64,000 bases of DNA. Origin: Frankiaceae bacterium (GTDB lineage: Bacteria > Actinomycetota > Actinomycetes > JAFAQI01). Location of the stretch: the NCBI GenBank assembly GCA_019239875.1, contig JAFAZI010000133.1, forward strand, positions 130 through 64,129. Reading direction: 5' to 3'. Below are positions 1 through 64,000 of this stretch, piece by piece (positions within the stretch are counted from its first letter, which is position 1; every line of letters begins with the position of its first letter). A model generated the notes under the pieces. It saw only the letters and a program-made list of their open reading frames with translations, did not search any database and was not told the DNA's origin. Position numbers and translations under genes: made by a program.

Positions 1-210
1 AGCGAGCCCGGATGCGCCGTACAGGCAGCCATCGCCGAGGGGACGCTGCCGCAGCGGCGGCTCGACAGCTGGCGCAAGATCGCTCGAGAGGCCGAATGGA
101 TCGCGTCCCGCAGCGACGCCAGGCTGCGGCGCGAGCGGGCCGACCGGTGGCGGCAGATTCATCTGGAGGCGCGTCGAAACAACCGGACCCGACCACAGCA
201 GAGGTAGCGT
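1..210 (+). CDS. 3' end of an upstream gene (partial; C-terminal peptide ...[47 protein letters not shown])
   Basis: Frame 1 is open from the window edge to TAG at 208-210. The track ORF 12..485 is in a different frame and runs through thyA, so it is not the real gene. Confidence 0.3.
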
Positions 211-216
211 CGCCTG

Positions 217-1017
217 GTGCCGATCAACACCGTCTACGAGGACCTGCTGCGCCAGGTTCTCGACCACGGCACCCACAAGTCCGACCGCACCGGCACCGGC
301 ACGAAGAGCGTGTTCGGGCACCAGATGCGCTTCGACCTGGCCGACGGATTTCCGCTCATCACGACCAAGCGGGTGCACTTCAAGTCGATTGCCATCGAGC
401 TGCTGTGGTTCCTCCGCGGCGACAGCAACGTGAAGTGGTTGCAGGACAACGGCGTCACCATCTGGGACGAGTGGGCGGCCGCTGACGGAGATCTCGGACC
501 GGTGTACGGCGTGCAGTGGCGATCCTGGCCGACGCCCGACGGTGGACACGTCGACCAGATCGCGACCGTGATGAACCAGCTTCGAACCGATCCGGATTCG
601 CGGCGCATGATCGTCTCGGCGTGGAACGTCAGCGACATCCCGCGGATGGCGTTGCCACCCTGCCACGCGTTCTTCCAGTTCTACGTCGCCGACGGCAGGC
701 TCTCCTGCCAGCTCTACCAGCGCAGCGCCGACCTCTTCCTGGGTGTGCCGTTCAACATCGCGAGCTACGCGCTACTCGTCCACATGGTCGCGCAGCAGGC
801 CGGCCTCGATGTCGGCGAGTTCATCTGGACAGGGGGCGACTGCCACATCTACGACAACCATGTCGAGCAGGTCACCGAGCAGCTGTCCCGCGAGCCGTTC
901 CCGTTCCCGAAGCTCGAGCTGCGTAAGGCCGAGTCGATCTTCGACTACGCATACGAGGATTTCACGGTCGTCGGCTACGAGCACCATCCTGCGATCGCCG
1001 CGCCGGTGGCCGTTTGA
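217..1017 (+). CDS. thyA: thymidylate synthase
   Basis: Full-length ThyA signature (…HQMRFDL…, …[11 protein letters not shown]…). GTG start; overlaps folA by 4 nt. Confidence 0.95.
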
Positions 1018-1490
1018 TGCTGTCGCTCATCTGGGCGCAGGCACGAAACGGGATCATCGGCAAGGACGGCGGGATCCCATGGCACGTTCCGGAGGATCTG
1101 GCGAACTTCAAGGCGCTGACCACCGGCCACACCGTCGTCATGGGACGAGCGACCTGGGAGTCGCTGCCGCCGAGGTTCCGGCCGTTGCCGCAGCGTCGAA
1201 ATCTCGTGCTGACCCGCCAGCCGGACTGGACGGCGGAAGGTGCCGAGCCCGTGGGGTCGCTCGAGGCAGCAATTGCCGCGTCGGACGGCGAGCTGTGGGT
1301 GATCGGGGGTGGACAGGTCTATGCGGCCGCGATGTCGCTCGCCGACCAGCTGGTCGTCACCGAGGTGGACCTCGACATCGACGGCGACACGCTGGCGCCG
1401 CCGATCGAGCCGCGATGGTCGATCGTCGAGTCGTCGGACTGGCTGGAATCAATCAAGGGGCTCCGCTACCGCATCGCGCGATACGGTTGA
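1014..1490 (+). CDS. folA: dihydrofolate reductase
   Basis: DHFR motifs ([23 protein letters not shown]…[12 protein letters not shown]). Start overlaps the thyA stop (ATGA). Confidence 0.93.
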
Positions 1491-1494
1491 CGGC

Positions 1495-2382
1495 ATGAAC
1501 GCCCCGTTCGGCCGCGTGCTCACCGCGATGGTCTCGCCGATGCGTGCCGACGGCTCGCTGGACCTCGAGGGCACCCAGCGACTCGCCACTTCCCTCGTCG
1601 ATGAAGGCCACGACGGCTTGGTCATCAGCGGCACCACTGGTGAGTCGCCGACCACAACCGACGAGGAGAAGGACCAGCTGCTTCGTGCGGTCGTCGAAGC
1701 GGTCGGGGATCGCGCGACGGTGGTCGCCGGTGTCGGTACGTATGACACCGCGCACACGGTGGAGCTTGCCAAGCACGCTGAGAAAGCCGGCGTGGACGGC
1801 CTGCTGCTGGTGACGCCGTACTACAACAAGCCCCCGCAAGCCGGGCTGATCAATCACTTCACGACGGCGGCAGACGCGACCGGCCTGCCGGTCATGATCT
1901 ACGACATCCCGGCACGCTCCGGGGTGCCGATCCAGACGTCGACGATGCTTCGCTTGGCCGAGCACCCCAGAATCGTTGCGGTCAAAGACGCCAAAGGGGA
2001 CCTCTTCGCGACCACTGAGGTGCTCGCGCGAACCGACCTCGCCTTCTACTCCGGTGAAGACGCACTCAACCTGCCGATGCTGGCGATCGGCGCGGTCGGC
2101 ATGGTGAGTGTTGTCGGCCACCTGTTCGGCGCGGAGTACGCCGCGATGGTGGCGGCAGTGGACCGCGGCGATCTCGCCGCGGCGCAGCAGATCAACGCGG
2201 CGCTGGTCCCGGCTGTCGTGGGCATCATGACCCGAACCCAGGGCGCGATCATGGTCAAGGCTGCGCTCGAGCTCGTCGGCAAGATCAACACCCGCACGAC
2301 GCGGCCGCCGTTGGTCGACGCGACAGCTGACGAGATCGCGCTGCTGCGCAGCGATCTGAAGGCCGCCGGTATCGACTTGTGA
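1495..2382 (+). CDS. dapA: 4-hydroxy-tetrahydrodipicolinate synthase
   Basis: DapA family (…ISGTTGESPTT…, …YYNKP…). The ATG at 1495 lies 5 nt after the folA stop; the track ORF is N-terminally over-extended. Confidence 0.9.
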   Translation: MNAPFGRVLTAMVSPMRADGSLDLEGTQRLATSLVDEGHDGLVISGTTGESPTTTDEEKDQLLRAVVEAVGDRATVVAGVGTYDTAHTVELAKHAEKAGVDGLLLVTPYYNKPPQAGLINHFTTAADATGLPVMIYDIPARSGVPIQTSTMLRLAEHPRIVAVKDAKGDLFATTEVLARTDLAFYSGEDALNLPMLAIGAVGMVSVVGHLFGAEYAAMVAAVDRGDLAAAQQINAALVPAVVGIMTRTQGAIMVKAALELVGKINTRTTRPPLVDATADEIALLRSDLKAAGIDL

Positions 2383-2392
2383 GTCCTTCGCA

Positions 2393-4081
2393 GTGAGTCA
2401 TCCTCACCCGGATCTCGGTCCGCCGCCTGCGCTGGTTGATGACGCCCTGCGCGTCGTGGCGCTCGGCGGCATCGGCGAGATCGGCCGCAACATGACGGTG
2501 TTCGAGCACCGCGGCCGACTGCTGATCGTCGACTGCGGGGTGCTGTTCCCGGAGACCGAGCAACCGGGCATCGACCTGATCCTCCCGGACTTCTCCTATC
2601 TCCGGGATCGGTGGGGCGACGTCGACGCGGTCGTTCTGACACACGGCCACGAGGACCACATCGGTGCTGTGCCGTACCTGCTGCGGGAGGCGCCGCAGGT
2701 GCCGCTCGTCGGATCGCAGCTGACGCTGGCACTGGTCGAAGGCAAGCTGCAGGAACATCGCATCACGCCGCTCACCCTCCAGGTGCGGGAAGGGCAGACC
2801 GAGCAGCTGGGGCCGTTCGCCTGCGAGTTCTTCGCCGTGAACCACTCGATTCCCGATGCGCTCGGCGTCGCGATCCGGACCGCCGCCGGCACCGTGCTCC
2901 ACACCGGCGACTTCAAGATGGATCAGATCCCGCTCGACGGGCGGATCACCGACCTCGGCGGCTGGGCGAGGCTCGGTCGCGAGGGCGTCGACCTGCTCAT
3001 GAGCGACTCGACGAACGCCGAGGTGCCCGGCTTCGTCACCCCCGAGCGTGAGATCGGGCCGGTCCTCGATGACATCTTCCGAGGTGCCAACCGGCGGATC
3101 ATCGTCGCCTGCTTCGCCTCGCACGTTCATCGAGTCCAGCAGGTGCTCGACATCGCGCACGAGCATCGCCGCAAGGTGGCGTTCATCGGACGGTCGATGG
3201 TTCGCAACATGGGCATCGCCCGGGACCTGGGCTACCTGCGCATCCCGGCCGACCTGATCATGGATCTGAAGGAGATCGACAAGCTGGCTCCCGACGAGGT
3301 GGTGCTGATATCCACCGGGTCGCAGGGTGAGCCGATGTCGGCGCTGTCGCGGATGGCGAACCGTGCACATCAGCAGATCCGGATCGAGCCCGGGGACACG
3401 GTGGTGCTCGCCTCCTCGCTGGTTCCCGGCAATGAGACCGCGGTGTTCCGCGTCATCAACGGGCTGAACCGGCTCGGCGCCCACGTCGTTCACAAGGAAA
3501 CGGCGATGGTGCACGTGTCCGGCCACGCTCCGGCCGGCGAGCTGCTCTACGTCCTCAACATGACCCGGCCGTCGAACGTGATGCCGATCCACGGCGAGTG
3601 GCGCCATCTGCGCGCCCACGCGGAGCTTGCGGTCGCGTCGGGGGTGCCACGCGACAACGTCGTGCTGGCCGACGACGGTGTCGTCGTCGATCTGCTCGAC
3701 GGCAAGGCGTCGATCGTTGGCACGATCCCGGCCGGATACGTGTACGTCGACGGGCTGGCGGTCGGAGACATCGGTGAGCAAGAGCTCAAAGACCGCCTGA
3801 TCCTCGGCGGTGACGGGTTCGTCTCCGTCTTCTTGGCGGTGGACTCGGTGACCGGCAAGGTGTCCGCTGGACCCGAGATCCTCGCGCGCGGCTTCTCCGA
3901 GGACGCGACGGCATTCGACGCGGTGATCCCTCTGGTGGAAGAGTCCCTGGCCGCCGCAGCGCGGGAGGGGATCAGCGAGCGGCACGAGCTCCAACAGCGA
4001 GTACGCCGCGTCGTCGGGAAGTGGGTGAGCGACACCTATCGCCGCCGACCGATGATCATTCCGGTCGTGATCGAGGTCTGA
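2393..4081 (+). CDS. rnj: ribonuclease J (metallo-β-lactamase / β-CASP RNase)
   Basis: HxHxDH motif (THGHEDHIGAVPYLL) and RNase J architecture, 562 aa. Same position as Rv2752c in the mycobacterial gene order. Confidence 0.9.
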   Translation: MSHPHPDLGPPPALVDDALRVVALGGIGEIGRNMTVFEHRGRLLIVDCGVLFPETEQPGIDLILPDFSYLRDRWGDVDAVVLTHGHEDHIGAVPYLLREAPQVPLVGSQLTLALVEGKLQEHRITPLTLQVREGQTEQLGPFACEFFAVNHSIPDALGVAIRTAAGTVLHTGDFKMDQIPLDGRITDLGGWARLGREGVDLLMSDSTNAEVPGFVTPEREIGPVLDDIFRGANRRIIVACFASHVHRVQQVLDIAHEHRRKVAFIGRSMVRNMGIARDLGYLRIPADLIMDLKEIDKLAPDEVVLISTGSQGEPMSALSRMANRAHQQIRIEPGDTVVLASSLVPGNETAVFRVINGLNRLGAHVVHKETAMVHVSGHAPAGELLYVLNMTRPSNVMPIHGEWRHLRAHAELAVASGVPRDNVVLADDGVVVDLLDGKASIVGTIPAGYVYVDGLAVGDIGEQELKDRLILGGDGFVSVFLAVDSVTGKVSAGPEILARGFSEDATAFDAVIPLVEESLAAAAREGISERHELQQRVRRVVGKWVSDTYRRRPMIIPVVIEV

Positions 4082-4143
4082 GCGCCACGCTGCGCCCCGC
4101 GTGGCTCATGTGACTCGTGTGACACAAGGGTTACGCTCCGAGC

Positions 4144-6660
4144 GTGGCAACCAAGACTTCCCCGCGCCCACGGACACCCGCAGCCAGCCGAAGTTCGGCG
4201 TCGAGCCGTACGACGAGCTCGCGGCCGGCCTCGACGGCACGCAAGCCGGCGACCCGGTCGGCGGCGGCCCGCAAACCGGCGGCGCGCCGCGCCCCGGCTC
4301 GCCAGCCGGCGGCTCGGCGTACCACCGCGAGCCGCCCCGGCTTGGGCGCTCGCCTGATCCGTGCCCTCGGCCGGGCGCTGATGGCGCTGTGGATGCTCAT
4401 CGCCCACGGTCTTGGCGCCAGCGTCCGGGGTCTCAGCGGCGGGGCTCGTGACCTCGATCCGGCCCATCGCCGGGACGGGGTGGGCCTGCTCTCCCTCGCG
4501 CTTGCGCTCGTTGTCGCGGTCGGCGCGTGGGCTGATTCGGCCGGCCCGTTCGGTCACGGCCTGACCCACGTCCTGCGGTCGCTGATCGGCGCAGGGGTCA
4601 TGGTGCTGCCGATCGCGCTTGCGGCGGGTGCCTTCCACTTCCTGCGCAAGCCGGCACCCGATGGCCCGCGAGGGCGAGTCGTCGTCGGCTGGATCGCCGT
4701 CGCCGTGGGCTACCTCGGCATCCTGGATCTCGTTCACGGCGACCCGTCGGGTGCGGCCGCTCGCCGCGCCGCGGGCGGCGTGCTCGGCGTGCTCGCCGGA
4801 TCACCGCTCGGGACCGCGCTCACGGCCTACCTCGCCGTCCCGGTGCTCGCGATGATCGGAGTGTTCGGCCTGCTCGTGGTCACCGGTACGCCGTTGCACG
4901 CCGTACCCGACCGACTGCGCACGCTCGGTCGCAAGCCCGCCGCGGCGGATGGTGCCCCGCAGCTCGAGGATGGAATGCTCCCGACCGAGCCGATCAAGCG
5001 CCGGCGGGCGCCGAAGAAGGACAAGGACGCCGACGCGCTCAAGACCAACCCGGACGCGCCGTTCTCCGCCTCGCCGGTGATCTCCGAAGCCGATGCCGAG
5101 CAGCCGCCCCAGGTCATCACCATCCCCGAAGCCGGCGCAGCCGCGGTCGACGTCCCGTTGCAGCCCGCGAAGCAGCTCGCTCTCGGCGACGGCGCATTCC
5201 AGCTGCCGCCGATGACGCTACTGCGGGAAGGCAGCGCTCCGAAGGCGAAGAGTCGAGCGAACGACATCGTCATCGACGCGCTGACCCAGGTCTTCTCGGA
5301 GTTCGATGTCGACGCCGCGGTCACTGGCTTCACCAGGGGACCGACGGTCACGCGTTACGAGGTCGAGCTCGGGCCGGGAGTGAAGGTCGAGCGGATCAAG
5401 GCGCTGCTTCGCAACATCGCGTATGCCGTGAAGAGTCCCGACGTCCGGATCATCGACGTCATCCCGGGCAAGTCCGCGATCGGCATCGAGATCCCGAACA
5501 CCGACCGCGAGACGGTCAGCCTCGGTGACGTGCTGCGTTCACCGGTCGCGACCCGCGACCATCATCCGCTGACCGTGGCCCTCGGCAAGGACGTCGAAGG
5601 CCGGTTCATCGCAGCCAATCTCGCGAAGATGCCGCACATCCTCATCGCCGGTGCGACCGGCGCCGGTAAGAGCACGTGCATCAACAGCCTGATCAGCTCG
5701 ATCCTCGCGCGTGCCACCCCGGATGAGGTCAGGCTCGTCCTGATCGACCCCAAGCGGGTGGAGCTCACCCACTACCAGGGCATCCCGCACCTGATCACTC
5801 CGATCATCACGAATCCGAAGAAGGCGTCCGAGGCGCTGCAGTGGGTGGTTCGTGAGATGGAGCTCCGGTACGACGACATGGAGGCGGCCGGGGTTCGCCA
5901 CATCGACGACTTCAACGTCAAGGTCCGTGCCGGCAAGCTCACTCCGGCGCCGGGGACCGACGGGCGGGCGTTCGCGACGTACCCCTATCTGTTGGTGGTC
6001 GTCGACGAGCTCGCGGACCTGATGATGGTCGCGCCGCGCGACGTCGAGGACGCGGTGGTCCGGATCACGCAGCTCGCGCGCGCGGCGGGCATCCACCTCG
6101 TTCTCGCGACCCAGCGCCCGAGCGTCGACGTGGTGACCGGACTGATCAAGGCCAACGTTCCGAGCCGCCTCGCGTTCGCGACGGCAAGCCTCGCCGACTC
6201 GCGCGTCATCCTCGACCAGCCCGGCGCCGAGAAGCTCGTCGGCGGTGGCGACGCGCTGTTCCTGCCGATGGGGGAGAGCAAACCGATTCGGCTGCAGGGC
6301 GCCTACGTGTCGGACTCCGAGATCGACGCGATCGTCGCCCACGTGAAGAAGCAGATGGCGCCGGAGTATCGCGAGGACGTCACCGCCGGCGTCGTTGCCA
6401 AGCGGGAGGCGGACGAGGAGGTCGGCGACGACCTCGAGCTGCTGTGCCAGGCGATCGAGCTGGTGGTGACGACTCAGTTCGGGTCCACGTCGATGCTGCA
6501 GCGAAAGCTGCGCGTCGGGTTTGCCAAGGCCGGACGGTTGATGGACCTGATGGAAAGTCGCGGTGTCGTTGGACCTAGCGAGGGCTCCAAGGCGCGTGAC
6601 GTCCTGGTACGGCCCGAGGAGATGGACGGCATCCTCGCGACGCTTCGCGGCGAGGGCTAG
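4144..6660 (+). CDS. ftsK: DNA translocase FtsK
   Basis: N-terminal membrane segments, Pro/Ala-rich linker and FtsK/SpoIIIE motor with Walker A (GATGAGKST) and a C-terminal γ domain. Confidence 0.93.
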   Translation: MATKTSPRPRTPAASRSSASSRTTSSRPASTARKPATRSAAARKPAARRAPARQPAARRTTASRPGLGARLIRALGRALMALWMLIAHGLGASVRGLSGGARDLDPAHRRDGVGLLSLALALVVAVGAWADSAGPFGHGLTHVLRSLIGAGVMVLPIALAAGAFHFLRKPAPDGPRGRVVVGWIAVAVGYLGILDLVHGDPSGAAARRAAGGVLGVLAGSPLGTALTAYLAVPVLAMIGVFGLLVVTGTPLHAVPDRLRTLGRKPAAADGAPQLEDGMLPTEPIKRRRAPKKDKDADALKTNPDAPFSASPVISEADAEQPPQVITIPEAGAAAVDVPLQPAKQLALGDGAFQLPPMTLLREGSAPKAKSRANDIVIDALTQVFSEFDVDAAVTGFTRGPTVTRYEVELGPGVKVERIKALLRNIAYAVKSPDVRIIDVIPGKSAIGIEIPNTDRETVSLGDVLRSPVATRDHHPLTVALGKDVEGRFIAANLAKMPHILIAGATGAGKSTCINSLISSILARATPDEVRLVLIDPKRVELTHYQGIPHLITPIITNPKKASEALQWVVREMELRYDDMEAAGVRHIDDFNVKVRAGKLTPAPGTDGRAFATYPYLLVVVDELADLMMVAPRDVEDAVVRITQLARAAGIHLVLATQRPSVDVVTGLIKANVPSRLAFATASLADSRVILDQPGAEKLVGGGDALFLPMGESKPIRLQGAYVSDSEIDAIVAHVKKQMAPEYREDVTAGVVAKREADEEVGDDLELLCQAIELVVTTQFGSTSMLQRKLRVGFAKAGRLMDLMESRGVVGPSEGSKARDVLVRPEEMDGILATLRGEG

Positions 6661-6759
6661 CGACAGCGGCGTCACAGCGTCCACGTCGGCCCTTTGCTCG
6701 GGCTTTTGACCGGTCCTAGGATGGGCGCCTGAAGCACACTCGACTACAAGGGCCAACTA

Positions 6760-7524
6760 GTGACCGTCGGCGAAACACTTTCCCACGCCCGACGCAAGCG
6801 AGGGTTGTCGGTGGAGGACGTCGCCGCCGACACGCGGATCCGCGCGGCCGTGATCACGGCGATCGAATCTGATCGCTACGACCTCTGCGGCGGCACTGTC
6901 TATGCGCGCGGGCACATCCGAAGCATCGCGAAGGTCGTCGGCGTCAATCCGGAAGAGCTGATCGGCGAGTTCGACAGCGTCCATCAGGTCGAGCGGGTGG
7001 TGGCCGCCGTCGCGGCCACCCCCACCGATCACGACCTGGTCGCGCGAGCCGAACGCCGGCAGCCGAACTGGACAGTCGCCATGGCCGCGGCCCTCGTGGT
7101 GATCTGCGGGTTCGCGATCGTCGGGCTCGTCTCGCACAAGTCGAACTCGCCGGCCGCCGATGGTGCCGGCAGCCAGACGCCGCAGGGTCAGGCCGGCCAC
7201 CCGACACAGCAGCCCAGCTCACCGCCGCCATCCGCCGTCGCGCAGCTGCCGGCCGCAGGCGAGGCGACGATGCTCGTGCGAAGCGTCAGTGGGCGCACCT
7301 GGCTGTCCGTGACGACGAAGAACGGCCGCACGCTGTTCAGCGGCATCCTCGAAGTCGGGCAGCACAAGGCGTTCAGCGACCGCAAAGGGTTGGCTTACGT
7401 CATCGGGAACGCGCCGGTGGTCGACGTCGTCGTCAACGGCAACGACATCGGGGCGCCGCCATCGTCGAATGTCGTCGCGCGCGGCAGCGTCATCCCTGGA
7501 AAGGGCACCGTTCAGCAGGCGTGA
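6760..7524 (+). CDS. HTH (XRE-like) + DUF4115 domain protein, RodZ-like
   Basis: N-terminal HTH (GLSVEDVAADTRI…), one transmembrane segment, and a C-terminal DUF4115-like β domain. Confidence 0.7.
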   Translation: MTVGETLSHARRKRGLSVEDVAADTRIRAAVITAIESDRYDLCGGTVYARGHIRSIAKVVGVNPEELIGEFDSVHQVERVVAAVAATPTDHDLVARAERRQPNWTVAMAAALVVICGFAIVGLVSHKSNSPAADGAGSQTPQGQAGHPTQQPSSPPPSAVAQLPAAGEATMLVRSVSGRTWLSVTTKNGRTLFSGILEVGQHKAFSDRKGLAYVIGNAPVVDVVVNGNDIGAPPSSNVVARGSVIPGKGTVQQA

Positions 7525-7552
7525 TCCAACGCTGCCTCAGTAGCCTCTAACC

Positions 7553-8890
7553 GTGCCCCGATCCGTTGCCCTCGTGACTTTGGGCTGCGCGCGTAACGAG
7601 GTCGACTCGGAGGAGCTGGCGGCGCGACTCGAGCGCGACGGCTGGGTCGTCACGGACGACGCGCACCGGGCCGACGCCGTGATGGTCAACACGTGCGGAT
7701 TCATCGAGGCGGCAAAAGCGGACAGCATCGAGCAGCTCCTCGAAGCGGCGGACACCGGGCGTCCCGTGATTGCGGTCGGTTGCATGGCCGAGCGGTACGG
7801 CGGTGAGCTGGCGCGCGAGCTCGACGAGGTGACGGTTCTCGGGTTCGACGACTACGCGGCGATCGGCGACCGGCTCGACGATGTCATCGCCGGTCGTCCG
7901 CTGGTCCCGCACACGCCCCAGGACCGCCGGACGCTCCTGCCGATCAGCCCGGTCGACCGGGCAACCGCCGCCGCGCCACCCCTGCTACGCAAGCGGCTCG
8001 ACAGCGGCCCGGTTGCATCGATTCGTCTGGCCTCTGGCTGTGACCGGCGGTGTGCGTTCTGCGCGATCCCCACCTTCCGCGGCGCCTTCGTCTCACGGCA
8101 GCCGGCCGAGGTCTTGGCCGAGGCCGAGTGGCTCGCCGACACCGGTGTTCGCGAGATCGTCCTGGTGAGCGAAAACTCCACGTCCTATGGAAAGGACCTC
8201 GGCGACCTGCGACTGCTCGAGAAGCTGCTGCCGCAGCTCGCTGCTGTCGATGGCATTGACCGAGTTCGGGTCTCCTACCTCCAGCCGGCGGAGATGCGGC
8301 CGTCGCTGGTCGAGGTGATGACCAGTACGCGTGGGGTTGCGGCGTACTTCGACCTGTCGTTCCAGCACTCGAGCGAGAGCTTGCTGCGCCGGATGCGGCG
8401 CTTCGGCGGCACGGAGGCCTTTCTCGAGCTGATTGCGTCGGTACGTGGCCGGATCCCGACCGCCGGCGTCCGCAGCAACGTGATCGTCGGGTTCCCTGGC
8501 GAGACCGACGCCGATGTCGATGAGCTCGCGAACTTCTTGAACCAGGCCAGGCTCGACGCCATTGGCGTGTTCGGGTACTCCGACGAGGATGGCACCGAGG
8601 CCGAGTCGTTGCCGGACAAGGTCAGTGGCCCCGAGATCGTGCGACGCGTCGAACGGATCTCGTCGCTCGCCGAGGAGCTGACCTCACAGCGTGCCGAGGA
8701 TCGCATCGGTGAGGAGATCGAGGTCCTCATCGAGACGGTCGGTCGCGACACCGTCGAAGGTCGCGCGGAACATCAGGCGCCGGAGGTCGACGGATCGGTC
8801 ACCATCCGAGGCGAGCTGGCCGTCGGCGATCTGATCCTCGCGCGGGTCGTCGCCAACGAAGGCGTCGACCTGTTGGCGGAGCCACTGTGA
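7553..8890 (+). CDS. rimO: ribosomal protein S12 methylthiotransferase RimO (radical SAM MTTase)
   Basis: MTTase N-domain ([11 protein letters not shown]…), radical SAM CxxxCxxC ([13 protein letters not shown]), and a TRAM domain. Confidence 0.85.
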
Positions 8891-9591
8891 GCGACCCGCC
8901 GGAGCGGGCCGGCCGGGCTCCGGGCGAGCCCATCCTGCCGATGCTCTCTCAGCTCCCCCCGCTGCCGGCGCCGAAGCCCGATCAGATGGGCGATCCGGTC
9001 AGCAACGCCAAGGTCTGGAACATCGCGAACATCCTGACGTTCTTGCGGTTGCTGCTCGTGCCGGTGTTCGTCGTCCTGCTCGTCGCGAACGGCGGCCACT
9101 CCGACGGCTGGCGCACGTTGGCCTTCGCGGCGTTCGCCGTCGCCTGCGTGACCGATCTGGTCGACGGTGACCTCGCCCGTCGTCGAAATCTGGTGACCGA
9201 GGTCGGAAAGATCGCGGACCCGATCGCGGACAAGGCATTGACCGGCGCCGCGCTTATCGGGCTGTCCTCGCTCGCCGACCTGCCGTGGTGGGTCACGGTC
9301 GTCGTCCTGGCGCGCGAGCTCGGCATCACCGCGTTGCGATTCTTCGTCATCCGGCACGGCGTCATTCCGGCGAGTCGCGGCGGCAAGGCGAAGACGTTGG
9401 TGCAGAACATCGCGATCGGCCTGTATGTCCTGCCGCTCACCGGCTGGCCCGCGACCACCCGGTTCTGGGTGATGGCCGTCGCGCTCCTGCTGACCGCCGC
9501 AACTGGTGCGGACTACGTGTCGAAGGCCGTGACACTGCGGCGCAACAGCGCGCGAACGGCGTGGAAGCGGTTGCGCAAAGCCAGTGAGTGA
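8887..9591 (+). CDS. pgsA: CDP-diacylglycerol–glycerol-3-phosphate 3-phosphatidyltransferase
   Basis: CDP-alcohol phosphatidyltransferase motif ([27 protein letters not shown]). GTG start overlaps the rimO stop; the exact start is uncertain. Confidence 0.85.
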
Positions 9592-10063
9592 CCTCGCCGC
9601 GGACATCCATCAGCGTCTGCTTGAACGCGGCGAGACCGTCGCCACCGCAGAGTCGCTGACCGCCGGGTTGGTGGGGGCCGAGCTCACCCGCGTCGCGGGC
9701 TCCTCGGCGACGTACCGGGGTGGTGTCATCGTCTACGCGACCGAGCTCAAGGCACAGCTCGCCGGTGTCCCCGGCGACCTGCTGGCGGCTCGAGGACCGG
9801 TCGATCGCGAGGTTGCGGCTGCGATGGCGGTCGGCATCCGGGAGCGGATCGATGCCACCTGGGGGCTCTCGCTGACCGGAGTCGCCGGCCCGGATCCGCA
9901 GGACGGGAAGCCAGTGGGCCTGGTCTTTGTTGGACTAGCTGTGGCTGGTCGAACCCCTGCGGTCGCCGAGTTGATGCTTTCGGGGGATCGGGCAGCCATC
10001 CGAACGGGTGCTGTCGCGGCGGCGTTAGCACTCCTTCGCGACACGCTCGCCGCCGCCGAGTAA
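9584..10063 (+). CDS. cinA: CinA C-terminal domain protein (PncC-type NMN deamidase domain only)
   Basis: TAESLTAGL… motif of the CinA C-terminal domain, 159 aa. The N-terminal MoCF-binding domain is absent. Confidence 0.85.
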   Translation: MSDLAADIHQRLLERGETVATAESLTAGLVGAELTRVAGSSATYRGGVIVYATELKAQLAGVPGDLLAARGPVDREVAAAMAVGIRERIDATWGLSLTGVAGPDPQDGKPVGLVFVGLAVAGRTPAVAELMLSGDRAAIRTGAVAAALALLRDTLAAAE

Positions 10064-10072
10064 CGTGGGTGA

Positions 10073-10516
10073 ATGGTGCTGCTCCGTCGCATGTTGGGTG
10101 ATGTGCTCCGTCGTCACCGGGTCCGCCAGTCGCGGACCCTGCGCGATGTGAGCGTTGCCGCCGGTGTGTCGCTCGGCTACCTCTCCGAGGTCGAGCGTGG
10201 CCGCAAAGAGGCGTCGAGTGAGCTGCTTGCGGCGATCTGTGGCGCCCTCGATGTGAGCCTCGCCGAGGTGCTTCGCGAGGTCAGCGACGATCTGGCGCGC
10301 GAGGAGCGACGGCTGCGGGTGGCGCCGGTGGGGTTCTCAAGCGGCCCTCGTACGCTGCCAACCCTCGCCGGGTCTCGGCCGGTTGCCGGCATCGCTCCAC
10401 TCGTTCCGTCTCGCACGGAGCGTCCGACCAGCCGTCCGGCTGGCCGACCGGCGACACCGGTTGGCCCGGTCGCCCTGCTGATGACGAGGTCGTCGACTCC
10501 ATTCGTCGCTGCCTGA
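10073..10516 (+). CDS. clgR: ClgR-like XRE-family transcriptional regulator
   Basis: HTH region ([36 protein letters not shown]) closely resembles ClgR. Position after pgsA/cinA is conserved. It carries a Pro-rich C-terminal tail. Confidence 0.8.
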
Positions 10517-10517
10517 C

Positions 10518-11147
10518 ATGAGCTCGTCCCAGCCCGTGTCCTCGCACTATGCATCGGCCGCGCCGATTCATGAGCGTGGCCTTCACTCCCGTGCCGGCAA
10601 CGCGATGGCCCGGACCCGAGCCGCCGTGCTCGATGGCGCGGCTCGCGCGGTGGAGAAGCACGGTGCTCGCAAGGCGACGATGGCTGACATCGCCTCGCTG
10701 GCCGGCATCGCGAAAGGCACGCTGTACAACCACTTCCGGGCGAAGGAGGCGGTGTACGGCGCTGCCCTCGAGGCGGGGATCAAGAGCCTTGCGGCTGAGT
10801 GCGTCGCGGCGGCTCGCGACGACCTGGCCGATGCACTGTCGCTCGCGGCCGATCGCATCGGGACGCACCCGGCGATCCGCCGCATCGCGGCTGACGAGCC
10901 GATGGTCCTCGCGTCGCTGGTCACACCGACCGACATGCCACTGTGGGGACTCGCCCGGTCTGCGGTGCGAGACGTCTTGATTGCTGCGGGCGTGGCGACC
11001 AGCGCCGCCTCGATCGACCTCGTGGTGCGGTGGCTGACGACGTACCTCGTCGCACCGGCGGCTGAGGCCTCGGATCAGGCGGGTCTGCTGGCCGCCGCGC
11101 TGCTCCCCGACGGTGACGGGCCGGCCTGGCAGGACGGGCACCAGTAG
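10518..11147 (+). CDS. TetR-family transcriptional regulator
   Basis: TetR HTH (ATMADIASLAGIAKGTLYNHFRAKEAVY). Its 3' end overlaps the convergent nei gene by 73 bp. Confidence 0.75.
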   Translation: MSSSQPVSSHYASAAPIHERGLHSRAGNAMARTRAAVLDGAARAVEKHGARKATMADIASLAGIAKGTLYNHFRAKEAVYGAALEAGIKSLAAECVAAARDDLADALSLAADRIGTHPAIRRIAADEPMVLASLVTPTDMPLWGLARSAVRDVLIAAGVATSAASIDLVVRWLTTYLVAPAAEASDQAGLLAAALLPDGDGPAWQDGHQ

Positions 11148-11902
11148 CAGATCCGGTCGTAGAGATCTGGCCCTTGCATCGCCCGGCGGACGATGGTCCC
11201 GCATCTGCGGCATGGCCGCCCGTGCCGCTCGAACACCCAATGCAACTCGTCCCGGCGGAGATTGCCGGTCGTCGTCTGCACCCAGCGGGACTTGTTGGCG
11301 ACCAGCAGCTTGCGGGCGCGCCGCACCATCGCCGGGAGATCCGGCACCGCTGCGACGGTTGTCCATGGCGTGAGCCCGGACAGGAACAACACCTCGGTCT
11401 TGTAGAGGTTGCCGATGCCTGCCAGGTTGCGTTGGTCCAACAGGGCATCACCGATCTCCCGCTCGGGTGCCGCCAGCAGTCGGCGCAGCGCCTCGTCTGC
11501 ATCCCAGTCAGGGCCGAGGAGGTCGGGACCGAGATGGCCGACCACGGTGTCCTCCTGATCCGTGCGGATCAGCTCGACGAGCTGGAGGCGATAGCCGATG
11601 GCCTCGCGCTCCGCGTTGGCGAGAATCACCCGGATCTCATGGTCCTTGCCGCCGGAACGGCGCGCACCTGGCGTGAAGATGCGCCAGGTGCCGGCCATCT
11701 TGAAGTGCGTGTGCAACGTTGTGCCGCCCTCGATGCGGGTCAGCATGTGCTTGCCTCGCGGCACGACTTCGAGGACCTCGAGTCCGGTGAGATCGGCGGT
11801 CGCGTGCTGCGGCACTCGAAAGTCCGTGGTGGTCAGCACACGACCCGCGAGGGCATCGTGCATCCGGTTGGCGGACAGCCAGACCGTGTCGCCTTCGGGC
11901 AC
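11075..11902 (-). CDS. nei: endonuclease VIII / Fpg-family DNA glycosylase Nei
   Basis: N-terminal P-E-G-D catalytic motif, H2TH domain, and C-terminal zinc finger CxxC…CxxC. Sits 6 nt downstream of lhr, as in mycobacteria. Confidence 0.9.
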   Translation of the reverse strand: MPEGDTVWLSANRMHDALAGRVLTTTDFRVPQHATADLTGLEVLEVVPRGKHMLTRIEGGTTLHTHFKMAGTWRIFTPGARRSGGKDHEIRVILANAEREAIGYRLQLVELIRTDQEDTVVGHLGPDLLGPDWDADEALRRLLAAPEREIGDALLDQRNLAGIGNLYKTEVLFLSGLTPWTTVAAVPDLPAMVRRARKLLVANKSRWVQTTTGNLRRDELHWVFERHGRPCRRCGTIVRRAMQGPDLYDRICYWCPSCQAGPSPSGSSAAASRPA

Positions 11903-11908
11903 GTCGCC

Positions 11909-14900
11909 TCAGGCCCGCAACCGCAGACCGCGGGGCGTGGGATGGAAACCGGCCGCTTCGAGCGCCACTCCGAGTGGGGAGTTCACGACCGCCGCACCGT
12001 CCGCGCGTTCGACGGCGAGGCGCCCGAGCAGCCCTTCGCGGACGGCGAGAGCGAGTGCGTCGGCCGCGGGTTGGATGCTGTCCGGCTCCTCGCTCCAGGA
12101 CAGCAGCGACTTGCCGCCGCGCTCCACGTAGATGCAGAGGTCGCCGTCGACGAGCACGACGAGCGCCCCGGCCTTGCGCCCCGGCCGGTGGGTGCCTGGG
12201 TGCTCGGGCCAGGGGAGGGCCGCGCCGTAGGGGTTGGCCGGATCGGTGGCGGCGAGAACGATGCAGGTGCTGGTGCCGCGCTTGCCCTGCGGGTCTACCG
12301 CGCCGGGCCGGGCGCGCTCGCTCATCGCGCGCATCCGGTCGACCGCGCCGGGAAGGGCGAACTGGGCGCCACCAAGACCTTCGACGAAGTAGCCCCGCCG
12401 GCACCGTCCGGTCTCTTCGAAGGCTTTGAGGACGGGATAGACCGCGGCGTAGCCACCAGGTAGGTGCTCGGACATCACAGCGCCGCGCGTCACGATGCCG
12501 TGCCGTTCGAGCAGACCGGTCGCGGCGGCGTGGGCCCTGCGAGTGGCGTCGGTCTCACGGGCGGGCGTCGCACTCCATCGGCCGGACATGCCCGATGGGG
12601 TCGGTCGGGCCGTCGCGACTGGACGCCCGCGACGTCGCGCCGGGGACCGGCCGACCTGGCGCTTCGCGCCGCCGATCTCGCGCAGCGGTGCGACGGTGTC
12701 GTTGGTGAGATGGCCGGTCCACACCAGGTCCCAGATCACGTCAGCGAGCTGGCGCTCGTCGGTGGTTCCGACGCGGTCGGCGAGCGCGCGGAAGAAGAAC
12801 GCACCGCCCCCCGCGACGGCCTCGACGACCTCGGCGTGCAGCGGTGTCGCAAACTCCTCGTCAAGCGGTGGCAGCAGGAGCGGTGCGGTGTCGGCGAGAT
12901 GCAGGGACACCCAGCCGTCGCGGCCTGGCAGCGCACCCTGACCGACCCACAGCACGTCACCGGCCGAGGTCAGCTCGTCGAGCATCGACGAGGTGTAGTC
13001 GGCGACCCGGCTCGGCAGGATCAGCGTCTCGAGCATCGAGGCGGGCACCGCCGCACCGGCGAGCTGCTCGACGGCACGGATCACCGCGTCGATGCCGCGA
13101 CCGGCATGAACTCCGACGCCCTGCCAGGCCGGCAGAAAGCGTGCATAGGTGTCGTGCGTCGACGGTTCGACTTCCTTGCGAAGCTTGGCCAGCGAACGCC
13201 GGCGAAGGCTGCGGAGAACTTCGGCGTCGCACCACTCCTGCCCGCTGCCGCCGGGCCGGAACTCGCCGTGGACCAGCTGGCCGGAGGCGCCCATGCGGTG
13301 AAGCGTCTGGTCCGCCACAGCGATCCCCAGACCGAACCGGTTCGCCAGGTCGATCGCGACGAACGGTCCGCGGCGGCGAGCAAACCGCGATGCCAGATCA
13401 CCGAGCGGGTCGGACACCGACTCGAGGAACGTGGCGGGGACACCGACCGGCATCGGTGTGCCGAGCGCGTCTCGGAACCGGCTCGCGTCTTCGATGGCGA
13501 TCCAGCGGTCCTCGCCGGCAACGCGCACCTGGATCGCGCGACGGGTCGTCTCGAGCTCGCGCACGAGCCCAGGCGTCGCGCCGCGCGCGGCGAGCTCCGC
13601 ATCCGAGAGGTCGCCGAGGACGCGCAGGGCATCGGCGACGTGCTCGACCGTGGTGAGCCGGCGCTCGTCGGTCAGCCAGGCAAGCTCGGCCTCGACCTCG
13701 CCGATCGCCTCCGGGTCGAGCAGCTCGCGCAGTTCCGCCGTACCCAGGAGCTCGGCGAGCAGCCCGGAGTCGAGGGCGAGGGCAGCCGCGCGGCGTTCCG
13801 CGAGCGGCTGGTCGCCTTCGTACATGAACTGGCCGATGTAGCCGAAGACGAGGCTGCGGGCGTACGGCGAGGGCTGGCCCGTCTCGACCTCGATGATGCG
13901 CACCGAGCGATTCGCGACGTCGCGCATCAGCTCGACCAACCCAGGGACGTCGAAGACGTCCTGCAGGCACTCCCGCATCGTCTCGAGGATCACAGGGAAC
14001 GAGCCGTACTGGCCGGCCACGGACAGCAGCTGGGCGGAGCGCTGGCGCTGCTGCCACAGCGGTGCCCGGCGACCGGGATTGCGCTTGGGGAGCAGGAGTG
14101 CTCGCGCAGCGCATTCGCGGAATCGGGAGGCGAAAAGCGCGGAGCCGCCGAGCTCTGCGGTGACGATCGCCTCGATCTCGTCCGGATCGAACACCGTGAT
14201 GTCAGGTGCCGGAGCGTCGTCGGTGTCCGGCAGGCGCAGGACGACCCCGTCGTCACTGTGCATGACCTGCACGTCCATCCCCGAGCGCTCACGCAGTCGG
14301 GCCTGCAACGCCAGTGCCCACGGGGCGTGTACCTGCGCACCGAACGGCGAGTGGATGGCGATCCGCCAGTCACCGAGCTCGTCGCGGAAGCGCTCCACCA
14401 CGATCGTGCGGTCGTCGGGCACGTGCCCGGTCGCGGCGCGCTGCTCCTCGACGTACGCAAGGGTGTTGGTGACGGCCCACTCGTCGAGCCCGAGGCCCGT
14501 GAGTCGCTCGATCGCCGCCGGCCGGTCGAGGGCTTGGAGCTCGCGCACGAATGCGCCCAGTGCGCGGCCCAGCTCGATCGGCCGGCCCAGTGCGTCGCCG
14601 TGCCAGAACGGCAGGCGGCCCGCCATACCGGGCGCGGGGGAGACCAGCACCCGGTCGTGGGTGATGTCCTCGATCCGCCACGAGGTGCTGCCGAGAGTGA
14701 AGACGTCGCCGACCCGCGACTCGTAGACCATCTCCTCGTCGAGCTCGCCGACCCGGCTCTTCTGCTCGCCGACGAGGAAGACTCCGAACAGCCCGCGATC
14801 CGGGATCGTGCCGCCGCTCGTGACGGCCAGGCGCTGCGCGCCCGGCCGACCCGTGAGCGTCCCGGTGACCCGATCCCAGACGATGCGCGGCCGCAGCTCC

Positions 14901-16369
14901 GCGAACTCATCAGACGGGTAGCGGCCGGCCAGCATGTCGAGCGTTGCGTGGAACGCGCTGTCAGGCAGCGCGGCGAACGGCGCTGAGCTGCGGACGAGAG
15001 CGGCGAGGTCGTCGACGTTCCACTCGTCCATGGCGAGCATCGCGACGATCTGCTGGGCGAGGACGTCGAGCGGGTTGCGGGGCGGGCGGATCGCCTCGAT
15101 CGCGCCTTCGGACATTCGCTGCGAGACCACGCTGGCGGGGATCAGGTCGCCGCGGTGCTTGGGAAACATCACGCCGCGGCTGATCGCGCCGACCTGGTGG
15201 CCGGCTCGGCCGATCCGCTGCAGCCCGGAGGCCACCGACGGCGGAGAGGCGACCTGGATCACGAGGTCGACGGCACCCATGTCGATGCCGAGCTCGAGGC
15301 TGCTCGTGGCGACGACCGCCGGCAGCTCGCCGCGTTTGAGCGCGTCCTCGGTGATCGCCCGTTGTTCGCGACTGACGCTGCCATGGTGTGCCCGCGCGAT
15401 CTCGGGTGGGGCGCCGCGAGCGATGCCGGCCTGAGCGATGGCGGCGGCCGGTGCTCCACCGGCCGGGAGGACCTCACCGGTCTCCCGCTCGTACGCGATC
15501 TCGTTGAGCCGGGCGGTGAGCCGCTCGGCGGTGCGGCGGGCGTTCGCGAAGACGATCGTGCTGTGGTGCTCGGCGATCAGGTCCGCGATCCGCAGCTCGA
15601 CCGACGGCCAGATGCTGTTGTCGGTCTCGCCCAGCTCGGTCATGTCCTCGACCGGTACGACGACAGACACCTCGATCGTCTTTGCCGCGGGCGGCCGGAC
15701 CACCGTCACTGGCTGCGAGCCGCCCAGGAACCGCGCAACCTCCTCGATCGGACGGACGGTGGCGGACAGGCCGATCCGTTGCGCCGGGCGATCCAGCAGG
15801 GCGTCGAGCCGCTCCAGGGTGAGGGCGAGGTGCGCGCCGCGCTTCGTGCCGGCGACCGCGTGGACCTCGTCGATGATGACCGTCTCGACGCCGCGCAGCG
15901 ATTCTCGGGCCTGGCTGGTGAGGAGCAGGAACAGTGACTCGGGCGTGGTGATCAGCACGTCGGCCGGTGCCCGCTGGAACGCGCGCCGCTGCTCCGTCGT
16001 CGTGTCGCCCGTGCGCATCGCGACGGTGACGTCGTTGACCGGTTGACCGATGCGGGTTGCGGCGTGGGCGATGCCTGCCAGCGGCGCTCTAAGGTTGCGA
16101 TCGACGTCGACCGCGAGCGCCTTGAGCGGACTCACGTACACGACTCGGCAGCGCTGCTTCGGTTCGGCGGGAGGGGGCGTGGTCACCAGCTGATCGATCG
16201 CGTGGAGGAAGGCGGCGAGCGTCTTGCCGGAGCCGGTTGGGGCGATGACGAGTGCGTTGTGGCGGTCGGTGATCGCCTGCCACGCGCCGGTCTGAGCCGC
16301 CGTGGGCTCCGCAAAGGACGCCGTGAACCACTCCCGGGTGGCGGGGGAGAAGCGGTCCAGGGCACTCAT
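11909..16369 (-). CDS. lhr: ATP-dependent helicase Lhr (large helicase-related)
   Basis: DEAD-box helicase core (APTGSGKT, DEVH) followed by the long Lhr C-terminal region, about 1486 aa. Start is placed at MSALDRF… (ATG 16369); the track ORF is over-extended to 16513. Confidence 0.9.
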   Translation of the reverse strand: MSALDRFSPATREWFTASFAEPTAAQTGAWQAITDRHNALVIAPTGSGKTLAAFLHAIDQLVTTPPPAEPKQRCRVVYVSPLKALAVDVDRNLRAPLAGIAHAATRIGQPVNDVTVAMRTGDTTTEQRRAFQRAPADVLITTPESLFLLLTSQARESLRGVETVIIDEVHAVAGTKRGAHLALTLERLDALLDRPAQRIGLSATVRPIEEVARFLGGSQPVTVVRPPAAKTIEVSVVVPVEDMTELGETDNSIWPSVELRIADLIAEHHSTIVFANARRTAERLTARLNEIAYERETGEVLPAGGAPAAAIAQAGIARGAPPEIARAHHGSVSREQRAITEDALKRGELPAVVATSSLELGIDMGAVDLVIQVASPPSVASGLQRIGRAGHQVGAISRGVMFPKHRGDLIPASVVSQRMSEGAIEAIRPPRNPLDVLAQQIVAMLAMDEWNVDDLAALVRSSAPFAALPDSAFHATLDMLAGRYPSDEFAELRPRIVWDRVTGTLTGRPGAQRLAVTSGGTIPDRGLFGVFLVGEQKSRVGELDEEMVYESRVGDVFTLGSTSWRIEDITHDRVLVSPAPGMAGRLPFWHGDALGRPIELGRALGAFVRELQALDRPAAIERLTGLGLDEWAVTNTLAYVEEQRAATGHVPDDRTIVVERFRDELGDWRIAIHSPFGAQVHAPWALALQARLRERSGMDVQVMHSDDGVVLRLPDTDDAPAPDITVFDPDEIEAIVTAELGGSALFASRFRECAARALLLPKRNPGRRAPLWQQRQRSAQLLSVAGQYGSFPVILETMRECLQDVFDVPGLVELMRDVANRSVRIIEVETGQPSPYARSLVFGYIGQFMYEGDQPLAERRAAALALDSGLLAELLGTAELRELLDPEAIGEVEAELAWLTDERRLTTVEHVADALRVLGDLSDAELAARGATPGLVRELETTRRAIQVRVAGEDRWIAIEDASRFRDALGTPMPVGVPATFLESVSDPLGDLASRFARRRGPFVAIDLANRFGLGIAVADQTLHRMGASGQLVHGEFRPGGSGQEWCDAEVLRSLRRRSLAKLRKEVEPSTHDTYARFLPAWQGVGVHAGRGIDAVIRAVEQLAGAAVPASMLETLILPSRVADYTSSMLDELTSAGDVLWVGQGALPGRDGWVSLHLADTAPLLLPPLDEEFATPLHAEVVEAVAGGGAFFFRALADRVGTTDERQLADVIWDLVWTGHLTNDTVAPLREIGGAKRQVGRSPARRRGRPVATARPTPSGMSGRWSATPARETDATRRAHAAATGLLERHGIVTRGAVMSEHLPGGYAAVYPVLKAFEETGRCRRGYFVEGLGGAQFALPGAVDRMRAMSERARPGAVDPQGKRGTSTCIVLAATDPANPYGAALPWPEHPGTHRPGRKAGALVVLVDGDLCIYVERGGKSLLSWSEEPDSIQPAADALALAVREGLLGRLAVERADGAAVVNSPLGVALEAAGFHPTPRGLRLRA

Positions 16370-16534
16370 CGCTCCATTGTCGTCCCCGGGTCTGACACCT
16401 TCTACGCGGTTCAACCGCCGGGGGTCGGGAACAGGGTGAGGATCGTCACGTCGGACCTGACCAGGAAATGTTGACCCGGCGTCAAAGAGAAGCGGCAGCG
16501 CATCACCCCACACGTTGGTTCAGGAGACAGGTTC

Positions 16535-19192
16535 ATGCCCCCCAAGCACGTCCGGCCGGTTCTCATCGGCATCACCACCTTCGCGCTCGGCTGCGGCGGA
16601 ACCGTCGCTGCCACGGCGGGGCACGCCGCTGCTTCACAGCGAATGGGCGCCGGACCGGTCACCGCCACGATGACGCTTGCCGGCGACGTGGTCCCCGGCC
16701 TGCTGACGCACCGCGACCTCGGCCGCACCTCGCCGACTCGGCAGCTGATCGTCGACCTCAACCTCACGCGACCCGACGTCGCGGGCGAGAAGGCGCTGTG
16801 GAACGCGATGTACACGAAGGGCGATCCGTCGTACCACCACTTCCTCACGCCCGCGCAGTTCGACGCCCGGTTCGGCGTCGCCCCGCAGACCTACGCCGCC
16901 GTGCGCACCTGGGCGACCCGCGCCGGCCTCGACGTGGTGAACGCGCCGGGCAGCCGCGACATCCTCCAGCTGTCGGGGACCGCTGCACAGGTTGAGAAGA
17001 CCTTCTCCGTCACGTTGCGCGACTTCCGGATCGGCGGCCGGCGGGTGTTCGCCAACACCAACGCGCCTACCGTGCCGGCGGGTCATTCCGTGCAGGGGCT
17101 GGTCGGGCTGACCAACCTGTATCGGTCGACCACGGCGCGCACGCGCGGCCCGAAGCCTGCGCAGGACGGGTGCGGCGCGCCGGCCGGTTGCACGAACCTC
17201 ACCACGCCGCGTGACCTGTGGTCGGCGTACAAGATGCCAGGCGGCGCCAAGGCGAACCCGATCGGCAATCTGAAGACGGACTTCGGCCAGGGTCAGCAGA
17301 TGGCGGTCTTCGGCGAGGGGCAGAGCTCTGGCGTGATCGCGAACCTGCGGACCTTCGAGCAGCTCAACAAGCTGCCGCGGGTGCCGGTCACGGTGGTGCG
17401 GACCGACGGAAAGAAGAAGAAGTACGACGACAACGCCGGCGAGACGGAGTGGGATCTCGACACCCAGTCCTCGACGGCGATGTCGCCGGATGTTCGCCGT
17501 GAGGTCCTGTACTTCGGGACCGCTCTTACGGACGCGAGCGTGCTCGGCGTGTTCAGCGCGTGGGCCAACGACCCGCACGGCCCGCTGCAGGCGAACGCGT
17601 CGTACGGCGAGTGCGAGGAGAACCCGGCCGGAGACACGGAGGGCACGGTTACCCCGCCGTTCTCGGCCGGCGCGATGTTCACGGTCAAGTCCGAGGACGT
17701 GTTGCGCAAGGCCACGATGGAGGGCCGCACGCTGTTCTCGTCGACCGGTGACACCGGCGGCACGTGCCCGCTGCTCCCCGTCAGCGTGAACGGCGTCGGC
17801 TACGAGATCCCGGGCGTGGAGTACCCCGCGGTGAGCCCGTACGTCGTCGGGGTCGGCGGCACCATCCTGTACACCGACGGCAGCGCGGCGGCGAAGCGGG
17901 TCACCGAGTACGGCTGGACCTACGGCGGCGGTGGCAGCAGCGTCGACTTCCCGAAGCCGGCGTACCAGAACGGGATCTCGGCGATCAGCGGCGTCTGTGC
18001 CTTCGCGCCCGGTGGCGGGACCGGCAACTCCGGGAAGCCGTGTCGAGGTCTGCCCGACATCGCCGCGCAGTCCGGTGACGTGGCGAGCAACGGGTTTGCC
18101 ATCGTCGCGGGTGGTGAGACGGCGTACCCGGGTGGTGGCACGAGCCTGTCCTCACCGCTGTCGATGGGCATGTGGACCAGGATCCAGGCGGCGGCGCCCG
18201 GCACCAAGAAGTGCGGAAAGCGAGCGTCGTTCAAGGGTCTCGGGTTCGCGAACCCGGCGCTGTACGCGGCGTACAAGAGCAAGCACGGTGGCCGCGACTT
18301 CTTCGACGTCGGCGGACCGAAGCACTCCATCCCGTCCGACGCCGTTCCGTACCCGTCGACGCCTGGCTGGGACTACCAGTCCGGCATGGGTGTGATGCAG
18401 GTGTCGCGGCTGGCGCGGGATCTCACTGGACGCAAGTCGTTGCGGCCTGCGTTCGACGTCCTGCCCAAGCAGCCGAAGGATCGGACATCGGCGAAGCGCG
18501 CGAACCCTTGTGCCCCGCTGTTCACGGACCCGGCGGGCGATGATGCGTACATCGGTGACCCGGATGGCACGGGCGGCAACCCGCAGCTCGACGTGCTTGC
18601 GGGCAACATCACCTACCTGCCGGCGAAGAAGGCGCTGCGAACGGTGATGGTGATCAAGAACCTGTCCACCGACGCCGCGAACGCGGAGGGCGGCGGCAAC
18701 GAGTACTACTTCCTCTGGAACTACAAGGGCAAGCAGTACTTCACCGACGCCGAGGTCGACTCGGTCGGTGCAGTGACCTATCACGACGGGTACGTCGACG
18801 GGACCACCTTCACCACGGCGAACGACGACACCGGTCAGTTCGTGGCGGGCAAGAACGGCCGCGTCGTCGTCGACGTGCCGCTCGCGAACATCGGCTCGCC
18901 CGCGAAGGGTGCGACGCTGACCGCGCCGGCCGCGCAGACCCGGGTGCTCGTCGGCACCGCCGGCACGGGCGGGCTGATCGAGCAGGCGGACGGATCGTCA
19001 CCGGGATCCGGGTACGTCGTCGGCCAGCGCTGCAAGCACAAGACGGGGATCGCGCCACCGCCGTACAAGGCATCGGGTGCCTCCAAGAGCGCAAAAATCC
19101 GCTACCACCGAGCCGGCAAGCCCGGTCGCATCGCCAAGCACGGTCACAACGTCGTGAAGCGCAAGCGATGCAAGGCAAAGCTCAGCGCCTGA
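16535..19192 (+). CDS. secreted S53 (sedolisin / pro-kumamolisin-like) peptidase with C-terminal extension
   Basis: Signal peptide, pro-kumamolisin activation domain, and S53 catalytic region with the SGTS-type motif (GGTSLSSP). A roughly 260-aa Lys-rich C-terminal extension follows. Confidence 0.8.
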   Translation: MPPKHVRPVLIGITTFALGCGGTVAATAGHAAASQRMGAGPVTATMTLAGDVVPGLLTHRDLGRTSPTRQLIVDLNLTRPDVAGEKALWNAMYTKGDPSYHHFLTPAQFDARFGVAPQTYAAVRTWATRAGLDVVNAPGSRDILQLSGTAAQVEKTFSVTLRDFRIGGRRVFANTNAPTVPAGHSVQGLVGLTNLYRSTTARTRGPKPAQDGCGAPAGCTNLTTPRDLWSAYKMPGGAKANPIGNLKTDFGQGQQMAVFGEGQSSGVIANLRTFEQLNKLPRVPVTVVRTDGKKKKYDDNAGETEWDLDTQSSTAMSPDVRREVLYFGTALTDASVLGVFSAWANDPHGPLQANASYGECEENPAGDTEGTVTPPFSAGAMFTVKSEDVLRKATMEGRTLFSSTGDTGGTCPLLPVSVNGVGYEIPGVEYPAVSPYVVGVGGTILYTDGSAAAKRVTEYGWTYGGGGSSVDFPKPAYQNGISAISGVCAFAPGGGTGNSGKPCRGLPDIAAQSGDVASNGFAIVAGGETAYPGGGTSLSSPLSMGMWTRIQAAAPGTKKCGKRASFKGLGFANPALYAAYKSKHGGRDFFDVGGPKHSIPSDAVPYPSTPGWDYQSGMGVMQVSRLARDLTGRKSLRPAFDVLPKQPKDRTSAKRANPCAPLFTDPAGDDAYIGDPDGTGGNPQLDVLAGNITYLPAKKALRTVMVIKNLSTDAANAEGGGNEYYFLWNYKGKQYFTDAEVDSVGAVTYHDGYVDGTTFTTANDDTGQFVAGKNGRVVVDVPLANIGSPAKGATLTAPAAQTRVLVGTAGTGGLIEQADGSSPGSGYVVGQRCKHKTGIAPPPYKASGASKSAKIRYHRAGKPGRIAKHGHNVVKRKRCKAKLSA

Positions 19193-19224
19193 TCGCGGTC
19201 GTGGCCTCGACGTAGCGTGGTCCG

Positions 19225-19422
19225 GTGCGGCTGACCGACTTCTGGGGGCGGATGGAGGAGCACTTCGGTGCTGCCTACGCGCACTCCGTCGCGCGTGACC
19301 AGGTGATCGGGCGGCTCGGCGAACGGTCGGTGGTCGACGCGCTCACCGCGGGCGAGGACCCGAAACAGGTCTGGCTCGCCGTCTGCGAGCACTTCGAGAT
19401 CCCGGTCGCCCAGCGCCACTAG
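19225..19422 (+). CDS. DUF3046 family protein (conserved recA-upstream gene of actinomycetes)
   Basis: 65-aa protein MRLTDFWGRMEEHFGAAYAHS…; equivalent of the Rv2738c-type gene that normally sits directly upstream of recA. Confidence 0.8.
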   Translation: MRLTDFWGRMEEHFGAAYAHSVARDQVIGRLGERSVVDALTAGEDPKQVWLAVCEHFEIPVAQRH

Positions 19423-19479
19423 GTTCGGGTGCCGTTTCACTCGCTCACGCCGCCGTGTGCTTGGCTCCGCGGCACCGGT

Positions 19480-19514
19480 GGGGGATGAAAGACCAAAGAG
19501 CGTCTTCATCTCCC
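19480..19514 (+). terminator. imperfect GC-rich hairpin downstream of the DUF3046 gene
   Basis: GGGGGATGAAAGAC / GTCTTCATCTCCCC arms with an 8-nt loop. No U-tract follows. Confidence 0.25.
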
Positions 19515-19602
19515 CATCGATTCGCGCCTTGGTTCATCCGTACATAGCCGGCGTTCTTCATCACTCACCCGAGTGACCTAGCCCCGCGTAATCCGACACA
19601 GA

Positions 19603-19878
19603 GTGCGACACGATGGGACCGTGGTCGACGAGGCAGATTGGCAGCAGGCAGCCTTCGAACTGAGTGGGTTTGCCGATGAGGGTGCCCTAGCCGCGCGCCT
19701 TGCTGACCAGAGCGAACTGCTTACCGCCTTCCGTGGGGGCGACGAGGCCGCGGGCGCACTGGCAGCCGACGCCCTGGATCAACTGGAGGGCATCCTCGGT
19801 GATCTTGAAAGGGATCTTCCGCGCCTACGAGCAGCCGTCGCATACCTGCTTGCCCATCTACCGCCCACGCGCGACTAG
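19603..19878 (+). CDS. hypothetical small acidic protein
   Basis: ORF only. It lies in the lower-GC island and has no recognisable domain. Confidence 0.3.
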   Translation: MRHDGTVVDEADWQQAAFELSGFADEGALAARLADQSELLTAFRGGDEAAGALAADALDQLEGILGDLERDLPRLRAAVAYLLAHLPPTRD

Positions 19879-20433
19879 CGCAGAGGTGCCGCTCGCGCGC
19901 GTGGGCTTTGTTACGGCGTGTGCTTGAACTAGTGATCTCAGGCCCGGACTATGGACCGGTGCGGCCGGTTCGATTGCCTTTGTTGATAGTGCTGGCCGTC
20001 ATCTGCGTCGTGATCACCGAGGCATGCGCCCCAAGCAACAACGAAAGCGACTGTCATATCCCGCAGCCCGCAGTCGGCGACTCGGGGAGCGCGACACTTC
20101 AGGCTCACCCGGCTCGCCACGTTTTGACTGCCAGATTTGGGGGACGCCACTGGCTCGCGCGCTCGCAGTTGAACGAGGTCCAGCCACTGGCCCACGCGAC
20201 AGTGATCCCGTCTCGGCCTCGCGGTCGGCGGCCTAAGACCAGTCGGCGCGGCATGCCTCCCCGACTTCGCATTGAGACCAGTCCGCCCATCGTCCTCAAT
20301 CTCGTGGAGATCGGGTGCGGATGATCGAGAAGTGCCTGATCTTGAGCGTGACATCCGGCGTTGTGAACTTTCCTAATCATGGCCTTTGCGGTACATCCGG
20401 GAGGTAGCCTTCGCGAAGGTGCGGGAGGCGCGG

Positions 20434-22422
20434 ATGTGGCGACGTGCGTTAACCGCGGCCGTATTGATCTTGACGGTGGTGCCTCTCTCGGCTGCGTCGG
20501 CGGGCGCCGATCACCGGTCGCGTTTCGAGGTCTCAGTTCGTCTGACGTCCCAGACGATCCTGATTGGGGACCATGCTGACCTAACCGGCAAGGTACGAGG
20601 CGGGATTCCTGGGACGAAGGTTCGCCTGCAGCGACGCGTCGCCGGCGCGTGGGTCGACAGGCGCCGTGCGCAGTTAGCGCGGCATTCCACCTTCGAGATC
20701 AGCCTCCCAACTGGCAAGGCTAGGTCGGTCCAGTATCGCGTCGTGAAACCCGCAGGGCGGGCGCGCCATCACATGGTGGAACGGTCTGGCCACAGTGCCC
20801 CAGTGAGACTGACGGTCTATCGCCGGCTTGATGTTAGTGATCCCGCGGACGGAAGTGCGTATAGCTACTACGACCACCGACTTAGCGCGCCGCACGTCAT
20901 GCACGGCAGCTGGCGGCTCGGCGGGGGCGCCCTCCCACACGGCCTCACGCTGTCGCAGGACGGTCAGATCACAGGAACTCCGACCGCGCACCAAACTGCG
21001 ACTTTCAGGTTGGAAGCGACTGGGACCGACGGAGCCGACCGGGTGAGTGAGCCGCTCCAAATGACGATTCGCGCCTACGTCAACGATGTAGGCAAGTACT
21101 GGTCTGCCGTGGCGGCACCTGACAGGTCCACCCGAAACGGCCAGTTTCAAGACCAGTTATTTGACGTCGACTGTCCCGCCACCGGCCAGTGCACTGCGGT
21201 CGGCACATACGCCGACTACTCACGAGATGGCCTGGGCGGCGTGCTCGTGGAGACTCTCGCTCTAGGCCAGTGGGTCGACCAAGAGGTGCCCCTGCCACCG
21301 GGCGTGACCGGACGGGCTGGGCTAAGTCAGATCGACTGCTCGGACTCGCTGAACTGTGTGGCTATCGGCAGCTTCGTCAACGACGGCAACGACTCCGACT
21401 ACTTCGCGCACGGTCTGCTTGGCGTCGAGACCGCTGGCGTCTGGACATTGAGCGTCGCGCCTACCCCGAGCGCCGCAGCTGCGGCAGGCCAGCAGTACAT
21501 GGACCTGACCTCCCTCGCTTGCAGCGGTCCAGCCGCGTGTGTTGCCTTCGGCGTCACGAGCGCCGGCGGAGCGCAGCACGTAAACGAAGCAACTGGTGTC
21601 GCCGAGACGCTGTCCGCGACGACGTGGGCCGCGACCACCGTCGATGCAGCGCACACATATGTCGGGCTGGCACATGCCACCTGCAGCGCCTCCGAATGTG
21701 TCCTCATCGGCCGTGGCTCGCCCCAGGATCGACTCATTGAGGGAAACGGGTCCGTCTGGTCGTCAACCGCGATCCCGTACGCCGCGCCAGCCTCGGCGGA
21801 AGCAAACGCCGTATCCGCACTGCGATGCTTCACCGCCGACTCGTGTACGTACATCGGCGCAGAAGCCGATATCGGGGCGGGCGGATGGCAGGGCATCGTC
21901 GGGTCGGTCGACAAGACCGTACCCAACTCCACATTCGGTCCAGCGGTACCTGACGTCGCGGGAAACTGGTTCTACAACGACTTATCCTGCACCGGCGCCA
22001 CCTGGTGCGCAGCTGGGGGTGTCTACGCGACGGCGACGGCCGCCCAACAGCCGGACGTGGCGACGTACGCCGCCGGCACCTGGACTGCGATTGGTCTCGT
22101 CGTCCCTCCCAGTCCCTATGACACGGAGGAGTCGCCGCCTGAGGGCTCTATCGAACACATCGACTGCCCTACGGTCGATCGATGCGCGGCCGCTGGCGCG
22201 GCAAACGCCGGAGCTCTGCTCATCACACGCGACGCTGATAGCTGGCATACGTTCTTGGCCCCGGCGCCCAGCGACGCGAAGCCTAGGGACAACGATCTTC
22301 AGTCGCTGAGTTGCGCGTCGACTACCTTCTGTGTGTCGGTGGGCGAGTACTACACGGCCCAATTTCCGCAATTACCCCACGGCTTAATCGAGACATACGA
22401 CGGACCACCGGCAAGCAGCTAA
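20434..22422 (+). CDS. secreted protein with Ig-like N-terminal domains and eight Cys-x4-5-Cys tandem repeats
   Basis: Start at MWRRALTAAVLILTV… (signal peptide) with GGGAGG 6 nt upstream. Contains a putative Ig-type segment (LPHGLTLSQDGQITGTPTA…). It then carries eight roughly 50-55-aa repeats, each beginning C-x4-5-C-x-[AV]-x-G and containing a conserved Trp. Confidence 0.7.
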   Translation: MWRRALTAAVLILTVVPLSAASAGADHRSRFEVSVRLTSQTILIGDHADLTGKVRGGIPGTKVRLQRRVAGAWVDRRRAQLARHSTFEISLPTGKARSVQYRVVKPAGRARHHMVERSGHSAPVRLTVYRRLDVSDPADGSAYSYYDHRLSAPHVMHGSWRLGGGALPHGLTLSQDGQITGTPTAHQTATFRLEATGTDGADRVSEPLQMTIRAYVNDVGKYWSAVAAPDRSTRNGQFQDQLFDVDCPATGQCTAVGTYADYSRDGLGGVLVETLALGQWVDQEVPLPPGVTGRAGLSQIDCSDSLNCVAIGSFVNDGNDSDYFAHGLLGVETAGVWTLSVAPTPSAAAAAGQQYMDLTSLACSGPAACVAFGVTSAGGAQHVNEATGVAETLSATTWAATTVDAAHTYVGLAHATCSASECVLIGRGSPQDRLIEGNGSVWSSTAIPYAAPASAEANAVSALRCFTADSCTYIGAEADIGAGGWQGIVGSVDKTVPNSTFGPAVPDVAGNWFYNDLSCTGATWCAAGGVYATATAAQQPDVATYAAGTWTAIGLVVPPSPYDTEESPPEGSIEHIDCPTVDRCAAAGAANAGALLITRDADSWHTFLAPAPSDAKPRDNDLQSLSCASTTFCVSVGEYYTAQFPQLPHGLIETYDGPPASS

Positions 22423-22706
22423 CCATCCCATCGCTAGCTGTGTACCTCCGTGCTGCTCTTCGCGAACGCGCGTGACCTGCGCGTGGTGCGCGGGACGTCG
22501 TAGTCGAGCCGCCCATCGTCGGTGGGCCACGTGATCGGGATCCTGCGCGCGGGGCCGACGAGCTCCCCAGATAATCTGCGGCGACATCGCAACAGGACAA
22601 TCTCCACCGGCGAAGGAACAGGGCGAGCAAGGACGCGCGCCGCGAGACGTGCATAGGTGCCGTTTGCGAGCACATATCGCTCATCTGCTGCGCCATCATG
22701 TGACCC

Positions 22707-23003
22707 ATGTCCGCTGCCGAGCAGGACCCCACCATCGGTGCCTCGCGCTCCCTCATCGACGGTGACTGGGAGTGGCCTGTCCACGGTCTACGTCACCCAC
22801 CAGCGGACCGAACATCCGGCTGGTACGTCTGGACCGGCGATCTCTCCCACGCCGATGACTTTTTCCAGCCGTGGCACACCAGCCATCTGGTGGAGCGGGT
22901 CCCGCAGTTGGCGTCCTTGCTTGATCTCCCTCCGGGGTCGAGATTCTTGATCGCGCCTGACCATCTGGACACCTGGAAAGACCCGTCTCTCCTCGACGTG
23001 TAG
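22707..23003 (+). CDS. hypothetical Trp-rich small protein
   Basis: 98-aa ORF (…WEWPVHGLRHPP…WYVWTGD…FQPWH…). An alternative antisense ORF at 22434..22784 overlaps it. Confidence 0.35.
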   Translation: MSAAEQDPTIGASRSLIDGDWEWPVHGLRHPPADRTSGWYVWTGDLSHADDFFQPWHTSHLVERVPQLASLLDLPPGSRFLIAPDHLDTWKDPSLLDV

Positions 23004-23139
23004 GCGCCTAGAAGTGCCGATCGCGGCGTCTGGCCCTCCGGCCTGCAGGATCGGGCCGGGCGGTCGTTCGCGTAGGCATAACCCGCGTATGGCGCTCTTT
23101 CGTCGGCGGGCCGAATCGCCGACGCCGCCACGGGCTCCG

Positions 23140-23850
23140 ATGCGGAGTCTGGAGGACCTCGTCCACGTCAAGCCTCCTGCCTGGCCGTGGCTCGCTGAAC
23201 TCATCGAGAGGTCTCGGGTCCCAGTTCGTGTTATCCCTGCCGATCCGGAGGCAGCGAGCACGTGCCTGTATCGGTTGCAGGTGAGCGTTGCCTCGGCTCT
23301 GGGTGCAGTCGCGTTCAACACGGGTGGGCTCATCGTGGATCACGGATGGCTGCGGATCCTCGGCTGTGGCGGTGAAGGGCTGACTGACCTGGCGATGGCA
23401 AATGCGCTCGGCGATCGAGCGAAAGCGGCAGGCCCCCCGTCACATCTCGTTGTCGCCTATGACGTCGTCGGCGGGCGATTCGCCGTGAACGGCGGTGGGT
23501 TGCCAGGCCCGTCCGGACAGGTTCACTACTGGGGACCCGACACCTTGAGCTGGCACTCTCTCGGTTTCGGACACTCTGCGTTCATCGAATGGACTCTCGC
23601 CGGCAGCACGGTCGATTTCTATTCTTCGCTGCGCTGGCCGGGTTGGGAAGAAGACGCTGAAAGCGTCGCCGGTGATCAAGGCATCCTGCTCTACCCGCCG
23701 CCGTTTTCTGCGCAGGGCCAAGACACGACCAACGTCGCCCGGAAGGTTGTGTCCTGGGACGAACTCGTCGGCATGTATGACGACTTCAGTCGCCAAATGG
23801 GTGAGCTGCCGCCCGGCACCGAGTTCCAGATCGTTGTGACTGACGACTGA
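23140..23850 (+). CDS. DUF2625 domain protein
   Basis: Start chosen at MRSLEDLVHVKPPAWPWL…; resembles the DUF2625 family (recalled from memory, not searched). Confidence 0.55.
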   Translation: MRSLEDLVHVKPPAWPWLAELIERSRVPVRVIPADPEAASTCLYRLQVSVASALGAVAFNTGGLIVDHGWLRILGCGGEGLTDLAMANALGDRAKAAGPPSHLVVAYDVVGGRFAVNGGGLPGPSGQVHYWGPDTLSWHSLGFGHSAFIEWTLAGSTVDFYSSLRWPGWEEDAESVAGDQGILLYPPPFSAQGQDTTNVARKVVSWDELVGMYDDFSRQMGELPPGTEFQIVVTDD

Positions 23851-23898
23851 CGACTAGAAGTGCCGTTCTGCGGTGGAGGTCGAGGTTCAGGGACGATG

Positions 23899-24132
23899 TC
23901 AGACTGTCAGTAGAAGTACGCCGAGGATCACGCTGACCGCGCTCGGCGCGACCAATAGCAAAGACAGACGTCGGAGCTGATCGCCCCACCCGTGGATCTT
24001 CGATCTGTACGCCTCGCTGGGCTGTCGGTGGGTGAAGCTGATGTTCCAGCGCCGGTAAATCAGGGAGCCTTCATACGTCAGCGCAATCGGGCACGTCCCG
24101 AGCACAATCAGAAGAATCCCGGCGGTCGTCAC
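23899..24132 (-). CDS. small membrane protein (two predicted TM helices)
   Basis: Hydrophobic N- and C-terminal segments. Codon usage looks atypical for this genome. Confidence 0.4.
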   Translation of the reverse strand: MTTAGILLIVLGTCPIALTYEGSLIYRRWNISFTHRQPSEAYRSKIHGWGDQLRRLSLLLVAPSAVSVILGVLLLTV

Positions 24133-24257
24133 ACGGCTAGTTTGCCCGCGCCCTAGGTTGCCATTCGCCGGAGAAGTGCCCGCTCGCGTCCGACGCTGAG
24201 CGATCAGGCGCTATTGGACGCTCGAACCATCGACAGGGCCTGGCAGGTCGTAAGACC

Positions 24258-24656
24258 ATGGCGTCCGTGCATCGACCCGCGCTCATCCTGGTCGGGGTGG
24301 TGCTCGCCGCCACTGGTTGCAGCAGTTCCGACGCAGGCGGAGAATCCGCGTCGCGTACCTCGTTCGCACCAGCAGCGGGGACTGTGCCAGCCAACGGTCC
24401 TCCTGACGTAGTCGGGATGCACCTCGGCAAGGCGCTGCGCACACTGCGAGTTGCAGGCTTCGCTTGGCGTGTGAGGGCCGCCCTCCAGCCGCGGGACGCC
24501 AATCTGGGGCGAGTCGTCGTCCAATGCCGCCCCAGCGGAGGTCCGAACGGCAAGCACCGCATCTCGGTCATCTATGCATCCACCGGAAACACCGTTCTGT
24601 CAATGCGCTCGGCGACTCCGGCCGATCTTGAGTGTGCGTCACGCTGGGCGCACTAG
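24258..24656 (+). CDS. lipoprotein with PASTA-like domain
   Basis: Signal peptide plus lipobox (LAATGCSS). PASTA-like segment PPDVVGMHLGKALRTLRVAGF…GRVVVQ. Confidence 0.65.
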   Translation: MASVHRPALILVGVVLAATGCSSSDAGGESASRTSFAPAAGTVPANGPPDVVGMHLGKALRTLRVAGFAWRVRAALQPRDANLGRVVVQCRPSGGPNGKHRISVIYASTGNTVLSMRSATPADLECASRWAH

Positions 24657-25098
24657 AGGGCGATGCATAGATGCCGTTCCCGAGCGGGTGGACCGGCGTT
24701 ATCGTGCGGTCGTGTCACTCGATGAGGATGGACGTAACGCCCTCCATCACGCTGCGGTACGCGGTGAGGTCGACGTGCTGGCCAGCCTTCCAAAGCGCGG
24801 AGACCATGACCTCGACCTCGCCGATCGTCAGGGCTTCACGCCGCTTCACTTTGCTGCGCAGCAGGGCGACCTGGAAGCCGTGCGACTGCTGCTGGTCGCC
24901 GGTGCATCTGTCGACCCGCAGGACAGCCGCGGGAACACGCCGTTGTGGCGCGCCGTCTTCGGCAACAACGCTGTCGCGGAGATAGTTCAGCTGCTCCTGG
25001 CAGCGGGCGCCGACCCTGACATCACGAACAACAGTGGACGGTCACCACGAGATATGGCCGCGACCTTTAACAAGGCCGAGATAGTCAGTCAACTCTGA
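24574..25098 (+). CDS. ankyrin-repeat protein
   Basis: At least three ANK repeats (NALHHAAVRGEVDVL…, GFTPLHFAAQQGDLEAVRLLLVAGA…, GNTPLWRAV…). The start is uncertain (possibly GTG 24712), because the track ORF overlaps the preceding gene. Confidence 0.65.
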   Translation: MHPPETPFCQCARRLRPILSVRHAGRTRGRCIDAVPERVDRRYRAVVSLDEDGRNALHHAAVRGEVDVLASLPKRGDHDLDLADRQGFTPLHFAAQQGDLEAVRLLLVAGASVDPQDSRGNTPLWRAVFGNNAVAEIVQLLLAAGADPDITNNSGRSPRDMAATFNKAEIVSQL

Positions 25099-25171
25099 TC
25101 GCGTACACGACCGAGCCTCAGCCACGGTCCGCAGACTATAGGTGCCGTTCACGGAACCTGATCGGCAGCCG

Positions 25172-25618
25172 CTAAGTCCCAACTCGGTTCCAGGGAGGCG
25201 GAGCCACCCACCAAGCAAGGTGTCCGTCTGTGCGGCACCGTCGGGCGATGCGATCCACATGGACGGAGCTGAACCCCCCACCGAGGGCACGGTGCTCGGC
25301 GTGGCGCCAAGCAATATGACCGCGGCGGTTGTAGATCCGAAGTGGCCTGACCCGGTAGTAGTAGCCGTGCGGCCACAGAGCCGCATGCAGTCCGTTTCCG
25401 TCGTGTAACCAGACACAACGGGCCTTCTTGCCAACCCGAATCGTTGCATCTCGCATCAACATCGCGGGAAGCGTTCGTGTCCGGCCGTAGGTGGGGAGCG
25501 CGTGGGCGCCCGACGGAATCGGACGGGCTCGGCTCGATGCCCCGACCGGATCCGAAGCAATGAGAACACACATTCCAAGAAGCACGCTCAACCCGAGCCA
25601 AGCGACCCGCCGCGCCAT
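25172..25618 (-). CDS. hypothetical secreted protein
   Basis: Start at MARRVAWLGLSVLLGMCVLIAS… (signal peptide). Trp/His/Arg-rich, with no recognised domain. Confidence 0.5.
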   Translation of the reverse strand: MARRVAWLGLSVLLGMCVLIASDPVGASSRARPIPSGAHALPTYGRTRTLPAMLMRDATIRVGKKARCVWLHDGNGLHAALWPHGYYYRVRPLRIYNRRGHIAWRHAEHRALGGGFSSVHVDRIARRCRTDGHLAWWVAPPPWNRVGT

Positions 25619-26099
25619 TCGACAGCCGCGCACACGCGAACGATATGCGGCGGGATCCGTGAACGTGGAAGTGATGCTCTTTCCCGCGGGCATCGCGTCC
25701 CGCCGCAGGCGGCAGACTATGAGTTCCGTTAGCCGCTCACGACGACGTCGGCACCGCGCCAAAGAAGTGCCCGACTCGGCACCCGAGCCTTCCGTGAGCC
25801 GCTAGTGAACCCGGAAGCGCCGAGGGATAGATGCCAGCCACAAGGGTCAGCCCGCCAATTCCACTACCGACTGCCAGGCGTGGCCAGTTGGGAACTTCGG
25901 CCCCTCGCAGCTTGCAAGCGGGATTCCCGGAGGCTCCGACGGACATGAGCCTTCAGCGACCGTTCCTGCCACGGCGCCATTGATCAGCCCGAATATCGCC
26001 GACAGCAACACGATCCCCAGGAGCCGCCGGATCACGTCGTGACCGTAACGCTGATCGTCATCGACGCGTTCGGACGCGCGGCGGCGTGTCGGCTTTACT

Positions 26100-26115
26100 T
26101 CGAACACCTGTTCTA
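26100..26115 (+). promoter_or_regulatory. LexA (SOS) box upstream of recA
   Basis: TCGAACACCTGTTCTA, versus the actinobacterial consensus TCGAAC-N4-GTTCGA. It lies 107 bp upstream of the recA ATG. Confidence 0.7.
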
Positions 26116-26221
26116 TAGGTTGTGGAGAACGACATGGCGTCCACAGATCCGGATCGCGCCTCGAAACTGTCCGACCCGGCTCCTAACGTCAGCGGCACCA
26201 GACACCACTCGGAGGGCTCGC

Positions 26222-28610
<2,389 letters not shown>

Positions 28611-28621
<11 letters not shown>

Positions 28622-29141
28622 GCCGCGCTCGAACGACCCGGAGCCCGATCCGGAGTCGGTCGCTCGCGCCATCGCCCTTCGCCTGCTCGAGGCGCAGCCA
28701 CGCACTCGCGCCGAGCTCGCGACGGCGATGGCAAAGCGCCGGGTCCCACCGGAGGTGGCCGACGCCGTCCTCGATCGGTTTGTCGACGTCGGCCTGATCG
28801 ACGATGCCGCGTTCGCCCAGGCCTGGGTCGACAGCCGGCACCGCGGCAAGGGCCTGGCTCGGCGGGCACTCGCGGCCGAGCTCCGCAAGCGTGGCGTCGA
28901 TGACGAGCTGGCAAAGGACGCCCTCGAGACAGTCAGCACCGACGACGAAGCGGCCGCCGCCGAGGCGCTGGTCCGTCGCCGGCTGCGCAGCATGTCCGGT
29001 CTCGCCCCAGACGTCCAGCTGCGCCGGCTCGTGAGCATGCTGGCTCGCAAGGGCTTCGGTGGTTCGCTCGCGTATTCCGTCAGCCGCCGGGTGATCGAGG
29101 AAGATTCGACTTTCCTAGACGATCTTCCGGTCTCGCCCTAA
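28611..29141 (+). CDS. recX: regulatory protein RecX
   Basis: RecX family three-repeat helical protein. It overlaps the recA 3' end. Confidence 0.85.
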
Positions 29142-29228
29142 CCTCGGAATCACCAGAGAGTCACAGTCCGTGACGCGGGCGCGCCAGTGCCCACAGTCAC
29201 GTTCCATTTGTGGGGCGGGGGCGCGCGC

Positions 29229-30668
29229 ATGACCGCTCTTGTCGCGGTGTTGGTCGTCGCCGTGATCGCCATCGGCGCGGCCGTCGTCGTCCTGCTCCGG
29301 CGCGTCACTGTCGGCGTCACCCCCGCGCCGCCGCCGCCGACGTCACGGCCCGAAACGGGCGAAGCGCTGTCCGACCTGCAGCGCCGTGAGCAACGACTGC
29401 AGGACCGCGAGGAGCGCCTCGAGCAGGAGGCGAGACGGCTCGCCGAGCGCGACAAGCAGCATGCCGCTGCGGCGGCCGCCCTCGACCGGCAACGAGACGA
29501 GCTTGCGGCAGCCACCGAGCACCGCCAGGCGGAGCTTGAACGCGTCGCCGGGCTGACCGTCGCCGACGCGCGGGCCGAGCTCGTCAAGGTCATCGAGACC
29601 CAGGCCAAACGCGAGGCCGCTCACATCGTCCGCGACATCGAGGCCCAGGCAAAGGAAGAAGGCGAGGAGCGCGCCCGCAAGATCGTCACCCTCGCCATCC
29701 AGCGGGTCGCGAGCGAGCAGACCGCGGAATCGGTCGTGTCGGTTCTCCACCTGCCGAGCGATGAGATGAAAGGCCGCATCATCGGCCGCGAGGGTCGCAA
29801 CATCCGCACCTTCGAGGCTGTCACGGGCGTCAACCTGATCATCGACGACACTCCCGAGGCGGTGCTGCTGTCCTGCTTCGATCCGGTACGGCGCGAGGTC
29901 GGGCGGCTGACCCTCGAGAAGCTCGTCCTCGACGGCCGGATCCACCCCCATCGCATCGAAGAGCAGCACGAGCGCAGCAAGGCCGAGGTCGACGGGCTGT
30001 GTGTCCGCGCCGGCGAGGACGCCTTGGTCGATCTCGGGATCACCGAGATGCACCCCGACCTGATCGCGCTGCTGGGTCAGCTGCGCTACCGCACGTCGTA
30101 CGGCCAGAACGTCCTCAAGCACCTCGTCGAGTCGGCGCACATCGCCGGGATGATGGCCAGTGAGCTACGCCTCGATCGTGACGTCTGCAAGCGTTGCGCC
30201 CTGCTGCACGACGTCGGCAAGGCGCTCACCCACGAGGTCGAGGGCTCCCACGCGATCATCGGTGCCGAGATCGCCCGCAAGTACGGCGAGTCCGAGGACG
30301 TCGTCCACGCGATCGAGGCGCACCACAACGAGGTCGAGGTCCGCACCGTCGAAGCCGTGTTGACCCAGGCGTCCGACGGCATCAGCGGCGGCCGGCCCGG
30401 GGCGCGACGGGAATCACTCGAGCACTACGTGCAGCGACTCGAGCGGATCGAACAGATCGCCGGCGCCCACGACGGCGTCGAACGGGTCTTCGCGATGCAG
30501 GCCGGCCGCGAGATCCGGGTCATGGTCAAGCCCGAGGACATCGACGACATCGGCGCCCAGGTGATCGCCCGTGACGTCGCCAAGCAGATCGAGGAAGAGC
30601 TGACCTACCCCGGCCAGATCCGCATCACCGTCGTCCGTGAGTCCCGAGCCACCGAGGTCGCCAAGTGA
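29229..30668 (+). CDS. rny: ribonuclease Y (N-terminal TM, KH and HD domains)
   Basis: N-terminal TM (MTALVAVLVVAVIAIGAAVVVLL), coiled-coil, KH domain (MKGRIIGREGRNIRTFE) and HD domain (LLHDVGKA). The track ORF starts 14 codons too early. Confidence 0.85.
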   Translation: MTALVAVLVVAVIAIGAAVVVLLRRVTVGVTPAPPPPTSRPETGEALSDLQRREQRLQDREERLEQEARRLAERDKQHAAAAAALDRQRDELAAATEHRQAELERVAGLTVADARAELVKVIETQAKREAAHIVRDIEAQAKEEGEERARKIVTLAIQRVASEQTAESVVSVLHLPSDEMKGRIIGREGRNIRTFEAVTGVNLIIDDTPEAVLLSCFDPVRREVGRLTLEKLVLDGRIHPHRIEEQHERSKAEVDGLCVRAGEDALVDLGITEMHPDLIALLGQLRYRTSYGQNVLKHLVESAHIAGMMASELRLDRDVCKRCALLHDVGKALTHEVEGSHAIIGAEIARKYGESEDVVHAIEAHHNEVEVRTVEAVLTQASDGISGGRPGARRESLEHYVQRLERIEQIAGAHDGVERVFAMQAGREIRVMVKPEDIDDIGAQVIARDVAKQIEEELTYPGQIRITVVRESRATEVAK

Positions 30669-31354
30669 AGTTCGCGCCCACCCCCGAGGAGATCGCCGAC
30701 ATCTACGCCGGTGCTTACCAACGCGTGACCGCGCTCGCCACCGACTTCGACGAGGCGGACCTCGCGGTCGTGGTCCCGGGTACGCCGCGCTGGACGCTGC
30801 ACGGCCTGATGTCGCACCTCGTCGGAGGTCCGGTGGACTTCGCGAACGGCCGCGTCGAGGGCGCCGGTGGCGAGCCGTGGACGCAGCAGCAGGTCGACGA
30901 TCGGGTCGACCGCTCCCTCGACGAGCTGCTCGAGGAGTGGGCCGGGGTCCTCCCAGGCGTCGACGCCGCCGTGCGTAGCGGCAACGTCCCTGCGCCGGTC
31001 AGCTTCGACATCCTCACCCACGAGTCCGACATCCGCGGCGCTCTCGGTCTCGATCCGACGCCGGACGCTGCCGGGGTTCGCTTCCTGACCGACGGGTTCG
31101 GCGCCCGCGCTGTTGCCGTCGCCCGCAAGGCCGAGCTGCCGCCACTTCGCCTCTGCGCGTCCGACACCGGCTGGAGCGCAGGGGTGGACGGTGGCGTCAC
31201 CGCGACAGCAACCGAGCACGAGTGGACGAGAGCGCTGACGGGGCGCCGAAGCAACGCGCAGGTCAGCGCCTACGACTGGACCGGCGACCCGTCGCCGTAC
31301 CTGCCGTTGCTCTCGCCATTCGGGCCGTTGCGCGATGCCGACGTGCGGGAGTAG
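30665..31354 (+). CDS. DinB_2/TIGR03083-family protein (mycothiol-dependent maleylpyruvate isomerase N-terminal domain-like)
   Basis: Pattern typical of the actinobacterial TIGR03083 family (…WTLHGLMSHLVGG…). Start overlaps the rny stop. Confidence 0.6.
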   Translation: MKFAPTPEEIADIYAGAYQRVTALATDFDEADLAVVVPGTPRWTLHGLMSHLVGGPVDFANGRVEGAGGEPWTQQQVDDRVDRSLDELLEEWAGVLPGVDAAVRSGNVPAPVSFDILTHESDIRGALGLDPTPDAAGVRFLTDGFGARAVAVARKAELPPLRLCASDTGWSAGVDGGVTATATEHEWTRALTGRRSNAQVSAYDWTGDPSPYLPLLSPFGPLRDADVRE

Positions 31355-31418
31355 CGCCTGAGTCCTATGCACGGATGCGCATTGGACAATCAACATTTGC
31401 CCTTGCTGGCATGGCGTC

Positions 31419-32303
31419 ATGGCCAGGTTGCTGCTCGCGCTCGCAGCACTCGCCATCAGCTGTTCCGGCTGCAGCACGATCCCGGCCCGCGCGAGCGACG
31501 GTCGGCTCCAGGTGGTCGCGGGGGAGAACTTCTGGGGTGACCTCGCCCGCCAGGTCGGTGGCGACCGGGTCGACGTCACGAGCCTGATCAACAGCCCGGA
31601 CGCGGACCCACATCTGTTCGAGCCGGGCACCAGCAGTGGTCTCGCGGTCGCCGGTGCCGACGTCGTCATCGTCAACGGCGCGGACTACGACGGCTTCATG
31701 GACCGGTTGATCGCCGCGGCACCATCGACCTCGCGCCAAGTTGTCTCGGTAGCCGATGTCCTGCACGCCGCTGGCAGCGACGTGAACCCTCACTTCTGGT
31801 ACGACGTACCCCGGCTTCCCGACGTCGTGCGGGCGATCGGCGCGGCCATGCAGACGGCTGACCCCGCTCACGCCGCGCACTATCGCCGCGGCGTCGCCGC
31901 GACGATCCGCTCGCTGCATCCCTTGCAGGCGGCCGTCGCGGGCCTGAGCGACGGCTTCAGCGGTACGCCGGTCGCGTACACCGAGCGAGTTCCTGGCTAC
32001 CTGCTGGCCGCTGCGCACCTGCGCGTGATCCCGGTCGCGAGCTTCACCCATGCGATCGAGTCCGGCGTCGACCCATCCTTTGCCGACATCGCCGCCATGC
32101 GCGATCTCATCACCGGGCACCGGATCCGTGCCTTGCTGGTCAACGAGCAGGCCCAGACGACGATCGTCGACCAGCTCGTCTCGCTGGCGCGAAACGATGG
32201 CGTCGCCGTCGTGGGTGTCACCGAGACCCGCCCGGCGAGCACGACGTTCGAGCGCTGGCAGCTCGACCAGATCCGCGCCCTCGACAATGCGCTGGCCCGA
32301 TGA
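31419..32303 (+). CDS. metal ABC transporter substrate-binding lipoprotein (ZnuA/TroA family)
   Basis: Lipoprotein signal (LAISCSGCS) and the cluster-9 metal-binding SBP fold. Confidence 0.75.
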   Translation: MARLLLALAALAISCSGCSTIPARASDGRLQVVAGENFWGDLARQVGGDRVDVTSLINSPDADPHLFEPGTSSGLAVAGADVVIVNGADYDGFMDRLIAAAPSTSRQVVSVADVLHAAGSDVNPHFWYDVPRLPDVVRAIGAAMQTADPAHAAHYRRGVAATIRSLHPLQAAVAGLSDGFSGTPVAYTERVPGYLLAAAHLRVIPVASFTHAIESGVDPSFADIAAMRDLITGHRIRALLVNEQAQTTIVDQLVSLARNDGVAVVGVTETRPASTTFERWQLDQIRALDNALAR

Positions 32304-33103
32304 GCGCGGTCGTCTCGCTCTCGGGAGTTGCCGCGGCGTACCCCGGCCGGACGCTCTGGCGTGACCTCAGCCTCGACATCCAGCCCGGCGAGTTCGTCGC
32401 CGTGCTCGGTGGGAACGGCACCGGCAAGACCACGCTGCTCAAGCTCCTGCTCGGCACGCTGCGTCCGGCGGCCGGCGAGGTCCGGATCCTCGGCGACGCC
32501 GTGCGCCGCGGGGACCGCCGGGTCGGCTACATGCCGCAGCACCGCAACTTCGACCGGGATCTACCCGCGCGGGGCATCGACCTCGTCGCGCTCGGCGCCG
32601 TCGGCCACCGGTTCGGCCTGCGTCGCACAACGGCTGGCACCCGCGATCGAATCCGTCACGCGATTGCTGCCGTCGGCGCAGCCGGGTACGCCTCGGCGCC
32701 GGTCGGGCTGCTGTCAGGTGGTGAGCAGCAGCGACTGCGAGTGGCCGCTGCGATCGTGGACGACCCGGCGCTGATCCTGGCGGACGAGCCGCTCGCCTCG
32801 CTCGACGTCGGCAGCCAGCGCCAGGTCGCAGACGTCCTCGACAGCTGCCGCACCTCGACCGGCGCCGCGGTCGTCGTGGTGACCCACGATGTCAACCCGC
32901 TGCTGCGCCACGTCGACCGCGTCCTGTACCTCGCGGCCGGCCGGTGGGCGGCCGGAACGACCGACGAGGTGTTGACCAGTGCGCGCCTGTCCGCGCTGTA
33001 TGGCTTGCAGGTCGACGTCGTCCGGGTTCGCGATCACGTCGTGATCGTCGGTGCGCCCGACGACCCGCACGGCCACCATCACCACCACGGTGGGGAGGCC
33101 TGA
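32300..33103 (+). CDS. metal ABC transporter ATP-binding protein with C-terminal His-rich tail
   Basis: Walker A (GGNGTGKTT), ABC signature (LSGGEQQR), Walker B (ILADEP), and a C-terminal HGHHHHHGGEA tail. Confidence 0.85.
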   Translation: MSAVVSLSGVAAAYPGRTLWRDLSLDIQPGEFVAVLGGNGTGKTTLLKLLLGTLRPAAGEVRILGDAVRRGDRRVGYMPQHRNFDRDLPARGIDLVALGAVGHRFGLRRTTAGTRDRIRHAIAAVGAAGYASAPVGLLSGGEQQRLRVAAAIVDDPALILADEPLASLDVGSQRQVADVLDSCRTSTGAAVVVVTHDVNPLLRHVDRVLYLAAGRWAAGTTDEVLTSARLSALYGLQVDVVRVRDHVVIVGAPDDPHGHHHHHGGEA

Positions 33104-33939
33104 TGTTTCTCTCCCTGCTGCATCAGCACTTCGTCCACCTCGCCCTGATCGCCGCAGCCGTCGCGGCTGTCGTGTCCGGTGCGCTCTCGCCGCTCGTCAT
33201 CGCCCGCGGTCAGGCGTTCTCCGTGCACGGCATCGCCGAGCTCGGGCTCACCGGCGCCGCGGGTGGACTCCTGGCCGGCATCGATGCCGCGAGCGGAGCA
33301 TTGATCGGTTCGGCGGGCGTCGGCGCCCTGCTGGGAGTCCTCGGGCTGCGGGACCGTGACCGAGACGCCGCGACTGGTGTGGTCCTTGCCTTCGGTCTTG
33401 GTCTGGGTGCGCTGTTCATCCGGCGCCTCCAGAACAACAGCGCGAGTACGACGTTCGGCCTCGCGTTCGGCTCCATCACCTCCGTGTCGACCCACGAGGT
33501 CGAGCTGCTCGCCATCGTTGGCGCGGCTGTGCTTGCCATCCTCGCGATCTGCTGGCGTCCGTTGTGGTTCGCCTCGATCGACCCGGAGGCGGCCGCAGCG
33601 CGGGGTGTTCCGGTGCGCGCCATCGCCGTCGGCTTTCCGATCCTGCTCGGCGCGGCCGTGTCCGAGGTGCTACAGATCACCGGCGCACTGCTGATCTTGA
33701 CCCTGATCGTCACCCCGGCGGCCGCCGCCACGCGCCTGTCGGCCCGGCCCGGCGTCGTCATGGTGTGGTCGATCGGGCTGGCCCTGCTGGCCTCGGTCGG
33801 CGGCGTGTTGGCAACGTTGCAGTGGCCGACACCGCCAGCCTCCTTCTTCGTGGCGACGATCTCGTTCGCCAGCTATGTGATCGCGCGGATCGCAGGCGAT
33901 CGGCTGCGCGCACGGCGCCCAGCACAATTGCACGCATGA
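33103..33939 (+). CDS. metal ABC transporter permease (ABC-3 / ZnuB family)
   Basis: Polytopic membrane protein of the ABC-3 family. ATGA overlap with the ATPase gene; the track ORF is over-extended. Confidence 0.75.
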   Translation: MFLSLLHQHFVHLALIAAAVAAVVSGALSPLVIARGQAFSVHGIAELGLTGAAGGLLAGIDAASGALIGSAGVGALLGVLGLRDRDRDAATGVVLAFGLGLGALFIRRLQNNSASTTFGLAFGSITSVSTHEVELLAIVGAAVLAILAICWRPLWFASIDPEAAAARGVPVRAIAVGFPILLGAAVSEVLQITGALLILTLIVTPAAAATRLSARPGVVMVWSIGLALLASVGGVLATLQWPTPPASFFVATISFASYVIARIAGDRLRARRPAQLHA

Positions 33940-34694
33940 CCGAACGCCGCACGTTGCGGGACGAGGTGTGGCTCGTCTTCGGTCTGTCGCTCGGCGCCTC
34001 GGCAGTGCGAGCCCTGGTGAGCTTCATCGGGTCGGTCACCAGTGGTCGATCGCTCACGTCACAGGTCGCGCTGCTCAACGGGACTCGAGCCCCCGGTCGC
34101 CCGTGGCTCGATCTCGCCCTCCAGCTGGTTGTGCTGGCGCTCGGTGTCGTGCCGGTCTTCCTGGTCGCACACTTCCTGAATCGATCCGGCGAGCGGCTGG
34201 CGACGATCGGAGTCGACCCGTCGGAGCCACGGCGCGACGGCCTGCGCGGCACCGCCTTGGCGGCGGTGGTGGGTGGGGCCGGCCTCGGCCTCTACCTGAT
34301 CGTGCATGCGTCCGGTGCCAACCTCACCGTCGTACCGGAGAACCTTCCCGCCGTCTGGTGGCGGATCCCCGTGCTGCTGCTGTCCGCACTGCAGAACGCG
34401 ACCCTCGAAGAGGTGATCGTTGCCGGCTACCTGCTGCATCGCCTCAAGCAGTTCGGCTGGTCGGACGGCAGAGCCCTCGGACTGTCAGCCCTGATTCGCG
34501 GCAGCTACCACCTCTATCAAGGGGTCGGCGGCTTCGCGGGCAACGCGATCATGGGCCTGATCTTCGGCCGGCTCTACCAGCGATGGGGCCGTGTGATGCC
34601 GCTGCTCATCGCACACACGCTGATGGACAGCGTCGCCTTCGTCGGGTACGCCGAACTCGCCGGGCACGTGGGATGGCTGCCGACTCCGAAGTAG
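33936..34694 (+). CDS. CPBP-family intramembrane metalloprotease (CAAX protease / Abi)
   Basis: EExxxR-type motif (LEEVIVAGYLLHRL) and downstream His motifs in a polytopic protein. Overlaps the permease by 4 nt. Confidence 0.65.
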   Translation: MTERRTLRDEVWLVFGLSLGASAVRALVSFIGSVTSGRSLTSQVALLNGTRAPGRPWLDLALQLVVLALGVVPVFLVAHFLNRSGERLATIGVDPSEPRRDGLRGTALAAVVGGAGLGLYLIVHASGANLTVVPENLPAVWWRIPVLLLSALQNATLEEVIVAGYLLHRLKQFGWSDGRALGLSALIRGSYHLYQGVGGFAGNAIMGLIFGRLYQRWGRVMPLLIAHTLMDSVAFVGYAELAGHVGWLPTPK

Positions 34695-34697
34695 GTC

Positions 34698-35087
34698 TCA
34701 GGTGGTCCACGTGGTGGCGCTCGCCTCGAACGCGTCGCTCAGCTGAACGCGCACGACGCAGAAGACCGTGCCGACCGGGTCGCGCATGACGACCCAGCGC
34801 TTCGGCCTGCCGACAACCGTCGCGCCGAGCGCAGTCAGCCGCGCGACCTCTGCCTCGACGTCATCGGTCTCGATGTCGAGATGAACCCGAGCGGTGTCGT
34901 CGCCGACCGACTGCACCATGAACTGCACCCCGGGCGTCGGTTCGCCGAAGCCGGTGTACTCGGAGTCGTCGACCCCGACCTCCGCGGGTCGATCGAGTGC
35001 CTGTTGCCAGAAGGTGACCTCACGGTCGTAGTCGGCATGCGGCACGTCGATGAGCGCGCTGCACAGCCTGCTGCGGTGACTAGGCAT
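34698..35087 (-). CDS. VOC/glyoxalase-family protein
   Basis: Glyoxalase-like βαβββ fold pattern. Paralogue of the adjacent gene. Confidence 0.6.
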   Translation of the reverse strand: MPSHRSRLCSALIDVPHADYDREVTFWQQALDRPAEVGVDDSEYTGFGEPTPGVQFMVQSVGDDTARVHLDIETDDVEAEVARLTALGATVVGRPKRWVVMRDPVGTVFCVVRVQLSDAFEASATTWTT

Positions 35088-35481
35088 CCGCGTCCGCCGC
35101 CTTCTGCTGGGCGACCTTGAGATCTTGCACGACGCAGAACGTCACACCCGCTGGGTCGCGCATCACGGCCCAGTGATGGCTTCTCGACACCTCCGTCGCG
35201 CCGAGGCTCTTCAGCCGCTCGACGTCCGCGTCGCGATCCTCGCTGTCGAAGTCGATATGAACGCGGTGGGTGTCGTCGCCCGTGGCCTGAACCATGAAGT
35301 AGAGACCGGGCGTCACGTCGTCGTACTGGGCATAGTCCGGGAACTTCTCGCTGTACTCCGGCTGCCTGCCGAGCGCCGCGCTCCAGAACTCGACCGCCCG
35401 CGCATGGTCGCTCTTGGGGACGTCGACGAACGCGCCGGCCAGCCGCATCGGTGCCGTCATGGCCGGAGCCTCGCACGGCAC
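35080..35481 (-). CDS. VOC/glyoxalase-family protein (tandem paralogue)
   Basis: Shared blocks with the downstream copy (…FMVQ…GDDT.RVH.D…, …ERL..LGAT…, …WAVMRDP.G..FCVV…). Confidence 0.6.
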   Translation of the reverse strand: MPCEAPAMTAPMRLAGAFVDVPKSDHARAVEFWSAALGRQPEYSEKFPDYAQYDDVTPGLYFMVQATGDDTHRVHIDFDSEDRDADVERLKSLGATEVSRSHHWAVMRDPAGVTFCVVQDLKVAQQKAADADA

Positions 35482-35546
35482 CGCCGCGAATTCATCGGTG
35501 CAGTTGCGATCGTGACGGACCTGTTGCCGTCAGGGCCGACAGATCT

Positions 35547-36551
35547 TCAGTGAATGGTCACCGAGAAGTAGTTCGCGAACGGCGCATTCCTGACCCGGAG
35601 CTTGCCGAACGCACTCTCGTGGATCGTGATGGCTCCCTTCCATGACGTGTCGTACTCCCGGCCCCGCTCGGTCCCCGTCTTGCACGCCTGCGAGTAGGGA
35701 CGCTTGGTGCTGCTCACGAGCAGGGCTTTGCCGGTCGCGATGCTTCCTGCCGCCGTCCGGATCCGAAGCGCTGGATGACCGTGCTTGTTGATCGCCTTCG
35801 GCAGCGGCGCCTTCGTTTTCGCGTCGTCGACGCGGAACGCGCCGTCCGGGGCGGCGAGGCGGACCAGCCGGTTTGCCTCGATCGTGCTCTTCGGCCTCGG
35901 GCGCTTCGGCCCGGTCAGAGTGCTGCCCACCAGGCTGACGTGGTTGTGGTAGGTGCTCCACGACGTGCCGGCCTGGCACGGCACCTGACGTGCGCAAGCC
36001 TCCTCGGCGTCCGGACCGTGCTCGCCGACGAGAGTTCCGTGCGTCATCCGGATGTGGCGCTTGGCGACCCTGCCCCAGTGCTTGTTGTGCGTCTTGAACG
36101 CAACGGTGCCCTTGGTGGTCATCGTCGCCGTCTGCGTGTAGCTGCCCGGGCCACATGTGTGTTTGGTGAACGAGGTGTTCGGATGCGTCCTCAGCCGGAT
36201 CTTGCCGTACGGCTTGGCCTGCTTGCCGGTTCGCACCCGGTGGTTCGTGAACGACCCACCGTGAACCGAGAAGGTCCACGAGTGCGACTCCGACCGGTCC
36301 TTCGTCATCAGCTCGACGGTCACGGCGCCCGGACTGCCGGCGTCTGACGTGCCGTCGGTGCTGAACCGCTTCGCAGTCACGAACATGATGAGGTGCTGGC
36401 CGGTTGTCGTCACGACCACGTGGCCGCCGCTGTCATACAAGGTCAGCGACTCCGGGACCGCGGCGAATGCCGCGGGGCTCGCCGCGACGGCCGCGCCTGC
36501 AACGACGGCGCTGCACGCCAGCGCGGCACCGGACCGAGTCAATCGGGACAT
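35547..36551 (-). CDS. secreted hypothetical protein, paralogue family member 1 (4 conserved Cys)
   Basis: Signal peptide MSRLTRSGAALACSAVVAGAAVAASPAAFA. Conserved blocks shared with the upstream neighbour (ESHSWTF, PYG, HGPDAEEAC). Confidence 0.65.
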   Translation of the reverse strand: MSRLTRSGAALACSAVVAGAAVAASPAAFAAVPESLTLYDSGGHVVVTTTGQHLIMFVTAKRFSTDGTSDAGSPGAVTVELMTKDRSESHSWTFSVHGGSFTNHRVRTGKQAKPYGKIRLRTHPNTSFTKHTCGPGSYTQTATMTTKGTVAFKTHNKHWGRVAKRHIRMTHGTLVGEHGPDAEEACARQVPCQAGTSWSTYHNHVSLVGSTLTGPKRPRPKSTIEANRLVRLAAPDGAFRVDDAKTKAPLPKAINKHGHPALRIRTAAGSIATGKALLVSSTKRPYSQACKTGTERGREYDTSWKGAITIHESAFGKLRVRNAPFANYFSVTIH

Positions 36552-36564
36552 GTTCCCTCTCCTG

Positions 36565-37602
36565 TCATGCGACGTGGTACTTCTCGAATGTCGCGCCGGC
36601 CTTCGCAAGTGAGATGGGACCGAAGATCTCTTCGGCGAACGTCAGCGGCTGGTCGGCGGCGACGTACTTCGCGGTCCACAGTTTGCCTTTCTCCTGGCCG
36701 CCGGCGCACCCCGTCGCCCACGGGCTGTGTGCGGTCGCGGTGAGGGTGCCACCGCCCGCAACTGCGGGTTGCGCGGCGTCGGCGACGACGGAGAGCGTCT
36801 TGGTGCCGTTCAGCTTCGTGAGCCTCTGATGGCTGGCGCCCGCGATCACTTCGTCGAGGCGAAAGCCACCGACCGGCTTCAACAGCTCGGTGTAACGGTC
36901 ACCACGGATGGTCCCGATCGGATGGTCACCCTGCGCGCCGACCAGGTCGCCCGAGAGCGTGATGTCGCCTTTCGATGCCAGCCAGCTGATGCCGTGCAGG
37001 CACACCGGAAATCCGGTGCATGCCTCCTCGTTGTCGGGGCCGTGCCCGCCGTACAGCTTGCCCTTGAGGGTGATGTTCCTCAGCTTCACGGTGCCCCAGG
37101 AGCTCGGCCCGGCCGAGTGCGTCCTCAGCTTGACCGAGCCCTTCAGCGTCACTTTGTGCGTCACGGAGAAGTCGCCTGCGCCGCAGTCGTGCTTCACGCC
37201 CTTGTGAGCCGCCGAGATCGACAGATCCACGGACCCGTACGGCGCCACCTGGTGACCGGTTTTGAGCTGACCGTCAGCGTTGCTGGCGTTACGGAACGAG
37301 TCCTTGGCGAGATCGAAGGTCCACGCATGTGACTCGGTGCCATTGAGGTTGGTCAACGTCGCGGTCAGCTTGCTCGCCGCGTGTGCGTCGGGTTTCGAAG
37401 CACGAGAGTGTCGCTCCGCTCCGAGCGTCAGGATGAGGTCCTTGCCGGTGGTCGATCGCACCGGTTGCGGTGCAGTGTCCAGTCGAGTGCTGCTCTCCGG
37501 CAGCTGACCGGCGACGGCAGCGGGCGTGGTGATCAGCAACCCGCTGCCCGCGAGGATTCCGGCCGTCACCGACGCAAGCACCGTGCGAAGCGATCGAGGC
37601 AC
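36565..37602 (-). CDS. secreted hypothetical protein, paralogue family member 2
   Basis: GTG start giving [32 protein letters not shown]. Shares the ESHAWTF, PYG and HGPDNEEAC blocks with the downstream gene. Confidence 0.6.
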
Positions 37603-37719
37603 TGCGTCTCCAACCCGTTTGACGAGGCCTATTTGTCTCACGCCGTGCCGACCGATGCGAGCGTTGGCGCGCGGGTCGCGGCAATTGGCGCTGCCTCGTT
37701 TCGCCGTACCCTGGCAGCC

Positions 37720-39147
37720 GTGGAGCGGCGGACGTATGAGGTGCGCACCTTCGGCTGCCAGATGAACGTGCACGACTCCGAACGGATCGCGGGACTGCTC
37801 GAAGCCTCTGGTTATGTCGCAGCGGCGGACGGCACCACTGCGGATGTCGTCGTGTTCAACACCTGCGCGGTGCGGGAGAACGCCGACAACCGCCTCTACG
37901 GCAACCTCGGCTACCTGGTTCGGACCAAGGCGCAGCACCCCGGCATGCAGATCGCGGTTGGCGGCTGCCTCGCGCAGAAGGACCAGCGCACGATCGTCGA
38001 ACGGGCGCCGTGGGTCGATGTGGTGTTCGGCACGCACAACATCGGATCGCTGCCCGTCCTGCTCGAACGGGCTCGGGTCGAGCAGGAGGCCCAGGTCGAG
38101 CTGCTCGAGGCGCTCGAGACATTTCCCTCGACCCTGCCGACCCGACGGGAGTCGGCGTACCGGGCCTGGGTGTCGATCAGCGTCGGGTGCAACAACACCT
38201 GCACGTTTTGCATCGTCCCCTCGCTGCGGGGCCGGGAGAAGGACCGGCGGCCGGGGGAGGTGCTGGCCGAGGTGGCGGCGCTGGTCGACGACGGCGTGCT
38301 CGAGGTGACGTTGCTCGGGCAGAACGTCAATTCCTACGGCGTGGAGTTCGGCGACCGCGAGGCGTTCGGGAAGCTGTTGCGGGCCTGCGGTGAGATCGAC
38401 GGCCTCGAGCGGGTCCGCTTCACGTCACCGCACCCTCGCGACTTCACGGACGACGTCATCACGGCGATGGCCCAGACGGCCAACGTGATGCCCAGTCTGC
38501 ACATGCCGCTGCAGTCCGGCAGCGATCGTGTGCTTGCGGCGATGCGACGCTCTTACCGCGCCGAGAAATACCTCGGCATCATCGATCGCGTCCGCGAGGC
38601 GATGCCCGACGCGGCGATCACCACTGACATCATCGTCGGGTTCCCCGGCGAGACCGAGGCCGACTTCGCGCAGACCCTCGAGGTGGTTGAACGCGCGCGA
38701 TTCGCCAGTGCGTTCACCTTCCAGTATTCGCCGCGTCCCGGCACGCCGGCGGCGTCGATGCCCGACCAGGTGCCGCCGGAGGTCGTCGCCGAGCGCTATC
38801 AGCGGCTCGTCGCCGCCGTCGAGAGGTCGGCGTGGGCAGGCAATCAGGCCTGTCTCGGTACGACGGTCGAGGTCCTCGTCGCGGAGGGCGAGGGGCGCAA
38901 GGACGATGCGACGGCGCGCTTGTCCGGTCGGGCGAGGGACAACCGCCTCGTTCACGTCGCCGCGTGCGATGCCCGGCCAGGTGACGTCGTGACGGCGGTG
39001 GTCACGTATGCGGCGCCGCACCACCTCGTCGCGGACGAGGTGACCGGGGTACGACGTACTCGTGGCGGCGACGCATGGCAGTCGCGGCGTGACGCCCCTA
39101 CGGAGCCATCGGGGGTGCTCCTCGGCATTCCCACCGTCCGGGCCTGA
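37720..39147 (+). CDS. miaB: tRNA-2-methylthio-N6-dimethylallyladenosine synthase MiaB
   Basis: [19 protein letters not shown]-terminus, radical [13 protein letters not shown], and TRAM domain. The start is uncertain (GTG 37720 or GTG 37645); the track ORF start at 37381 is too far upstream. Confidence 0.85.
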
Positions 39148-40058
39148 TGCCGCGAGTCGTCGCGGTCGTCGGTCCGACCGCCACCGGCAAGTCCGCCCTC
39201 GGGGTCGCCATCGCGGCTGCCGTCGGTGGCGAGGTGATCAACGCGGACTCGATGCAGCTGTACCGCGGCATGGACATCGGGACGGCCAAGCTGACCGATG
39301 CCGAGCGCAGTGGCGTGCCGCATCACCTGCTCGACATCTGGGACGTCACACAGACGGCAAGTGTCGCGGACTACCAAGCTCGTGCGCGGGGCCGCATCGA
39401 TGAGCTCCTGGCGGGTGGCGTGACGCCGGTGCTCGTGGGTGGCAGCGGTTTGTACGTGCGCGCGGTTCTCGACCGGATCGAGTTCCCGGGCACTGATGCC
39501 GAGGTGCGGGGTCAGCTCGAGGCCGACCTGGCCGAGGTCGGCGCACCGGCGCTGCACGCGCGACTCGCGGCGGTCGACCCGGCCGCGGCGTCGGCGATCG
39601 CGCCGGAGAACGGCCGCAAGATCGTTCGCGCGCTCGAGGTGATGGCGCTCACCGGTCAACCGTTCACGGCGGCGCTGCCGACCTACGACGAGCCGTATTA
39701 CGACGCGGTGCAGATCGGGCTCGACCTGCCGACCAACCAGCTCGACCTACGGATCACCAAGCGGGTGGAGCACATGATCGAGCAGGGGTTCCTCGACGAG
39801 GTGCGCGCCCTCGATGCTGTGGGCCTGCGCGATGGTGTCACCGCCTCGCGCGCGCTCGGCTATGCCCAGTTGCTCGCCGTGATCGACGGCCGCCGCGACC
39901 TTGCTGCCGCGATCGCCGAAACCGCGCAGGCGACCCGGCGATTCGTGCGCCGGCAACGCTCGTGGTTCCGCCGTGACCCGCGGATCACCTGGCACGAACC
40001 GAGCGAGACGCTGCTCGCCGACGCGCTGCAGGCGATCGGCGCATCGTCCCGATCCTGA
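39147..40058 (+). CDS. miaA: tRNA dimethylallyltransferase MiaA
   Basis: P-loop (VVGPTATGKS) and IPP-transferase family. ATGA overlap with miaB. Confidence 0.92.
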   Translation: MPRVVAVVGPTATGKSALGVAIAAAVGGEVINADSMQLYRGMDIGTAKLTDAERSGVPHHLLDIWDVTQTASVADYQARARGRIDELLAGGVTPVLVGGSGLYVRAVLDRIEFPGTDAEVRGQLEADLAEVGAPALHARLAAVDPAAASAIAPENGRKIVRALEVMALTGQPFTAALPTYDEPYYDAVQIGLDLPTNQLDLRITKRVEHMIEQGFLDEVRALDAVGLRDGVTASRALGYAQLLAVIDGRRDLAAAIAETAQATRRFVRRQRSWFRRDPRITWHEPSETLLADALQAIGASSRS

Positions 40059-40268
40059 ACACATCCGGCCCATCCATCCCGCCGAAAGCGGACAGCGAGC
40101 GCGTTACGGCGCAGATATTGCTCGGATGTGTGCAGATTCGGGCAAGTTGACCACCCCGGGGTGGCCCGTCCGACGGTCCAAATATGACCACAGCGGGCCA
40201 TGTTGTGACGATCGGTCCGGATTGATACTGCGATCAGCCCACATTGCACACGTATCCGGGAGGACCCC

Positions 40269-41126
40269 ATGTCGAGCCTCGACCTCGACCTCGTACCGGC
40301 ACTCGCCCGTGCGGTCGAAGAGGACGCCCTGGTTGTTCACTATCAGCCTGAGGTCGATCTCGCCAGCGGCGCCGTCGTCGGCATGGAGGCACTGCTGCGC
40401 TGGCAACACCCCAAGCGCGGCCTGCTCTGGCCGGTCGACTTCCTCGCCATCGCCGACCGGGCCGGCCTGCTTCCGACGCTCGGCTGGGAGGTGCTCCGTC
40501 GCGGCGCCAAGGAACTGGCGTCGTGGCGTTCGTTGCCGCCGATCGAGGACACGCCGCGCCAGCTCTGGGTGAACGTCTCCGCGTCGCAGCTGCTCCAGGC
40601 CGATTTCGTCGACCGGATCGCCGCGCTGATCACCGAGCACGAGCTCGCGCCGAACACCCTCGGTCTCGAGGTGACGGAGGAGACGCTGGCGACCGGCAGC
40701 AAGCACGCCCCCCAGCTGCTGCGGGAGCTGCGTGAAGTGGGTGTCGCGCTCGCCATCGACGACTTCGGCAGCTGGTACTCCGCGCTCGGCACACTCGGCG
40801 AGCTGCCGATCGATGCGGTCAAACTCGACCAGCCGTTCGTCCGAGGGGTGGGCTCCGACCTCGAGAACGACTCCATCGTCTCCTCCGTGATCGCGCTGGC
40901 CCATGCCCACGGTGTCCGCGTGGTCGCGGAGGGCGTCGAGAGCTGGAGCGAGGGCGCCCGGCTCTGCGAGCTCGGCTGCGACCGGGCCTTGGGCTACCTG
41001 TTCAGCGGCCCGCAGATCGCCGAGCACGCGCGGCTGATGATGGCGCACGGCGCCGGCTGGAGCGCGCCCCGCCAGCGCAAGCCGGCCGACGACCAGCAGC
41101 CTGCGCGCCTACCCTTGGAAGGGTGA
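40269..41126 (+). CDS. standalone EAL-domain protein (c-di-GMP phosphodiesterase-like)
   Basis: EAL motif (GMEALLRW), DDFG, KLDQPFV, EGVES and QGYLFSGP catalytic-site blocks are present. A long 5' leader spans 40059-40268. The stop overlaps the dapF start. Confidence 0.8.
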   Translation: MSSLDLDLVPALARAVEEDALVVHYQPEVDLASGAVVGMEALLRWQHPKRGLLWPVDFLAIADRAGLLPTLGWEVLRRGAKELASWRSLPPIEDTPRQLWVNVSASQLLQADFVDRIAALITEHELAPNTLGLEVTEETLATGSKHAPQLLRELREVGVALAIDDFGSWYSALGTLGELPIDAVKLDQPFVRGVGSDLENDSIVSSVIALAHAHGVRVVAEGVESWSEGARLCELGCDRALGYLFSGPQIAEHARLMMAHGAGWSAPRQRKPADDQQPARLPLEG

Positions 41127-41935
41127 GGTACACCAATCTTCGCTTCGTGAAGGGGCACGGCACGGAGAACGACTTCGTCGTCCTCCCGCCGTACGACGGC
41201 GACCTCACGGCCGAGACCGTCGCCGCACTTTGCGATCGCCATGCGGGGATCGGTGCCGACGGCGTGCTGCGCGTCGTCCCGCAGGATGGCCGGTTCTTCA
41301 TGGACTACCGCAACGCCGACGGCTCCGTCGCCGAGATGTGTGGCAACGGGATCCGGGTGTTCGCCCGCTTCCTCGTGAGCTCAGGGCTGGCCGATCCTGG
41401 CGAGATCCCGATCGACACGCGCAACGGTGTCCTTGTCGTCACCGTCCCTGAGGACGGCGGCGACATCACGGCGGAGATGGGCCACCCCGCGCGGCTCGAT
41501 GACGCCAAGGTCACGGTCGGCTCGGCGTCCTGGCCCGGTGTCGGCTGGTCGATGGGCAATCCCCACCTGGTGGTTCTCGATGCCGCGCCGATCGACGAGA
41601 TCGACCTCGGGGTCGAGCCGGGGGTGGAGCCGGTCGCGTCGTTCCCCGACGGCGTGAACGTCGAGTTCCTCGAGCCGGTCGGGCCACGCCATGTGCGGAT
41701 GCGAGTATTCGAGCGCGGCGTGGGGGAGACCAGGTCGTGTGGGACAGGCGCGTGCGCCGCTGCGGTCGCGGCGATGGACGCCGCTGGCATTCGGACGTCG
41801 TACGTCGTCGACGTGCCTGGCGGGCGGCTGGTCGTGGAGTGGCGCGAGGACGGCATGGTGCTGATGACCGGGCCTGCGGTCCTGGTTGCCAAGGGGGACG
41901 TCGACCCGGAATTAATCCGATCGTCCCGAGGCTGA
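41123..41935 (+). CDS. dapF: diaminopimelate epimerase
   Basis: DapF motifs (NDF…, MCGNGIRVFARFL, catalytic Cys regions). Confidence 0.9.
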   Translation: MRYTNLRFVKGHGTENDFVVLPPYDGDLTAETVAALCDRHAGIGADGVLRVVPQDGRFFMDYRNADGSVAEMCGNGIRVFARFLVSSGLADPGEIPIDTRNGVLVVTVPEDGGDITAEMGHPARLDDAKVTVGSASWPGVGWSMGNPHLVVLDAAPIDEIDLGVEPGVEPVASFPDGVNVEFLEPVGPRHVRMRVFERGVGETRSCGTGACAAAVAAMDAAGIRTSYVVDVPGGRLVVEWREDGMVLMTGPAVLVAKGDVDPELIRSSRG

Positions 41936-41959
41936 AGTGGTGTCACCATCGACGTACCT

Positions 41960-43351
41960 ATGACTGCCGAACCCTTTGATCCGCAAGAGATAGCTGGCCT
42001 GGAGCTCGAGGAGCGCCGGGCACTTCGCCGTGTCGCGAACATCTCGACCGAGCTGACCGATGTCACCGAGGTCGAGTACCGGCAGCTGCGGCTGGAACGC
42101 GTCGTCCTGGTCGGCGTGTGGACCGAGGGGACGTTGGACTCGGCCGAGGCATCGATGGCCGAGCTGGCCGCGCTGGCGGAGACCGCGGGTTCGGTCATCC
42201 TGGACGGCGTCATCCAGCGGCGAGGGACGCCGGACGCCGCGACGTTCATCGGCTCGGGTAAGACCAAGGAGCTGCGCGAGATCGTGATCAGTACCGGCGC
42301 GGACACGGTGGTCTGCGACGGCGAGCTCACCCCAGGCCAGCTACGGCGGCTCGAGGACGCCGTCAAGGTCAAGGTGATCGACCGCACCGCCCTGATCCTC
42401 GACATCTTCGCCCAGCACGCTCGCAGCAAAGAGGGCAAGGCGCAGGTCGAGCTGGCTCAGATGGAGTACATGCTGCCGCGGCTGCGTGGCTGGGGTGAGT
42501 CGCTGTCCCGGCAGGCCGGCGGTCGAGTCGCCGGCGGCGGCGGCATCGGCACACGTGGCCCCGGTGAGACGAAGATCGAGACCGACCGGCGGCGGATCCG
42601 GGCCCGGACCGCCAAGCTGCGCCGCGAGATCGGTGCGATGAAGACGGCTCGCGAGGTGAAGCGGCAGGAGCGCCGCCGCCGCGCCGTGCCGTCCGTGGTG
42701 ATCGCCGGCTACACCAACGCGGGCAAGTCCTCGCTGCTCAACCGCCTGACCGACGCGGGTGTCCTCGTGGAGAACGCTTTATTCGCCACGCTGGACCCGA
42801 CGGTCCGCCGCGCGGAGACCGCAGACGGGCGGACGTTCACGCTCGCCGACACCGTTGGCTTCGTCCGGCACCTCCCGCACCAGCTGGTCGAGGCGTTTCG
42901 CTCGACGTTGGAGGAGGTCGCAGAGGCTGACCTCGTCATCCACGTGGTCGACGGGTCGGACGTCGACCCGATGTCGCAGCTCAGGGCGGTTCGAGAGGTG
43001 TTCGCCGACATCGGCGCTCTCGACGTGCCCGAGCTGGTCGTGATCAACAAGGCTGACGCCGCGTCGCCAGAGGCCATCGCACAGCTCCGCCGCGCCGAAC
43101 CGGGTGCGGTGGTCGTGTCCGCTCGCACCGGCGACGGGCTCGAGGCGCTTCGGTGCCGGATCTCCGACCTCGTCCCGCGCCCGGACATCCCGGTCACTCT
43201 GCTCGTCCCGTTCGACCACGGGGAGATCGTGGCCAAGGTGCACCAGCACGGCGAGGTCAAGACGGTCTCCCACAGCGCCGAAGGCACTCATATGGAGGCC
43301 CGACTTCCCGCCTGGCTCGCCGGCGAGGTCAGTTCGTACGCCGTGACGTGA
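41960..43351 (+). CDS. hflX: GTPase HflX
   Basis: HflX N-domain and G domain (GYTNAGKSSL…, DTVGF). Confidence 0.9.
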   Translation: MTAEPFDPQEIAGLELEERRALRRVANISTELTDVTEVEYRQLRLERVVLVGVWTEGTLDSAEASMAELAALAETAGSVILDGVIQRRGTPDAATFIGSGKTKELREIVISTGADTVVCDGELTPGQLRRLEDAVKVKVIDRTALILDIFAQHARSKEGKAQVELAQMEYMLPRLRGWGESLSRQAGGRVAGGGGIGTRGPGETKIETDRRRIRARTAKLRREIGAMKTAREVKRQERRRRAVPSVVIAGYTNAGKSSLLNRLTDAGVLVENALFATLDPTVRRAETADGRTFTLADTVGFVRHLPHQLVEAFRSTLEEVAEADLVIHVVDGSDVDPMSQLRAVREVFADIGALDVPELVVINKADAASPEAIAQLRRAEPGAVVVSARTGDGLEALRCRISDLVPRPDIPVTLLVPFDHGEIVAKVHQHGEVKTVSHSAEGTHMEARLPAWLAGEVSSYAVT

Positions 43352-44022
43352 GGGTCGCCGTACGGCGAGCCATCGTCGCCGTCCTCGCGGCGGCCGCAGG
43401 CGTGCTGCCGGCCGCTGCCGCGCAGGGCGCGACCACTGTGACGCTGTCGACACACTCCGTCTCGGTGTCGGCCGACACCGGCGCTGCGGGACACGCGACG
43501 GTGACGGTGACCGCGCCGGTCGACGGCGCAACGGTGTCGAACAAGATCACTGCAGGTGACTCGGAGTGGTCGGTGACGCCGGCAACATGCGACCTCGACT
43601 CCGACCAGTCGTGCGTGCTTCACCTGACCTTCGACGCGCCCGGGCCGGGCTCGTCATATCCGGGCACCCTTACGGTGACCGATTCGATCGGCCACGACGA
43701 GGTCGCCTTGACCGGGACCCAGGTGCCCCCGGTCGCGTCGATCACGGCGAACCGGACGGCCGTGGTCAAGGGGCGGGCCGTCACGCTGACGGGTGCCGTC
43801 AAGACCGGCAAGGCGCATGCCGCGATGGCCGGTGAAACCGTTGTCCTGCAACGCAAACCGGTCGGCGGGTCGTGGTCGAATCTTGCGACGGGGCTGTCGG
43901 ATGCTGCCGGGCAGTCGGTGTTCCGCCGGCATCCGAAGCGAACCGCGAAGTACCGGGTTCAGGTGCGAACCGATGGCGCCACACAGGCGACCAGCAGCGT
44001 GGTGAAGGTCGCCGTCCGCTGA
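43348..44022 (+). CDS. secreted hypothetical protein (Ig-like β-rich)
   Basis: GTG start overlapping the hflX stop; N-terminus MRVAVRRAIVAVLAAAAGVLPAAAAQG is a signal peptide. Composition is Thr/Val-rich and β-strand-like. Confidence 0.5.
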   Translation: MRVAVRRAIVAVLAAAAGVLPAAAAQGATTVTLSTHSVSVSADTGAAGHATVTVTAPVDGATVSNKITAGDSEWSVTPATCDLDSDQSCVLHLTFDAPGPGSSYPGTLTVTDSIGHDEVALTGTQVPPVASITANRTAVVKGRAVTLTGAVKTGKAHAAMAGETVVLQRKPVGGSWSNLATGLSDAAGQSVFRRHPKRTAKYRVQVRTDGATQATSSVVKVAVR

Positions 44023-44055
44023 TGGCTGTATCGACGGCAGAAGATCCGCCCTCCA

Positions 44056-45132
44056 TCAGTCGGCTTCAACCAAGGTCGCCACTTTCCGCGCTGTCGTAGC
44101 AGCGAGGATCTTGTGGCCGGCGCGGGATGTGACGAGTGCCTCCCCGTACGCGGACACCATGGGGTGTCTGTGACCGTTCCCGACTCGCTGCGTGCCTTGA
44201 ACACGTTTCCTCTGGTCGCCGGTGCGGCTCGTCAAAAGCGGTCGATCGAGCCCGCGCCCTTGCAAGCGGAACCAGAAGAGGGTTTGAGCTCCCGCAATGG
44301 CTACCGGCCCGGTTCCGTGATGTTTGCCATCGCGGGTGATGATCGGGGGTGATCCGTCGAGGGCGACGAGTGCCGGAACCTTGTAGCGATGTTGGATGCC
44401 ACGTAGCGCACACGCTGCATATCTCTCGGACATGCCGAGGCACCTTGTCGTATCCGATCTTCCGTCACGCAGGACGTCCGCCTTCGTCGGGTGGTCGAAG
44501 GTGACATAGCGCAGCTTTCGGCCGTGGCTCAGCACGACTGCAGAGTCGCTCGCGTAGGCAAACGACACAGCCGAATTCCTGAACAGCCGGACCCACCTCG
44601 TGACGACGCCGGTGAAGCTCTCCAGCTTGAGAGCGCCGCGACCAGTGATGAACAACACCCCGTCCGGCTCGGCCGAGATGTAGGTAGAGAAACGCTGGCC
44701 GCCGCGCGGCGATTGATGGCCGGGCAGCGTGAGCAGCCCGGATTCGCCGGTCGCAACGTTCCACCACTGCACCGCGTTGCCGGGCGAGCTCAGCGCCTCG
44801 GCAGCGAGCGTGTTCCCGGACAGCGACCAGTTGTCGTAGCGGGTGAAAGGGAAGTCGGTCTCCAATGTGCGGCTCGCACCGTTGTCGCTCCGGACGATGA
44901 GTCGGGCCGTTATCTCGGAGCATCCCCTCGTGCGGTTGGGAATTCGCCCATAGACCAACGCGTGCGGCGACCCGGCGAACACCTGAAAGCAGTCGCGGCG
45001 GTGACTCGGGCGAGTTGCCAGCGACGGCAACGTCTGGACTGCCGATGCCTCCGCTACCGCGGTGGCAGTCATCGTGACTGCCGCCGCGAGGGCAACACCA
45101 AGAGCGCGTCCGCTGATCGGCCGAGATGTCAT
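44056..45132 (-). CDS. secreted hypothetical protein
   Basis: Start at MTSRPISGRALGVALAAAVTMTATAVAEA (signal peptide). No recognised domain. Confidence 0.5.
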   Translation of the reverse strand: MTSRPISGRALGVALAAAVTMTATAVAEASAVQTLPSLATRPSHRRDCFQVFAGSPHALVYGRIPNRTRGCSEITARLIVRSDNGASRTLETDFPFTRYDNWSLSGNTLAAEALSSPGNAVQWWNVATGESGLLTLPGHQSPRGGQRFSTYISAEPDGVLFITGRGALKLESFTGVVTRWVRLFRNSAVSFAYASDSAVVLSHGRKLRYVTFDHPTKADVLRDGRSDTTRCLGMSERYAACALRGIQHRYKVPALVALDGSPPIITRDGKHHGTGPVAIAGAQTLFWFRLQGRGLDRPLLTSRTGDQRKRVQGTQRVGNGHRHPMVSAYGEALVTSRAGHKILAATTARKVATLVEAD

Positions 45133-45347
45133 GCCTACCCAACGCGTTCTGCATGGCGATGGTTGACATCGCTGGCGCGGCATCAGGGAATCGACTGGTA
45201 GACTTCAAGAATCGGATGGCCTCGCGGCCGTCTTCTTCCGTGGGCAAGCCGCCCACGAGGTCGCACGTAGCAACAGTCGCTCCTCACACATCGATGGGCT
45301 TCAACAGACGAACGCGGCCCCTCATCGATGTCTTTGGAGTTCGTTTC

Positions 45348-46853
45348 ATGCCTGCCTCACCATCGCGCGGCCGTGGCCGCGCGCCACAAACCGATCGCGG
45401 CCGCGGCCGCGCCCCGCAGCCGCAACGGTCCCGTCACAAGCGGCCGTCGTCACCCAGGCCGCCCCGCGTCTCCGTCCTCGAGCAGGCGCTCGATGCGGCG
45501 GCCCAACTGCCGGAGCCGGCGCCTCGCGACTTCGCACAGCTCGGGCTGCCGTCGCCGCTGGTCACAGTGCTCGCGCGCCGTGGCATCCACCAGCCGTTCG
45601 CCATCCAGGCACGCACGCTGCCGGACGCCCTTGCGGGTCGCGACGTGCTCGGCCGGGCACAGACCGGCTCGGGCAAGACCCTCGGTTTCGGTCTGCCGAT
45701 GCTCACGCGACTGGTGCCCGGCAGCAATCGACGTACGCCGCCTGGCGCGCCGCGTGGCCTGGTCCTGGTCCCGACGCGCGAGCTCGCCCGTCAAGTGGCG
45801 GACGCGATCGCGCCGCTCGGCCACCCGCTCTACCTGCGGGTCACCACCGTGTACGGCGGGGCCCCCATGGGTCGTCAGATCGAGGCGCTGCGCCGTGGCG
45901 TCGACATCGTGGTGGCCACTCCCGGCCGCTTGATCGACCTGCTGGAGCGCGGTGCGCTGCACCTCGGCGACGTCGAGATCAGTGTGCTGGACGAGGCGGA
46001 CCACATGGCCGACCTCGGATTCCTGCCTGCTGTGACCCAGATCCTCGACCAGACGCCCGCCGGGACCCAGCGAATGCTGTTCTCGGCGACGCTGGACCGT
46101 GGGGTCGATCGCCTGGTCGAGCGCTACCTGAGCGATCCGGCGATCCACGCGATCGCAGCGGCGGCCTCGCCGGTCGAAGACGTCGACCACCATCTGTTCG
46201 TGGTGCGCCGCGAGCACAAGGTTTCGATCGCCACGCAGATCGCGATGCGACCGGCGCGGACGCTGTTCTTCGTGCGCACCAAGCACGGCGCCGATCGGCT
46301 CGCCAAACAGCTCACGACCGGTGGCGCAGCTGGCGTGGCCATCCACGGCAACCTGAACCAGGGTCAGCGCCAGCGCGCACTCGACGGGTTCGCGAGCGGT
46401 CGCAGCCGTGTCCTGGTGGCGACCGACGTCGCCGCGCGTGGGATCCACGTCGATGACGTGGACCTCGTCGTCCACTTCGACCCGCCTGCGGACCCCAAGG
46501 ACTACCTGCACCGCTCGGGTCGCACCGCGCGGGCCGGCTCGACCGGCACCGTCGTCTGCTTCGCCGAGCCCGACCAGCAGCGTGAGGTGGCCAGGATGCT
46601 GGCCGGCGCCGCCGTGTCGGCAGCGACCGCCGAGGTGCGGCCGGACGCCGAGATCGTTGCCGAGCTGGCTCGCTCCGGCGAGCCGGTGGTCCTCACCGCG
46701 TTGCCGGTGCGCGATGCGCGCCCGCAAGGGGCCCAGCACGGGCAGCGCCGTACCGGGGCGAAGCCGTCGGGCCGCACCCCGCGCTCACGCAACCCGCAGC
46801 CCGGCAACCGCGCCGAGCGCCGCGCCGCGCACCACGCGAAGCAGCCGCGCTGA
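45348..46853 (+). CDS. DEAD-box ATP-dependent RNA helicase
   Basis: Q-motif, Walker A (AQTGSGKT), DEAD-box (VLDEADHM), SAT and HRSGRTAR motifs. Arg-rich N- and C-terminal tails. Confidence 0.88.
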   Translation: MPASPSRGRGRAPQTDRGRGRAPQPQRSRHKRPSSPRPPRVSVLEQALDAAAQLPEPAPRDFAQLGLPSPLVTVLARRGIHQPFAIQARTLPDALAGRDVLGRAQTGSGKTLGFGLPMLTRLVPGSNRRTPPGAPRGLVLVPTRELARQVADAIAPLGHPLYLRVTTVYGGAPMGRQIEALRRGVDIVVATPGRLIDLLERGALHLGDVEISVLDEADHMADLGFLPAVTQILDQTPAGTQRMLFSATLDRGVDRLVERYLSDPAIHAIAAAASPVEDVDHHLFVVRREHKVSIATQIAMRPARTLFFVRTKHGADRLAKQLTTGGAAGVAIHGNLNQGQRQRALDGFASGRSRVLVATDVAARGIHVDDVDLVVHFDPPADPKDYLHRSGRTARAGSTGTVVCFAEPDQQREVARMLAGAAVSAATAEVRPDAEIVAELARSGEPVVLTALPVRDARPQGAQHGQRRTGAKPSGRTPRSRNPQPGNRAERRAAHHAKQPR

Positions 46854-46865
46854 TCGGCGCGGCGG

Positions 46866-47576
46866 TCAGATGCTGCGCAGGATGGCAGTGACGCGACCGA
46901 GGATGGTGGCGTCGTCGCCGTCGATGGGGGAGTAGTCGGGGTTGTGCGGCAGCAGCCAGACGTGGCCGTTCTTGCGGGACAAGGTCTTGACCGTCGCCTC
47001 GTTGTCCAGCAGCGCTGCCACGATCTCGCCGTTCTCGGCTGAGGGCTGGCGGCGTACGACGACCCAGTCGCCGTCGCAGATCGCCGCCTCGATCATCGAG
47101 TCACCGACCACCTGGAGCAGGAACAGCTCGCCGTCGCCGACGATCTGGCGCGGCAGCGGGAAGACGTCCTCGATGGCCTGCTCGGCAAGGATCGGCCCGC
47201 CGGCGGCGATCCGGCCGACCACCGGCACGTAGCTCGGCGTCGGCCGGTCATCGCCTTCACCGGTCGGGTCGTCGGGGACGGCGGCAGGCACGCGAACCTC
47301 GACCGCGCGCGGCCGGTTGGCATCGCGACGCAGGAACCCTTTCTTCTCCAGCGTCGTGAGCTGATGGGCCACGCTCGACGTCGACGTGAGCCCGACCGCC
47401 TCCCCGATCTCGCGCATCGACGGCGGGTAGCCGCGCCGCTCGACCGAGTCCCGGATCACCTCGAGGACCTTGCGCTGGCGGGGGGTCAGCCCCGACGCGT
47501 CCGGGGGACCGTCGGGAATCTCGGTCACTTGGGCGGTCGCCTGGGCTGGCTTTCGGTGCTCATCGCTTTTGGCCAT
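46866..47576 (-). CDS. lexA: LexA repressor
   Basis: wHTH N-domain (…[26 protein letters not shown]…) and S24 peptidase C-domain with the Ala-Gly cleavage site and Ser/Lys dyad (GDSM…K). Start at MAKSDEH…. Confidence 0.92.
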
Positions 47577-47607
47577 GCGCGAACCGTAGCGATCCGACAC
47601 GCCGGAT

Positions 47608-47623
47608 TCAAACACCTGTTCGA
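47608..47623 (+). promoter_or_regulatory. LexA box 1 in the lexA / LysM-gene divergent region
   Basis: TCAAACACCTGTTCGA, one mismatch from TCGAAC-N4-GTTCGA. Confidence 0.65.
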
Positions 47624-47657
47624 ACGTGTCGCGATTTTGTCGGGGAGGGGTGCTATA

Positions 47658-47689
47658 ACGAACATGCGTTCGATCGAACACCGGTTCGA
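47658..47689 (+). promoter_or_regulatory. LexA boxes 2 and 3 (abutting)
   Basis: ACGAACATGCGTTCGA immediately followed by the perfect TCGAACACCGGTTCGA. Confidence 0.7.
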
Positions 47690-47718
47690 ACGCAGGATCG
47701 ATAGAGAGGACTTCCCCG

Positions 47719-48015
47719 ATGGCAACCGTACGACTCACTCGACGTGGCCGGATCGTGCTCGTGCTGGCCGTGATGCTGATGCTCGTCATCGCCGGCTTCG
47801 TGCTCGGCCAGGGCTCCGGCCAGGCAGCTGGCCACCCCCGCCAGGCTCAGCACACGCTCATCATGCAGCGCGGCGAGTCCCTGTGGGCGGTGGCCGCCCG
47901 GGTCGCGCCGCACCAGGACCCGCGCCTTGTGGTGGCCGACATCGAGTCGTTGAACCACCTCTCGAGCGCCGCCGTCACGCCCGGCCAGCAGCTCGTCATC
48001 CCGACGTACCCGTGA
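47719..48015 (+). CDS. LysM-domain membrane protein (equivalent of the SOS-regulated Rv2719c-type gene divergent from lexA)
   Basis: N-terminal TM segment, then LysM ([18 protein letters not shown]…QQLVIP). Confidence 0.75.
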
Positions 48016-48110
48016 TTGGTGGGTGGTGCCGACACGCCAGGGAAAAACTTTTCCGAAAGTGCTTGCGCCAGCCCTTGTGAGGTCGTAACGTCCCGGCCCA
48101 ACATCTTGTG

Positions 48111-48167
48111 TTACACCGGTGTAATTCATCCACAGATTGTGGAACACCGCATTCACAGGGTGTGGAT
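48111..48167 (+). promoter_or_regulatory. three ACA-N-TGT palindromes upstream of nrdR (candidate NrdR/operator sites)
   Basis: TTACACCGGTGTAA (perfect 14-bp palindrome), CCACAgatTGTGG, TCACAgggTGTGG. Confidence 0.35.
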
Positions 48168-48223
48168 GACCCAGACAAGCAGCACAGCCGAGCGTGATCG
48201 CGACCAGTAGGAGGTGAATAGCG

Positions 48224-48724
48224 GTGCATTGTCCGTTCTGCCGCTATCCGGACTCCCGAGTGGTCGATTCCCGCGAGACCGACGACGGCGCCGCCATCCG
48301 CCGCCGCCGCTCCTGCCCGGAGTGCGAACGACGGTTCACGACGCTGGAAACCGCGAGTCTGGCCATCATCAAGCGCTCGGGAGCAACCGAGCCGTTCAGC
48401 CGGAGCAAGGTGATCGACGGCGTCCGCAAGGCCTGCTCAGGCCGACCGGTCGACGAGGATGCCCTGGCCCGGCTCGGACAGCAGGTCGAGGAGACGGTGC
48501 GGGCCAGTGGTGCGGCGGAGATCCCCGCGCATGAGGTCGGCATGGCCATTCTCGAGCCGCTGTCCGAGCTGGACGAGGTCGCCTACATCCGGTTCGCAAG
48601 CGTCTACCGCAACTTCACTTCCCTCGATGACTTCGTCATCGAAGTCGCGGCCATGCGGGAGCGGGAAACCGCGCCTGACCCAGCCGATTCGGGAGCAATC
48701 CCGGCCACCACAGCGTTGAACTAA
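48224..48724 (+). CDS. nrdR: transcriptional repressor NrdR
   Basis: Zn-ribbon ([16 protein letters not shown]…CPECERRF) and ATP-cone. GTG start with GGAGGTG 7 nt upstream. Confidence 0.93.
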
Positions 48725-48741
48725 GGACGAGGGAGCACCAC

Positions 48742-51564
<2,823 letters not shown>

Positions 51565-51570
51565 GCCTGG

Positions 51571-51666
51571 TTTGTGAAGACCTACGCGTAGCCCGCTACG
51601 GCAGGCGCTTCACAAATCGCGAGGACCGGCGGGTCGGCTGAGAGGGGAAGCTCGGCCGACCCGCCG
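51571..51666 (+). terminator. two tandem GC-rich hairpins downstream of nrdJ
   Basis: TTTGTGAAG…CTTCACAAA, enclosing the palindrome CTACGCGTAG, followed by the CGGCGGGTCGGC…GCCGACCCGCCG stem. No U-tract. Confidence 0.45.
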
Positions 51667-51758
51667 CATCACGTTGGCCGGCCGAGGTGTGCAGGTTTAG
51701 TGACGACAGGTCGTCGGTAGGTCTGCACGCTCTGGGGCCGGCCAAGGATTGGTATGGG

Positions 51759-52502
51759 ATGCAGGTCACGATCGTCACCGGTGGCGGGCGGGGGATCGGT
51801 GCTGCCTGCGTACGGCGCCTCGCCGCGGCCGGGCATGCGGTCGCGGTCAACTATCGATCGGATGAAGCCGCCGCGGCCGCTGTGGTGCAAGCGGTTCTCG
51901 ACGCTGGCGGCCGGGCGGTTGCGATCCAGGCCGACGTGACCGACGGCGCCGACCTCGAGCAGTTGTTTCGCACCACCCATGACGAGCTCGGTCCGGTCAC
52001 GGGACTGATCAACAACGCGGGCGCCACTGCTCACATCGCCGATCTCGCCGACACGCCGGTCGAGACCGTGCGCTCGGTCATCGACCTCAACCTCACCGCC
52101 GCCGTGCTGTGCGCCCGGCAAGCCGCGATCGTGATGTCCACGCGCCGCGGCGGCGGGGGAGGCTCGATCGTCAACATCTCCTCCGGCGCCGCGACGCTGG
52201 GCTCACCGCACGAGTACGTTCACTACGCCGCCGCCAAGGCCGGGATCGACACCCTCACCGTGGGCCTGGCCAAGGAGCTCGCGGGCGACGGGATCCGCGT
52301 CAACGCCGTTGCCCCCGGCCTGATCAACACGACGATTCACGCCGATGCCGGTGACGCCGGGAGGCTCGACCGCGCGAAAGATCGCGTGCCGATGGCCCGA
52401 GCCGGTGAGGTCGATGAGGTGGCGCCTGCGGTCGCGTGGTTGCTCAGCGCCGAGGCGACGTACATCACGGGCGCCGTCATCCGGGTCGCGGGTGGCCTGT
52501 GA
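51759..52502 (+). CDS. SDR-family oxidoreductase
   Basis: TGGGRGIGAA Rossmann motif and the YxxxK catalytic region; start at MQVTIVTGG. Confidence 0.8.
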   Translation: MQVTIVTGGGRGIGAACVRRLAAAGHAVAVNYRSDEAAAAAVVQAVLDAGGRAVAIQADVTDGADLEQLFRTTHDELGPVTGLINNAGATAHIADLADTPVETVRSVIDLNLTAAVLCARQAAIVMSTRRGGGGGSIVNISSGAATLGSPHEYVHYAAAKAGIDTLTVGLAKELAGDGIRVNAVAPGLINTTIHADAGDAGRLDRAKDRVPMARAGEVDEVAPAVAWLLSAEATYITGAVIRVAGGL

Positions 52503-52837
52503 CCCCCGCCGACCGGCTCGCGGCGGATCGCGAGACGACGCTCGAGCAGATCGACGACCTGAGCGCCGAGCTCGCCGACATCGTCGCCTCCACCGACCTC
52601 GTCGCGACCGACGACGAGCACGATCCGGAGGGCGCCACGATCGCGTTCGAGCGCGCCCGGATCGATGCGTTGCTCGACGCCGCGAGAGATCACCTCGCCG
52701 CGATCGGGCACGCCGAGGCGCGGCTGGCGGCCGGGGAGTACGGCGTGTGTGAGCGCTGCGGCCAGCCGATCAGTGAGGCGCGGCTGGAAGCGCGCCCGAC
52801 GGCAGCCACGTGCATCGACTGCGCCAACGCCGGCTAG
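52499..52837 (+). CDS. DksA/TraR-family C4 zinc-finger protein (short form)
   Basis: C-terminal CERCGQPISEARLEARPTAATCIDC. GTG start overlapping the SDR stop (GTGA). Confidence 0.6.
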   Translation: MTPADRLAADRETTLEQIDDLSAELADIVASTDLVATDDEHDPEGATIAFERARIDALLDAARDHLAAIGHAEARLAAGEYGVCERCGQPISEARLEARPTAATCIDCANAG

Positions 52838-53775
52838 GACGGGGCGCTTGCGCGTGGCTTGGGCTGGTCGAGATCGGCGCGGCCGAGCAGCAGCAGAAGC
52901 GTGGCAAGCAGGCTCACCACGGCCACGATCGTGAGGTTGGTGCTGACGCGGTAGGCATCGGAGAGGATGCCCGGTGGCGTCGGCGCGGCCGCGTCGTTGT
53001 TCGCGAGGAACCGCAGCACCCGCTCGGCGTTCAGCGCCCCGGCGGCCAAGCAGTACAGCCACACGACACTCAGCACCGCGAATGCTGGCACGTGGCCGAG
53101 CCGATGGCCGGTGCCGACCGGCCGATACCTGGCGATCACCGCGGCCATGATCGCGACCGCGGCGAAGCTCAGAAAGGCGGCACCGATCGCGTCGCTCGGG
53201 CGGTGCCAGCCTGCGGTCTGCACCGCCGCGGCCGTGAACCAGGCGAAGGACCCGGCGACCACCGCCGAGATGCCGCGCCACGACGGTGGCGACACGACGA
53301 CGAGCGCCAAGGCGCACGAGATGGCCGTCGCCGTGTGCCCGCTCGGATAGGTGTTGTAGGCCTGGACCAGGGCGTTGTCGACGAGTGCCGGTCGGCCGAG
53401 CACCACGCGCCGGAGCAGGTCGGTGAACAGCACCGAGAACGCGGCCGCAACCGCGACGCTGATCCCGAGGCGGGGCCGCCGTCGTACCCATCCGAAGCCG
53501 ACGATGAGGACCAGTACCAGGAGGAAGGAGTCGGCAGTGATCCGTTGCAGCTGGTCGGTGTCGGAGATCCGGGTCGCCGGGAGCTGCTGGCGGGCGCCGA
53601 GCAGCGCGGCGTTGTCGAAGCGCTGCCCGATGGCCGTGTAGACGAACAGGACGTAGATCGCCGCACACGCGAGGGCCGCAACCGCGGCTGCGACCAGCAA
53701 GCGGGTCGCGAGCCGCCGGTCGGGCACAGCGTCGACCGGTGCCGAGGTCGGTACCGCCGTCGTCACCACGCTCAC
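52834..53775 (-). CDS. PAP2-superfamily phosphatase (membrane)
   Basis: PSGH (YPSGHTATA) and SR/HRPSD motifs in a polytopic protein. GTG start with GGAGG 5 nt upstream; the track ORF is over-extended. Confidence 0.65.
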   Translation of the reverse strand: MSVVTTAVPTSAPVDAVPDRRLATRLLVAAAVAALACAAIYVLFVYTAIGQRFDNAALLGARQQLPATRISDTDQLQRITADSFLLVLVLIVGFGWVRRRPRLGISVAVAAAFSVLFTDLLRRVVLGRPALVDNALVQAYNTYPSGHTATAISCALALVVVSPPSWRGISAVVAGSFAWFTAAAVQTAGWHRPSDAIGAAFLSFAAVAIMAAVIARYRPVGTGHRLGHVPAFAVLSVVWLYCLAAGALNAERVLRFLANNDAAAPTPPGILSDAYRVSTNLTIVAVVSLLATLLLLLGRADLDQPKPRASAPS

Positions 53776-53886
53776 GCCTCCATGAAAGCCCGAAAACCTG
53801 AACGATTCGCGATTTCGCTGCGGTTGCGCCTGACCCGTGGCAGGTTGACACCGTCGAAGCGTGTCGCTGACCTGGGGGTTTGCCCG

Positions 53887-54903
53887 ATGTACGACGCTGG
53901 ACGCCGCGCCCGAACCTGGGGAGTTCTCCTGTTGGTGATCGGCGGCGCAGCGGCCGCGGTCGGACCGGTGCAGCGGGTCTCGGCAACTCCGGCTGGCCAT
54001 GGCGGCTGGCACTTCAGCAAGCCGTACCGGATTCCGCACATGCGTGACGCAGTGAACGGGATCGCGTGCCCGACGGCCAAGCTGTGCCTCGCGCCATCGG
54101 CGAACAAGATGTTCTGGACCACGAAGGCGACCGGCGGCAAAGGCAAGTGGAAGAACGCAGCGCTCGAGGACTCGCAGGGCGGGAGCGTGATCCTCACCGA
54201 CGTCACCTGCGCGTCGAAGAACCTGTGCGTTGCCGTCGACAACCTCGGCAACGGGTTCGTCGCAACGAAGCCGGCGGGCGGCAAGAACGCCTGGCATCCC
54301 GTCTACATCTCGAGCATCGAGATCGAGTCGGTCGGCTGCTCCGCCAGTGGCGACTGCGCGGCCCTGGACTACTACGGCAACGTCTTCTCGACAACAACGC
54401 CATCGACCGGATGGACCATCGGGAACAAGAAGGTCGGTACCGGTGCGGGCTCAGATGGCGGCGTCGGGTGCGCGCACGGCCTGTGCGCCGTCACGTCGGG
54501 TACCAACAAGATCGCGACCACCACGAAGCCCGGCAGCGCGACCTGGAAGGTCACGAAGGTCAAGGGGTCGAGTCAGTGGTCTGACGTCGCCTGCCCCTCG
54601 GCGCATCGCTGCGTCGCCGTCGGCAGCCCTTCGTTCCACGGCAAGGTGGCCGTCTCGAAGGGCGCGGGTGGCTGGAAGCACGCGAGCTTGGGCCAGGGTG
54701 GTGGCGGCGGCGTCGACTGTGCGAGCGCATCCTCCTGCTTCATCATCTCCGACTACTTCTCGTCGCACCCCAAGGCGAGCAAGCACGCGTGGAAGCCCGT
54801 CGCCATGCCCTCGCTCGGCAGCCAGACCGGCGTGTCTTGCCCCACGCCGAGGCGCTGCTTCATCGGTACGTCGACCAACCAGTTCACGGTCGGGAACCGC
54901 TAG
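53887..54903 (+). CDS. secreted protein of seven Cys-x4-5-Cys tandem repeats (paralogue of 20434..22422)
   Basis: Start MYDAGRRARTWGVLLLVIGGAAAAVG (signal). Seven roughly 43-aa modules (C-x4-5-C-[VALF]-[AV]…W…), e.g. CASKNLCVAVDNLGNGFVATKPAGGKNAWHPV. Confidence 0.65.
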   Translation: MYDAGRRARTWGVLLLVIGGAAAAVGPVQRVSATPAGHGGWHFSKPYRIPHMRDAVNGIACPTAKLCLAPSANKMFWTTKATGGKGKWKNAALEDSQGGSVILTDVTCASKNLCVAVDNLGNGFVATKPAGGKNAWHPVYISSIEIESVGCSASGDCAALDYYGNVFSTTTPSTGWTIGNKKVGTGAGSDGGVGCAHGLCAVTSGTNKIATTTKPGSATWKVTKVKGSSQWSDVACPSAHRCVAVGSPSFHGKVAVSKGAGGWKHASLGQGGGGGVDCASASSCFIISDYFSSHPKASKHAWKPVAMPSLGSQTGVSCPTPRRCFIGTSTNQFTVGNR

Positions 54904-55230
54904 CTACCAGCGCGGGGGCATCGCTCGATCGCTGATCGACTCGCCCGGTGCCGGTGGTCCCGGATCGCTCGGCAGGTCGAGCACCGGCGGCCTGTCACGG
55001 TCGGGCACGCGCTTCCACACGTCGCGCAGGATCATCGGGGCGACGAAGACCGTGTAGAGGAACCCGGCGAACAACCATCCGATCTGATAGCTCATGGCGA
55101 GGCCCGGAATGTTGACGCCGACCAGCCACCAAACCGGTAGCAACGCGACGACGGTGGCGAGAACTCGGCCGGCTGGTCCGAAGGTGACAGCCGACCGTTT
55201 CCAGCGGGACATCTGCGGACGGCCGTTCAC
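54904..55230 (-). CDS. small membrane protein (hypothetical)
   Basis: Two hydrophobic helices (VLATVVALLPVWWLVGV…; IGWLFAGFLYTVFVAPMIL). Start uncertain. Confidence 0.35.
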   Translation of the reverse strand: MNGRPQMSRWKRSAVTFGPAGRVLATVVALLPVWWLVGVNIPGLAMSYQIGWLFAGFLYTVFVAPMILRDVWKRVPDRDRPPVLDLPSDPGPPAPGESISDRAMPPRW

Positions 55231-55251
55231 CCTAGTGATGTCGACAGCTGG

Positions 55252-55716
55252 CTACGCGCGCTTCAGCTCCAGCACCGGGATGGTCCGGATCCCGCGGGTC
55301 TGTTCGGCATACTCCGCGAATCCGGGATACCGCCGTGACTGCTCCGCGTACACCTGGTCGCGCTCGTCGCCGCGGAGCTCGCGGACCGTGACGTCGTACG
55401 CATCGGTGCCCAGCTCGACCGAGCCGGTGCCGGCTGCGATCAGATTCGCGTACCACTCGGGGTGAGTGGGGGAGCCGCCCTTCGAGGCGAACACGTAGAT
55501 CGCGTCCGGCTCGTCACCTTGCAGATACATCATCGGGGAGACGCGTTCGACCCCACTCTTGCGCCCGACATGGTGCACCAACACCATCGGGGCGCCCTCG
55601 AACTGCCCGCCGACGCGCCCCTCGTTCGCGCGAAAATCCTCGATGACCTTCGCGTTCCAGTCGATGACGTCGGACACGGTGCGGCTCCACGGCTCAGCGA
55701 TTTGACGGTGCGTCAC
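55252..55716 (-). CDS. nitroreductase-family deazaflavin (F420H2)-dependent oxidoreductase (Ddn/DUF385 family)
   Basis: Typical DUF385 blocks (NAKVIEDFRANEGRVGG…APMVLVHHVGRKSG…P.MY…PEWYANL…). Confidence 0.75.
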   Translation of the reverse strand: MTHRQIAEPWSRTVSDVIDWNAKVIEDFRANEGRVGGQFEGAPMVLVHHVGRKSGVERVSPMMYLQGDEPDAIYVFASKGGSPTHPEWYANLIAAGTGSVELGTDAYDVTVRELRGDERDQVYAEQSRRYPGFAEYAEQTRGIRTIPVLELKRA

Positions 55717-55755
55717 AGGTGCAACGCGGGTACGGCGGCAATCGTTCCCTCTCCC

Positions 55756-56784
55756 TCAGGCGAGGAACGCCTTGACCGCCACCGCATCTTCGTCGAGGAC
55801 CGAACGGTTTGGCTTCGAGATCGTGGCGAAGGGTGACATCGCGACCTCGCCGCGTGCGAGCGACCACGTCGCCACCGCCCGGCCTCGCACCATGGCGAAC
55901 GGTCGAAAGACACCGTTGCTCGTGACGATCCCTTGTTGCGTGCCGATGATCGGCTCGCGCGAGCGCCAACCCAGCAGCGACGGATCGAAGGCACCGAGCA
56001 GGCGCGGCGGCGGAAGCTCGGCGTGCCCGGAGCGGTTGACCGTGGCGGCCAGACCGTCCGCGCGGTCCACGAGCTGCGAGGCGATCTGCGCGAGGCCGCG
56101 GCGGGCGTCCCCGATGTTGATTCCCGCCCAGCGGGTGAGGTCCTCGGCGCTGGCCGGGCCGTGACCGGCGAGGTACCGGCGGGCGAGCTCACCGAGCTCG
56201 ATATCCCGCGTCATCGGTTTCGGCGCCTTGCCGAGCCAGTCTCGGACGAGCACGAATGCATGTTCGGTCGCGACCATCGGGCCGCGGACGACGTGGCCTC
56301 GAATCGCGGCCAGCAGCAGGATGTGCGCGAACGCCTGGCCCTCGGTCCGGATTCCAGCGGCCCGAATCGGCCCGCGCAGCTGCTCGCGCGTGGCCGGACC
56401 GCTCGAGAGCACCTTCAGGATGATCTTCACGCCACGCTCGGCGTCCGCTGCCGAAACCTTCTCCTGGGCAAGCCGCCTGGCGGAGGAGGTCAGGAGCTGC
56501 GGGGTCGTGAGCCGATGCAGCCACCAGTAGTCGTCGCTGCGGACCAGGTGCAGCGTGCCGCGGTTTAAGGTGGAGACGACGACTGATCGTTCCTCGGTGA
56601 GCTGGCCGTCGACGTGGCGAGCCGTCAGGCCCACGCTGCGGGCACGGATCGCCAGACGCGCCCCGCGGGGGTCCTGAGCCTGCACCGCGAGCAACCGCCG
56701 TACGACGTCCAGCACCGTGCCGGCTACAGAGTTCGACAGCAGCTGGGCGCTGAGCCGTTCGGCGAGAACGGTGGAACGAGCCAC
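55756..56784 (-). CDS. winged-helix DNA-binding protein, YcaQ/DUF1006 family (DNA crosslink-repair glycosylase-like)
   Basis: Family-typical segments (…LLAVQAQDPRGARLAIRAR…TLHLV…). Start uncertain (GTG about 56784); the track start would overlap the upstream gene. Confidence 0.55.
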   Translation of the reverse strand: MARSTVLAERLSAQLLSNSVAGTVLDVVRRLLAVQAQDPRGARLAIRARSVGLTARHVDGQLTEERSVVVSTLNRGTLHLVRSDDYWWLHRLTTPQLLTSSARRLAQEKVSAADAERGVKIILKVLSSGPATREQLRGPIRAAGIRTEGQAFAHILLLAAIRGHVVRGPMVATEHAFVLVRDWLGKAPKPMTRDIELGELARRYLAGHGPASAEDLTRWAGINIGDARRGLAQIASQLVDRADGLAATVNRSGHAELPPPRLLGAFDPSLLGWRSREPIIGTQQGIVTSNGVFRPFAMVRGRAVATWSLARGEVAMSPFATISKPNRSVLDEDAVAVKAFLA

Positions 56785-56803
56785 GCTCTCGGACCTTATG
56801 TAC

Positions 56804-58330
56804 CTACTTGGCGTCGGGCAACCGGATGCCGTGTCCTTTGGGGACGTAGTGGCGCGCCTTGCCATCCGGGCTGCGATCGATGCTCACGTACTCGTAAGCG
56901 CCGGCGTAGCCGTCCCGGTTCGTCATGCCCTTGCAGCTCTTGCGGAGGTTCTCGCAGTGGAATCGCCCGCCGCCCGGCGTGGTGATGTCGAGCCGCGACC
57001 GGTAGTAGAAGGAGAAGGCGTTGCCGTCACCGAACGGGTCGACGGCCGCTTCGAGTCCGTCATGTCGCCAGCGCCGGGTCACGAGTCGCTGGTACGCGGA
57101 CTTGTGACCCTTGACGTAACGGTCGAACCACGCGCTCGTGTACCAGTCGATCAGATCCGGGCCGCGCAACGAGGCGCCGAAGGCCGGGTTCGGGATGTAG
57201 GAGAAGTCCAGGTGTGACCCGCCGCGAATGACGATCTCGCCGGTGTCGACGCGGCGCTTGGAGTAGACGAGCGACTCGGTCGACTTCGCCATCGGGTCGG
57301 GGAGATCGGTGTTCGGGGTCGGCGGCAGGAAGTAGTCCGCCGAGATGCCGAGTGCGGGAACTCGGAGCTTCGCGGGCCGCCGGTTCCGCTTGTCGACGCA
57401 GCCGCCCTCACGGCCGTCCGGACTCGGCTTGGCGAGGTTGTCCCACGCGACGATCGCACTGACCCGCTTGTCCCACTGGCCGATGTAGGACACGCCGGCC
57501 GCGCCATAGGAGTGGCCGACGACGCCGAGCTTGTGGCGGGCCAGGATGCGCCAGAACGGGTTGTACGCCGCATCGAAACCCGCCTTGACCCGGCTGCGCT
57601 GCTTGTCGGCGTGACTCGTGCCGCTGTTGCAGGACTTCACCGGGAGGTAGGGGTGCTTGGGGTTCGAGAGGAAGAAGTTGATCGCGTCCTCCGTGCCGTC
57701 GTAGAACGGCCGGCCATCGGACTGAGCTGGGTATCCCTCCTGGGCGTCGGCGCCCTCGCCCATCTCGTCGGACTGACCCTGGCCCTGCGGGTCGAACGTC
57801 ATCACGACGTACCCGGCCTTCGCGAGCGTCTCCGCGGCGAACCAGTAGAGCTGCTCATCGGCCTGGACGGAACCGTTCGTGATGACGATTCCCGGTCGCT
57901 TCGCCGGCCCCTTACGGGTCGCCCACACGTGGCCGGACAGCGTGGCGCCACTGCGAGCCGTGAACAGGAACGGGTCCACGATGCCGTAGTGATGTGTCTG
58001 CCAGGCATACAGCCTGGTGTCGCCCGCGCACCCATCCATGCCGTTGCCGCACAGGTCCGGGTAGGACCGGTCCGGGTCGGCGAGCTGCATGTTCTGCGAG
58101 GCGGCCTGGTTCTTCAGGCTGATCGACCGCAGCTGCTTCTGGTAGGTCGGCGTGAGGTAGGTGTCCTGCCGCTCGAACGTGCTCGAGAAGTTGGTGGTCT
58201 CCACGGCGGGATCGAAGGACTTAGCGGCGTACTTCGGCTCCTTCACCCCACCCGCGCCGAGGGCGAGCGGGGTACCGAGAAGCAGCGTTGCGGCCGCGAC
58301 GGTCGCGACGATGGGGGGTGATCGGCGCAT
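56804..58330 (-). CDS. secreted α/β-hydrolase (esterase/lipase-like, GHSYG nucleophile elbow)
   Basis: Start at MRRSPPIVATVAAATLLLGTPLALGAG (signal). GxSxG motif (VVGHSYGAAG). Confidence 0.65.
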   Translation of the reverse strand: MRRSPPIVATVAAATLLLGTPLALGAGGVKEPKYAAKSFDPAVETTNFSSTFERQDTYLTPTYQKQLRSISLKNQAASQNMQLADPDRSYPDLCGNGMDGCAGDTRLYAWQTHHYGIVDPFLFTARSGATLSGHVWATRKGPAKRPGIVITNGSVQADEQLYWFAAETLAKAGYVVMTFDPQGQGQSDEMGEGADAQEGYPAQSDGRPFYDGTEDAINFFLSNPKHPYLPVKSCNSGTSHADKQRSRVKAGFDAAYNPFWRILARHKLGVVGHSYGAAGVSYIGQWDKRVSAIVAWDNLAKPSPDGREGGCVDKRNRRPAKLRVPALGISADYFLPPTPNTDLPDPMAKSTESLVYSKRRVDTGEIVIRGGSHLDFSYIPNPAFGASLRGPDLIDWYTSAWFDRYVKGHKSAYQRLVTRRWRHDGLEAAVDPFGDGNAFSFYYRSRLDITTPGGGRFHCENLRKSCKGMTNRDGYAGAYEYVSIDRSPDGKARHYVPKGHGIRLPDAK

Positions 58331-58341
58331 GTCGGCTTGCC

Positions 58342-58785
58342 TCAGGGCACCGGCTCGAGGACGAAGACGGGAATCACGCGGTCGGTGCTGTCTTGGTACA
58401 CCTGATAGTCGGGGTACGCCGCCACCGCGCGCTCCCACCAGACGGCCTTCTCCTCGCCGGTGACCTCGCGCGCGATCATGTCCTGCTTCGTCGGGCCGTC
58501 TTGCACCTCGACATGTGGGTTCGCGACCAGGTTGTAGTACCAGACGGGGTTGTTCGGCATGCCGCCGACGGAGGCGACCGCGGCGTACTTCCCGTCGTGC
58601 TCCACCCGCATCAACGGGTTCTTGCGGAGCTTGCCTGACTTGTTGCCGACACTCGTCACGATGATCACGGGGCGTCCGGTGTCGGCGAAGGTCACGCCGT
58701 CCGTACCGCCGGAGCCCTCGATCGCCTCGACCTGCTCGCGCACCCAGTCCCAGGCGCTCGGCTCGTATTCACCCTCGAGTGGCAT
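58342..58785 (-). CDS. nitroreductase-family deazaflavin-dependent oxidoreductase (Ddn/DUF385 family), second copy
   Basis: …[28 protein letters not shown]…[13 protein letters not shown]… Sits 2 nt downstream of the AKR gene. Confidence 0.75.
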
Positions 58786-58786
58786 C

Positions 58787-59803
58787 TCAACCCCTGATCG
58801 GTCGGGTGGGTGGCGACTGCTCGGTCGTGAGCGCCGGGTCGGAGGTGATGACGCCGCGGAGGGCCTCGTCGATCGCCTTCATGATTGCCGGCTCGAGGGT
58901 CACCCCGGCGGCCCCGGCGTTGTCGGTGACCTGCTCGGGTCGGGACGCCCCGATGATCGCGCTCGACACGTTGGGGTTCTGCAACACCCACGCGACAGCG
59001 AGCTGAGCCATCGACAATCCGACGTCGCGAGCGATCGGCTGCAGCTTCGCGACGGCGTTCAGCACGTCATCGCGAAGCCAGCGCGAGATCATGTCCGCCC
59101 CGCCGGTCTCGTCCGTGGCTCGAGATCCCTGGGGGTGCGGCTGGCCCGGCTGGTACTTGCCGGTCAAGACACCTTGCGCGATCGGTGACCACACGATCTG
59201 TCCGATCCCTAGCTCCTCGCACGTCGGGACGACCTCGGCCTCGATCACCCGCCAGAGCATCGAATACTGCGGCTGGTTGGAAACCAGCGGGATCTTGAGC
59301 TCGGTCGCCAGGGCGTGGCCCGCGCGGATCTGGTCCGCGGTCCACTCCGACACCCCGATGTAGTGCGCCTTCCCGGAATGTACGACGTCAGCGAAGGCCG
59401 ACATCGTCTCCTCGAGCGGTGTCTCGTGGTCATACCGATGTGCCTGGTAGAGATCGATGTGGTCGGTCTGGAGCCGCCGCAGGGATCCTTCGACCGCCTC
59501 GCGGATGTGCTTACGGGAAAGTCCCGAGTCGTTCGGTCCCTTCGGTCCGGTCGGCGCATAGACCTTCGTGAAGATCTCCAGCGACTCGCGTCGCTCACCT
59601 TTCAGGGCCTTTCCGAGGACCTCCTCCGCCTTCGTGTTGGCATACACGTCGGCGGTGTCGAAGGTCGTGATACCGACCTCGAGGGCCTGCCGGACGCAGG
59701 CGAGCGCCGCGTCCTCTTCGACCTGTGAGCCGTGCGTGAGCCAGTTGCCGTAGGAGATCTCGGAGATCTTCAGACCTGCAGAACCAAGCCGGCGATATTC
59801 CAT
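58787..59803 (-). CDS. aldo/keto reductase
   Basis: AKR family (…[20 protein letters not shown]…, catalytic Tyr/Lys/His blocks). 338 aa. Confidence 0.85.
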
Positions 59804-59846
59804 CGTTCGACCCTAGTCCCCGCTCAGGCCCGGTTCGGTCCCCCCG

Positions 59847-60296
59847 TCACGGGCTCGGTGGCCCGACCGTCGCCTTCCAGGTCACCTTGCCGTCGCACTT
59901 GCGCTTGCCCTTGGGCCAGGTGGTCGACATGTAGCCCTTTGCCTTCGTGCGAGAGGTGAATCGCCCCTTCACCGTCACGCGGACGCGCGGCAGGTAGTCG
60001 TTGGAGGACTCCTTGAAATGGCCGTGCTTGATCCGCGCCTTCTTCTGCGGGATTGCGAACGACGGCGCTTGCGGGCAGCGATCGTTGTTCGACGGCGCGC
60101 TGCCGATCTCATTGGAAACCTTGTGCTTGCTCACCTGGAAGAAGAAGTTTTGAGCCTGTGATCCTTTGGTCGACCCGGCCCACTGACCGTGCTTCGGCTT
60201 CACGGTCGCGTGGACACCCGCGAGTGCGCCGGCGCCGAACGCCATGGAACCGGCGGCGATGAGCGAAACGACTGTGGTGCGGATGCGCGAGTTCAT
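59847..60296 (-). CDS. secreted Lys-rich hypothetical protein
   Basis: Signal peptide (MNSRIRTTVVSLIAAGSMAFGAGALAG). Two Cys; no recognised domain. Confidence 0.5.
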   Translation of the reverse strand: MNSRIRTTVVSLIAAGSMAFGAGALAGVHATVKPKHGQWAGSTKGSQAQNFFFQVSKHKVSNEIGSAPSNNDRCPQAPSFAIPQKKARIKHGHFKESSNDYLPRVRVTVKGRFTSRTKAKGYMSTTWPKGKRKCDGKVTWKATVGPPSP

Positions 60297-60318
60297 GGCT
60301 ACCCCCTAGGTCGGCGTG

Positions 60319-60813
60319 TCAGCTGCTCAATGCCTCGTCGATGCAGTCGCGGATCTCAGGTGCGTCTGGCTCGACGAGGGGGCGAAACCGGCCGAGCACC
60401 TTGCCGTCAGCGCCGACGACGAACTTCTCGAAGTTCCACTGGATGTCGCCGGCCTTGCCCTCGGCGTCCGCCGTCGAGGTGAGCGCTTCGTAGATCGGGT
60501 CACGGCCGTCGCCGTTGACCTCGACCTTCGACGTCAGCGGAAAGGTGACGCCATAGCTCGTGGAGCAGAAGGTCTGGATCTCCTCGGAGGTCCCAGGCTC
60601 CTGCTCGCCGAACTGGTTGCATGGGAAGCCGACGACCGTGAAGCCCTTGCCGGACAGCTCCTCGTGGAGTTGCTCCAGCTTTGTGTACTGCGGCGTCAGT
60701 CCGCACTTGCTGGCGACGTTCACGACAAGCGCGACCTTGCCGTCGGTGAGCGCGCCGAAGGTCGTCGGCTCGCCACTGAGTGTGGTGACCGGGAGTTCGA
60801 GGAGGTCTGTCAT
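60319..60813 (-). CDS. glutathione peroxidase-family thiol peroxidase
   Basis: Gpx signature (LVVNVASKCGLTPQY…, FPCNQFGEQEPG…, WNFEKF). Confidence 0.9.
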   Translation of the reverse strand: MTDLLELPVTTLSGEPTTFGALTDGKVALVVNVASKCGLTPQYTKLEQLHEELSGKGFTVVGFPCNQFGEQEPGTSEEIQTFCSTSYGVTFPLTSKVEVNGDGRDPIYEALTSTADAEGKAGDIQWNFEKFVVGADGKVLGRFRPLVEPDAPEIRDCIDEALSS

Positions 60814-60833
60814 GCGCCCATCTTTGCAAAGAT

Positions 60834-61517
60834 TCAGTTCGGCGATGCGGGGGCGTCCAGCAGACGGCCGGCGGGCACGGCGGACAGCTCGCGCAGCAGC
60901 ATCGACTCGACCGTGAGCCAGCGCGCCTCGGCGGCGAGGCGCCCGGCAGCGTCGTACTCCGCGAGGAACCGTTGCTTGTCACGGTTCTCAGCGATCACCG
61001 TGGCGGCGACCAGGTAGGAGAGGAGCCGGGCGTCGGACGGCACTTCCGGTACGTCGAACGCGACGCCGCGAATGCCGCCCAGGGCGTCGCGATACGCGGC
61101 GTACCGCTCAGCGACGAGGTCGTTCAACGCGCCGACGTTGCCGGTTGGCTCCGGCAGCCACTCGACGGTGGCGCGCAGGTACGGCAGCTCGCTGTCCAGC
61201 GTGAGGATTCGGAATCGCTGGGTGCCGACGCTCTGCAGGTCGAAGGTCCCGTCCGCGGATCCGGTGACCTGTGTGATGACCGCCATGCATCCGACGTCGT
61301 GCAGGGCGTTGACGCCATCCACCCCGACCTCACGACCGCTGCGGATCGTGATCACGCCGAAGCTGCGGTCGGCTTCCGGGACGGCGAGGAGGTCGGCCAT
61401 CAGGGTTCGGTACCGATCCTCGAAGATGTGCAACGCGAGCGGCGCGCCGGGGAACAGGACCGTGCCGAGCGGGAACAGGGGGATCAGCGACGTCGGCACG
61501 TTGGAAGTACACCTCAC
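60834..61517 (-). CDS. LON substrate-binding (N-terminal) domain protein
   Basis: LON N-domain pattern (IPLFPLGTVLFPGAPLALHIFEDRYRTLM…). No ATPase or protease domain. Confidence 0.65.
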   Translation of the reverse strand: MRCTSNVPTSLIPLFPLGTVLFPGAPLALHIFEDRYRTLMADLLAVPEADRSFGVITIRSGREVGVDGVNALHDVGCMAVITQVTGSADGTFDLQSVGTQRFRILTLDSELPYLRATVEWLPEPTGNVGALNDLVAERYAAYRDALGGIRGVAFDVPEVPSDARLLSYLVAATVIAENRDKQRFLAEYDAAGRLAAEARWLTVESMLLRELSAVPAGRLLDAPASPN

Positions 61518-61611
61518 GGACTACGCCGAAGGGGTCATTTCCGAGGGACAAATCGGTCTATGGGCGGCGCGACCTCAACATGTGTGTCAGCGTGGTCGAT
61601 GAGCAAGCCAC

Positions 61612-62838
61612 ATGACCACCACACCAGCGCGCTCGTCGCATCGTCGTACCGTCGTCGGCCTCGCCGTGACGGTCACAGTGCTGGCCGTCGCTCCTGGGGT
61701 GGGTGTCGCCGGTGGCGGTTCCCATCACCGCGGTAGCTGCCCGAAGGCTGAGTCGCTGGTGCCCGGGACGGCCTGGAAGACGAAGTCCCTCGCGAAGGGG
61801 GTCACCGTCTCGACCGGCACCGCGAAGGACGCGAACGGCGACGTCAACATGCACGTCCTACGCGTCGACCTGACCAAGCCGCGGGTCAGGGTCGTGCCAC
61901 TCGTGCACTCGCTCGCGGAGCGCTCGCCGCTGACGGCCCTCGCGGCGCACAAGCCGAGGCTCGTCGCGGCGACGAACACCGGCTACTTCGACTTCCAGTA
62001 CGGCGCGCCCACCGACCCGTTCATCAAGCGGGGCGTCCCGCAGGTCATCTCGAACTCTCACGAGATGGTCGTCGGCATCGGTAAGAACGGCCGGCTCGAA
62101 GCCGGCCACGTCTGGCTCTCATCGACCATCAACGCAGGCGGGAACACCCATTCCCTCGATGCGCTCAACGAGACGTACCCCCCGACCGGCATCGGTGTCT
62201 ACAACCGACGTTGGGGCAGCGAGCACGTTCCGGGCGGCTGGAATGCGACGACGCGCGCCGTGACCGGGGGCACGCTTGCCGCGGGACAGGCCCCGCGGCA
62301 CGGCGCGACCGTCCCGAACAACGGCTACCTCTTGCAGGCCCGGGGGAGCGCCGCCTCAGGCTGGCTGAACGATCTCGCGACCGGGACCGCGGTCAGCATC
62401 ACCTCGACGGTGAAGACCGACGCGAAGTCTCCGTTCGTGCAGGCGTACGGCGTCGGGCTCCAGCTGGTGGAGAAGGCCGGAGTCGCCAAGACCGGTTTCA
62501 GCTGCGACAGCGCGAACACCAAGCAGCCCGCCCGAACCGCGATCGGTTGGGCGAACGGCGGCCGAACGATGATCATCGCGGTGGTCGCCCAGCACGCGCA
62601 CACGTCGATGCACGGTTTGGACAACGACCAGATGTCGAAGCTGATGGTCCAGCTCGGCGTCCAGCAGGCCTACAACTTCGACGGGTCGGGCTCGACCGAG
62701 CTGCTCGCGAAGTTTCGGCACTCGCCGTCATTGAAGCTGCAGAACTATCCGGCCGATGGTGCGGAGCGACCGATGCCGGTCGGCCTCGGCATCTCGGTCA
62801 AGCCCGTCAAGCACCGGCACCACAAGAAGCACCACTGA
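61612..62838 (+). CDS. secreted phosphodiester glycosidase-family protein (DUF2233/NAGPA-like)
   Basis: Signal peptide. Family-like segments (…VLRVDLT…, …ATNTGYFDF…, …AIGWANGGRTMIIAVV…, …QAYNFDGSGST…). His/Lys C-terminal tail. Confidence 0.6.
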   Translation: MTTTPARSSHRRTVVGLAVTVTVLAVAPGVGVAGGGSHHRGSCPKAESLVPGTAWKTKSLAKGVTVSTGTAKDANGDVNMHVLRVDLTKPRVRVVPLVHSLAERSPLTALAAHKPRLVAATNTGYFDFQYGAPTDPFIKRGVPQVISNSHEMVVGIGKNGRLEAGHVWLSSTINAGGNTHSLDALNETYPPTGIGVYNRRWGSEHVPGGWNATTRAVTGGTLAAGQAPRHGATVPNNGYLLQARGSAASGWLNDLATGTAVSITSTVKTDAKSPFVQAYGVGLQLVEKAGVAKTGFSCDSANTKQPARTAIGWANGGRTMIIAVVAQHAHTSMHGLDNDQMSKLMVQLGVQQAYNFDGSGSTELLAKFRHSPSLKLQNYPADGAERPMPVGLGISVKPVKHRHHKKHH

Positions 62839-62848
62839 CGGGTCGGTC

Positions 62849-63217
62849 TTACTTGGCGCGGGTGCGCGCGGCGCGTTCCTCACGCAGCTTGCCGAGTGCT
62901 TCTTCGAGCAGCTCGTCGCCCTCTGCCATCGTCCGGCGCATCATCAGGAACTCGAACGGGGTCTTCGGTGGGCCTCCGGCCATCCGCTCTCGCGGTGGTG
63001 GAGCATCCTGCTCCGGGCCCGCCGGCTGGCCGCAGACCTGGCACGCCCACGTCGTCGGCAGCTCGACGTGGAGTGCGAATGCCGGCCGACTCTCATGACC
63101 GGCATGACACCAGTAGGACACGGCTCGGCGCGGTTCGACCACCCCGCCGCGGTCGACCTCCGACCCCGGCGCGCCACCGAGACGACCGCCGCGGATCGTG
63201 GACCGTCGCGAGCCCAT
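62849..63217 (-). CDS. rbpA: RNA polymerase-binding protein RbpA
   Basis: RbpA pattern (…GSRRSTIRGGRLGG…SYWCHAGHE…TWACQVCG…, C-terminal ERR…LEEAL…L helix). Confidence 0.75.
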   Translation of the reverse strand: MGSRRSTIRGGRLGGAPGSEVDRGGVVEPRRAVSYWCHAGHESRPAFALHVELPTTWACQVCGQPAGPEQDAPPPRERMAGGPPKTPFEFLMMRRTMAEGDELLEEALGKLREERAARTRAK

Positions 63218-63249
63218 CTACGTGTCTCCCGTCCTAGTCTGCCGTTGAT

Positions 63250-63453
63250 CTACAGCGCGCGGACGTTCTCCGCCTGCGGACCCTTCTGACCCTGCGTGAC
63301 GTCGAACTCGACGTTCTGGCCCTCGTCGAGCGAGCGGTAGCCGCTTCCCGAGATCGCCGAGAAGTGCACGAAGACGTCAGCACTTCCGTCACTCGGAGCG
63401 ATGAAGCCGTAGCCCTTCTCGCCGTTGAACCACTTGACGGTGCCTTGTGCCAT
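63250..63453 (-). CDS. cspA: cold-shock protein (CspA family)
   Basis: [18 protein letters not shown]…VFVHFSAI, 67 aa. About 110-nt 5' UTR region upstream. Confidence 0.95.
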
Positions 63454-63565
63454 GAATTCGAGGTCCTTTTTTCAGATGAACGCGACCTGGTCGCGGTGCG
63501 TCCACATCGGGAACGCTGTGATCTCGGACGAGGCTAACACCGAAACCCGGACGAGCGTGCGCGTT

Positions 63566-64000
63566 CTATCCACCGGCGGTCACGAGCTCGGTGAACGCGC
63601 GACCGAAGGCGTACGCGTCACCCGGCCAACGCGCGGAGACATACCGGCCGTCTTGCACCACGAAGGCCGCGGAGTCATCGATCGCCGTACCGCGCTTGGA
63701 CAACACCCGAGGGCCGCGTTCGAACTGCACCTTGGGGTTCGTCAGCGCGTCGCACACCTCGTCCTCGACGTACGCGGAATAGGTCCGGTAATAGCGGCCG
63801 CGCCGCCAGACGGTGGACATGAACGCCGTGCGCTCCATGTACTTGGGCAGGCACGTGGTGCGCATCTCCGCGATCACGCTTCTGCCCGACTCGTCCTTGC
63901 TGCGCGCGAGGACGAGCACGCCATGGCAGATCGCGCCGACCGGTCGACCCAGACCCCAGAACTGCGCGACCTTCGCGTGAAGTGCTTCGCTGCCGAGGTA
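63566..64000 (-). CDS. DJ-1/PfpI-family protein (partial; 5' end beyond window)
   Basis: C-terminal part of a DJ-1/PfpI fold (…HGVLVLARSKDESGRSV…). Confidence 0.5.
   Translation of the reverse strand, partial: YLGSEALHAKVAQFWGLGRPVGAICHGVLVLARSKDESGRSVIAEMRTTCLPKYMERTAFMSTVWRRGRYYRTYSAYVEDEVCDALTNPKVQFERGPRVLSKRGTAIDDSAAFVVQDGRYVSARWPGDAYAFGRAFTELVTAGG

Follow-up and report, generated by a model that had tools for sequence, protein, structure and literature searches.

The 64,000-nucleotide stretch of DNA analyzed here (the window) comes from an uncultured soil actinobacterium resembling the Frankiaceae and Mycobacteriales, and carries between its DUF3046 gene and recA a block of extra DNA that is most probably a lineage-specific accessory-gene islet, gained by this species after it split from its nearest sampled relative. 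With about ten poorly known genes, the islet is small and ordinary and not a new kind of system. No islet gene lies between DUF3046 and recA in any of 22 related loci searched by tblastn (E≤1e-5), which supports the preliminary description; this had read the block as an insertion and had held that relatives with the same genes at backbone GC would indicate otherwise. The closest relative found, L024, has an Lhr with 82% amino acid identity, the same recA intein, and the gene order of the window (TetR, Fpg, Lhr, DUF3046, recA with intein, recX, rny), with a DUF3046/recA spacer of 188 bp. The absence of the islet from L024 and from other short-spaced relatives argues for a lineage-specific gain, the timing of which is coarse because L024 is the single fairly close relative.

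The DUF3046 gene (19225–19422, + strand, 65 aa; PF11248, E 7e-27) has backbone composition (GC3 0.92) and forms the left flank. From its stop codon to the recA start codon at 26222 is 6,799 bp; since about 26079 marks the start of the recA promoter core that all the relatives share, the extra DNA runs from 19423 to about 26078 and amounts to about 6.66 kb, close to the 6.7 kb separation initially described. The left limit of the islet is accordingly placed at the DUF3046 stop codon, and the right limit at the onset of the conserved promoter core in the alignment of relatives. The native recA promoter and leader (26079–26221, + strand) includes a LexA (Cheo) box, GAACACCTGTTC, at 26102–26113. 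The promoter core is near-identical to that of six aligned relatives, and GGCGTGTCGGCTTTACTTCGAACACCTGTTC is identical to L010; the LexA box, within this core, is as intact as had been claimed. The islet thus sits in a short, poorly conserved spacer ahead of the conserved promoter, leaving recA regulation untouched.

The order of genes in the window is Lhr, S53, DUF3046, islet, recA, recX, rny. The gene for an S53/kumamolisin-type peptidase (16535–19192, + strand, 885 aa; Pfam Pro-kuma_activ, E 1e-19) is a second lineage-specific insertion, located outside the islet in the gap between Lhr and DUF3046. It has a native-like GC3 of 0.90 and is missing at every relative's locus; Lhr adjoins DUF3046 in L006, L008, L010, L014, L023, and L024.

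The islet begins with an ORF for a hypothetical acidic protein of 91 aa (19603–19878, + strand), which is called publicly in L001 and L004—public gene callers give 85 aa from 19621—and has no match in Pfam, NCBIfam, PADLOC, or PHROG. It is followed by a hypothetical candidate ORF of 138 aa (134 aa publicly; 19908–20324, + strand) with one hydrophobic segment, a GC3 of only 0.70, weak codon-position periodicity, and no family match in Pfam or NCBIfam.

Next is a gene for a secreted 662-aa protein (20434–22422, + strand) with a signal peptide, a He_PIG Ig domain (PF05345, E 7e-8), and eight repeats of about 55 aa, each containing a C-x5-C pair; the Cys pairs are invariant in the repeat alignment. 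An AlphaFold2 model has pLDDT values mostly of 75–95 over residues 220–660, with four predicted strands per repeat, and low confidence in the N-terminal region after the signal peptide. The top Foldseek matches are all beta-propellers (sortilin Vps10p, GH74, sialidases, and Ycf48); the PDB propeller matches have low TM values of about 0.3, so that no specific family can be named. The repeats are predicted from this model to form an eight-bladed, Cys-clamped beta-propeller, and a protein combining an Ig domain with such a disulfide-clamped propeller probably acts as a binding module. Its sole close homologue is itself, all others being at most 27% identical. In other proteins the Cys-clamped propeller is joined to kinase, cutinase, or fibronectin-type III domains.

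Two genes with clear family matches follow. The first encodes a Trp-rich, Imm33-like protein of 98 aa (22707–23003, + strand; PF24719, E 5e-25), the 518 representative homologues of which are mostly stand-alone proteins of 100–130 aa, with some fused to DUF4265, DUF4262, or DUF2019. Imm33 is described as a family of immunity domains against HNH-type nuclease toxins (PMC3482391). The second encodes a DUF2625 protein of 236 aa (23140–23850, + strand; PF10946, E 3e-65); its reading frame extends upstream to 23014, but matches to the family start at Met43 (the NCBIfam PRK11408 models from residue 43), and the 236-aa form is used in two of four public gene calls. We found no literature on DUF2625, and in L029 it has neighbors of mixed kinds (GNAT, NUDIX, HAD, and Ank genes) that do not form a clear immunity array.

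The remaining genes are a minus-strand ORF for a hypothetical 77-aa peptide with two hydrophobic helices (23899–24132; called in L001 and L002, no family match in Pfam or NCBIfam), a putative 132-aa lipoprotein with a signal peptide ending in LAATGC and a weak PASTA-like segment (24258–24656, + strand), a publicly called 136-aa ankyrin-repeat protein with a GTG start (24688–25098, + strand; Ank/Ank_2, E 4e-24), and a putative secreted protein of 148 aa from MARRVAWLG (25172–25618, minus strand), recognized by inspection and without a Pfam match. The frame of the last is uncertain: it is open to 25762, and L001 and L002 have an overlapping 124-aa minus-strand gene at about 25042–25416. An 86-aa ORF (25847–26107, minus strand) is probably not a gene, judging from its position; its start codon is inside the conserved LexA box and its first ten or so codons overlap promoter sequence conserved in relatives without this ORF. 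Several of the small islet ORFs are without homology support. Of the gene list given in the preliminary description, the 662-aa Cys-repeat protein, the Trp-rich protein, DUF2625, and the ankyrin protein stand, and the two-helix peptide, lipoprotein, and secreted protein come from sequence inspection only. The PASTA assignment of the lipoprotein falls below threshold (PF03793, E 0.027, 14.9 bits against a cut-off of 23.2, over 25 residues).

These products hint at a cargo of envelope and immunity-type accessory functions. One class would comprise exported or envelope proteins (the Ig-propeller protein, the lipoprotein, the two-helix membrane peptide, and the secreted protein), and the other small cytoplasmic proteins resembling orphan immunity proteins against polymorphic toxins (the Imm33-like and ankyrin proteins and possibly DUF2625). 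The immunity reading, which draws on one family name and on generic ankyrin repeats, is a tentative one; there is no toxin gene in the islet, and nothing in the cargo ties it to recombination or SOS.

The islet is not a self-mobile element. As initially reported, there is no integrase, transposase, or tRNA: Pfam searches of the called genes and of uncalled frames found neither an integrase nor a transposase domain, no tRNA was found, and Rfam gave no match. At the borders, where a search for direct repeats near 19.4 and 26.0 kb had been proposed, only a 6-nt GTTCGG is shared (19424–19429 and 26068–26073), and no border-to-border repeat of at least 12 nt is among the families listed by the repeat scan. 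Of the features by which genomic islands are recognized, absence from relatives and atypical composition are present, but mobility genes, a tRNA, and flanking repeats are not. The islet has no match in a phage DNA collection, and its sole match in a plasmid DNA collection is a distant DUF2625 gene beside transposases on an Arthrobacter conjugative plasmid. In PHROGs, the matches are limited to generic ankyrin ones and a marginal one between the lipoprotein and a family of unknown function (E 8e-4), and we rejected a prophage or ICE remnant as a class, phage and conjugation families being absent from these PHROG, phage, and plasmid comparisons. An anti-phage defense system was likewise rejected, as PADLOC identified no defense-system protein beyond ankyrin-repeat matches.

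A decayed integrative element or prophage, its integrase and attachment sites eroded, would fit the atypical composition, the absence from relatives, the stretches free of recognizable genes at the left (1 kb, 19.43–20.43 kb) and right (0.9 kb) ends, and the GTTCGG at both borders. We consider this unlikely, given that a 6-mer match is expected by chance and that the searches of every frame, of the borders, for tRNAs, and of phage records were negative, with only the distant DUF2625 gene on the plasmid side. With neither a recombinase nor a tRNA target nor convincing flanking repeats, the islet as a lineage-specific gain would most likely have arrived either by illegitimate recombination or by homologous recombination with an unsampled donor of lower GC3 via the core genes on either side. 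Neither a donor nor a near relative was identified for any islet gene: the highest identities are 50–53% for DUF2625 and 27% for the propeller, and a search of 5.8 billion protein clusters returned no close relative of any islet gene. The case for foreign origin is therefore built on absence from relatives and on composition.

The composition is indeed lower in GC and less biased to G/C at third positions, as had been noted from inspection. GC is 0.643 in 19430–26095, and likewise in the islet as delimited here (19423–26078), compared with 0.685 in the rest of the window; GC3 is 0.64–0.77 in the islet genes and 0.82–0.92 in backbone genes. The compositional anomaly does not, however, end at about 26095, where its edge had been placed. 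Low GC3 carries on past the islet into the N-extein and intein of recA, as far as about 28.29 kb. In the windowed profile that had been suggested (GC3 in 600-nt windows, maximum over reading frames), the mean is 0.70±0.03 over 19.43–28.29 kb, as against 0.84±0.06 outside, and this is the sole contiguous low-GC3 stretch of about 10 kb in the window. Between 19422 and 28287 a single ORF, on the strand opposite the ankyrin gene, has a GC3 above 0.78. Because the neighboring N-extein and intein are also low, part of the GC3 signal could be regional.

recA itself (26222–28621, + strand; Pfam RecA, RecA_C, Intein_splicing, and LAGLIDADG_3) contains an in-frame intein after VKVVKNK (CLAAGTRV...VVHN/C), with Cys1, a C-terminal His-Asn, Cys+1, and a LAGLIDADG endonuclease domain, at what we take to be the site of the M. 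tuberculosis RecA intein. GC3 is 0.68 in the N-extein (26222–26974), 0.67 in the intein (26975–28285), and 0.86 in the C-extein (28286–28621). The islet, promoter, N-extein, and intein might therefore be supposed to have entered together as one gene-conversion tract of about 8.9 kb (19.43–28.29 kb), started by a homing-endonuclease cut in an intein-less recA and repaired from a donor with cargo upstream of recA. Low GC3 is unbroken over this tract and returns to the backbone level near the intein/C-extein junction, and the window has the lowest N-extein/intein GC3 among carriers (0.68/0.67 versus 0.75/0.72, 0.82/0.70, and 0.89/0.83). Synonymous divergence between the inteins of the window and L024 is near saturation (pS 0.68), compared with 0.41–0.48 for flanking genes, and two papers describe homing as co-converting flanking DNA (PMC3943268, PMC2790892). 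A single import is nonetheless improbable, as the islet is missing from L024 even though that locus has the intein and a low-GC3 N-extein, and an intein-less relative has an identical promoter core. The window N-extein is, moreover, sister to that of L024 (96.8% amino acid identity, versus at most 93.6% for others), in agreement with the host gene Lhr, and the change at informative third positions along the window branch, only 24% (16% in Lhr), amounts to a moderate GC-to-AT excess and not to wholesale replacement.

A motif with the core GTGCCGTT and the consensus TGCATAG[G/A]TGCCGTT[T/C][G/C]CGAGC recurs in the intergenic spacers of the islet. Its best copy, TGCATAGGTGCCGTTTGCGAGC, is intergenic at 22650–22671 (+ strand), with further cores at 19429, 19886, 23860, 24671, and 25142; one copy lies 7 nt after the DUF3046 stop codon, which is the insertion point. 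Four of the eight exact copies of GTGCCGTT in the window (2.5 expected per window) are within the islet, where each is non-coding and on the + strand. The more ordinary reading is that the motif is a shared operator or promoter element of the islet genes. It is improbable that the islet was instead assembled stepwise from cassettes of one or two genes, the motif marking their junctions at a capture site served by a recombinase encoded elsewhere, and such a site would be unrelated to integron attC/IntI. Integron arrays have an intI integrase and, between cassettes, attC sites that are imperfect palindromes of about 60–130 nt. An integron-type cassette array was rejected for the islet, which has no integrase and a recurrent motif of only about 21 nt, the copies of which show neither extended nor palindromic similarity.

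The view that DUF3046 and recA are normally adjacent holds for 16 of the 22 related loci, with spacings of 177–456 bp. These include L024, L025, and L033, which have the window's intein and spacings of only 184–327 bp, and 13 more actinobacterial loci in which no islet-protein homologue lies between the two genes. In the other six the spacer is occupied by different, unrelated genes of native GC3 (0.86–0.94): an AI-2E transporter (Streptomyces), a cyclase/AAA protein, and MFS and ABC transporters. An occupied spacer is thus not rare, and this is the one point in favor of an ancestral islet, already carried by the common ancestor and lost from the relatives in separate deletions. We regard that history as very improbable: the other occupants are unrelated and native in composition, islet GC3 is 0.1–0.25 below backbone with no homologue of an islet gene at the junction in any relative, and the short spacers of the closest relative and of several deeper branches would demand many independent, precise deletions.

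A chimeric join introduced in assembly or binning, which might be suspected in a metagenome-assembled genome with a composition shift at the left junction, is refuted for practical purposes, because the same order recurs in separately assembled contigs with 0–3 mismatches to the window. Four independent public assemblies of the species match at 99.96–100% identity over the part that each contig spans: a 35.7 kb contig of ENA ERZ27313880 covers both islet junctions, NCBI GCA_019243655.1 and ENA ERZ27313819 cover the left junction, and Logan SRR8113284 covers the islet interior only.

The DUF3046–recA junction can take foreign cargo without disturbing the SOS promoter, and genes are gained recurrently in the spacers that flank DUF3046 on either side. 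The islet also documents an uncharacterized family of extracellular proteins predicted to be eight-bladed, Cys-clamped beta-propellers. Its importance would be raised if the intergenic motif were a cassette junction, if the Imm33-like, DUF2625, and ankyrin genes were a working immunity module (polymorphic-toxin conflicts having been little studied in this group), or if the depressed GC3 of the N-extein and intein in recA were the footprint of recent intein homing with co-conversion.

Among known systems, the heterogeneous polyimmunity loci of polymorphic toxin systems have Imm33 and ankyrin among their immunity domains (Zhang et al. 2012, PMC3482391), and the islet resembles them in its Imm33-related and ankyrin genes and in being small and mostly co-oriented, without an adjacent toxin. 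It differs in having one family-level immunity gene, no tight tandem array, interspersed exported and membrane proteins, and no adjacent XerC/D-type recombinase. The candidates are at most three and non-contiguous, with no recombinase, which does not fit a heterogeneous polyimmunity locus. As to a tandem array of recognized immunity families, there is one clear match (Imm33-like, E 5e-25) and one generic ankyrin protein, next to DUF2625, which is not a described immunity family and has no immunity annotation, and to exported or membrane proteins. The Streptomyces loci L018–L020, with DUF3046, an AI-2E transporter gene, and recA in that order, similarly have a spacer that can hold genes, but here it is one conserved native gene (GC3 0.91–0.94) common to all three occupied loci, to which L020 adds a metallo-beta-lactamase-fold gene and a thioesterase gene; this content looks old and vertically inherited. 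In M. tuberculosis, Rv2738c (DUF3046), recA, and recX form one locus, and RecA contains the intein PI-MtuI. The window shares its order of DUF3046, LexA-box promoter, recA, and recX and a LAGLIDADG-endonuclease intein at the same presumed site, but has a 6.66 kb insert before the promoter and an unusually low GC3, for the host, in the intein and N-extein. Small genomic islets, or flexible-gene hotspots between core genes, are a general concept, and the islet is like them in placing species-specific, atypical genes between core genes, with different occupants elsewhere and no mobility functions. Unlike typical islets, it is very small (about ten genes), has no close protein relatives, adjoins an SOS promoter, and carries a recurrent spacer motif.

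The gene order of the window is that of the classical actinobacterial recA neighbourhood, with genes for the Lhr helicase (11909-16513, minus strand), DUF3046 (19225-19422, plus strand), RecA (26222-28621, plus strand), RecX (28611-29141) and RNase Y (29187-30668). An intein (26975-28285) separates the RecA N-extein (26222-26974) from the C-extein (28286-28621), and a gene for an 885-aa S53/kumamolisin-type peptidase (16535-19192, plus strand) lies between Lhr and DUF3046. DUF3046 and recA are 6,799 bp apart. When the region upstream of recA is aligned with its counterparts in six relatives, a promoter core (GGCGTGTCGGCTTTACTTCGAACACCTGTTC, 26079-26113) that includes a LexA (Cheo) box (GAACACCTGTTC, 26102-26113) is conserved, and upstream of it the relatives' sequences are fully divergent. 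The extra DNA therefore extends from 19423 to about 26078 (~6.66 kb), in agreement with the block placed at 19430-26095 in the preliminary description. A box scan identified no second LexA box or duplicated promoter at the left border.

An 86-aa open reading frame with one hydrophobic helix (25847-26107, minus strand) is divergent from recA and starts within the LexA box. It is probably spurious, since its first codons overlap promoter sequence that is conserved in relatives without the frame; it might conceivably encode a small SOS-controlled membrane peptide. Elsewhere in the window there are three more exact GAAC-N4-GTTC boxes, at 47660-47687 (two boxes, spaced by 4 nt) and 48326-48337, which probably belong to a further SOS-regulated promoter, possibly the lexA promoter.

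The same arrangement, with identical proteins, is present in public contigs ENA ERZ27313880 (35.7 kb), ENA ERZ27313819, Logan SRR8113284 and NCBI GCA_019243655.1, each with 0-3 mismatches to the window; as these are independent, an assembly chimera is excluded. The locus was compared with 22 others, 19 from a scan with the DUF3046 protein (one genome per species) and three from the closest intein-bearing RecA homologues. Homologues of the islet proteins were found in the DUF3046–recA spacer of none of the 22. The preliminary description had looked to relatives carrying the same genes at backbone GC as evidence against an insertion, and the comparison instead favours a lineage-specific gain. 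The closest relative found, L024 (82% amino acid identity in Lhr, 97% in the RecA N-extein and 75% in the intein), has the order TetR, Fpg, Lhr, DUF3046, recA with its intein, recX and rny; its DUF3046–recA gap is 188 bp, with no islet genes in that spacer, and its locus has no S53 gene.

The premise that DUF3046 and recA are normally adjacent holds in part. The spacer is 177-456 bp in 16 of the 22 loci, and in the remaining six (L005, L012, L018-L020 and L022) it is 1.8-4.5 kb and holds other genes, all unrelated to the islet and with native GC3 (0.86-0.94). Three of these are Streptomyces loci (L018-L020) with an AI-2E transporter, one of which adds a metallo-beta-lactamase-fold protein and a thioesterase; the other occupants are a zinc-ribbon/cyclase/AAA/TPR protein, a membrane protein, and MFS and ABC transporters. 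The spacer between Lhr and DUF3046 is variable too. Lhr directly adjoins DUF3046 in six relatives, L024 included, and two loci (L007 and L012) have an ECF sigma factor gene there, with a neighbouring open reading frame of no known family. The S53 gene of the window has native GC3 (0.90), yet is missing from all of the relatives' loci, and is a second lineage-specific gain, on the opposite side of DUF3046. DUF3046 is therefore flanked by two spacers that repeatedly accept genes.

Base composition also distinguishes the block. Its GC content is 0.643, against 0.685 for the rest of the window, and third codon positions separate it from the backbone much more clearly: backbone GC3 is 0.82-0.92 (DUF3046 0.92, S53 0.90, Lhr 0.87), and all candidate block genes lie at 0.64-0.77. 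In 600-nt windows the mean best-frame GC3 is 0.70 +/- 0.03 across 19.43-28.29 kb and 0.84 +/- 0.06 elsewhere. This profile bears out the lower GC and weaker GC3 bias reported earlier for the block, and the tract is the sole long one (about 10 kb) poor in GC3 in the 64 kb window, the remaining dips being at most 2.6 kb, several of them at gene junctions. The low composition was described as ending before recA, which is correct as to its presence inside the islet and not as to its end: low GC3 runs on past the recA promoter through the N-extein (0.68) and the intein (0.67), and returns to 0.86 in the C-extein.

The intein is of the full LAGLIDADG type, with a homing-endonuclease domain, and is inserted at what we take to be the site of the M. 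tuberculosis RecA intein. GC3 of N-extein and intein in the four carriers of this intein is 0.68 and 0.67 in the window, 0.75 and 0.72 in L024, 0.82 and 0.70 in L025, and 0.89 and 0.83 in L033; the N-extein lies at 0.87-0.97 in orthologues that have no intein. Inteins at other recA sites are present in L008, L014, L017 and L022 (two in L022), with host-like GC3 of 0.83-0.92; recA in this group has been invaded at several sites. The N-extein of the window is sister to that of L024, as is the host gene Lhr. When L006 and L010 serve as outgroups, the window branch shows changes at 24% of the informative synonymous third positions of the N-extein, compared with 16% of those of Lhr, and the excess of GC-to-AT changes in the N-extein is about two-fold (22/156 versus 44/665). 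These comparisons point to descent that was mainly vertical, accompanied by additional GC-to-AT drift. Homing of the intein with co-conversion on one side, after which composition gradually drifted back to that of the host, could have left the graded values seen among the carriers. Import of islet, promoter, N-extein and intein as a single tract would account for low GC3 being continuous through N-extein and intein, and for the window having the lowest values among carriers of the same intein; given the sister relationship and the largely vertical pattern of the N-extein, we regard it as very improbable. Wholesale foreign replacement of the N-extein is rejected on the same relationship and the only moderate synonymous excess. 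With vertical descent and drift preferred, the low GC3 of N-extein and intein is an observation separate from the islet, and is partly unexplained.

The 662-aa cargo protein (20434-22422) combines a signal peptide and an N-terminal region of low confidence with a He_PIG Ig domain and eight ~55-aa repeats of the consensus L.SVSCPSAGSCVAVG.Y....G...L..T.SGGTWTA..APLP, in each of which a C-x5-C pair is invariant. AlphaFold2, with a shallow alignment, models four strands per repeat (pLDDT mostly 75-95 over residues 220-660), and the top Foldseek matches are all beta-propellers (sortilin Vps10p, GH74, sialidases and Ycf48), with TM only about 0.3, too low to assign a particular family or activity. 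In distant homologues these repeats are fused to a Ser/Thr kinase, cutinase or fibronectin-type III domain, which suggests an extracellular binding module; two such homologues (P0124 and P0137) lie in unrelated contexts with no common gene neighbourhood. Downstream of recX, at a distance of ~7 kb, L024 has a weak match to the repeats (19685-19921; 33% identity over 81 aa), its sole islet-related match, and the Cys-clamped repeat family therefore occurs in the lineage outside the islet.

A 98-aa Trp-rich protein matches the Pfam family Imm33-like (E 5e-25); an exhaustive search gave 518 representative homologues, mostly stand-alone and some fused to DUF4265, DUF4262 or DUF2019. According to Zhang et al. 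(PMC3482391), Imm33 is an immunity domain that is mostly beta in structure and has a conserved Trp, is associated with HNH, DHNNK and NGO1392-like nuclease toxins and is frequent in polyimmunity loci; ankyrin repeats (Imm-Ank) are another immunity domain on their list. The DUF2625 protein (23140-23850) is a full-length member of a family for which no literature was found. A metagenome scan gave five distant matches (35-53% identity), mostly on contigs shorter than 3.2 kb, and among these five there is neither a conserved neighbourhood nor an Imm33 neighbour. The DUF2625 context in locus L029 was rejected as evidence of immunity, being a mixed accessory array (GNAT, NUDIX, HAD, Ank and hydrolases). 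A single-sequence structure model of DUF2625 is unusable (pLDDT 35), and a PDB sequence search returned nothing for the DUF2625, Imm33-like or propeller proteins. The remaining cargo comprises an ankyrin protein, a two-helix peptide, a lipoprotein, a putative secreted protein and three doubtful open reading frames; the lipoprotein had been called a PASTA protein, a match that proved to be sub-threshold. PADLOC gave only generic ankyrin matches in the islet, PHROGs gave nothing specific, and the islet contains no toxin gene. The functional reading we favour, at low confidence, is that it combines envelope proteins with orphan immunity-type proteins.

The intergenic spaces of the islet share a motif of the form TGCATAGRTGCCGTTYSCGAGC. 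The window contains eight occurrences of its 8-mer GTGCCGTT (2.5 expected), and the four islet copies are all on the plus strand in non-coding spacers, with cores at 19429 (at the left junction, 7 nt past the stop codon of DUF3046), 22657 (upstream of the Imm33-like gene), 23860 (10 nt past the DUF2625 stop) and 25142 (44 nt past the ankyrin stop). One-mismatch copies, also on the plus strand, have cores at 19886 (8 nt past the stop of orf91, a hypothetical 91-aa protein gene) and 24671 (15 nt past the lipoprotein stop), so that five of the six sit 7-44 nt past a plus-strand stop codon. Two copies are identical at 18 of 21 nt (TGCATAG[G/A]TGCCGTT[T/C][G/C]CGAGC); similarity does not extend past about 21 nt, and there are no copies in the relatives' loci. 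A shared operator or promoter is one possible role for the motif; a cassette junction is much less likely. An ECF-sigma promoter (-10 CGTT, -35 GGAAC) was rejected by inspection, there being no correctly spaced GGAAC, and a sigma-70 consensus scan gave no site.

Profile searches of called genes and of other open frames in unassigned stretches detected no integrase, transposase, phage or conjugation domains, and the block has no tRNA or Rfam family, as the preliminary description had stated for integrase, transposase and tRNA. The short direct repeats envisaged at its borders did not materialize: among the repeats listed, no direct or inverted one of at least 12 nt joins the two, and the 6-nt GTTCGG present at both edges is treated as chance. 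A phage DNA search found no similarity to the block, and the sole plasmid DNA match is a distant DUF2625 gene beside transposases on an Arthrobacter conjugative plasmid. With no mobility genes, tRNA, repeats or phage similarity, the block is passive cargo. It presumably arrived either through illegitimate recombination or by homologous exchange via the flanking core genes. Its donor lineage appears to be unsampled: apart from the propeller protein itself, homologues of that protein are at most 27% identical, and the closest DUF2625 relatives (50-53% identity) are on soil-metagenome contigs of 64-66% GC.

The original observation is thus borne out, and its reading as an insertion is supported, with corrections to the extent of the unusual composition, the occupancy of the spacer and the PASTA call. 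What remains of interest is the motif, the family of uncharacterised propellers, and the compositional footprint that surrounds the recA intein. As to known systems, the block does not qualify as an extended polyimmunity locus; it belongs to an already known type of feature, the small islet confined to one lineage and lodged in a permissive spacer.

Follow-up and report, generated by a model that had tools for sequence, protein, structure and literature searches.

Gene and repeat

The locus examined here raises the question of what kind of protein is built from eight consecutive modules, each opening with a closely spaced pair of cysteines, and of what such a protein might do. The gene, here called p1, lies in a stretch of 64,000 nucleotides (the window) that appears to come from a high-GC, actinobacterial-type chromosome. 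Its open reading frame spans positions 20386..22422 of the plus strand. Translation probably begins with the ATG at 20434, since a GGGAGG motif lies 5 nt upstream and a public gene call, P0001, begins at the same residue; the product is then 662 aa long. Identical P0001 calls are present on two metagenome contigs and, together with the homologues and the Shine-Dalgarno-like motif, they rule out a spurious reading frame. The features of p1 are as follows.

20423..20428, plus strand: Shine-Dalgarno-like GGGAGG, as read from the sequence
20434..22422, plus strand: p1 coding sequence, 662 aa and stop, with probable signal peptide, unassigned N-terminal region, He_PIG domain and predicted eight-bladed Cys-pair propeller
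20434..20502, plus strand: probable signal peptide, aa 1-23 (MWRRALTAAVLILTVVPLSAASA, cut before GA), from sequence pattern only
20509..20838, plus strand: N-terminal region of ~110 aa (aa 26-135), no family, pLDDT <50
20908..21054, plus strand: He_PIG (putative Ig) domain, aa 159-207, Pfam PF05345, E 6.2e-8, 33.4 bits
21091..21135, plus strand: N-terminal Trp strand, aa 220-234 (W223), weak unit-HMM match, AF2 strand 223-227
21154..21318, plus strand: blade 1, aa 241-295, C247/C253, W280, unit E 1.2e-16
21319..21501, plus strand: blade 2, aa 296-356, C302/C308, W337, unit E 1.7e-10
21502..21663, plus strand: blade 3, aa 357-410, C363/C369, W398, unit E 3.7e-9
21664..21807, plus strand: blade 4, aa 411-458, C417/C422 (the sole C-x4-C pair), W442, unit E 9e-5
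21808..21969, plus strand: blade 5, aa 459-512, C465/C471, second half degenerate with no canonical Trp, unit E 2e-3
21970..22146, plus strand: blade 6, aa 513-571, C519/C525, W550, unit E 1.3e-8
22147..22293, plus strand: blade 7, aa 572-620, C578/C584, W604, unit E 9e-7
22294..22419, plus strand: blade 8, aa 621-662, C627/C633, three strands only, unit E 4e-10

All 16 cysteines of p1 fall within eight C-x4/5-C pairs (247/253, 302/308, 363/369, 417/422, 465/471, 519/525, 578/584 and 627/633), none occurring elsewhere, and the repeat units are 48-61 aa long. An earlier note on this DNA had listed eight Cys modules, and the strings it quoted match these pairs exactly. A repeat-unit HMM trained on other proteins only, with p1 left out, agrees and recovers all eight units, with individual E-values from 1e-16 to 2e-3 and 2.6e-46 for the whole protein; p1 is also found with the A3 profile (E 7e-110). 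When the residues of aa 222-662 were shuffled 20,000 times, at most five C-x4-5-C pairs arose, against the eight observed. The protein is a member of a Cys-hairpin propeller family, with eight tandem units that each carry a C-x4/5-C-x-A-x-G hairpin; the consensus of the p1-type unit reads.L.gVSC.sa..CvAVG.y....G....LaE.WnG..Wt....P.P.G. The conserved aromatic position that had also been described is found at W280, W337, W398, W442, W550 and W604, with W223 in the N-terminal strand in addition, but the canonical Trp is missing from unit 5 (aa 459-512), which is degenerate. In that blade the unit HMM covers the Cys hairpin only (aa 455-480, E 2e-3), and AF2 gives pLDDT values of ~51-54 across aa 481-510.

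Predicted fold and probable disulfides

Structure models predict that the C-terminal two thirds of p1 (aa ~220-657) form a closed, eight-bladed beta-propeller, in keeping with the general definition of that fold as a closed ring of 4-10 four-stranded antiparallel blades around a central axis. The propeller-like fold that the note had surmised is thereby supported at the level of prediction. The beta-solenoid that it named as an alternative has nothing in its favor but the regular period and is excluded by the same models, leaving such a fold, or any other repeat fold that is not a propeller, with a negligible chance of being right.

We propose that each blade is an antiparallel sheet of four strands, in which the two Cys would flank the tight turn joining strands 1 and 2 and the fourth strand would begin with the conserved Trp. 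By analogy with Asp-box propellers, strands 1 and 2 would be the innermost ones, an assignment for which the DSSP strings of the models do not by themselves fix the hairpin register. The last unit has no Trp strand of its own. Because it is three-stranded and because the unit HMM gives a weak, partial match to aa 220-234 (profile positions 45-59, E 0.1, score -0.4), we suggest that the ring is closed as by velcro, the N-terminal W223 strand supplying the fourth strand that blade 8 lacks.

Of 3029 ungapped fam1-type units, 3028 keep both Cys, as do all 1774 of the fam2 type; these counts are to be read with the unit HMM itself favoring units that retain them. In the family alignments the pair is invariant or at least 90% conserved, and the comparison of joint with single loss is uninformative, the pair being practically invariant. 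Based on the position of the two Cys in one hairpin, this near-invariance, the even number of Cys and the extracellular setting, one intrablade disulfide per blade of p1 is the most likely arrangement; such a cross-strand bond would clamp the hairpin after the chain exits the cytoplasm. The conserved columns are those of structural residues (Cys, Gly, Ala and Trp), and no Asp, Glu or His stands out save a Glu in strand 3 of the p1 subfamily.

N-terminal part and probable export

The first 23 residues of p1 include two Arg and a hydrophobic core, with A-S-A ahead of the cut site, and we infer that the protein is exported by the Sec route. Its W-R-R-A-L stretch bears a weak likeness to the Tat motif. 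The R-R of the N-region might also direct p1 to the Tat route, although such a route would fit poorly with extracellular oxidative folding. An extracellular setting is also suggested by the signal-peptide-like N termini of most of the top relatives and by the partner domains found in relatives, which are extracellular modules (Dockerin_1, fn3, PKD, Big_3_5, He_PIG, Laminin_G_3, cadherin-like and Peptidase_S8). As for a surface anchor, the p1 sequence shows neither a lipobox Cys nor an LPXTG motif, and its C terminus has no hydrophobic segment, so that of the two terms applied to it previously, "secreted" is safer than "cell-surface."

Two Ig-like segments had been placed ahead of the repeat. 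One of them stands: the He_PIG domain (PF05345) scores 33.4 bits, above its gathering threshold of 24, over profile positions 40-90 of 96, and is modeled by AF2 at a pLDDT of ~62-67. The other, aa 26-135, is at most putatively Ig-like: Pfam has no match to it up to E 10, and AF2 models this region at pLDDT <50, a low value that reflects the lack of cover in the alignment there. The order that we propose for p1 is therefore a cleavable signal peptide, the region of ~110 aa, a single He_PIG domain and the closed eight-bladed propeller.

A second member in the window

Besides p1, only one open reading frame of the window contains clusters of the motif:

53887..54903, plus strand: p2, second family member, 338 aa, with signal or anchor sequence and seven-bladed Cys-pair propeller

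Its 14 Cys form seven pairs with a period of ~43 aa. The seven modules reported for this gene are thus present, but p2, rather than being a close paralogue of p1, belongs to another subfamily, of short period and Asp-box-like character. The unit profiles of p1 and p2 align in the Cys hairpin alone (18 columns, hhalign P 94%), and the E-values of one subfamily's HMM against the other range from 1e-12 to 1e-14. In the p2 subfamily, the turn between strands 3 and 4 has the consensus S-T-d-P-t-G-G-a-x-a-W, which is Asp-box-like and three residues longer; in outline the turn reads S-T-x-P-x-G-G-x-x-W. Against PDB sequences, the p2-family profile gives a weak match to Ycf48 (E 0.016).

Relation to known propellers

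Searches of Pfam-A (2025 copy), NCBIfam 20.0 and the PDB sequences bear out the earlier note, which could not place the repeat in a known family. For p1, Pfam-A returns He_PIG only and nothing for the repeat, which NCBIfam and the PDB sequences do not match either, and a profile of the p1 family has no hit among the PDB sequences. In p2 and the relatives, the repeat has no match in the three collections save short ones to DUF2510 and DUF6087 and the marginal one to Ycf48. The DUF matches, of 16-28 aa, lie in relatives of p1, blade by blade, on the E-x-W-N/D-G-x-x-W segment and emerge by summation: no single stretch passes alone in the relatives, p1 has no match at E<=1, and the Cys hairpin lies outside both models, so that the resemblance is one of motif. 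We found no description of the family in the literature library searched, nor any of DUF6087 or DUF2510. We conclude that the fold is known but the sequence family new, and that the curated libraries searched hold no model for it.

Among known propellers, we compared p1 with BamB and with eight-bladed WD40-type structures (TBL1XR1 5naf, Notchless, Fbw7/Cdc4, Rsa4 and the designed Ika8). Sequence identity to these eight-bladed structures is 6-11%, and 6-13% over all WD40 structures considered; the WD40 model (PF00400) has no match at E<=1 in p1, p2 or six relatives, and the PQQ models of Pfam have none in p1 at the same threshold. WD40 proteins, for the most part intracellular, have a repeat of ~40 aa and no disulfides in their blades; the blades of p1 are longer (48-61 aa), and it lacks the GH and WD dipeptides that are typical of the WD40 repeat. 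The top Foldseek ranks for p1 are sortilin Vps10, Ycf48, GH74 enzymes and sialidases, with TM-scores of 0.2-0.65, the low scores to Asp-box propellers being due to differing blade numbers. These BNR/Asp-box propellers, which are extracellular or lumenal, as p1 probably is, provide the best local (3Di) matches. However, the Asp-box itself (S-x-D-x-G-x-T-W) is absent from all eight p1 units, no Pfam BNR-type model matches p1, and the turn of the p1 subfamily, E-x-W-x-G-x-x-W in relatives and degenerate in p1, differs from it; conversely, Asp-box proteins lack the C-x5-C hairpin.

Two solved eukaryotic propellers offer parallels to the cysteine pairs. The ectodomain propeller of CRINKLY4 (ACR4/PpCR4) has one conserved stabilizing disulfide in every blade (bioRxiv 10.1101/2020.08.10.245050). 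It is extracellular, as p1 probably is, and like p1 has a Cys pair per blade; unlike p1, it is a plant protein with seven blades, RCC1/BLIP-II-like, in which an N-terminal strand fills the pore. We detected no sequence relationship between the two, and the likeness is best regarded as an analogy of design, not as homology. CyRPA of Plasmodium falciparum, a secreted protein, adopts the sialidase propeller fold; it has an Asp-box, and its five intrablade disulfides are sequential, the blade built from both termini being the one that has none (PMC5349852). CyRPA differs from p1 in its six blades, its eukaryotic origin and the placement of its Cys outside a C-x5-C hairpin, whereas in p1 the Cys pair is found in all eight blades, including the putative velcro blade. 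A strict design of one disulfide per blade, as we infer for p1, would be a natural example of the hardening of propellers outside the cell, parallel to CRINKLY4 and CyRPA and relevant to propeller design.

Size and distribution of the family

The repeat-region profile matches 45,543 cluster representatives at 50% identity; what had been called a small family in this genome thus comprises tens of thousands of sequence clusters. Its commonest architecture, at ~740 aa, has 14 units and hence two seven-bladed propellers. Among the matches listed with a degenerate DNA pattern, the genomes are metagenome-assembled ones of uncultured soil and bog bacteria (Acidimicrobiales, Solirubrobacterales, Streptosporangiaceae, Dormibacterota and Chloroflexi); this is a taxon sample and not a census, and it is biased to G-V-S-C units in GC-rich codons. 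No relative at the sampled loci exceeds ~30% identity to p1 in tblastn, so that no close orthologue was found there. A conserved operon was not apparent either: a Pfam scan of 120 ORFs flanking relatives gave 118 families, none occurring more than four times.

We tentatively suggest, at a little less than even odds in our judgment, that the C-x5-C hairpin repeat marks a very large propeller family (at least 45,000 clusters at 50% identity, typically of seven or two times seven blades) characteristic of uncultured soil and peat Actinomycetota (Acidimicrobiia, Thermoleophilia and Streptosporangiales), Dormibacterota and Chloroflexota. It would derive from the Asp-box propellers, be hardened by disulfides and have an extracellular function of its own, for example as a new class of lectins or polysaccharide-active proteins abundant in soil secretomes. 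Few folds are as common as the beta-propeller, which is not in itself new. What deserves attention is that tens of thousands of clusters are modeled in neither Pfam-A (2025 copy) nor NCBIfam 20.0 and have no solved relative detectable by sequence. The lineages in which the family is concentrated are uncultured ones of soil, and most of the proteins that they secrete lack annotation. A curated model would give names to thousands of "hypothetical proteins," and the finding of a ligand or activity would bear on soil carbon turnover or on the cell-surface biology of these phyla.

Possible function

We consider it probable that p1 is a Sec-exported, disulfide-stabilized propeller that serves as an extracellular binding scaffold. 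The Cys pair, the A-x-G and the Trp would form the structural core, and the variable parts would be the loops between strands 2 and 3 and those between blades. Since the core residues are conserved while the loops vary in length and sequence, we propose that a rigid scaffold stabilized by oxidation presents variable loops that bind an extracellular ligand, either glycan or protein, and that it does not act as a known enzyme.

The strongest competitor, which we nevertheless regard as unlikely, is that the propeller is an enzyme, either an Asp-box-type glycoside hydrolase or lyase (GH74, sialidase, PL24) or a lyase or alkylase like Vgb or CylK, whose top face or central funnel would house the active site. 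The best local Foldseek matches do include GH74 xyloglucanases, sialidases, the PL24 lyase and CylK, although at low TM-scores (0.2-0.4). Two seven-bladed propellers, the commonest layout of the family, are also the layout of GH74, in which the tandem pair makes a cleft with catalytic Asp residues, and some relatives carry dockerins. However, p1 is one eight-bladed propeller and, having a single one, lacks a cleft of the GH74 type; it also has no sequence match to the GH74 chains of the PDB. No catalytic family of Pfam or NCBIfam is found in the repeat region of p1 or relatives, the family profiles match no PDB sequence beyond the marginal Ycf48, and the strand-3 Glu of the p1 subfamily is the only one to stand out among conserved Asp, Glu or His.

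Much less probable still is that the Cys pairs bind metal (as Zn or Fe ligands) or act as redox-active sites, in a thiol-disulfide relay round the central channel. The near-absolute conservation of the pair could be read in this way, and equivalent positions beside the innermost hairpin turn would, by analogy, ring the channel. Against this, p1 and its relatives appear to be extracellular, where paired Cys are normally oxidized; two Cys spaced C-x4/5-C across a beta-turn of two or three residues face each other on adjacent strands, as in a cross-strand disulfide; no conserved His or Asp is there to act as co-ligand; and in the solved extracellular propellers that have a Cys pair in each blade, the pairs are disulfides.

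Equally remote is a reading that assigns p1 to a locus for polymorphic toxins or contact-dependent competition, in which the propeller would be the receptor-binding or delivery part and the small downstream genes immunity proteins: the C terminus of p1 is propeller and carries no toxin domain, no immunity or toxin family recurs among the 120 ORFs flanking relatives, and no secretion-system genes were seen in the neighborhood listing. This reading draws on the immediate surroundings of p1, where Imm33-like, DUF2625 and ankyrin-repeat genes lie directly downstream and the block as a whole is wedged between DUF3046 and recA, genes that are usually neighbors in actinobacteria.

The cysteine repeat of p1

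The 662-aa protein p1 is read from the following gene.

20386..22422, + strand: ORF of p1 in the ORF list, likely start ATG 20434

In the sequence, this ATG is preceded, at a distance of 5 nt, by the motif GGGAGG, and its position agrees with the first residue of a public gene call, P0001 (662 aa, 100% identity, on two ENA metagenome contigs). All 16 cysteines of p1 fall within eight C-x4/5-C pairs, with none unpaired or additional.

Cysteine pairs of p1 (residue numbers)
247/253, 302/308, 363/369, 417/422, 465/471, 519/525, 578/584, 627/633

The corresponding units are 48-61 aa long. Eight pairs were observed in aa 222-662, against at most five in any of 20,000 residue shuffles, and a unit HMM built solely from other proteins, with p1 left out, recovered all eight units (whole-protein E 2.6e-46; per-unit E 1e-16 to 2e-3), so the repeat stands above chance. 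The eight Cys modules proposed in the earlier note, whose quoted strings were reproduced exactly, are thereby confirmed. Its conserved Trp per module is present in six units, and also in an N-terminal strand carrying W223 (aa 220-234; weak partial unit-HMM match, E 0.1), but the claim does not extend to unit 5 (aa 459-512), which keeps the Cys hairpin and is degenerate in its second half. Within the window, no motif clusters in other reading frames were found beyond the genes of p1 and of p2, the 338-aa product of 53887..54903 (+).

Predicted fold and export

Structures of both proteins were predicted with AlphaFold2 from homologue alignments. The predictions support an eight-bladed propeller for p1, as had been suggested from the sequence, and led us to reject the β-solenoid offered beside it; a non-propeller fold of any kind seems to us scarcely conceivable. 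The last p1 unit has three strands only, and the W223 strand weakly matches the portion of the unit profile that covers the W strand, an arrangement expected of a 'velcro' closure; the same arrangement occurs in p2, where W41 precedes the first blade. In blade 5 of p1 (window 21808..21969, aa 459-512), the E-x-W-x-G-x-x-W half is lost and the pLDDT is about 52.

The N-terminus of p1 is signal-peptide-like (two Arg, a hydrophobic core, A-S-A|G). Of the two Ig-like segments described there earlier, one corresponds to a He_PIG match above the Pfam threshold (aa 159-207), whereas aa 26-135 gave no Pfam match even at E<=10. The p1 sequence shows no anchor motif, and, judged at that level, 'secreted' is a safer label than 'surface-anchored'. 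In relatives, the domains that accompany the repeat are of extracellular type, namely dockerin, fn3, PKD, Big_3_5, He_PIG, laminin-G, cadherin-like and subtilase.

Relation to known families

He_PIG was the sole match of p1 in Pfam-A, p2 had none, and NCBIfam matched neither of the two proteins nor any of eight relatives. Against all PDB chain sequences, the p1 family gave no match with phmmer or with profiles, and the p2-family profile gave a single marginal one, Ycf48 (E 0.016). DUF2510 and DUF6087 appeared in relatives as summed short matches on the E-x-W-N-G-x-x-W segment; no single stretch of the relatives passes alone, and p1 had no match. The view that the repeat could not be placed in a known family thus held for the curated sequence families of Pfam-A and NCBIfam and for PDB chain sequences. 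In the literature library searched, no description of the family was found, and every name given in any source is 'hypothetical protein'. In the Foldseek (local structure) ranking, Asp-box propellers came top (sortilin Vps10, Ycf48, GH74, sialidases) with low TM-scores, and the turn in p2-type units looks like a lengthened Asp-box; the repeat class is possibly a distant offshoot of these propellers. The p1 repeat is a new sequence family, a variant of a well-known fold, and not a categorically new system.

Size, distribution and subfamilies

The p1-type propeller profile, searched over 1.84 billion representatives of 50%-identity clusters, matched 45,543 proteins at E<=1e-3 (14,979 at E<=1e-30), which overturns the idea of a small family in this genome. 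Among the best 150 of the 45,543, the majority are about 740 aa long, start with what looks like a signal peptide and contain 14 units (2x7); in the remainder of these 150, counts of 7, of 21 or of more occur, the highest being 38. Sampling of genomes yielded 85 family ORFs, chiefly with 7 or 13-14 units; eight also occur in the relative P0005 and in several p2-type relatives. Given this norm of 7 or 14 units and the degenerate blade 5, p1 may go back to a seven-bladed form to which a further blade, now in decay, was added.

One genome per GTDB species was scanned with a degenerate DNA pattern matching two units in tandem, which gives a biased sample and not a census; the matches listed are almost all from uncultured soil/bog MAGs, with Acidimicrobiales/Acidimicrobiaceae, Solirubrobacterales, Streptosporangiaceae (Trebonia), unclassified Actinomycetota, Dormibacteraeota and Chloroflexi among the taxa. 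Annotation should gain from the family, as should the understanding of secretomes in soil bacteria. Of note, many p1-type relatives (P0003, P0005, P0008, in their C-terminal halves) carry a second, Cys-free repeat, 'GYWLVASDGGVFNYGDAxFYGS', repeated in tandem several times at about 40 aa per copy; it has no Pfam family above threshold and is probably another propeller without a model in the curated libraries searched.

The 14 Cys encoded by the p2 gene are arranged as seven pairs, which recur about every 43 aa.

Unit consensus sequences
p1-type:.L.gVSC.sa..CvAVG.y....G....LaE.WnG..Wt....P.P.G
p2-type:.l.gVSCPSasLCVAVd..G.v.tSTdPtGGa.aW....l

The two unit profiles align only over the Cys hairpin (18 columns, P 94%), yet the HMM of either unit type finds the protein of the other type (E 1e-12 to 1e-14); in our reading the sequences make up a single repeat class divided into two subfamilies. 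The seven-module paralogue noted at 53887..54903 keeps its seven Cys pairs but belongs to a different subfamily from p1. Upstream of p2 lies a membrane-protein ORF in divergent orientation, 52834..54297 (-), with a PAP2-like 'PSGHTA' motif in its translation; this mechanical ORF overlaps the p2 start, and its true start is likely downstream of the overlap.

Proposed role of the propeller

Both Cys are kept in 3028/3029 (p1-type) and 1774/1774 (p2-type) ungapped unit hits. In the AlphaFold2 prediction, the two Cys of each p1 pair stand on either side of the turn that links strands one and two of the blade; as C-x5-C spans a three-residue turn and C-x4-C a two-residue turn, the Cys would lie opposite each other on neighbouring strands, and the hairpin registers point to cross-strand disulfide geometry. 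In two solved extracellular propellers, blade Cys pairs are stabilising disulfides: CRINKLY4, with one pair per blade (bioRxiv 10.1101/2020.08.10.245050), and CyRPA (PMC5349852). Both are eukaryotic precedents for the disulfide-per-blade design that is putative in p1. We propose that p1 would be exported as a propeller with one putative disulfide clamping each blade, an architecture in which we have high confidence, and that the clamped propeller could be a rigid scaffold to which ligands bind, a role on which we are evenly divided. Conservation falls on structural columns (Cys, Ala-x-Gly, Trp and, in the p1 subfamily, a Glu of strand 3), while the loops that join strands and blades are variable. 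The main rival, an enzyme of GH74, sialidase or lyase type, would suit the company that p1 keeps in the Foldseek ranking; we regard catalysis as unlikely. Metal-binding or redox-active Cys pairs would also account for their conservation; next to the predicted hairpin geometry and the two precedents, we find them very improbable.

Gene neighbourhood

Among 120 ORFs flanking relatives (118 Pfam families), no recurrent partner gene was found. The p1 gene itself sits in a chromosomal core region, in the order Lhr helicase, S53 peptidase, DUF3046, p1, Imm33-like, DUF2625, ankyrin, intein-containing recA, recX, RNase Y.

Features around p1
16535..19192, + strand: secreted S53 peptidase (sedolisin, Pro-kuma_activ), 885 aa, immediately upstream of p1
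22707..23003, 23014..23850 and ~24688..25098, + strand: small 'immunity-type' genes directly downstream of p1 (Imm33-like, DUF2625, ankyrin repeats; Pfam)
26222..28621, + strand: recA with intein and LAGLIDADG homing-endonuclease domain (RecA_N, Intein_splicing, LAGLIDADG_3, RecA_C)

The immunity-type genes downstream would be the reason to connect p1 with a toxin-immunity system, a connection that we consider most improbable; no toxin gene was seen beside this block, which could be an orphan immunity-gene islet. It sits between DUF3046 (19225..19422) and recA, after which recX and then RNase Y follow. The S53 peptidase has a long extra C-terminal region with a Lys/Arg-rich tail at its end.

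Follow-up and report, generated by a model that had tools for sequence, protein, structure and literature searches.

Two adjacent minus-strand genes, here called A and B, lie beside miaB in the window (the whole 64,000-nucleotide stretch of DNA that was analyzed), and they raise the question of what kind of proteins they encode, how old the pair is, and what its products could be doing for the cell. The original prediction had described a recently duplicated, lineage-specific pair of secreted four-Cys proteins, divergent from miaB. Both open reading frames are present on the minus strand, and a 117-bp gap separates them from the divergent miaB gene. The length of 345 aa proposed for B is correct, whereas the 335 aa proposed for A had counted the stop codon. 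The genes and the intervals next to them are as follows.

35547-36551, minus strand: gene A, an open reading frame of 334 aa with an ATG start; a diverged tandem paralog, with an A-type copy also in L003
36565-37602, minus strand: gene B, an open reading frame of 345 aa with a GTG start; a predicted exported two-beta-domain, four-Cys protein
36552..36564, minus strand: spacer from the B stop to the A start, 13 nt, sequence gcaTGAcaggagagggaacATG; holds the gene A ribosome-binding site
37603..37719, no strand assigned: divergent intergenic region between B and miaB, 117 bp; presumably contains both promoters

Just ahead of the gene A ATG is the ribosome-binding site GGAGAGGGA, and the gene B GTG, which has GGAG 5 nt upstream, is the start used by public gene call P0003. 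The gene B product is identical to public protein P0003, and the gene A product to NCBI MAG protein JO246_14270. GC3 is 0.87 in gene A, 0.82 in gene B, and 0.87 in miaB, compared with 0.56-0.62 in overlapping shadow ORFs. Because the 13-nt spacer holds the gene A ribosome-binding site, co-transcription of B and A is implied, and the two genes are probably co-translated. The miaB start is most likely the GTG at 37720, judging by alignment with the MiaB proteins of L001 and L004 (L numbers denote the other loci compared). A promoter and terminator consensus scan of positions 34600-37900 returned no sigma-70 consensus site and no terminator, Rfam gave no match on the whole window, and the pair holds no regulatory or mechanistic surprise.

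By BLASTP, A and B align collinearly from end to end (32% identity over 335 columns, E 3e-46), confirming by formal alignment the paralogy that had been proposed. The conserved blocks reported with it are also present, except that one reads CG.G rather than C.G.G and that VC rather than PC precedes the second linker Cys of B. The idea of a recent duplication, however, has to be abandoned. The two proteins are only 30-32% identical, and each has its own ortholog in L003, where the same B-then-A pair is 68% and 57% identical to the respective window copies. In neighbor-joining trees, moreover, B groups with the single-copy orthologs adjacent to miaB, and the A-type proteins form a clade of their own outside that group. 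On other contigs, B is the positional ortholog of a single-copy gene divergent from miaB, as seen from synteny in L001, L002, L004, and L005. These comparisons indicate that the A/B duplication is old, not recent.

Many paralogs per genome and repeated tandem duplication are found in the family. Neighboring copies that share 30-39% identity form tandem pairs in the window, L003, L006/L007, L018, and L019. Such recurrent diverged pairs would be explained if A and B were an exported module of two components that functions only as a heterodimer. The 13-nt gap, with its probable co-translation, and the differing charges (pI 10.3 for mature A and 8.9 for B) also speak for this arrangement. In most close relatives, however, this locus has just one copy (L001, L002, L004, and L005), which implies that B-type proteins function in the absence of A, and the tree shows that tandem pairs of different clades go back to separate duplications. 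We regard an obligate heterodimer as unlikely.

A word-indexed homolog search retrieved eight proteins, referred to here as the close relatives, while the wider family is represented by a 142-sequence alignment. A reading of the eight matches as a tiny family was rejected, since a profile search found at least 313 family clusters at 50% identity, 246 of them at E<=1e-10; gene B itself matches the family HMM at E 1.7e-80. Members are nearly all 320-390 aa long and mostly basic (median pI 9.66). They come from metagenomes and MAGs, every named member being a MAG labelled Frankiaceae or Mycobacteriales, and no cultured representative was present among the roughly 38 family clusters sampled. Narrower locus scans yielded one genome locus and four metagenome loci, and tblastn against plasmids gave no match.

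The earlier view that the proteins fall into no recognized sequence family agrees with every sequence search that we made. Neither A nor B matched anything in Pfam, NCBIfam, PHROGs, or PADLOC apart from a noise-level match to a colicin-Z C-terminal entry (E 0.23), and in Pfam neither had a match at E<=1. When all 142 members were run against Pfam, only four single-member matches at E of about 0.008 appeared, again noise, and the only matches in a sequence-profile search of the PDB were signal-peptide-like (E>=0.12). The term lineage-specific is borne out only in part. It fits the HGPDxEEAC motif, which is invariant among the eight close relatives but not across the wider family and is thus subfamily-specific; the family itself has at least 313 clusters and occupies at least four genomic contexts. 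Given its ExHxWxF and RxD signatures, its four Cys, and a confident model, the family is a clean candidate for a Pfam/DUF entry.

Export of both proteins had been proposed from apparent signal peptides, and we located one in each.

36462..36551, minus strand: signal peptide of A, about residues 1-30, MSRLTRSGAALACSAVVAGAAVAASPAAFA, then A; read from sequence and hydropathy
37504..37602, minus strand: signal peptide of B, about residues 1-33, then Q; read from sequence and a hydropathy window

The N terminus of A consists of MSRLTR, GAALACSAVVAGAAVAA, and AFA, followed by A, with a candidate cleavage site after residue 30. B has a basic MPRSLR n-region, a hydrophobic core, and a candidate cleavage site either between AVA and G or between VAG and Q. 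Hydropathy peaks at about 2.0 in both proteins, both carry the basic n-region, hydrophobic h-region, and small-x-small site of Sec/SPase I substrates, and a crude n-region/h-region/AxA test was passed by 120 of the 142 family members. A lipoprotein reading was rejected because neither A nor B has a usable lipobox; B is without an N-terminal Cys, and a lipobox-like match occurs in only 3 of 142 members. Cys13 of A, which sits in ALAC after a 6-residue h-region, is not a lipobox, since it comes as early as residue 13 and is missing in relatives. The choice between a signal peptide and lipoprotein processing, which the original prediction had left to be checked, thus falls to a Sec-type signal peptide. 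A Tat-substrate reading was likewise rejected, as there is no twin-arginine (RR) motif in A or B; the RRx## pattern is present in 25 of 142 members.

The four Cys noted at the outset proved to be conserved well beyond this pair. In A numbering they are C133, C186, C192, and C290, and they are invariant in the eight close relatives; the CCCC pattern is kept in 141 of the 142 wider family members, and in 137 of the 142 the Cys past residue 35 number precisely four. The single exception has lost C186 and C192 together while retaining C133 and C290. Across the family, the C186-C192 spacing ranges from 4 to 15 residues. We counted the joint loss and the variable spacing in favor of the pairing C186-C192 and C133-C290, and the even number of conserved Cys with their paired loss is, at the sequence level, consistent with extracytoplasmic disulfides.

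Beyond the Cys, three stretches of A stand out in the alignments and in the predicted structure.

36270..36290, minus strand: ExHxWxF signature (E88, H90, W92, and F94 of A), on one beta strand; the B equivalent is ESHAWTF
35976..36020, minus strand: H178-G-P-D-A-E-E-A-C186...C192 of A, the linker helix (182-185) followed by the Cys-closed loop
35826..35834, minus strand: R240-x-D242 of A, an invariant polar pair in the C-terminal domain

An AlphaFold2 model of A from the 142-sequence alignment reached pLDDT 91.7 and pTM 0.87, with residues 1-21 below pLDDT 50; a model from an 8-sequence alignment, at pLDDT 37, was discarded. The retained model predicts two beta domains of about ten strands each, bridged by a short helix at residues 182-185. 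The ExHxWxF strand comprises residues 88-96 and the RxD strand residues 239-247. Among the 142 members, E, H, and W of ExHxWxF are each conserved in 98% and F in 92%, and RxD has R in 98% and D in 99%. W198, on the first strand of the C-domain right after the helix, is 85% conserved. Treating ExH and RxD as equivalent positions of the two domains was rejected, the register being off by one residue, and a self-alignment that would point to an internal duplication, with G116/G274, L120/L278, and C133/C290 in register, is weak and by itself not significant (E 0.036, probability 1.4%). In the calycin signature, known from the N-domain of NE1406 (discussed below), a first-strand Trp stacks on an Arg or Lys of the last strand beneath a 3-10 helix; a conserved basic residue on the last C-domain strand was not seen in the alignment and the A model.

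That the fold was not recognized, as first reported, is still true of sequence searches, but a structural comparison of the confident two-beta-domain model has more to offer. The best 20 PDB Foldseek matches are all AttH-like two-beta-barrel proteins of comparable length, and their alignments run from one end to the other, with probability 0.91-1.0. Generic barrels appear from E of about 5e-3, and a BFVD viral search gave background only (E>=1.7e-2). TM-scores to the AttH-like structures are only 0.19-0.27, with an rmsd of 16-18 Å, so the match is architectural at best and may partly reflect generic beta-meander similarity. None of the 142 members matched PF07143, PF09410, PF17186, or PF08622 at E<=0.01, and a PDB profile search at E<=10 retrieved neither 2ICH nor the Diels-Alderases.

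Our preferred reading, held tentatively and at a little under even confidence, is that A and B are old, diverged, exported, disulfide-stabilized two-beta-domain proteins of an uncurated Mycobacteriales family (in the GTDB sense, including Frankiaceae) and that they handle a hydrophobic envelope molecule. We infer that their ligand or substrate, met outside the cytoplasm, may be a lipid or isoprenoid. Once the protein has been exported and cut by SPase I, two disulfides would form, C186-C192 closing the linker loop and C133-C290 stapling the two domains together. The architecture would be that of the AttH-like two-beta-barrel fold, whose barrels are filled and whose working site is the cleft between them; here such a cleft would be lined by E88, H90, R240, and D242 and by the aromatic residues W92, F94, W159, and W198. 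Positive charge would keep the protein close to the anionic surface of the membrane or wall. The hydrophobic envelope molecule that it would bind, shuttle, or chemically modify could be, for example, a lipid, an isoprenoid, or something ceramide-like. A and B may differ in specificity, or they may form a heterodimer.

The rate at which these proteins change bears on this reading and on its main competitor. At shared loci, the family protein is 38-48% identical, compared with 82-86% for MiaB and 88-89% for an EAL protein; the family evolves far faster than its syntenic neighbors. Rapid evolution is typical of exposed proteins, and we counted it toward our preferred reading. The same speed, however, together with the many paralogs per genome, the repeated tandem duplication, the high pI, and the low TM-scores to AttH-like structures, could also mark non-catalytic structural or antigen-like proteins of the surface or wall that diversify quickly (with phages, competitors, or the environment exerting selection) and resemble AttH only as generic beta-meanders. 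The lack of an operon partner conserved across clades fits this alternative as well. Against it, the best 20 structural matches all belong to one fold family, and E88, H90, R240, and D242 are 98-99% conserved in a family that otherwise shows only about 19% identity per alignment column, which is more what one expects of a binding or catalytic site than of a scaffold. We consider such a surface role possible, with perhaps one chance in a few.

A role on wall glycans, as secreted enzymes or binders of the CBM-like or glycoside-hydrolase accessory kind rather than as lipid proteins, would suit all-beta, presumably exported proteins with several invariant Trp/Phe and acidic residues. Yet no CBM or glycoside-hydrolase structure was among the Foldseek matches, no Pfam carbohydrate-binding family was matched by the 142 members, and no glycan-related neighbors were seen at the examined loci, and this role appears quite improbable.

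Gene neighborhoods also bear on the lipid-handling reading that we prefer. The family occupies at least four contexts according to clade, namely miaB, rsfS-HisPhos, dxs, and a ceramidase operon. We rejected a connection in function with miaB/miaA (isopentenyl tRNA) or dxs, since the contexts vary by clade and the place beside miaB has the look of synteny passed on by descent. The Glyoxalase_6 pair downstream was given less weight as a partner, as it lies 6 kb away in L005 and a YjbR-like gene follows instead in L002-L005. On four contigs, distant members (32-49% identical to one another) are the gene X of a tightly spaced ceramidase/metallo-beta-lactamase-fold (MBL)/X/VOC operon, which adjoins MMPL and MarR genes; its ceramidase, MBL, and VOC partners are without signal peptides. 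Because the neighborhoods depend on clade and these partners lack signal peptides, context names no firm functional partner. The ceramidase-MBL-X-VOC operon does hint at an envelope lipid (ceramide-like or isoprenoid) module. In a bolder version, doubtful at present, the family would be the first extracytoplasmic branch of the AttH/Diels-Alderase fold, fast-evolving and paralog-rich in uncultured soil Mycobacteriales, acting as an envelope lipid module with heterodimeric tandem copies. Should the fold and the location outside the cytoplasm both prove correct, the family would offer a way into lipid handling in uncultured soil lineages.

Among known systems, the best Foldseek match is NE1406 (PDB 2ICH; Pfam PF09410/PF07143 clan, CrtC-type hydratases), at E 5.7e-7 and probability 1.0 over about 350 columns. 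NE1406 has two flattened barrels that arose by domain duplication, with a linking helix; it was proposed to bind lipid or isoprenoid ligands, in part where the two domains meet, and to associate with membranes through a basic patch (PMC2954199). Like NE1406, A and B are single chains of about 320-350 aa with two all-beta domains (by model), and the window family is basic as NE1406 is in its patch. Unlike NE1406, to which they have no sequence-profile similarity and a TM-score of only 0.27, the window proteins have about 10 rather than 13 N-domain strands in the A model, four invariant Cys (two putative disulfides), and ExHxWxF and RxD signatures of their own.

The decalin-forming Fsa2, Phm7, CghA, and MycB-type Diels-Alderases (PDB 7E5T/7E5U/6KAW/7DMO; also 7dmn) follow at Foldseek E 1e-5 to 1e-3. 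These fungal enzymes have two filled, flattened barrels with one alpha-helix between them and an active site in the cleft (PMC8154222), and the A model likewise has a single helix between its two beta domains. Identity to A and B is 7-12% and the TM-score 0.19-0.23, and the fungal proteins are cytosolic, belong to PKS-NRPS clusters, and are without signal peptide or conserved disulfides, whereas no such cluster surrounds A and B. The 25-phosphosteroid lyase of Sterolibacterium denitrificans (PDB 9FZN/9G4C), of similar length, matches at E 5e-5 to 5e-4 and probability 0.99-1.0; it is reported to act on an isoprenoid steroid side chain (PMC8449060, PMC11061730). It is 6-7% identical to A and B, with a TM-score of about 0.25, and comes from another organism group and context.

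Within Mycobacteriales, LppX/LprG-type lipoproteins are exported lipid carriers that form paralogous families; they carry a lipobox, and their fold is of the alpha/beta kind. A and B, all-beta by model and without a lipobox, are not homologous to them and would be analogous only in proposed role. Known proteins with the two-beta-barrel scaffold so far comprise one orphan from structural genomics, the hydratases of carotenoids and GDGTs, pericyclases from fungi, and a steroid lyase. If the predicted fold and extracytoplasmic location are right, A and B would extend it to disulfide-stabilized, exported envelope proteins of actinobacteria.

A and B are real paralogues, fast-evolving proteins with signal peptides, four conserved cysteines and a confidently modeled two-domain, all-beta structure. 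Their genes are arranged head to tail beside miaB, with the start of A 13 nt past the stop of B:

36565-37602, minus strand: gene B, GTG start with GGAG upstream
35547-36551, minus strand: gene A, ATG start with GGAGAGGGA upstream

Third-position GC is 0.87 in A, 0.82 in B and 0.87 in miaB, and 0.56-0.62 in overlapping shadow ORFs. Both products occur verbatim in public data, A as 'MAG: hypothetical protein JO246_14270 [Frankiaceae bacterium]' and B as a JGI protein, and BLASTP aligned the two over their full length (32% identity, E 3e-46). Together, the ORFs, codon-position GC, public copies and BLASTP match confirm the original observation of two adjacent paralogous genes, although A encodes 334 aa rather than 335 and the motifs quoted for the pair contain two small deviations. 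Scans of the 117-bp spacer between B and miaB gave neither a sigma-70 consensus nor a terminator or Rfam match.

The duplication had been described as recent. This does not hold, since contig L003 has an orthologue of each copy and A and B are only 30-32% identical. In L003, as in the window, a gene of B type (68% identity to B) precedes one of A type (57% identity to A). Neighbor-joining trees placed the A-type proteins (A and family proteins P0002 and P0011) outside the clade formed by B and the single-copy genes of contigs L001, L002, L004, and L005. Because these single-copy relatives are all divergent from miaB (beyond which come miaA, a gene for an EAL protein, dapF and hflX), B is the positional orthologue and A is the extra copy. 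The single copy in L002, L004, and L005 and the B-A pair in L003 are each followed by a YjbR-like gene; thus, A arose at the locus through a tandem duplication, and loss of the YjbR segment from the window came later. Separate diverged tandem pairs, with partners 32-39% identical, occur in other clades (L006/L007, L018, and L019). That A and B form an obligate heterodimer, an arrangement compatible with our main reading, seems unlikely.

Sequence divergence at the locus was compared gene by gene.

Identity between the window and contigs L001, L004, and L005
MiaB: 82-86%
MiaA: 73-78%
EAL protein: 88-89%
Family gene (B-type): 38-48%

The family gene has diverged much more quickly than the genes around it, which is common among exposed exported proteins. 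A non-catalytic, rapidly diversifying surface protein is an explanation that we consider rather improbable. The stand-alone EAL-domain protein, encoded between miaA and dapF (window 40269-41126, plus strand), is unusually conserved, with 88-89% identity to L001 and L005 compared with 73-78% for MiaA.

When 1.84 billion cluster representatives were searched exhaustively with a profile, 313 matched the family at E<=1e-3, of which 246 reached E<=1e-10; almost all are 320-390 aa long and match end to end. A word-indexed search returned eight proteins only. Among 30 representative clusters and eight close relatives whose membership was looked up, every named member was a 'hypothetical protein' from MAGs labeled Frankiaceae or Mycobacteriales bacterium, and the rest were metagenomic. 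Pfam, NCBIfam, PHROGs, PADLOC models and PDB sequences gave no match. With no curated model and no characterized member, the family is new at the sequence level and a good DUF/Pfam candidate. In the 142-member alignment (A numbering), C133 and C290 never vary, and conservation is 99% at C186 and C192; all four occur in 141 members, and 137 have exactly four cysteines in the mature part. E88, H90, W92, F94, G116, L120, G148, W159, G160, R240, D242, and G274 are also near-invariant. The HGPD[AN]EEAC block noted earlier is real, but it is limited to about the eleven closest sequences and does not extend to the wider family.

Family members were found in at least four genomic contexts:

divergent from miaB: clade of the window genes
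after rsfS and a His_Phos_1 gene: L008, L013, L014
after dxs: L006, L015
in a tightly spaced ceramidase set beside MMPL and MarR genes: L009 (3260-9669), L011 (2-4714), L016 (1726-8149), L019 (1708-7537)

The ceramidase set contains an ECF sigma gene and genes for a ~380-aa protein, a neutral ceramidase, a metallo-beta-lactamase-fold protein, one or two family members, and a VOC/glyoxalase protein. The family gene is doubled in L019. In all four contigs MMPL and MarR lie on the far side of the set, and the four contigs' family proteins are only 32-49% identical. This sole operon-like context may point to lipid metabolism, which would fit the fold; the link is soft because signal peptides are absent from the ceramidase, metallo-beta-lactamase and VOC proteins, the family member being the only one in the set to carry one. 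The ~380-aa protein is a membrane protein rich in Pro and Thr that may be an anti-sigma factor. Additional diverged paralogues lie a few genes beyond the ceramidase operon:

L016 11332-12501, minus strand: further paralogue
L019 10354-11646, minus strand: further paralogue

These are 31-34% identical to the operon copy and 41% to each other, and each adjoins a small membrane protein of ~120 aa. Large ORFs without a Pfam match lie immediately downstream of single-copy members in L001 (11157-13085, plus strand, >643 aa) and L008 (2038-3660, plus strand, 540 aa).

Directly downstream of A in the window is a Glyoxalase_6 (VOC) pair:

35080-35481, minus strand: Glyoxalase_6 protein
34698-35087, minus strand: Glyoxalase_6 protein

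These tandem paralogues share 49.5% identity, and their ORFs have an 8-nt overlap. Some 6 kb separate the pair from the family gene in L005; the genes in that interval (YjbR, an MsrPQ-like pair, an ABC transporter, and a methyltransferase) have therefore been lost from the window. Functional coupling to miaB was considered and rejected, and coupling to this pair was given less weight, as both adjacencies look like inherited synteny plus deletion. In window 31419-34694, genes for a metal ABC importer of the ZnuA/ZnuC/ZnuB type are followed by one for an Rce1-like CPBP intramembrane protease, a block that recurs at the end of L005. At 26039-28621 (plus strand), recA is split by an intein that contains a LAGLIDADG homing-endonuclease domain (one 860-aa ORF: RecA, Intein_splicing, LAGLIDADG_3, RecA_C), followed by rny at 29187-30668. 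L001, which is syntenic with the window, encodes an 1873-aa ribonucleotide reductase large subunit (1-573, minus strand), apparently with two inteins (LAGLIDADG_3 twice, PT-HINT, Intein_splicing), adjoining nrdR and lexA.

As noted earlier, both proteins begin with a signal peptide: a basic n-region, then a hydrophobic core that peaks at ~2.0 over 12 residues on the Kyte-Doolittle scale, then an AxA-type site. A twin-arginine motif is absent from both, as is any convincing lipobox; Cys13 of A is too near the N terminus and unconserved. By a crude test, 120 of the 142 family members carry a signal peptide. A conserved P-E-S/T-L-T block, which coincides with the first beta strand of the model, begins directly after the predicted cleavage site. 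The mature proteins are basic (family median pI 9.66, above 9 in 104 of 142; A 10.3, B 8.9).

AlphaFold2 gave a mean pLDDT of 91.7 and a pTM of 0.87 on the 142-sequence alignment, and a pLDDT of 37 on eight sequences. The model consists of a disordered signal peptide, about ten strands (34-178), a short helix at the EEAC motif (182-185), a loop holding C186 and C192, and ten further strands (194-333). In both halves, a conserved cysteine closes a strand preceding a long hairpin. HMM-HMM alignment of the halves is weak (E 0.036, probability 1.4%) and registers V79/V230, L81/L232, G116/G274, L120/L278, and C133/C290; E88/H90 and R240/D242 fall on equivalent strands, one residue out of register. 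This agrees with an origin by domain duplication, as for NE1406 and Fsa2. The C186-C192 spacing varies from 4 to 15 residues, and family protein P0099 has lost this loop while keeping C133 and C290, so the parsimonious pairing would be C186-C192, closing the linker loop, and C133-C290, stapling the domains.

That these are exported, disulfide-bonded proteins of two beta domains forming a new, uncurated family is highly probable. We propose that they may leave the cytoplasm through Sec and be processed by SPase I, after which oxidative folding would form the linker-loop and inter-domain disulfides. The fold would be AttH-like and its working site the inter-barrel cleft, putatively lined by E88, H90, W92, and F94 of the N-domain and R240 and D242 of the C-domain, with the acidic bridging helix H-G-P-D-x-E-E-A-C perhaps contributing in the window subfamily. 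Positive charge could retain the protein electrostatically at the envelope, where it might bind or transform a hydrophobic molecule. Taken as a whole, this scheme is tentative, with a chance somewhat short of even; a glycan-binding role is very improbable. For work on the envelope lipids of uncultured Mycobacteriales the family is a lead of modest interest, and it brings no mechanistic surprise.

The first 20 Foldseek matches in the PDB belong to one structural family, are similar in length to the query and align over 350-390 columns. They include NE1406/'putative AttH' (2ICH) at E 5.7e-7, fungal Diels-Alderases that form decalins (Phm7, Fsa2, CghA, and 7DMO/7DMN; E 1e-5 to 1e-3) and 25-phosphosteroid lyase (E 5e-5 to 5e-4). 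GFP-like and outer-membrane barrels appeared only at E>=5e-3, and the best viral-library match (E 1.7e-2) indicates the background. The predicted part order of our model, barrel, one helix, barrel, resembles that in published descriptions of the two-barrel fold (PMC2954199, PMC8154222), and the family most likely represents a new exported, disulfide-stapled variant of this known but rare scaffold.

Follow-up and report, generated by a model that had tools for sequence, protein, structure and literature searches.

In the window, i.e. the whole 64,000-nucleotide stretch of the Frankiaceae bacterium contig analysed here, a gene for a predicted exported protein built of cysteine-paired repeats lies head-to-head with a PAP2-family phosphatase gene, and its stop codon abuts a convergent gene for a small membrane protein (table 1). 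These flanks and the DksA/TraR-like gene nearby agree with the earlier note, with Pfam matches for PAP2 and DksA/TraR. A distant paralogue lies elsewhere in the window.

Table 1. Features of the propeller locus and position of the paralogue in the window; residue numbers refer to the propeller protein.
Feature	Position	Strand	Basis
Distant paralogue: signal peptide, He_PIG Ig-like domain, predicted eight-bladed propeller	20434..22422	+	He_PIG E 6.6e-8
DksA/TraR zinc-finger protein	52436..52837		PF01258, E 3.5e-13
PAP2-family membrane phosphatase, divergent	52834..53775	-	PF01569, E 4e-7
Divergent intergenic region, conserved blocks CCTGAAC, GATTTCGCTGCG, GGCAGGTTGAC, GCTGACCTGGGGGTTTGCCCG	53776..53886	.	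Sequence alignment
CDS, predicted seven-bladed propeller, predicted exported	53887..54903	+	338 aa plus stop
Sec-type signal peptide (predicted), residues 1-33	53887..53985	+	Read from sequence
Mature N-terminus (TPAGHGGWHFSKPYR), C-D-loop motif and predicted strand D closing blade 7 (velcro closure)	53986..54030	+	Family C-D-loop pattern
Blade 1, residues 55-101, CPTAKLC	54049..54189	+	i-E 7e-14; AF2 model
Blade 2, residues 102-144, CASKNLC	54190..54318	+	i-E 8e-17; AF2 model
Blade 3, residues 145-188, CSASGDC	54319..54450	+	i-E 7e-9; AF2 model
Blade 4, residues 189-229, CAHGLC	54451..54573	+	i-E 5e-10; AF2 model
Blade 5, residues 230-271, CPSAHRC	54574..54699	+	i-E 5e-12; AF2 model
Blade 6, residues 272-311, CASASSC	54700..54819	+	i-E 2e-10; AF2 model
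Blade 7, strands A-C only, residues 312-338, CPTPRRC	54820..54900	+	i-E 2e-6; AF2 model
Small conserved membrane protein, convergent, abuts propeller stop codon	54904..55230	-	Homologues in L004, L005

Coding sequence, export and gene neighbourhood

The start codon of the propeller gene is at 53887, where the earlier note had placed it, inside an over-long open reading frame (52810..54903). Indeed, GC by codon position is 0.54/0.59/0.88 over 53887..54900 (a GC3 of 0.88 in the propeller frame) and 0.87/0.53/0.70 in the same frame upstream of 53887. The latter pattern is what the PAP2 gene leaves on its antisense strand, so that the long frame from 52810 is an artefact. Moreover, the alignment of the propeller with the orthologues P0002-P0006 extends from the signal peptide of each orthologue across a conserved GWHF/W-x-K-x-Y motif, and in the DNA alignment their start codons coincide with 53887. 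Upstream starts at 53782, 53824 and 53845 were discarded, as they are not conserved in the related loci L003 or L004 and overlap the start region of PAP2 (start codon GTG, 53773-53775; Shine-Dalgarno sequence GGAGG, 53777-53781). The public gene call begins 51 codons too late and thereby omits both signal peptide and ring-closing strand, which would mislead predictions of localization and structure. An exact look-up of the full-length protein (P0001) returned no record, and a scan of genome contigs with it returned no relatives.

By inspection, the predicted signal peptide comprises an n-region RRAR, an h-region GVLLLVIGGAAAAVGPV and a c-region Q-R-V-S-A, with cleavage before T34. Equivalent A-x-A sites stand 5-9 residues ahead of the conserved GWHF motif in the orthologues, AF2 pLDDT is <50 at residues 1-38 of the propeller, and an N-terminal hydrophobic stretch occurs in 106 of the 148 top hits of the family described below. 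The earlier note had called the protein secreted; the signal-peptide-like N-terminus of the propeller and its orthologues, recognized by eye, is consistent with this, and we infer that the protein would be exported by the Sec route. Three other destinations were considered and set aside: RRARTW does not fit the Tat pattern S/T-R-R-x-F-L-K, the signal peptide has neither a cysteine nor a lipobox, and the protein has no LPXTG motif for sortase anchoring.

The description of the region as a separate accessory locus, in contrast, is not supported. In related Mycobacteriales, the genes for PAP2, DksA/TraR, the small membrane protein, an F420 reductase and AlkZ make up a backbone of conserved synteny, and the propeller gene alone is patchy. 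Judged from gene order, the comparison shows this gene as a lineage-specific insertion next to PAP2 within an AlkZ-F420 reductase-small membrane protein-PAP2 backbone. Homologues of the small membrane protein lie directly upstream of PAP2, on the same strand, in L009, L010, L011, L013 and L015. The window, L003, L004 and L008 all keep the propeller and PAP2 genes head-to-head; the PAP2 proteins of the last three are 64-70% identical to that of the window, and their start regions align. Across related loci, propellers are 40-58% identical over their full length, versus 60-91% for the neighbouring genes, i.e. the propeller evolves faster. Insertion by a mobile element was not retained as an explanation, as no notable flanking direct or inverted repeats and no GC anomaly were detected.

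The conserved blocks of the intergenic region are found in the window, L003, L004 and partly L008, and are absent from relatives without the propeller. From this alignment, the region probably holds promoter and operator DNA for both genes; no sigma-70 consensus promoter was found in it. A riboswitch or small RNA was rejected there (best Rfam E of 1.5, far below gathering; folding z-scores of -0.85 to +1.6 on both strands).

Repeats and predicted fold

Translated, 53887..54900 has exactly seven C-x4-5-C pairs (61/67, 108/114, 151/157, 195/200, 236/242, 278/284 and 318/324), in modules spaced 40-47 residues apart, the last of which is shortened to 27 aa. A loop of the [ST]-x-x-[PA]-x-G-G-x-x-W type is present in six of the seven modules, and its seventh copy, SATPAGHGGW (residues 32-41), stands at the mature N-terminus. 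A blade HMM built from other proteins only, with no sequence from the window, recovered seven blades (independent E-values 2e-6 to 8e-17; 171.9 bits for the full sequence), so that the periodicity is far above chance. The seven cysteine-repeat modules with glycine-rich loop and tryptophan, reported in the earlier note, are thus borne out by sequence count and independent HMM alike, as is the absence of an N-terminal Ig-like region: no He_PIG domain was found in the propeller, unlike in the protein of the 20386..22422 reading frame. The mature N-terminus gave a weak partial match to the blade HMM at positions 24-39, and AF2 places strands at residues 42-43 and 47-48 with a pLDDT around 90.

Within the gene, blades are 19-41% identical to each other and share almost no DNA repeats. 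The cysteines, even in number, are all 14 kept in all close homologues, and the only residues invariant among ten relatives are structural (Cys, Trp, Gly, Pro and two Asp after strand B). Conservation is highest in strands A and B and lowest in strand D and the loops; some loops are nevertheless kept across the subfamily, e.g. ALEPSxQPxVxG, HPxAKxSAW and GSQTxVSCPT.

Structure prediction, a check that the earlier note had proposed, confidently returned a seven-bladed beta-propeller: the AF2 model is all beta, with seven times four strands, a pLDDT of 84.4 and a pTM of 0.82. At the level of this model, the fold is shown to be a seven-bladed propeller. Foldseek against the PDB ranked Ycf48 first (E 6e-13, TM 0.62-0.65), and hundreds of further seven-bladed propellers ranked below it. 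However, the structural match separates propeller superfamilies poorly, since WD40 propellers reach TM-scores equal to or above those of Ycf48.

In the AF2 model, strands flank each cysteine pair, and each pair borders a beta-hairpin turn inside one blade; on this geometry, the two cysteines of each blade most likely form a disulfide. Against this, DSSP register sets the two cysteines of C-x5-C blades diagonally rather than directly opposite. The pairs would border the tight turn that joins strands A and B, the innermost of the blade, so that seven disulfide staples would lie close to the central axis on one face. The glycine-rich loop ending in tryptophan would be the C-D loop, on the same face as the staples, and the mature N-terminus would provide strand D of blade 7 and close the ring.

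Relatives of the propeller

The protein has no sequence match in Pfam, NCBIfam or the PDB, and searches of the PDB with the orthologue profile, a 56-member canonical profile and P0034 gave nothing significant. A match of the motif to a known domain, which the earlier note had named as refuting its family inference, was not found among curated models. Zinc-finger and Lustrin cysteine-rich domains were also dismissed, their Pfam scores being far sub-threshold and reflecting cysteine periodicity only.

Ycf48/HCF136, the photosystem II assembly factor (PF14870 PSII_BNR; PDB 2xbg, 5ojr), is likewise a single domain of seven blades and ~300 residues, located outside the cytoplasm as predicted for the propeller, and weak PSII_BNR matches occur in two distant family members, P0029 (7.6e-6) and one A2 member (1.4e-4). 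Yet identity to the propeller is 10-13%, cysteine pairs are not a repeat feature of Ycf48, and the propeller host is non-photosynthetic. PF14870, PF02012 and PF15902 had no match at E<=1 in the propeller; those in distant members are sub-threshold and isolated. The Asp-box S-x-D-x-G-x-T-W, in strict or loose form, is absent from propeller and paralogue, and the family loop S-T-D-P-T-G-G-x-x-x-W exceeds it by three residues. In fold, likeness to Asp-box propellers is nonetheless seen, with Ycf48 as top match for the propeller and sortilin, sialidases and GH74 for the paralogue, other propeller classes being similar by TM-score.

Tachylectin-like propellers (PF14517) share with the family a conserved Gly and Trp in the C-D loop and a short helical turn, and about one third of canonical family members have summed PF14517 matches. 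The propeller itself has none, and the family profiles find neither tachylectin-2 nor another PDB chain. Moreover, tachylectin has five 47-aa blades with GW in the D-A' loops, whereas the propeller has seven blades, and its three GW (residues 40, 175 and 262) all belong to C-D loops. PknD of Mycobacterium tuberculosis (PDB 1rwi), in which an NHL propeller forms the extracellular ectodomain of an actinobacterial receptor kinase, has the same kinase-TM-propeller layout as family member P0182 and shares an 'AVD-x-x-GNV-x-VT' type strand B-C motif with the propeller family; 1rwi is also the best PDB sequence match, at a non-significant E of 0.11 (14.7 bits). PknD differs in its six NHL blades without cysteine pairs; the propeller has no kinase and no Pfam NHL match. 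No Pfam match to WD40 was found in the propeller either, this likeness being structural only. Finally, two secreted, propeller-only groups restricted to Actinobacteria, the 'VCBS actinolectins' and a second group, with no member characterized, were described by Pereira & Lupas 2021 (PMC8023676). They match by verbal description only (secreted, propeller-only, actinobacterial), and cysteines are not mentioned there.

The blade has the consensus vSCPSxSLCVAVDxxGNVxTSTdPTGGaxaW (period about 45 aa, pairs C-x4-6-C), and an exhaustive profile search retrieved 16,913, 8,420 and 2,047 cluster representatives (clusters at 50% identity) at E<=1e-3, 1e-10 and 1e-30, respectively. Two sets of seven blades are present in 98 of the 148 top hits; other layouts include fusions to Ig-like, PASTA or OmpA-type domains and ectodomains of Ser/Thr receptor kinases, as in P0182 (kinase, one TM segment and seven blades). 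Look-ups of ten NCBI/ENA members returned only 'hypothetical protein'; members are otherwise named after their accessory domain, and Pfam matches to the blades are weak generic propeller ones. The propeller has seven cysteine pairs and as many loops ending in Trp, the N-terminal one included, and is the smallest architecture (one seven-blade set) of this very large family, mainly from Actinomycetota in the hits seen. The blade family is without a curated model or solved structure. Thousands of its members belong to soil Actinomycetota, and with a curated model many proteins, receptor-kinase ectodomains among them, would become annotated; the gene studied here is an ordinary hypothetical secreted protein, but its product, with 304 mature residues and one propeller, is a compact and well-predicted representative.

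The paralogue, for which the public gene call has its start at 20434, is genuinely but anciently related and comes from a different subfamily, as judged by profile comparison. It scores 24.8 bits with the blade HMM and 37.1 bits with the family HMM, against maxima of 9.1 and 7.8 in 300 shuffles preserving cysteine positions, and hhalign of the two family profiles gives 99% probability (E 5.9e-18, 280 columns, 17% identity). The kinship proposed in the earlier note thereby extends beyond cysteine spacing. The AF2 model of the paralogue (pLDDT 77.6, pTM 0.83) has eight groups of four strands, and its blade period is about 55 aa, versus about 45 aa and seven blades in the propeller.

Possible roles of the propeller

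Taken together, we consider it reasonably probable that the gene encodes a Sec-exported, single-domain, disulfide-stapled seven-bladed propeller that serves as a non-enzymatic binding or scaffold module. Such a module would work outside the cytoplasmic membrane on a cell-envelope or environmental ligand. In this lineage, its gene would have been inserted head-to-head with the PAP2 lipid phosphatase gene, with a conserved intergenic region common to both.

A more specific role is conceivable but rather doubtful, in which the propeller is a dedicated extracytoplasmic partner of PAP2, docking on its outer face as Ycf48 does on D1 and aiding or regulating the recycling of polyprenyl-diphosphate carrier lipids. 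The head-to-head pair is kept in four loci, with or without the small membrane protein gene, the intergenic region is unusually conserved, and Ycf48 is the top structural match. The gene contexts of distant relatives are heterogeneous; some lie near envelope or polyprenyl-linked glycan genes, i.e. BacA (L001), a PASTA kinase and a LysM-SLT protein (L002), or GtrA, GT2, a mannosyltransferase and AftA (L006). However, ten related genomes, two of them (L012, L018) as close as L008, carry PAP2 orthologues (47-61% identity) with no propeller within 7 kb. PAP2 thus works without the propeller, and the pairing could be synteny inherited within one small clade; a link between the two would accordingly be conjectural. 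Equally speculative is a wider scheme, in which the cysteine-pair blade would be a major, mainly actinobacterial, extracytoplasmic ligand-recognition module (stand-alone, in 2x7 tandem or as kinase sensor), its single form being recruited beside PAP2, with shared regulation, as a partner in the envelope that acts on polyprenyl-linked precursors of the cell wall.

An enzyme of the Asp-box propeller type (sialidase, GH74 or lyase-like) acting on a glycan appears unlikely. Although the model of the paralogue matches sortilin, sialidases, GH74 xyloglucanases and a PL24 lyase, its TM-scores to enzymes are low (0.25-0.44); GH74 does consist of two seven-bladed propellers, an architecture common to the dominant 14-blade family members. 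The propeller lacks an Asp-box, as noted above, and matches no glycoside hydrolase model. Its invariant D118 and D161 are part of the turn that follows strand B (conserved C-V-A-V-D), a position that is repeat-structural, and E94 is the only other nearly invariant acidic residue. The missing constellation of conserved acidic or nucleophilic residues would argue for a protein with no enzymatic activity.

The earlier note had taken propeller and paralogue for a locally diversifying surface-protein family; antigenic or phage-receptor variation would be examples. This reading, to which we give little credit, could draw on the patchy presence of the propeller among close relatives, its faster evolution, the variability of the outer strand D and loops, and the location of the paralogue in a lower-GC stretch (GC 0.61-0.65). 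Yet every full-length close relative has seven blades, so that the repeat number, whose variation the earlier note had proposed to check, is constant; alignments of orthologues run over the whole length with few indels, and conservation extends to several loops. Divergence between blades of the gene and the scarcity of DNA repeats leave no substrate for recent amplification or recombination, and mobile-element boundaries were not found. The two window proteins, at 17% identity and with unlike blade periods and numbers, do not form a local pair.

Least probable is a metal-binding or redox propeller, with Zn, Fe or Cu held by the 14 regularly paired cysteines instead of disulfides, since the weak Pfam matches to cysteine-rich zinc-finger models in seven of 26 members fall far under cut-offs (11.8 versus 26 bits), two cysteines are insufficient for a tetrahedral site, predicted Sec export leads to an oxidizing compartment, and in the model a pair around an intra-blade hairpin turn has the usual geometry of a cross-strand disulfide. 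For the disulfide reading, a precedent exists in CyRPA of Plasmodium falciparum, a non-enzymatic propeller of the sialidase/Asp-box type with one buried disulfide in each of five consecutive blades, the remaining one being a closure blade from the N- and C-termini (PMC5349852). The likeness is in mechanism only: CyRPA is six-bladed, eukaryotic and without sequence kinship or repeated C-x4-5-C. One disulfide per blade would offer a simple principle by which extracellular propellers could be stabilized, and exported actinobacterial proteins are oxidatively folded by MdbA/DsbA-VKOR (PMC9974433, PMC12421883).

Gene start, predicted export signal and repeat array

The protein encoded from 53887 is best read as a predicted exported, non-enzymatic binding propeller whose blades would be stapled by disulfides. 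The observation of a Cys-repeat protein is real, and its structure had been described accurately in the earlier note. Indeed, the translation of 53887..54900 (338 aa) contains exactly seven C-x4-5-C pairs, spaced by 40–47 residues, with a final module of just 27 residues, and every module carries a Gly-rich, often Lys-rich loop with a Trp at its end; the N-terminal SATPAGHGGW is a seventh copy of this loop. A blade HMM derived from 160-odd modules of other proteins, all window-derived sequences being excluded, recovered seven blades (independent E 2e-6 to 8e-17; 171.9 bits in total). The blades are mutually 19–41% identical and almost devoid of DNA-level repeats, pointing to an old repeat without recent amplification.

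The start at 53887, already proposed in that note, holds. The 697-codon ORF from 52810 was rejected as an artefact, as GC by codon position upstream of 53887 in the same frame (0.87/0.53/0.70) mirrors that of the opposite-strand PAP2 phosphatase gene (0.71/0.53/0.89) and shifts to 0.54/0.59/0.88 over 53887..54900. In addition, the orthologues' start codons line up with 53887 in the DNA alignment, and the alignment spans each orthologue's own signal peptide and continues across a conserved GWHF/W-x-K-x-Y motif. By inspection, the protein starts with what looks like a Sec signal peptide (basic RRAR, hydrophobic run GVLLLVIGGAAAAVGPV, V-S-A ahead of T34); neither a lipobox nor a Tat consensus was found there, nor any LPXTG in the protein. 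In the public record of this very sequence (P0001, 287 aa), the gene is called from ATG 54040, 51 codons downstream, so that both the signal peptide and the propeller-closing strand would be missing. This corrected start is part of the main gain of the analysis.

Features in the window and on two other contigs
Feature	Coordinates	Strand	Remarks
Propeller gene	53887..54903	+	Cys pairs in order: CPTAKLC, CASKNLC, CSASGDC, CAHGLC, CPSAHRC, CASASSC, CPTPRRC
Paralogue	20434..22422	+	signal peptide, He_PIG (E 6.6e-8), eight Cys-pair modules of 42–61 residues
PAP2 phosphatase	52834..53775	-	divergent from propeller
PAP2–propeller intergenic DNA	53776..53886		111 bp
Small membrane protein	54904..55230	-	about 108 aa, conserved in relatives
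SDR gene	51687..52502
DksA/TraR-like ORF, as listed	52436..52837	+	67-nt overlap with SDR 3' end; overlaps PAP2 stop by 4 nt
Loop between blades 1 and 2	54160..54190		residues 92–102
Lower-GC region	20000..28000
Tandem repeat, related locus L012	6775..6952		31 nt, 5.7 copies, 93% matches
Region of contig L089	3962..6626		carries an identical paralogue

Predicted fold and cysteine pairs

AlphaFold2, given the protein and ten relatives, returned an all-beta model (mean pLDDT 84.4, pTM 0.82) with seven groups of four strands, residues 1–38 being disordered. In each module, the first Cys closes strand A and the second opens strand B after a turn of 2–5 residues, while the Gly...Trp loop connects strands C and D. 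Mature N-terminal residues 41–48 form strand D of the seventh blade in this model; completion of the last blade by the other terminus is the usual velcro closure in propellers. Foldseek retrieved 1,660 PDB matches at E<=1e-3, virtually all of them propellers. The top-ranked one was Ycf48 (E 6e-13, TM 0.62–0.65), but WD40 propellers equalled or exceeded its TM-scores (up to 0.68), so that the model is solid for a seven-bladed propeller and only suggestive for the Asp-box class.

In canonical propeller topology, A-B hairpins and C-D loops share one face, and the seven Cys pairs would accordingly be expected to ring one mouth of the central channel. Disulfides are argued for by export, by the even number of Cys (14) retained in all close relatives, by the MdbA/DsbA-VKOR oxidative folding system of Actinobacteria (PMC9974433, PMC12421883) and by the precedent of CyRPA, in which five consecutive blades each hold one buried disulfide (PMC5349852); a metal-binding protein is less likely. 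With a pI of about 9.4, the mature protein is basic, and its Lys and Arg are concentrated in C-D loops and D strands, a charge pattern not kept in all relatives. Between blades 1 and 2, the loop ALEPSxQPxVxG is five residues short here and full length in most aligned close relatives.

A large blade family and the second protein of the window

The protein matched no model in Pfam or NCBIfam, and none was matched consistently by 26 relatives and 56 canonical members: the relatives' only matches were to generic propeller families, sub-threshold or summed (Tachylectin, PQQ_2, PSII_BNR, EMC1), and to spurious Cys-rich models. PDB sequence searches with three different queries detected no chain. A word-indexed search found just 28 relatives; an exhaustive profile search, run over 1.84 billion cluster representatives, brought this to 16,913 at E<=1e-3, of which 8,420 pass E<=1e-10 and 2,047 pass E<=1e-30. 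Recognition of this large blade family, which has neither curated model nor solved structure, is, together with the corrected start, the main gain, the biological interest of the protein itself being modest.

Canonical blades follow the consensus vSCPSxSLCVAVDxxGNVxTSTdPTGGaxaW, and their median period is 45 residues. Among the 148 best matches, blade counts cluster sharply at 14 (two sets of seven, in 98 of them; others 20–27), which suggests construction in seven-blade units, and at least 106 carry a hydrophobic segment at the N-terminus. Accessory domains are all of extracytoplasmic types (InlB B-repeat, PASTA, Big_3_5). In P0182, a Ser/Thr kinase at the N-terminus precedes one TM helix (residues 334–352) and seven Cys-pair blades; this member is a receptor kinase with an ectodomain of this family. 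Where named at all, members are called 'hypothetical protein' or bear an accessory or generic domain name, and their named sources are Actinomycetota, Mycobacteriales, Acidimicrobiales and Solirubrobacteraceae MAGs. Pereira & Lupas (PMC8023676) described tachylectin-linked clusters of actinobacterial proteins that are secreted, consist of propellers only and are uncharacterised, and also a Gly and a Trp conserved in loop C-D; compared by description, the present family may overlap these clusters. Precomputed PF14517 matches are present in about one in three canonical members.

Asp-box membership is ruled out by definition, as neither this protein nor the paralogue contains the motif, strict or loose, and no BNR/PSII_BNR model passed. 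A glycan-active enzyme is less likely than a binding propeller. Tachylectin membership was rejected (no Pfam match, seven blades versus five, D-A' loops without GW), as were WD40 and NHL, for which sequence support is absent. Overall, the protein fits best as a Cys-stapled variant of the broad propeller superfamily, placed between the Asp-box and tachylectin/PQQ neighbourhoods.

The paralogy claimed earlier withstood the HMM alignment. Direct BLASTP between the two proteins was marginal (E 3e-4, 22% identity). When the blade HMM was run over all six translated frames of the window, the paralogue was the sole other match (E 9.8e-8; next 0.11), and at 24.8 and 37.1 bits it surpassed all 300 shuffles with every Cys left in place (maxima 9.1 and 7.8; z 4.8 and 9.6). 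Alignment of the two family profiles by hhalign gave 99% probability (E 5.9e-18, 280 columns, 17% identity). On these comparisons the kinship is real but ancient. Modelling of the paralogue's repeat region gave eight blades of four strands (pLDDT 77.6, pTM 0.83) resembling sortilin, sialidases and GH74, with low TM-scores. Its relatives form a distinct subfamily (period about 55 residues; consensus LxSVSCxSxGxCxAVGxYxDxxGxxxGLLxTxSxGxWxAxxAPLP) with He_PIG, fn3, IPT/TIG and OmpA accessory domains, again of extracytoplasmic types. The surrounding region has a GC of 0.61–0.65 versus about 0.68–0.72 elsewhere. On contig L089, Imm33-like, DUF2625 and ankyrin genes come after the identical paralogue and make up a set that resembles immunity-gene arrays.

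Genomic context of the propeller gene

MAGs of uncultured Mycobacteriales are the closest genomes (NrdJ 86–91% identical, PAP2 up to 64%); they share a recurrent backbone: AlkZ-like glycosylase, F420H2 quinone reductase, small TM protein, PAP2, then NrdJ. The propeller lies head-to-head with PAP2, on the opposite strand, only in the window and loci L003, L004 and L008 (the L005 sequence is cut there), which makes it a patchy, lineage-specific insertion. The accessory locus proposed earlier thus shrinks to the propeller alone, PAP2, DksA/TraR and the other neighbours being conserved. In five genomes (L009, L010, L011, L013, L015) the small TM gene immediately precedes PAP2 in the same orientation, at times overlapping it, and the insertion therefore appears to have split a small-TM–PAP2 unit; the stop codons of the small TM gene and the propeller abut with zero spacer. 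No mobile-element scars were found around the propeller.

Propeller orthologues share 40–58% identity, and the neighbours more: 64–70% (PAP2), 60–72% (AlkZ), 81% (the hydrolase) and 91% (NrdJ). The propeller is therefore the faster-evolving gene. Despite this divergence, seven blades and several subfamily-specific loops are retained, and the variation in repeat number that the note proposed to check for did not materialize; a diversifying antigen is less likely than a binding propeller.

Across the four propeller-bearing loci, the PAP2–propeller intergenic DNA holds invariant blocks (CCTGAAC, GATTTCGCTGCG, GGCAGGTTGAC, GCTGACCTGGGGGTTTGCCCG), missing from relatives without the propeller, and it is better conserved than both flanking proteins. 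It also has an AACCTG/CAGGTT inverted pair. As it gave no Rfam match and no RNA folding signal, it is probably promoter/operator DNA shared by both genes. A propeller dedicated to PAP2 as its partner is a less likely reading than a binding propeller. Neighbours in distant relatives (PASTA kinase and LysM-SLT protein; BacA; GtrA, GT2 and AftA genes) give a weak hint of a cell-envelope link, one distant relative having an unrelated context.

The DksA/TraR-like homologue in L004 has 121 aa, so the true start in the window probably lies after 52436. In L012 and L018, F420H2 quinone reductase adjoins PAP2, and in L012 the gap between them, at the exact position of the propeller in the window, holds a tandem repeat.
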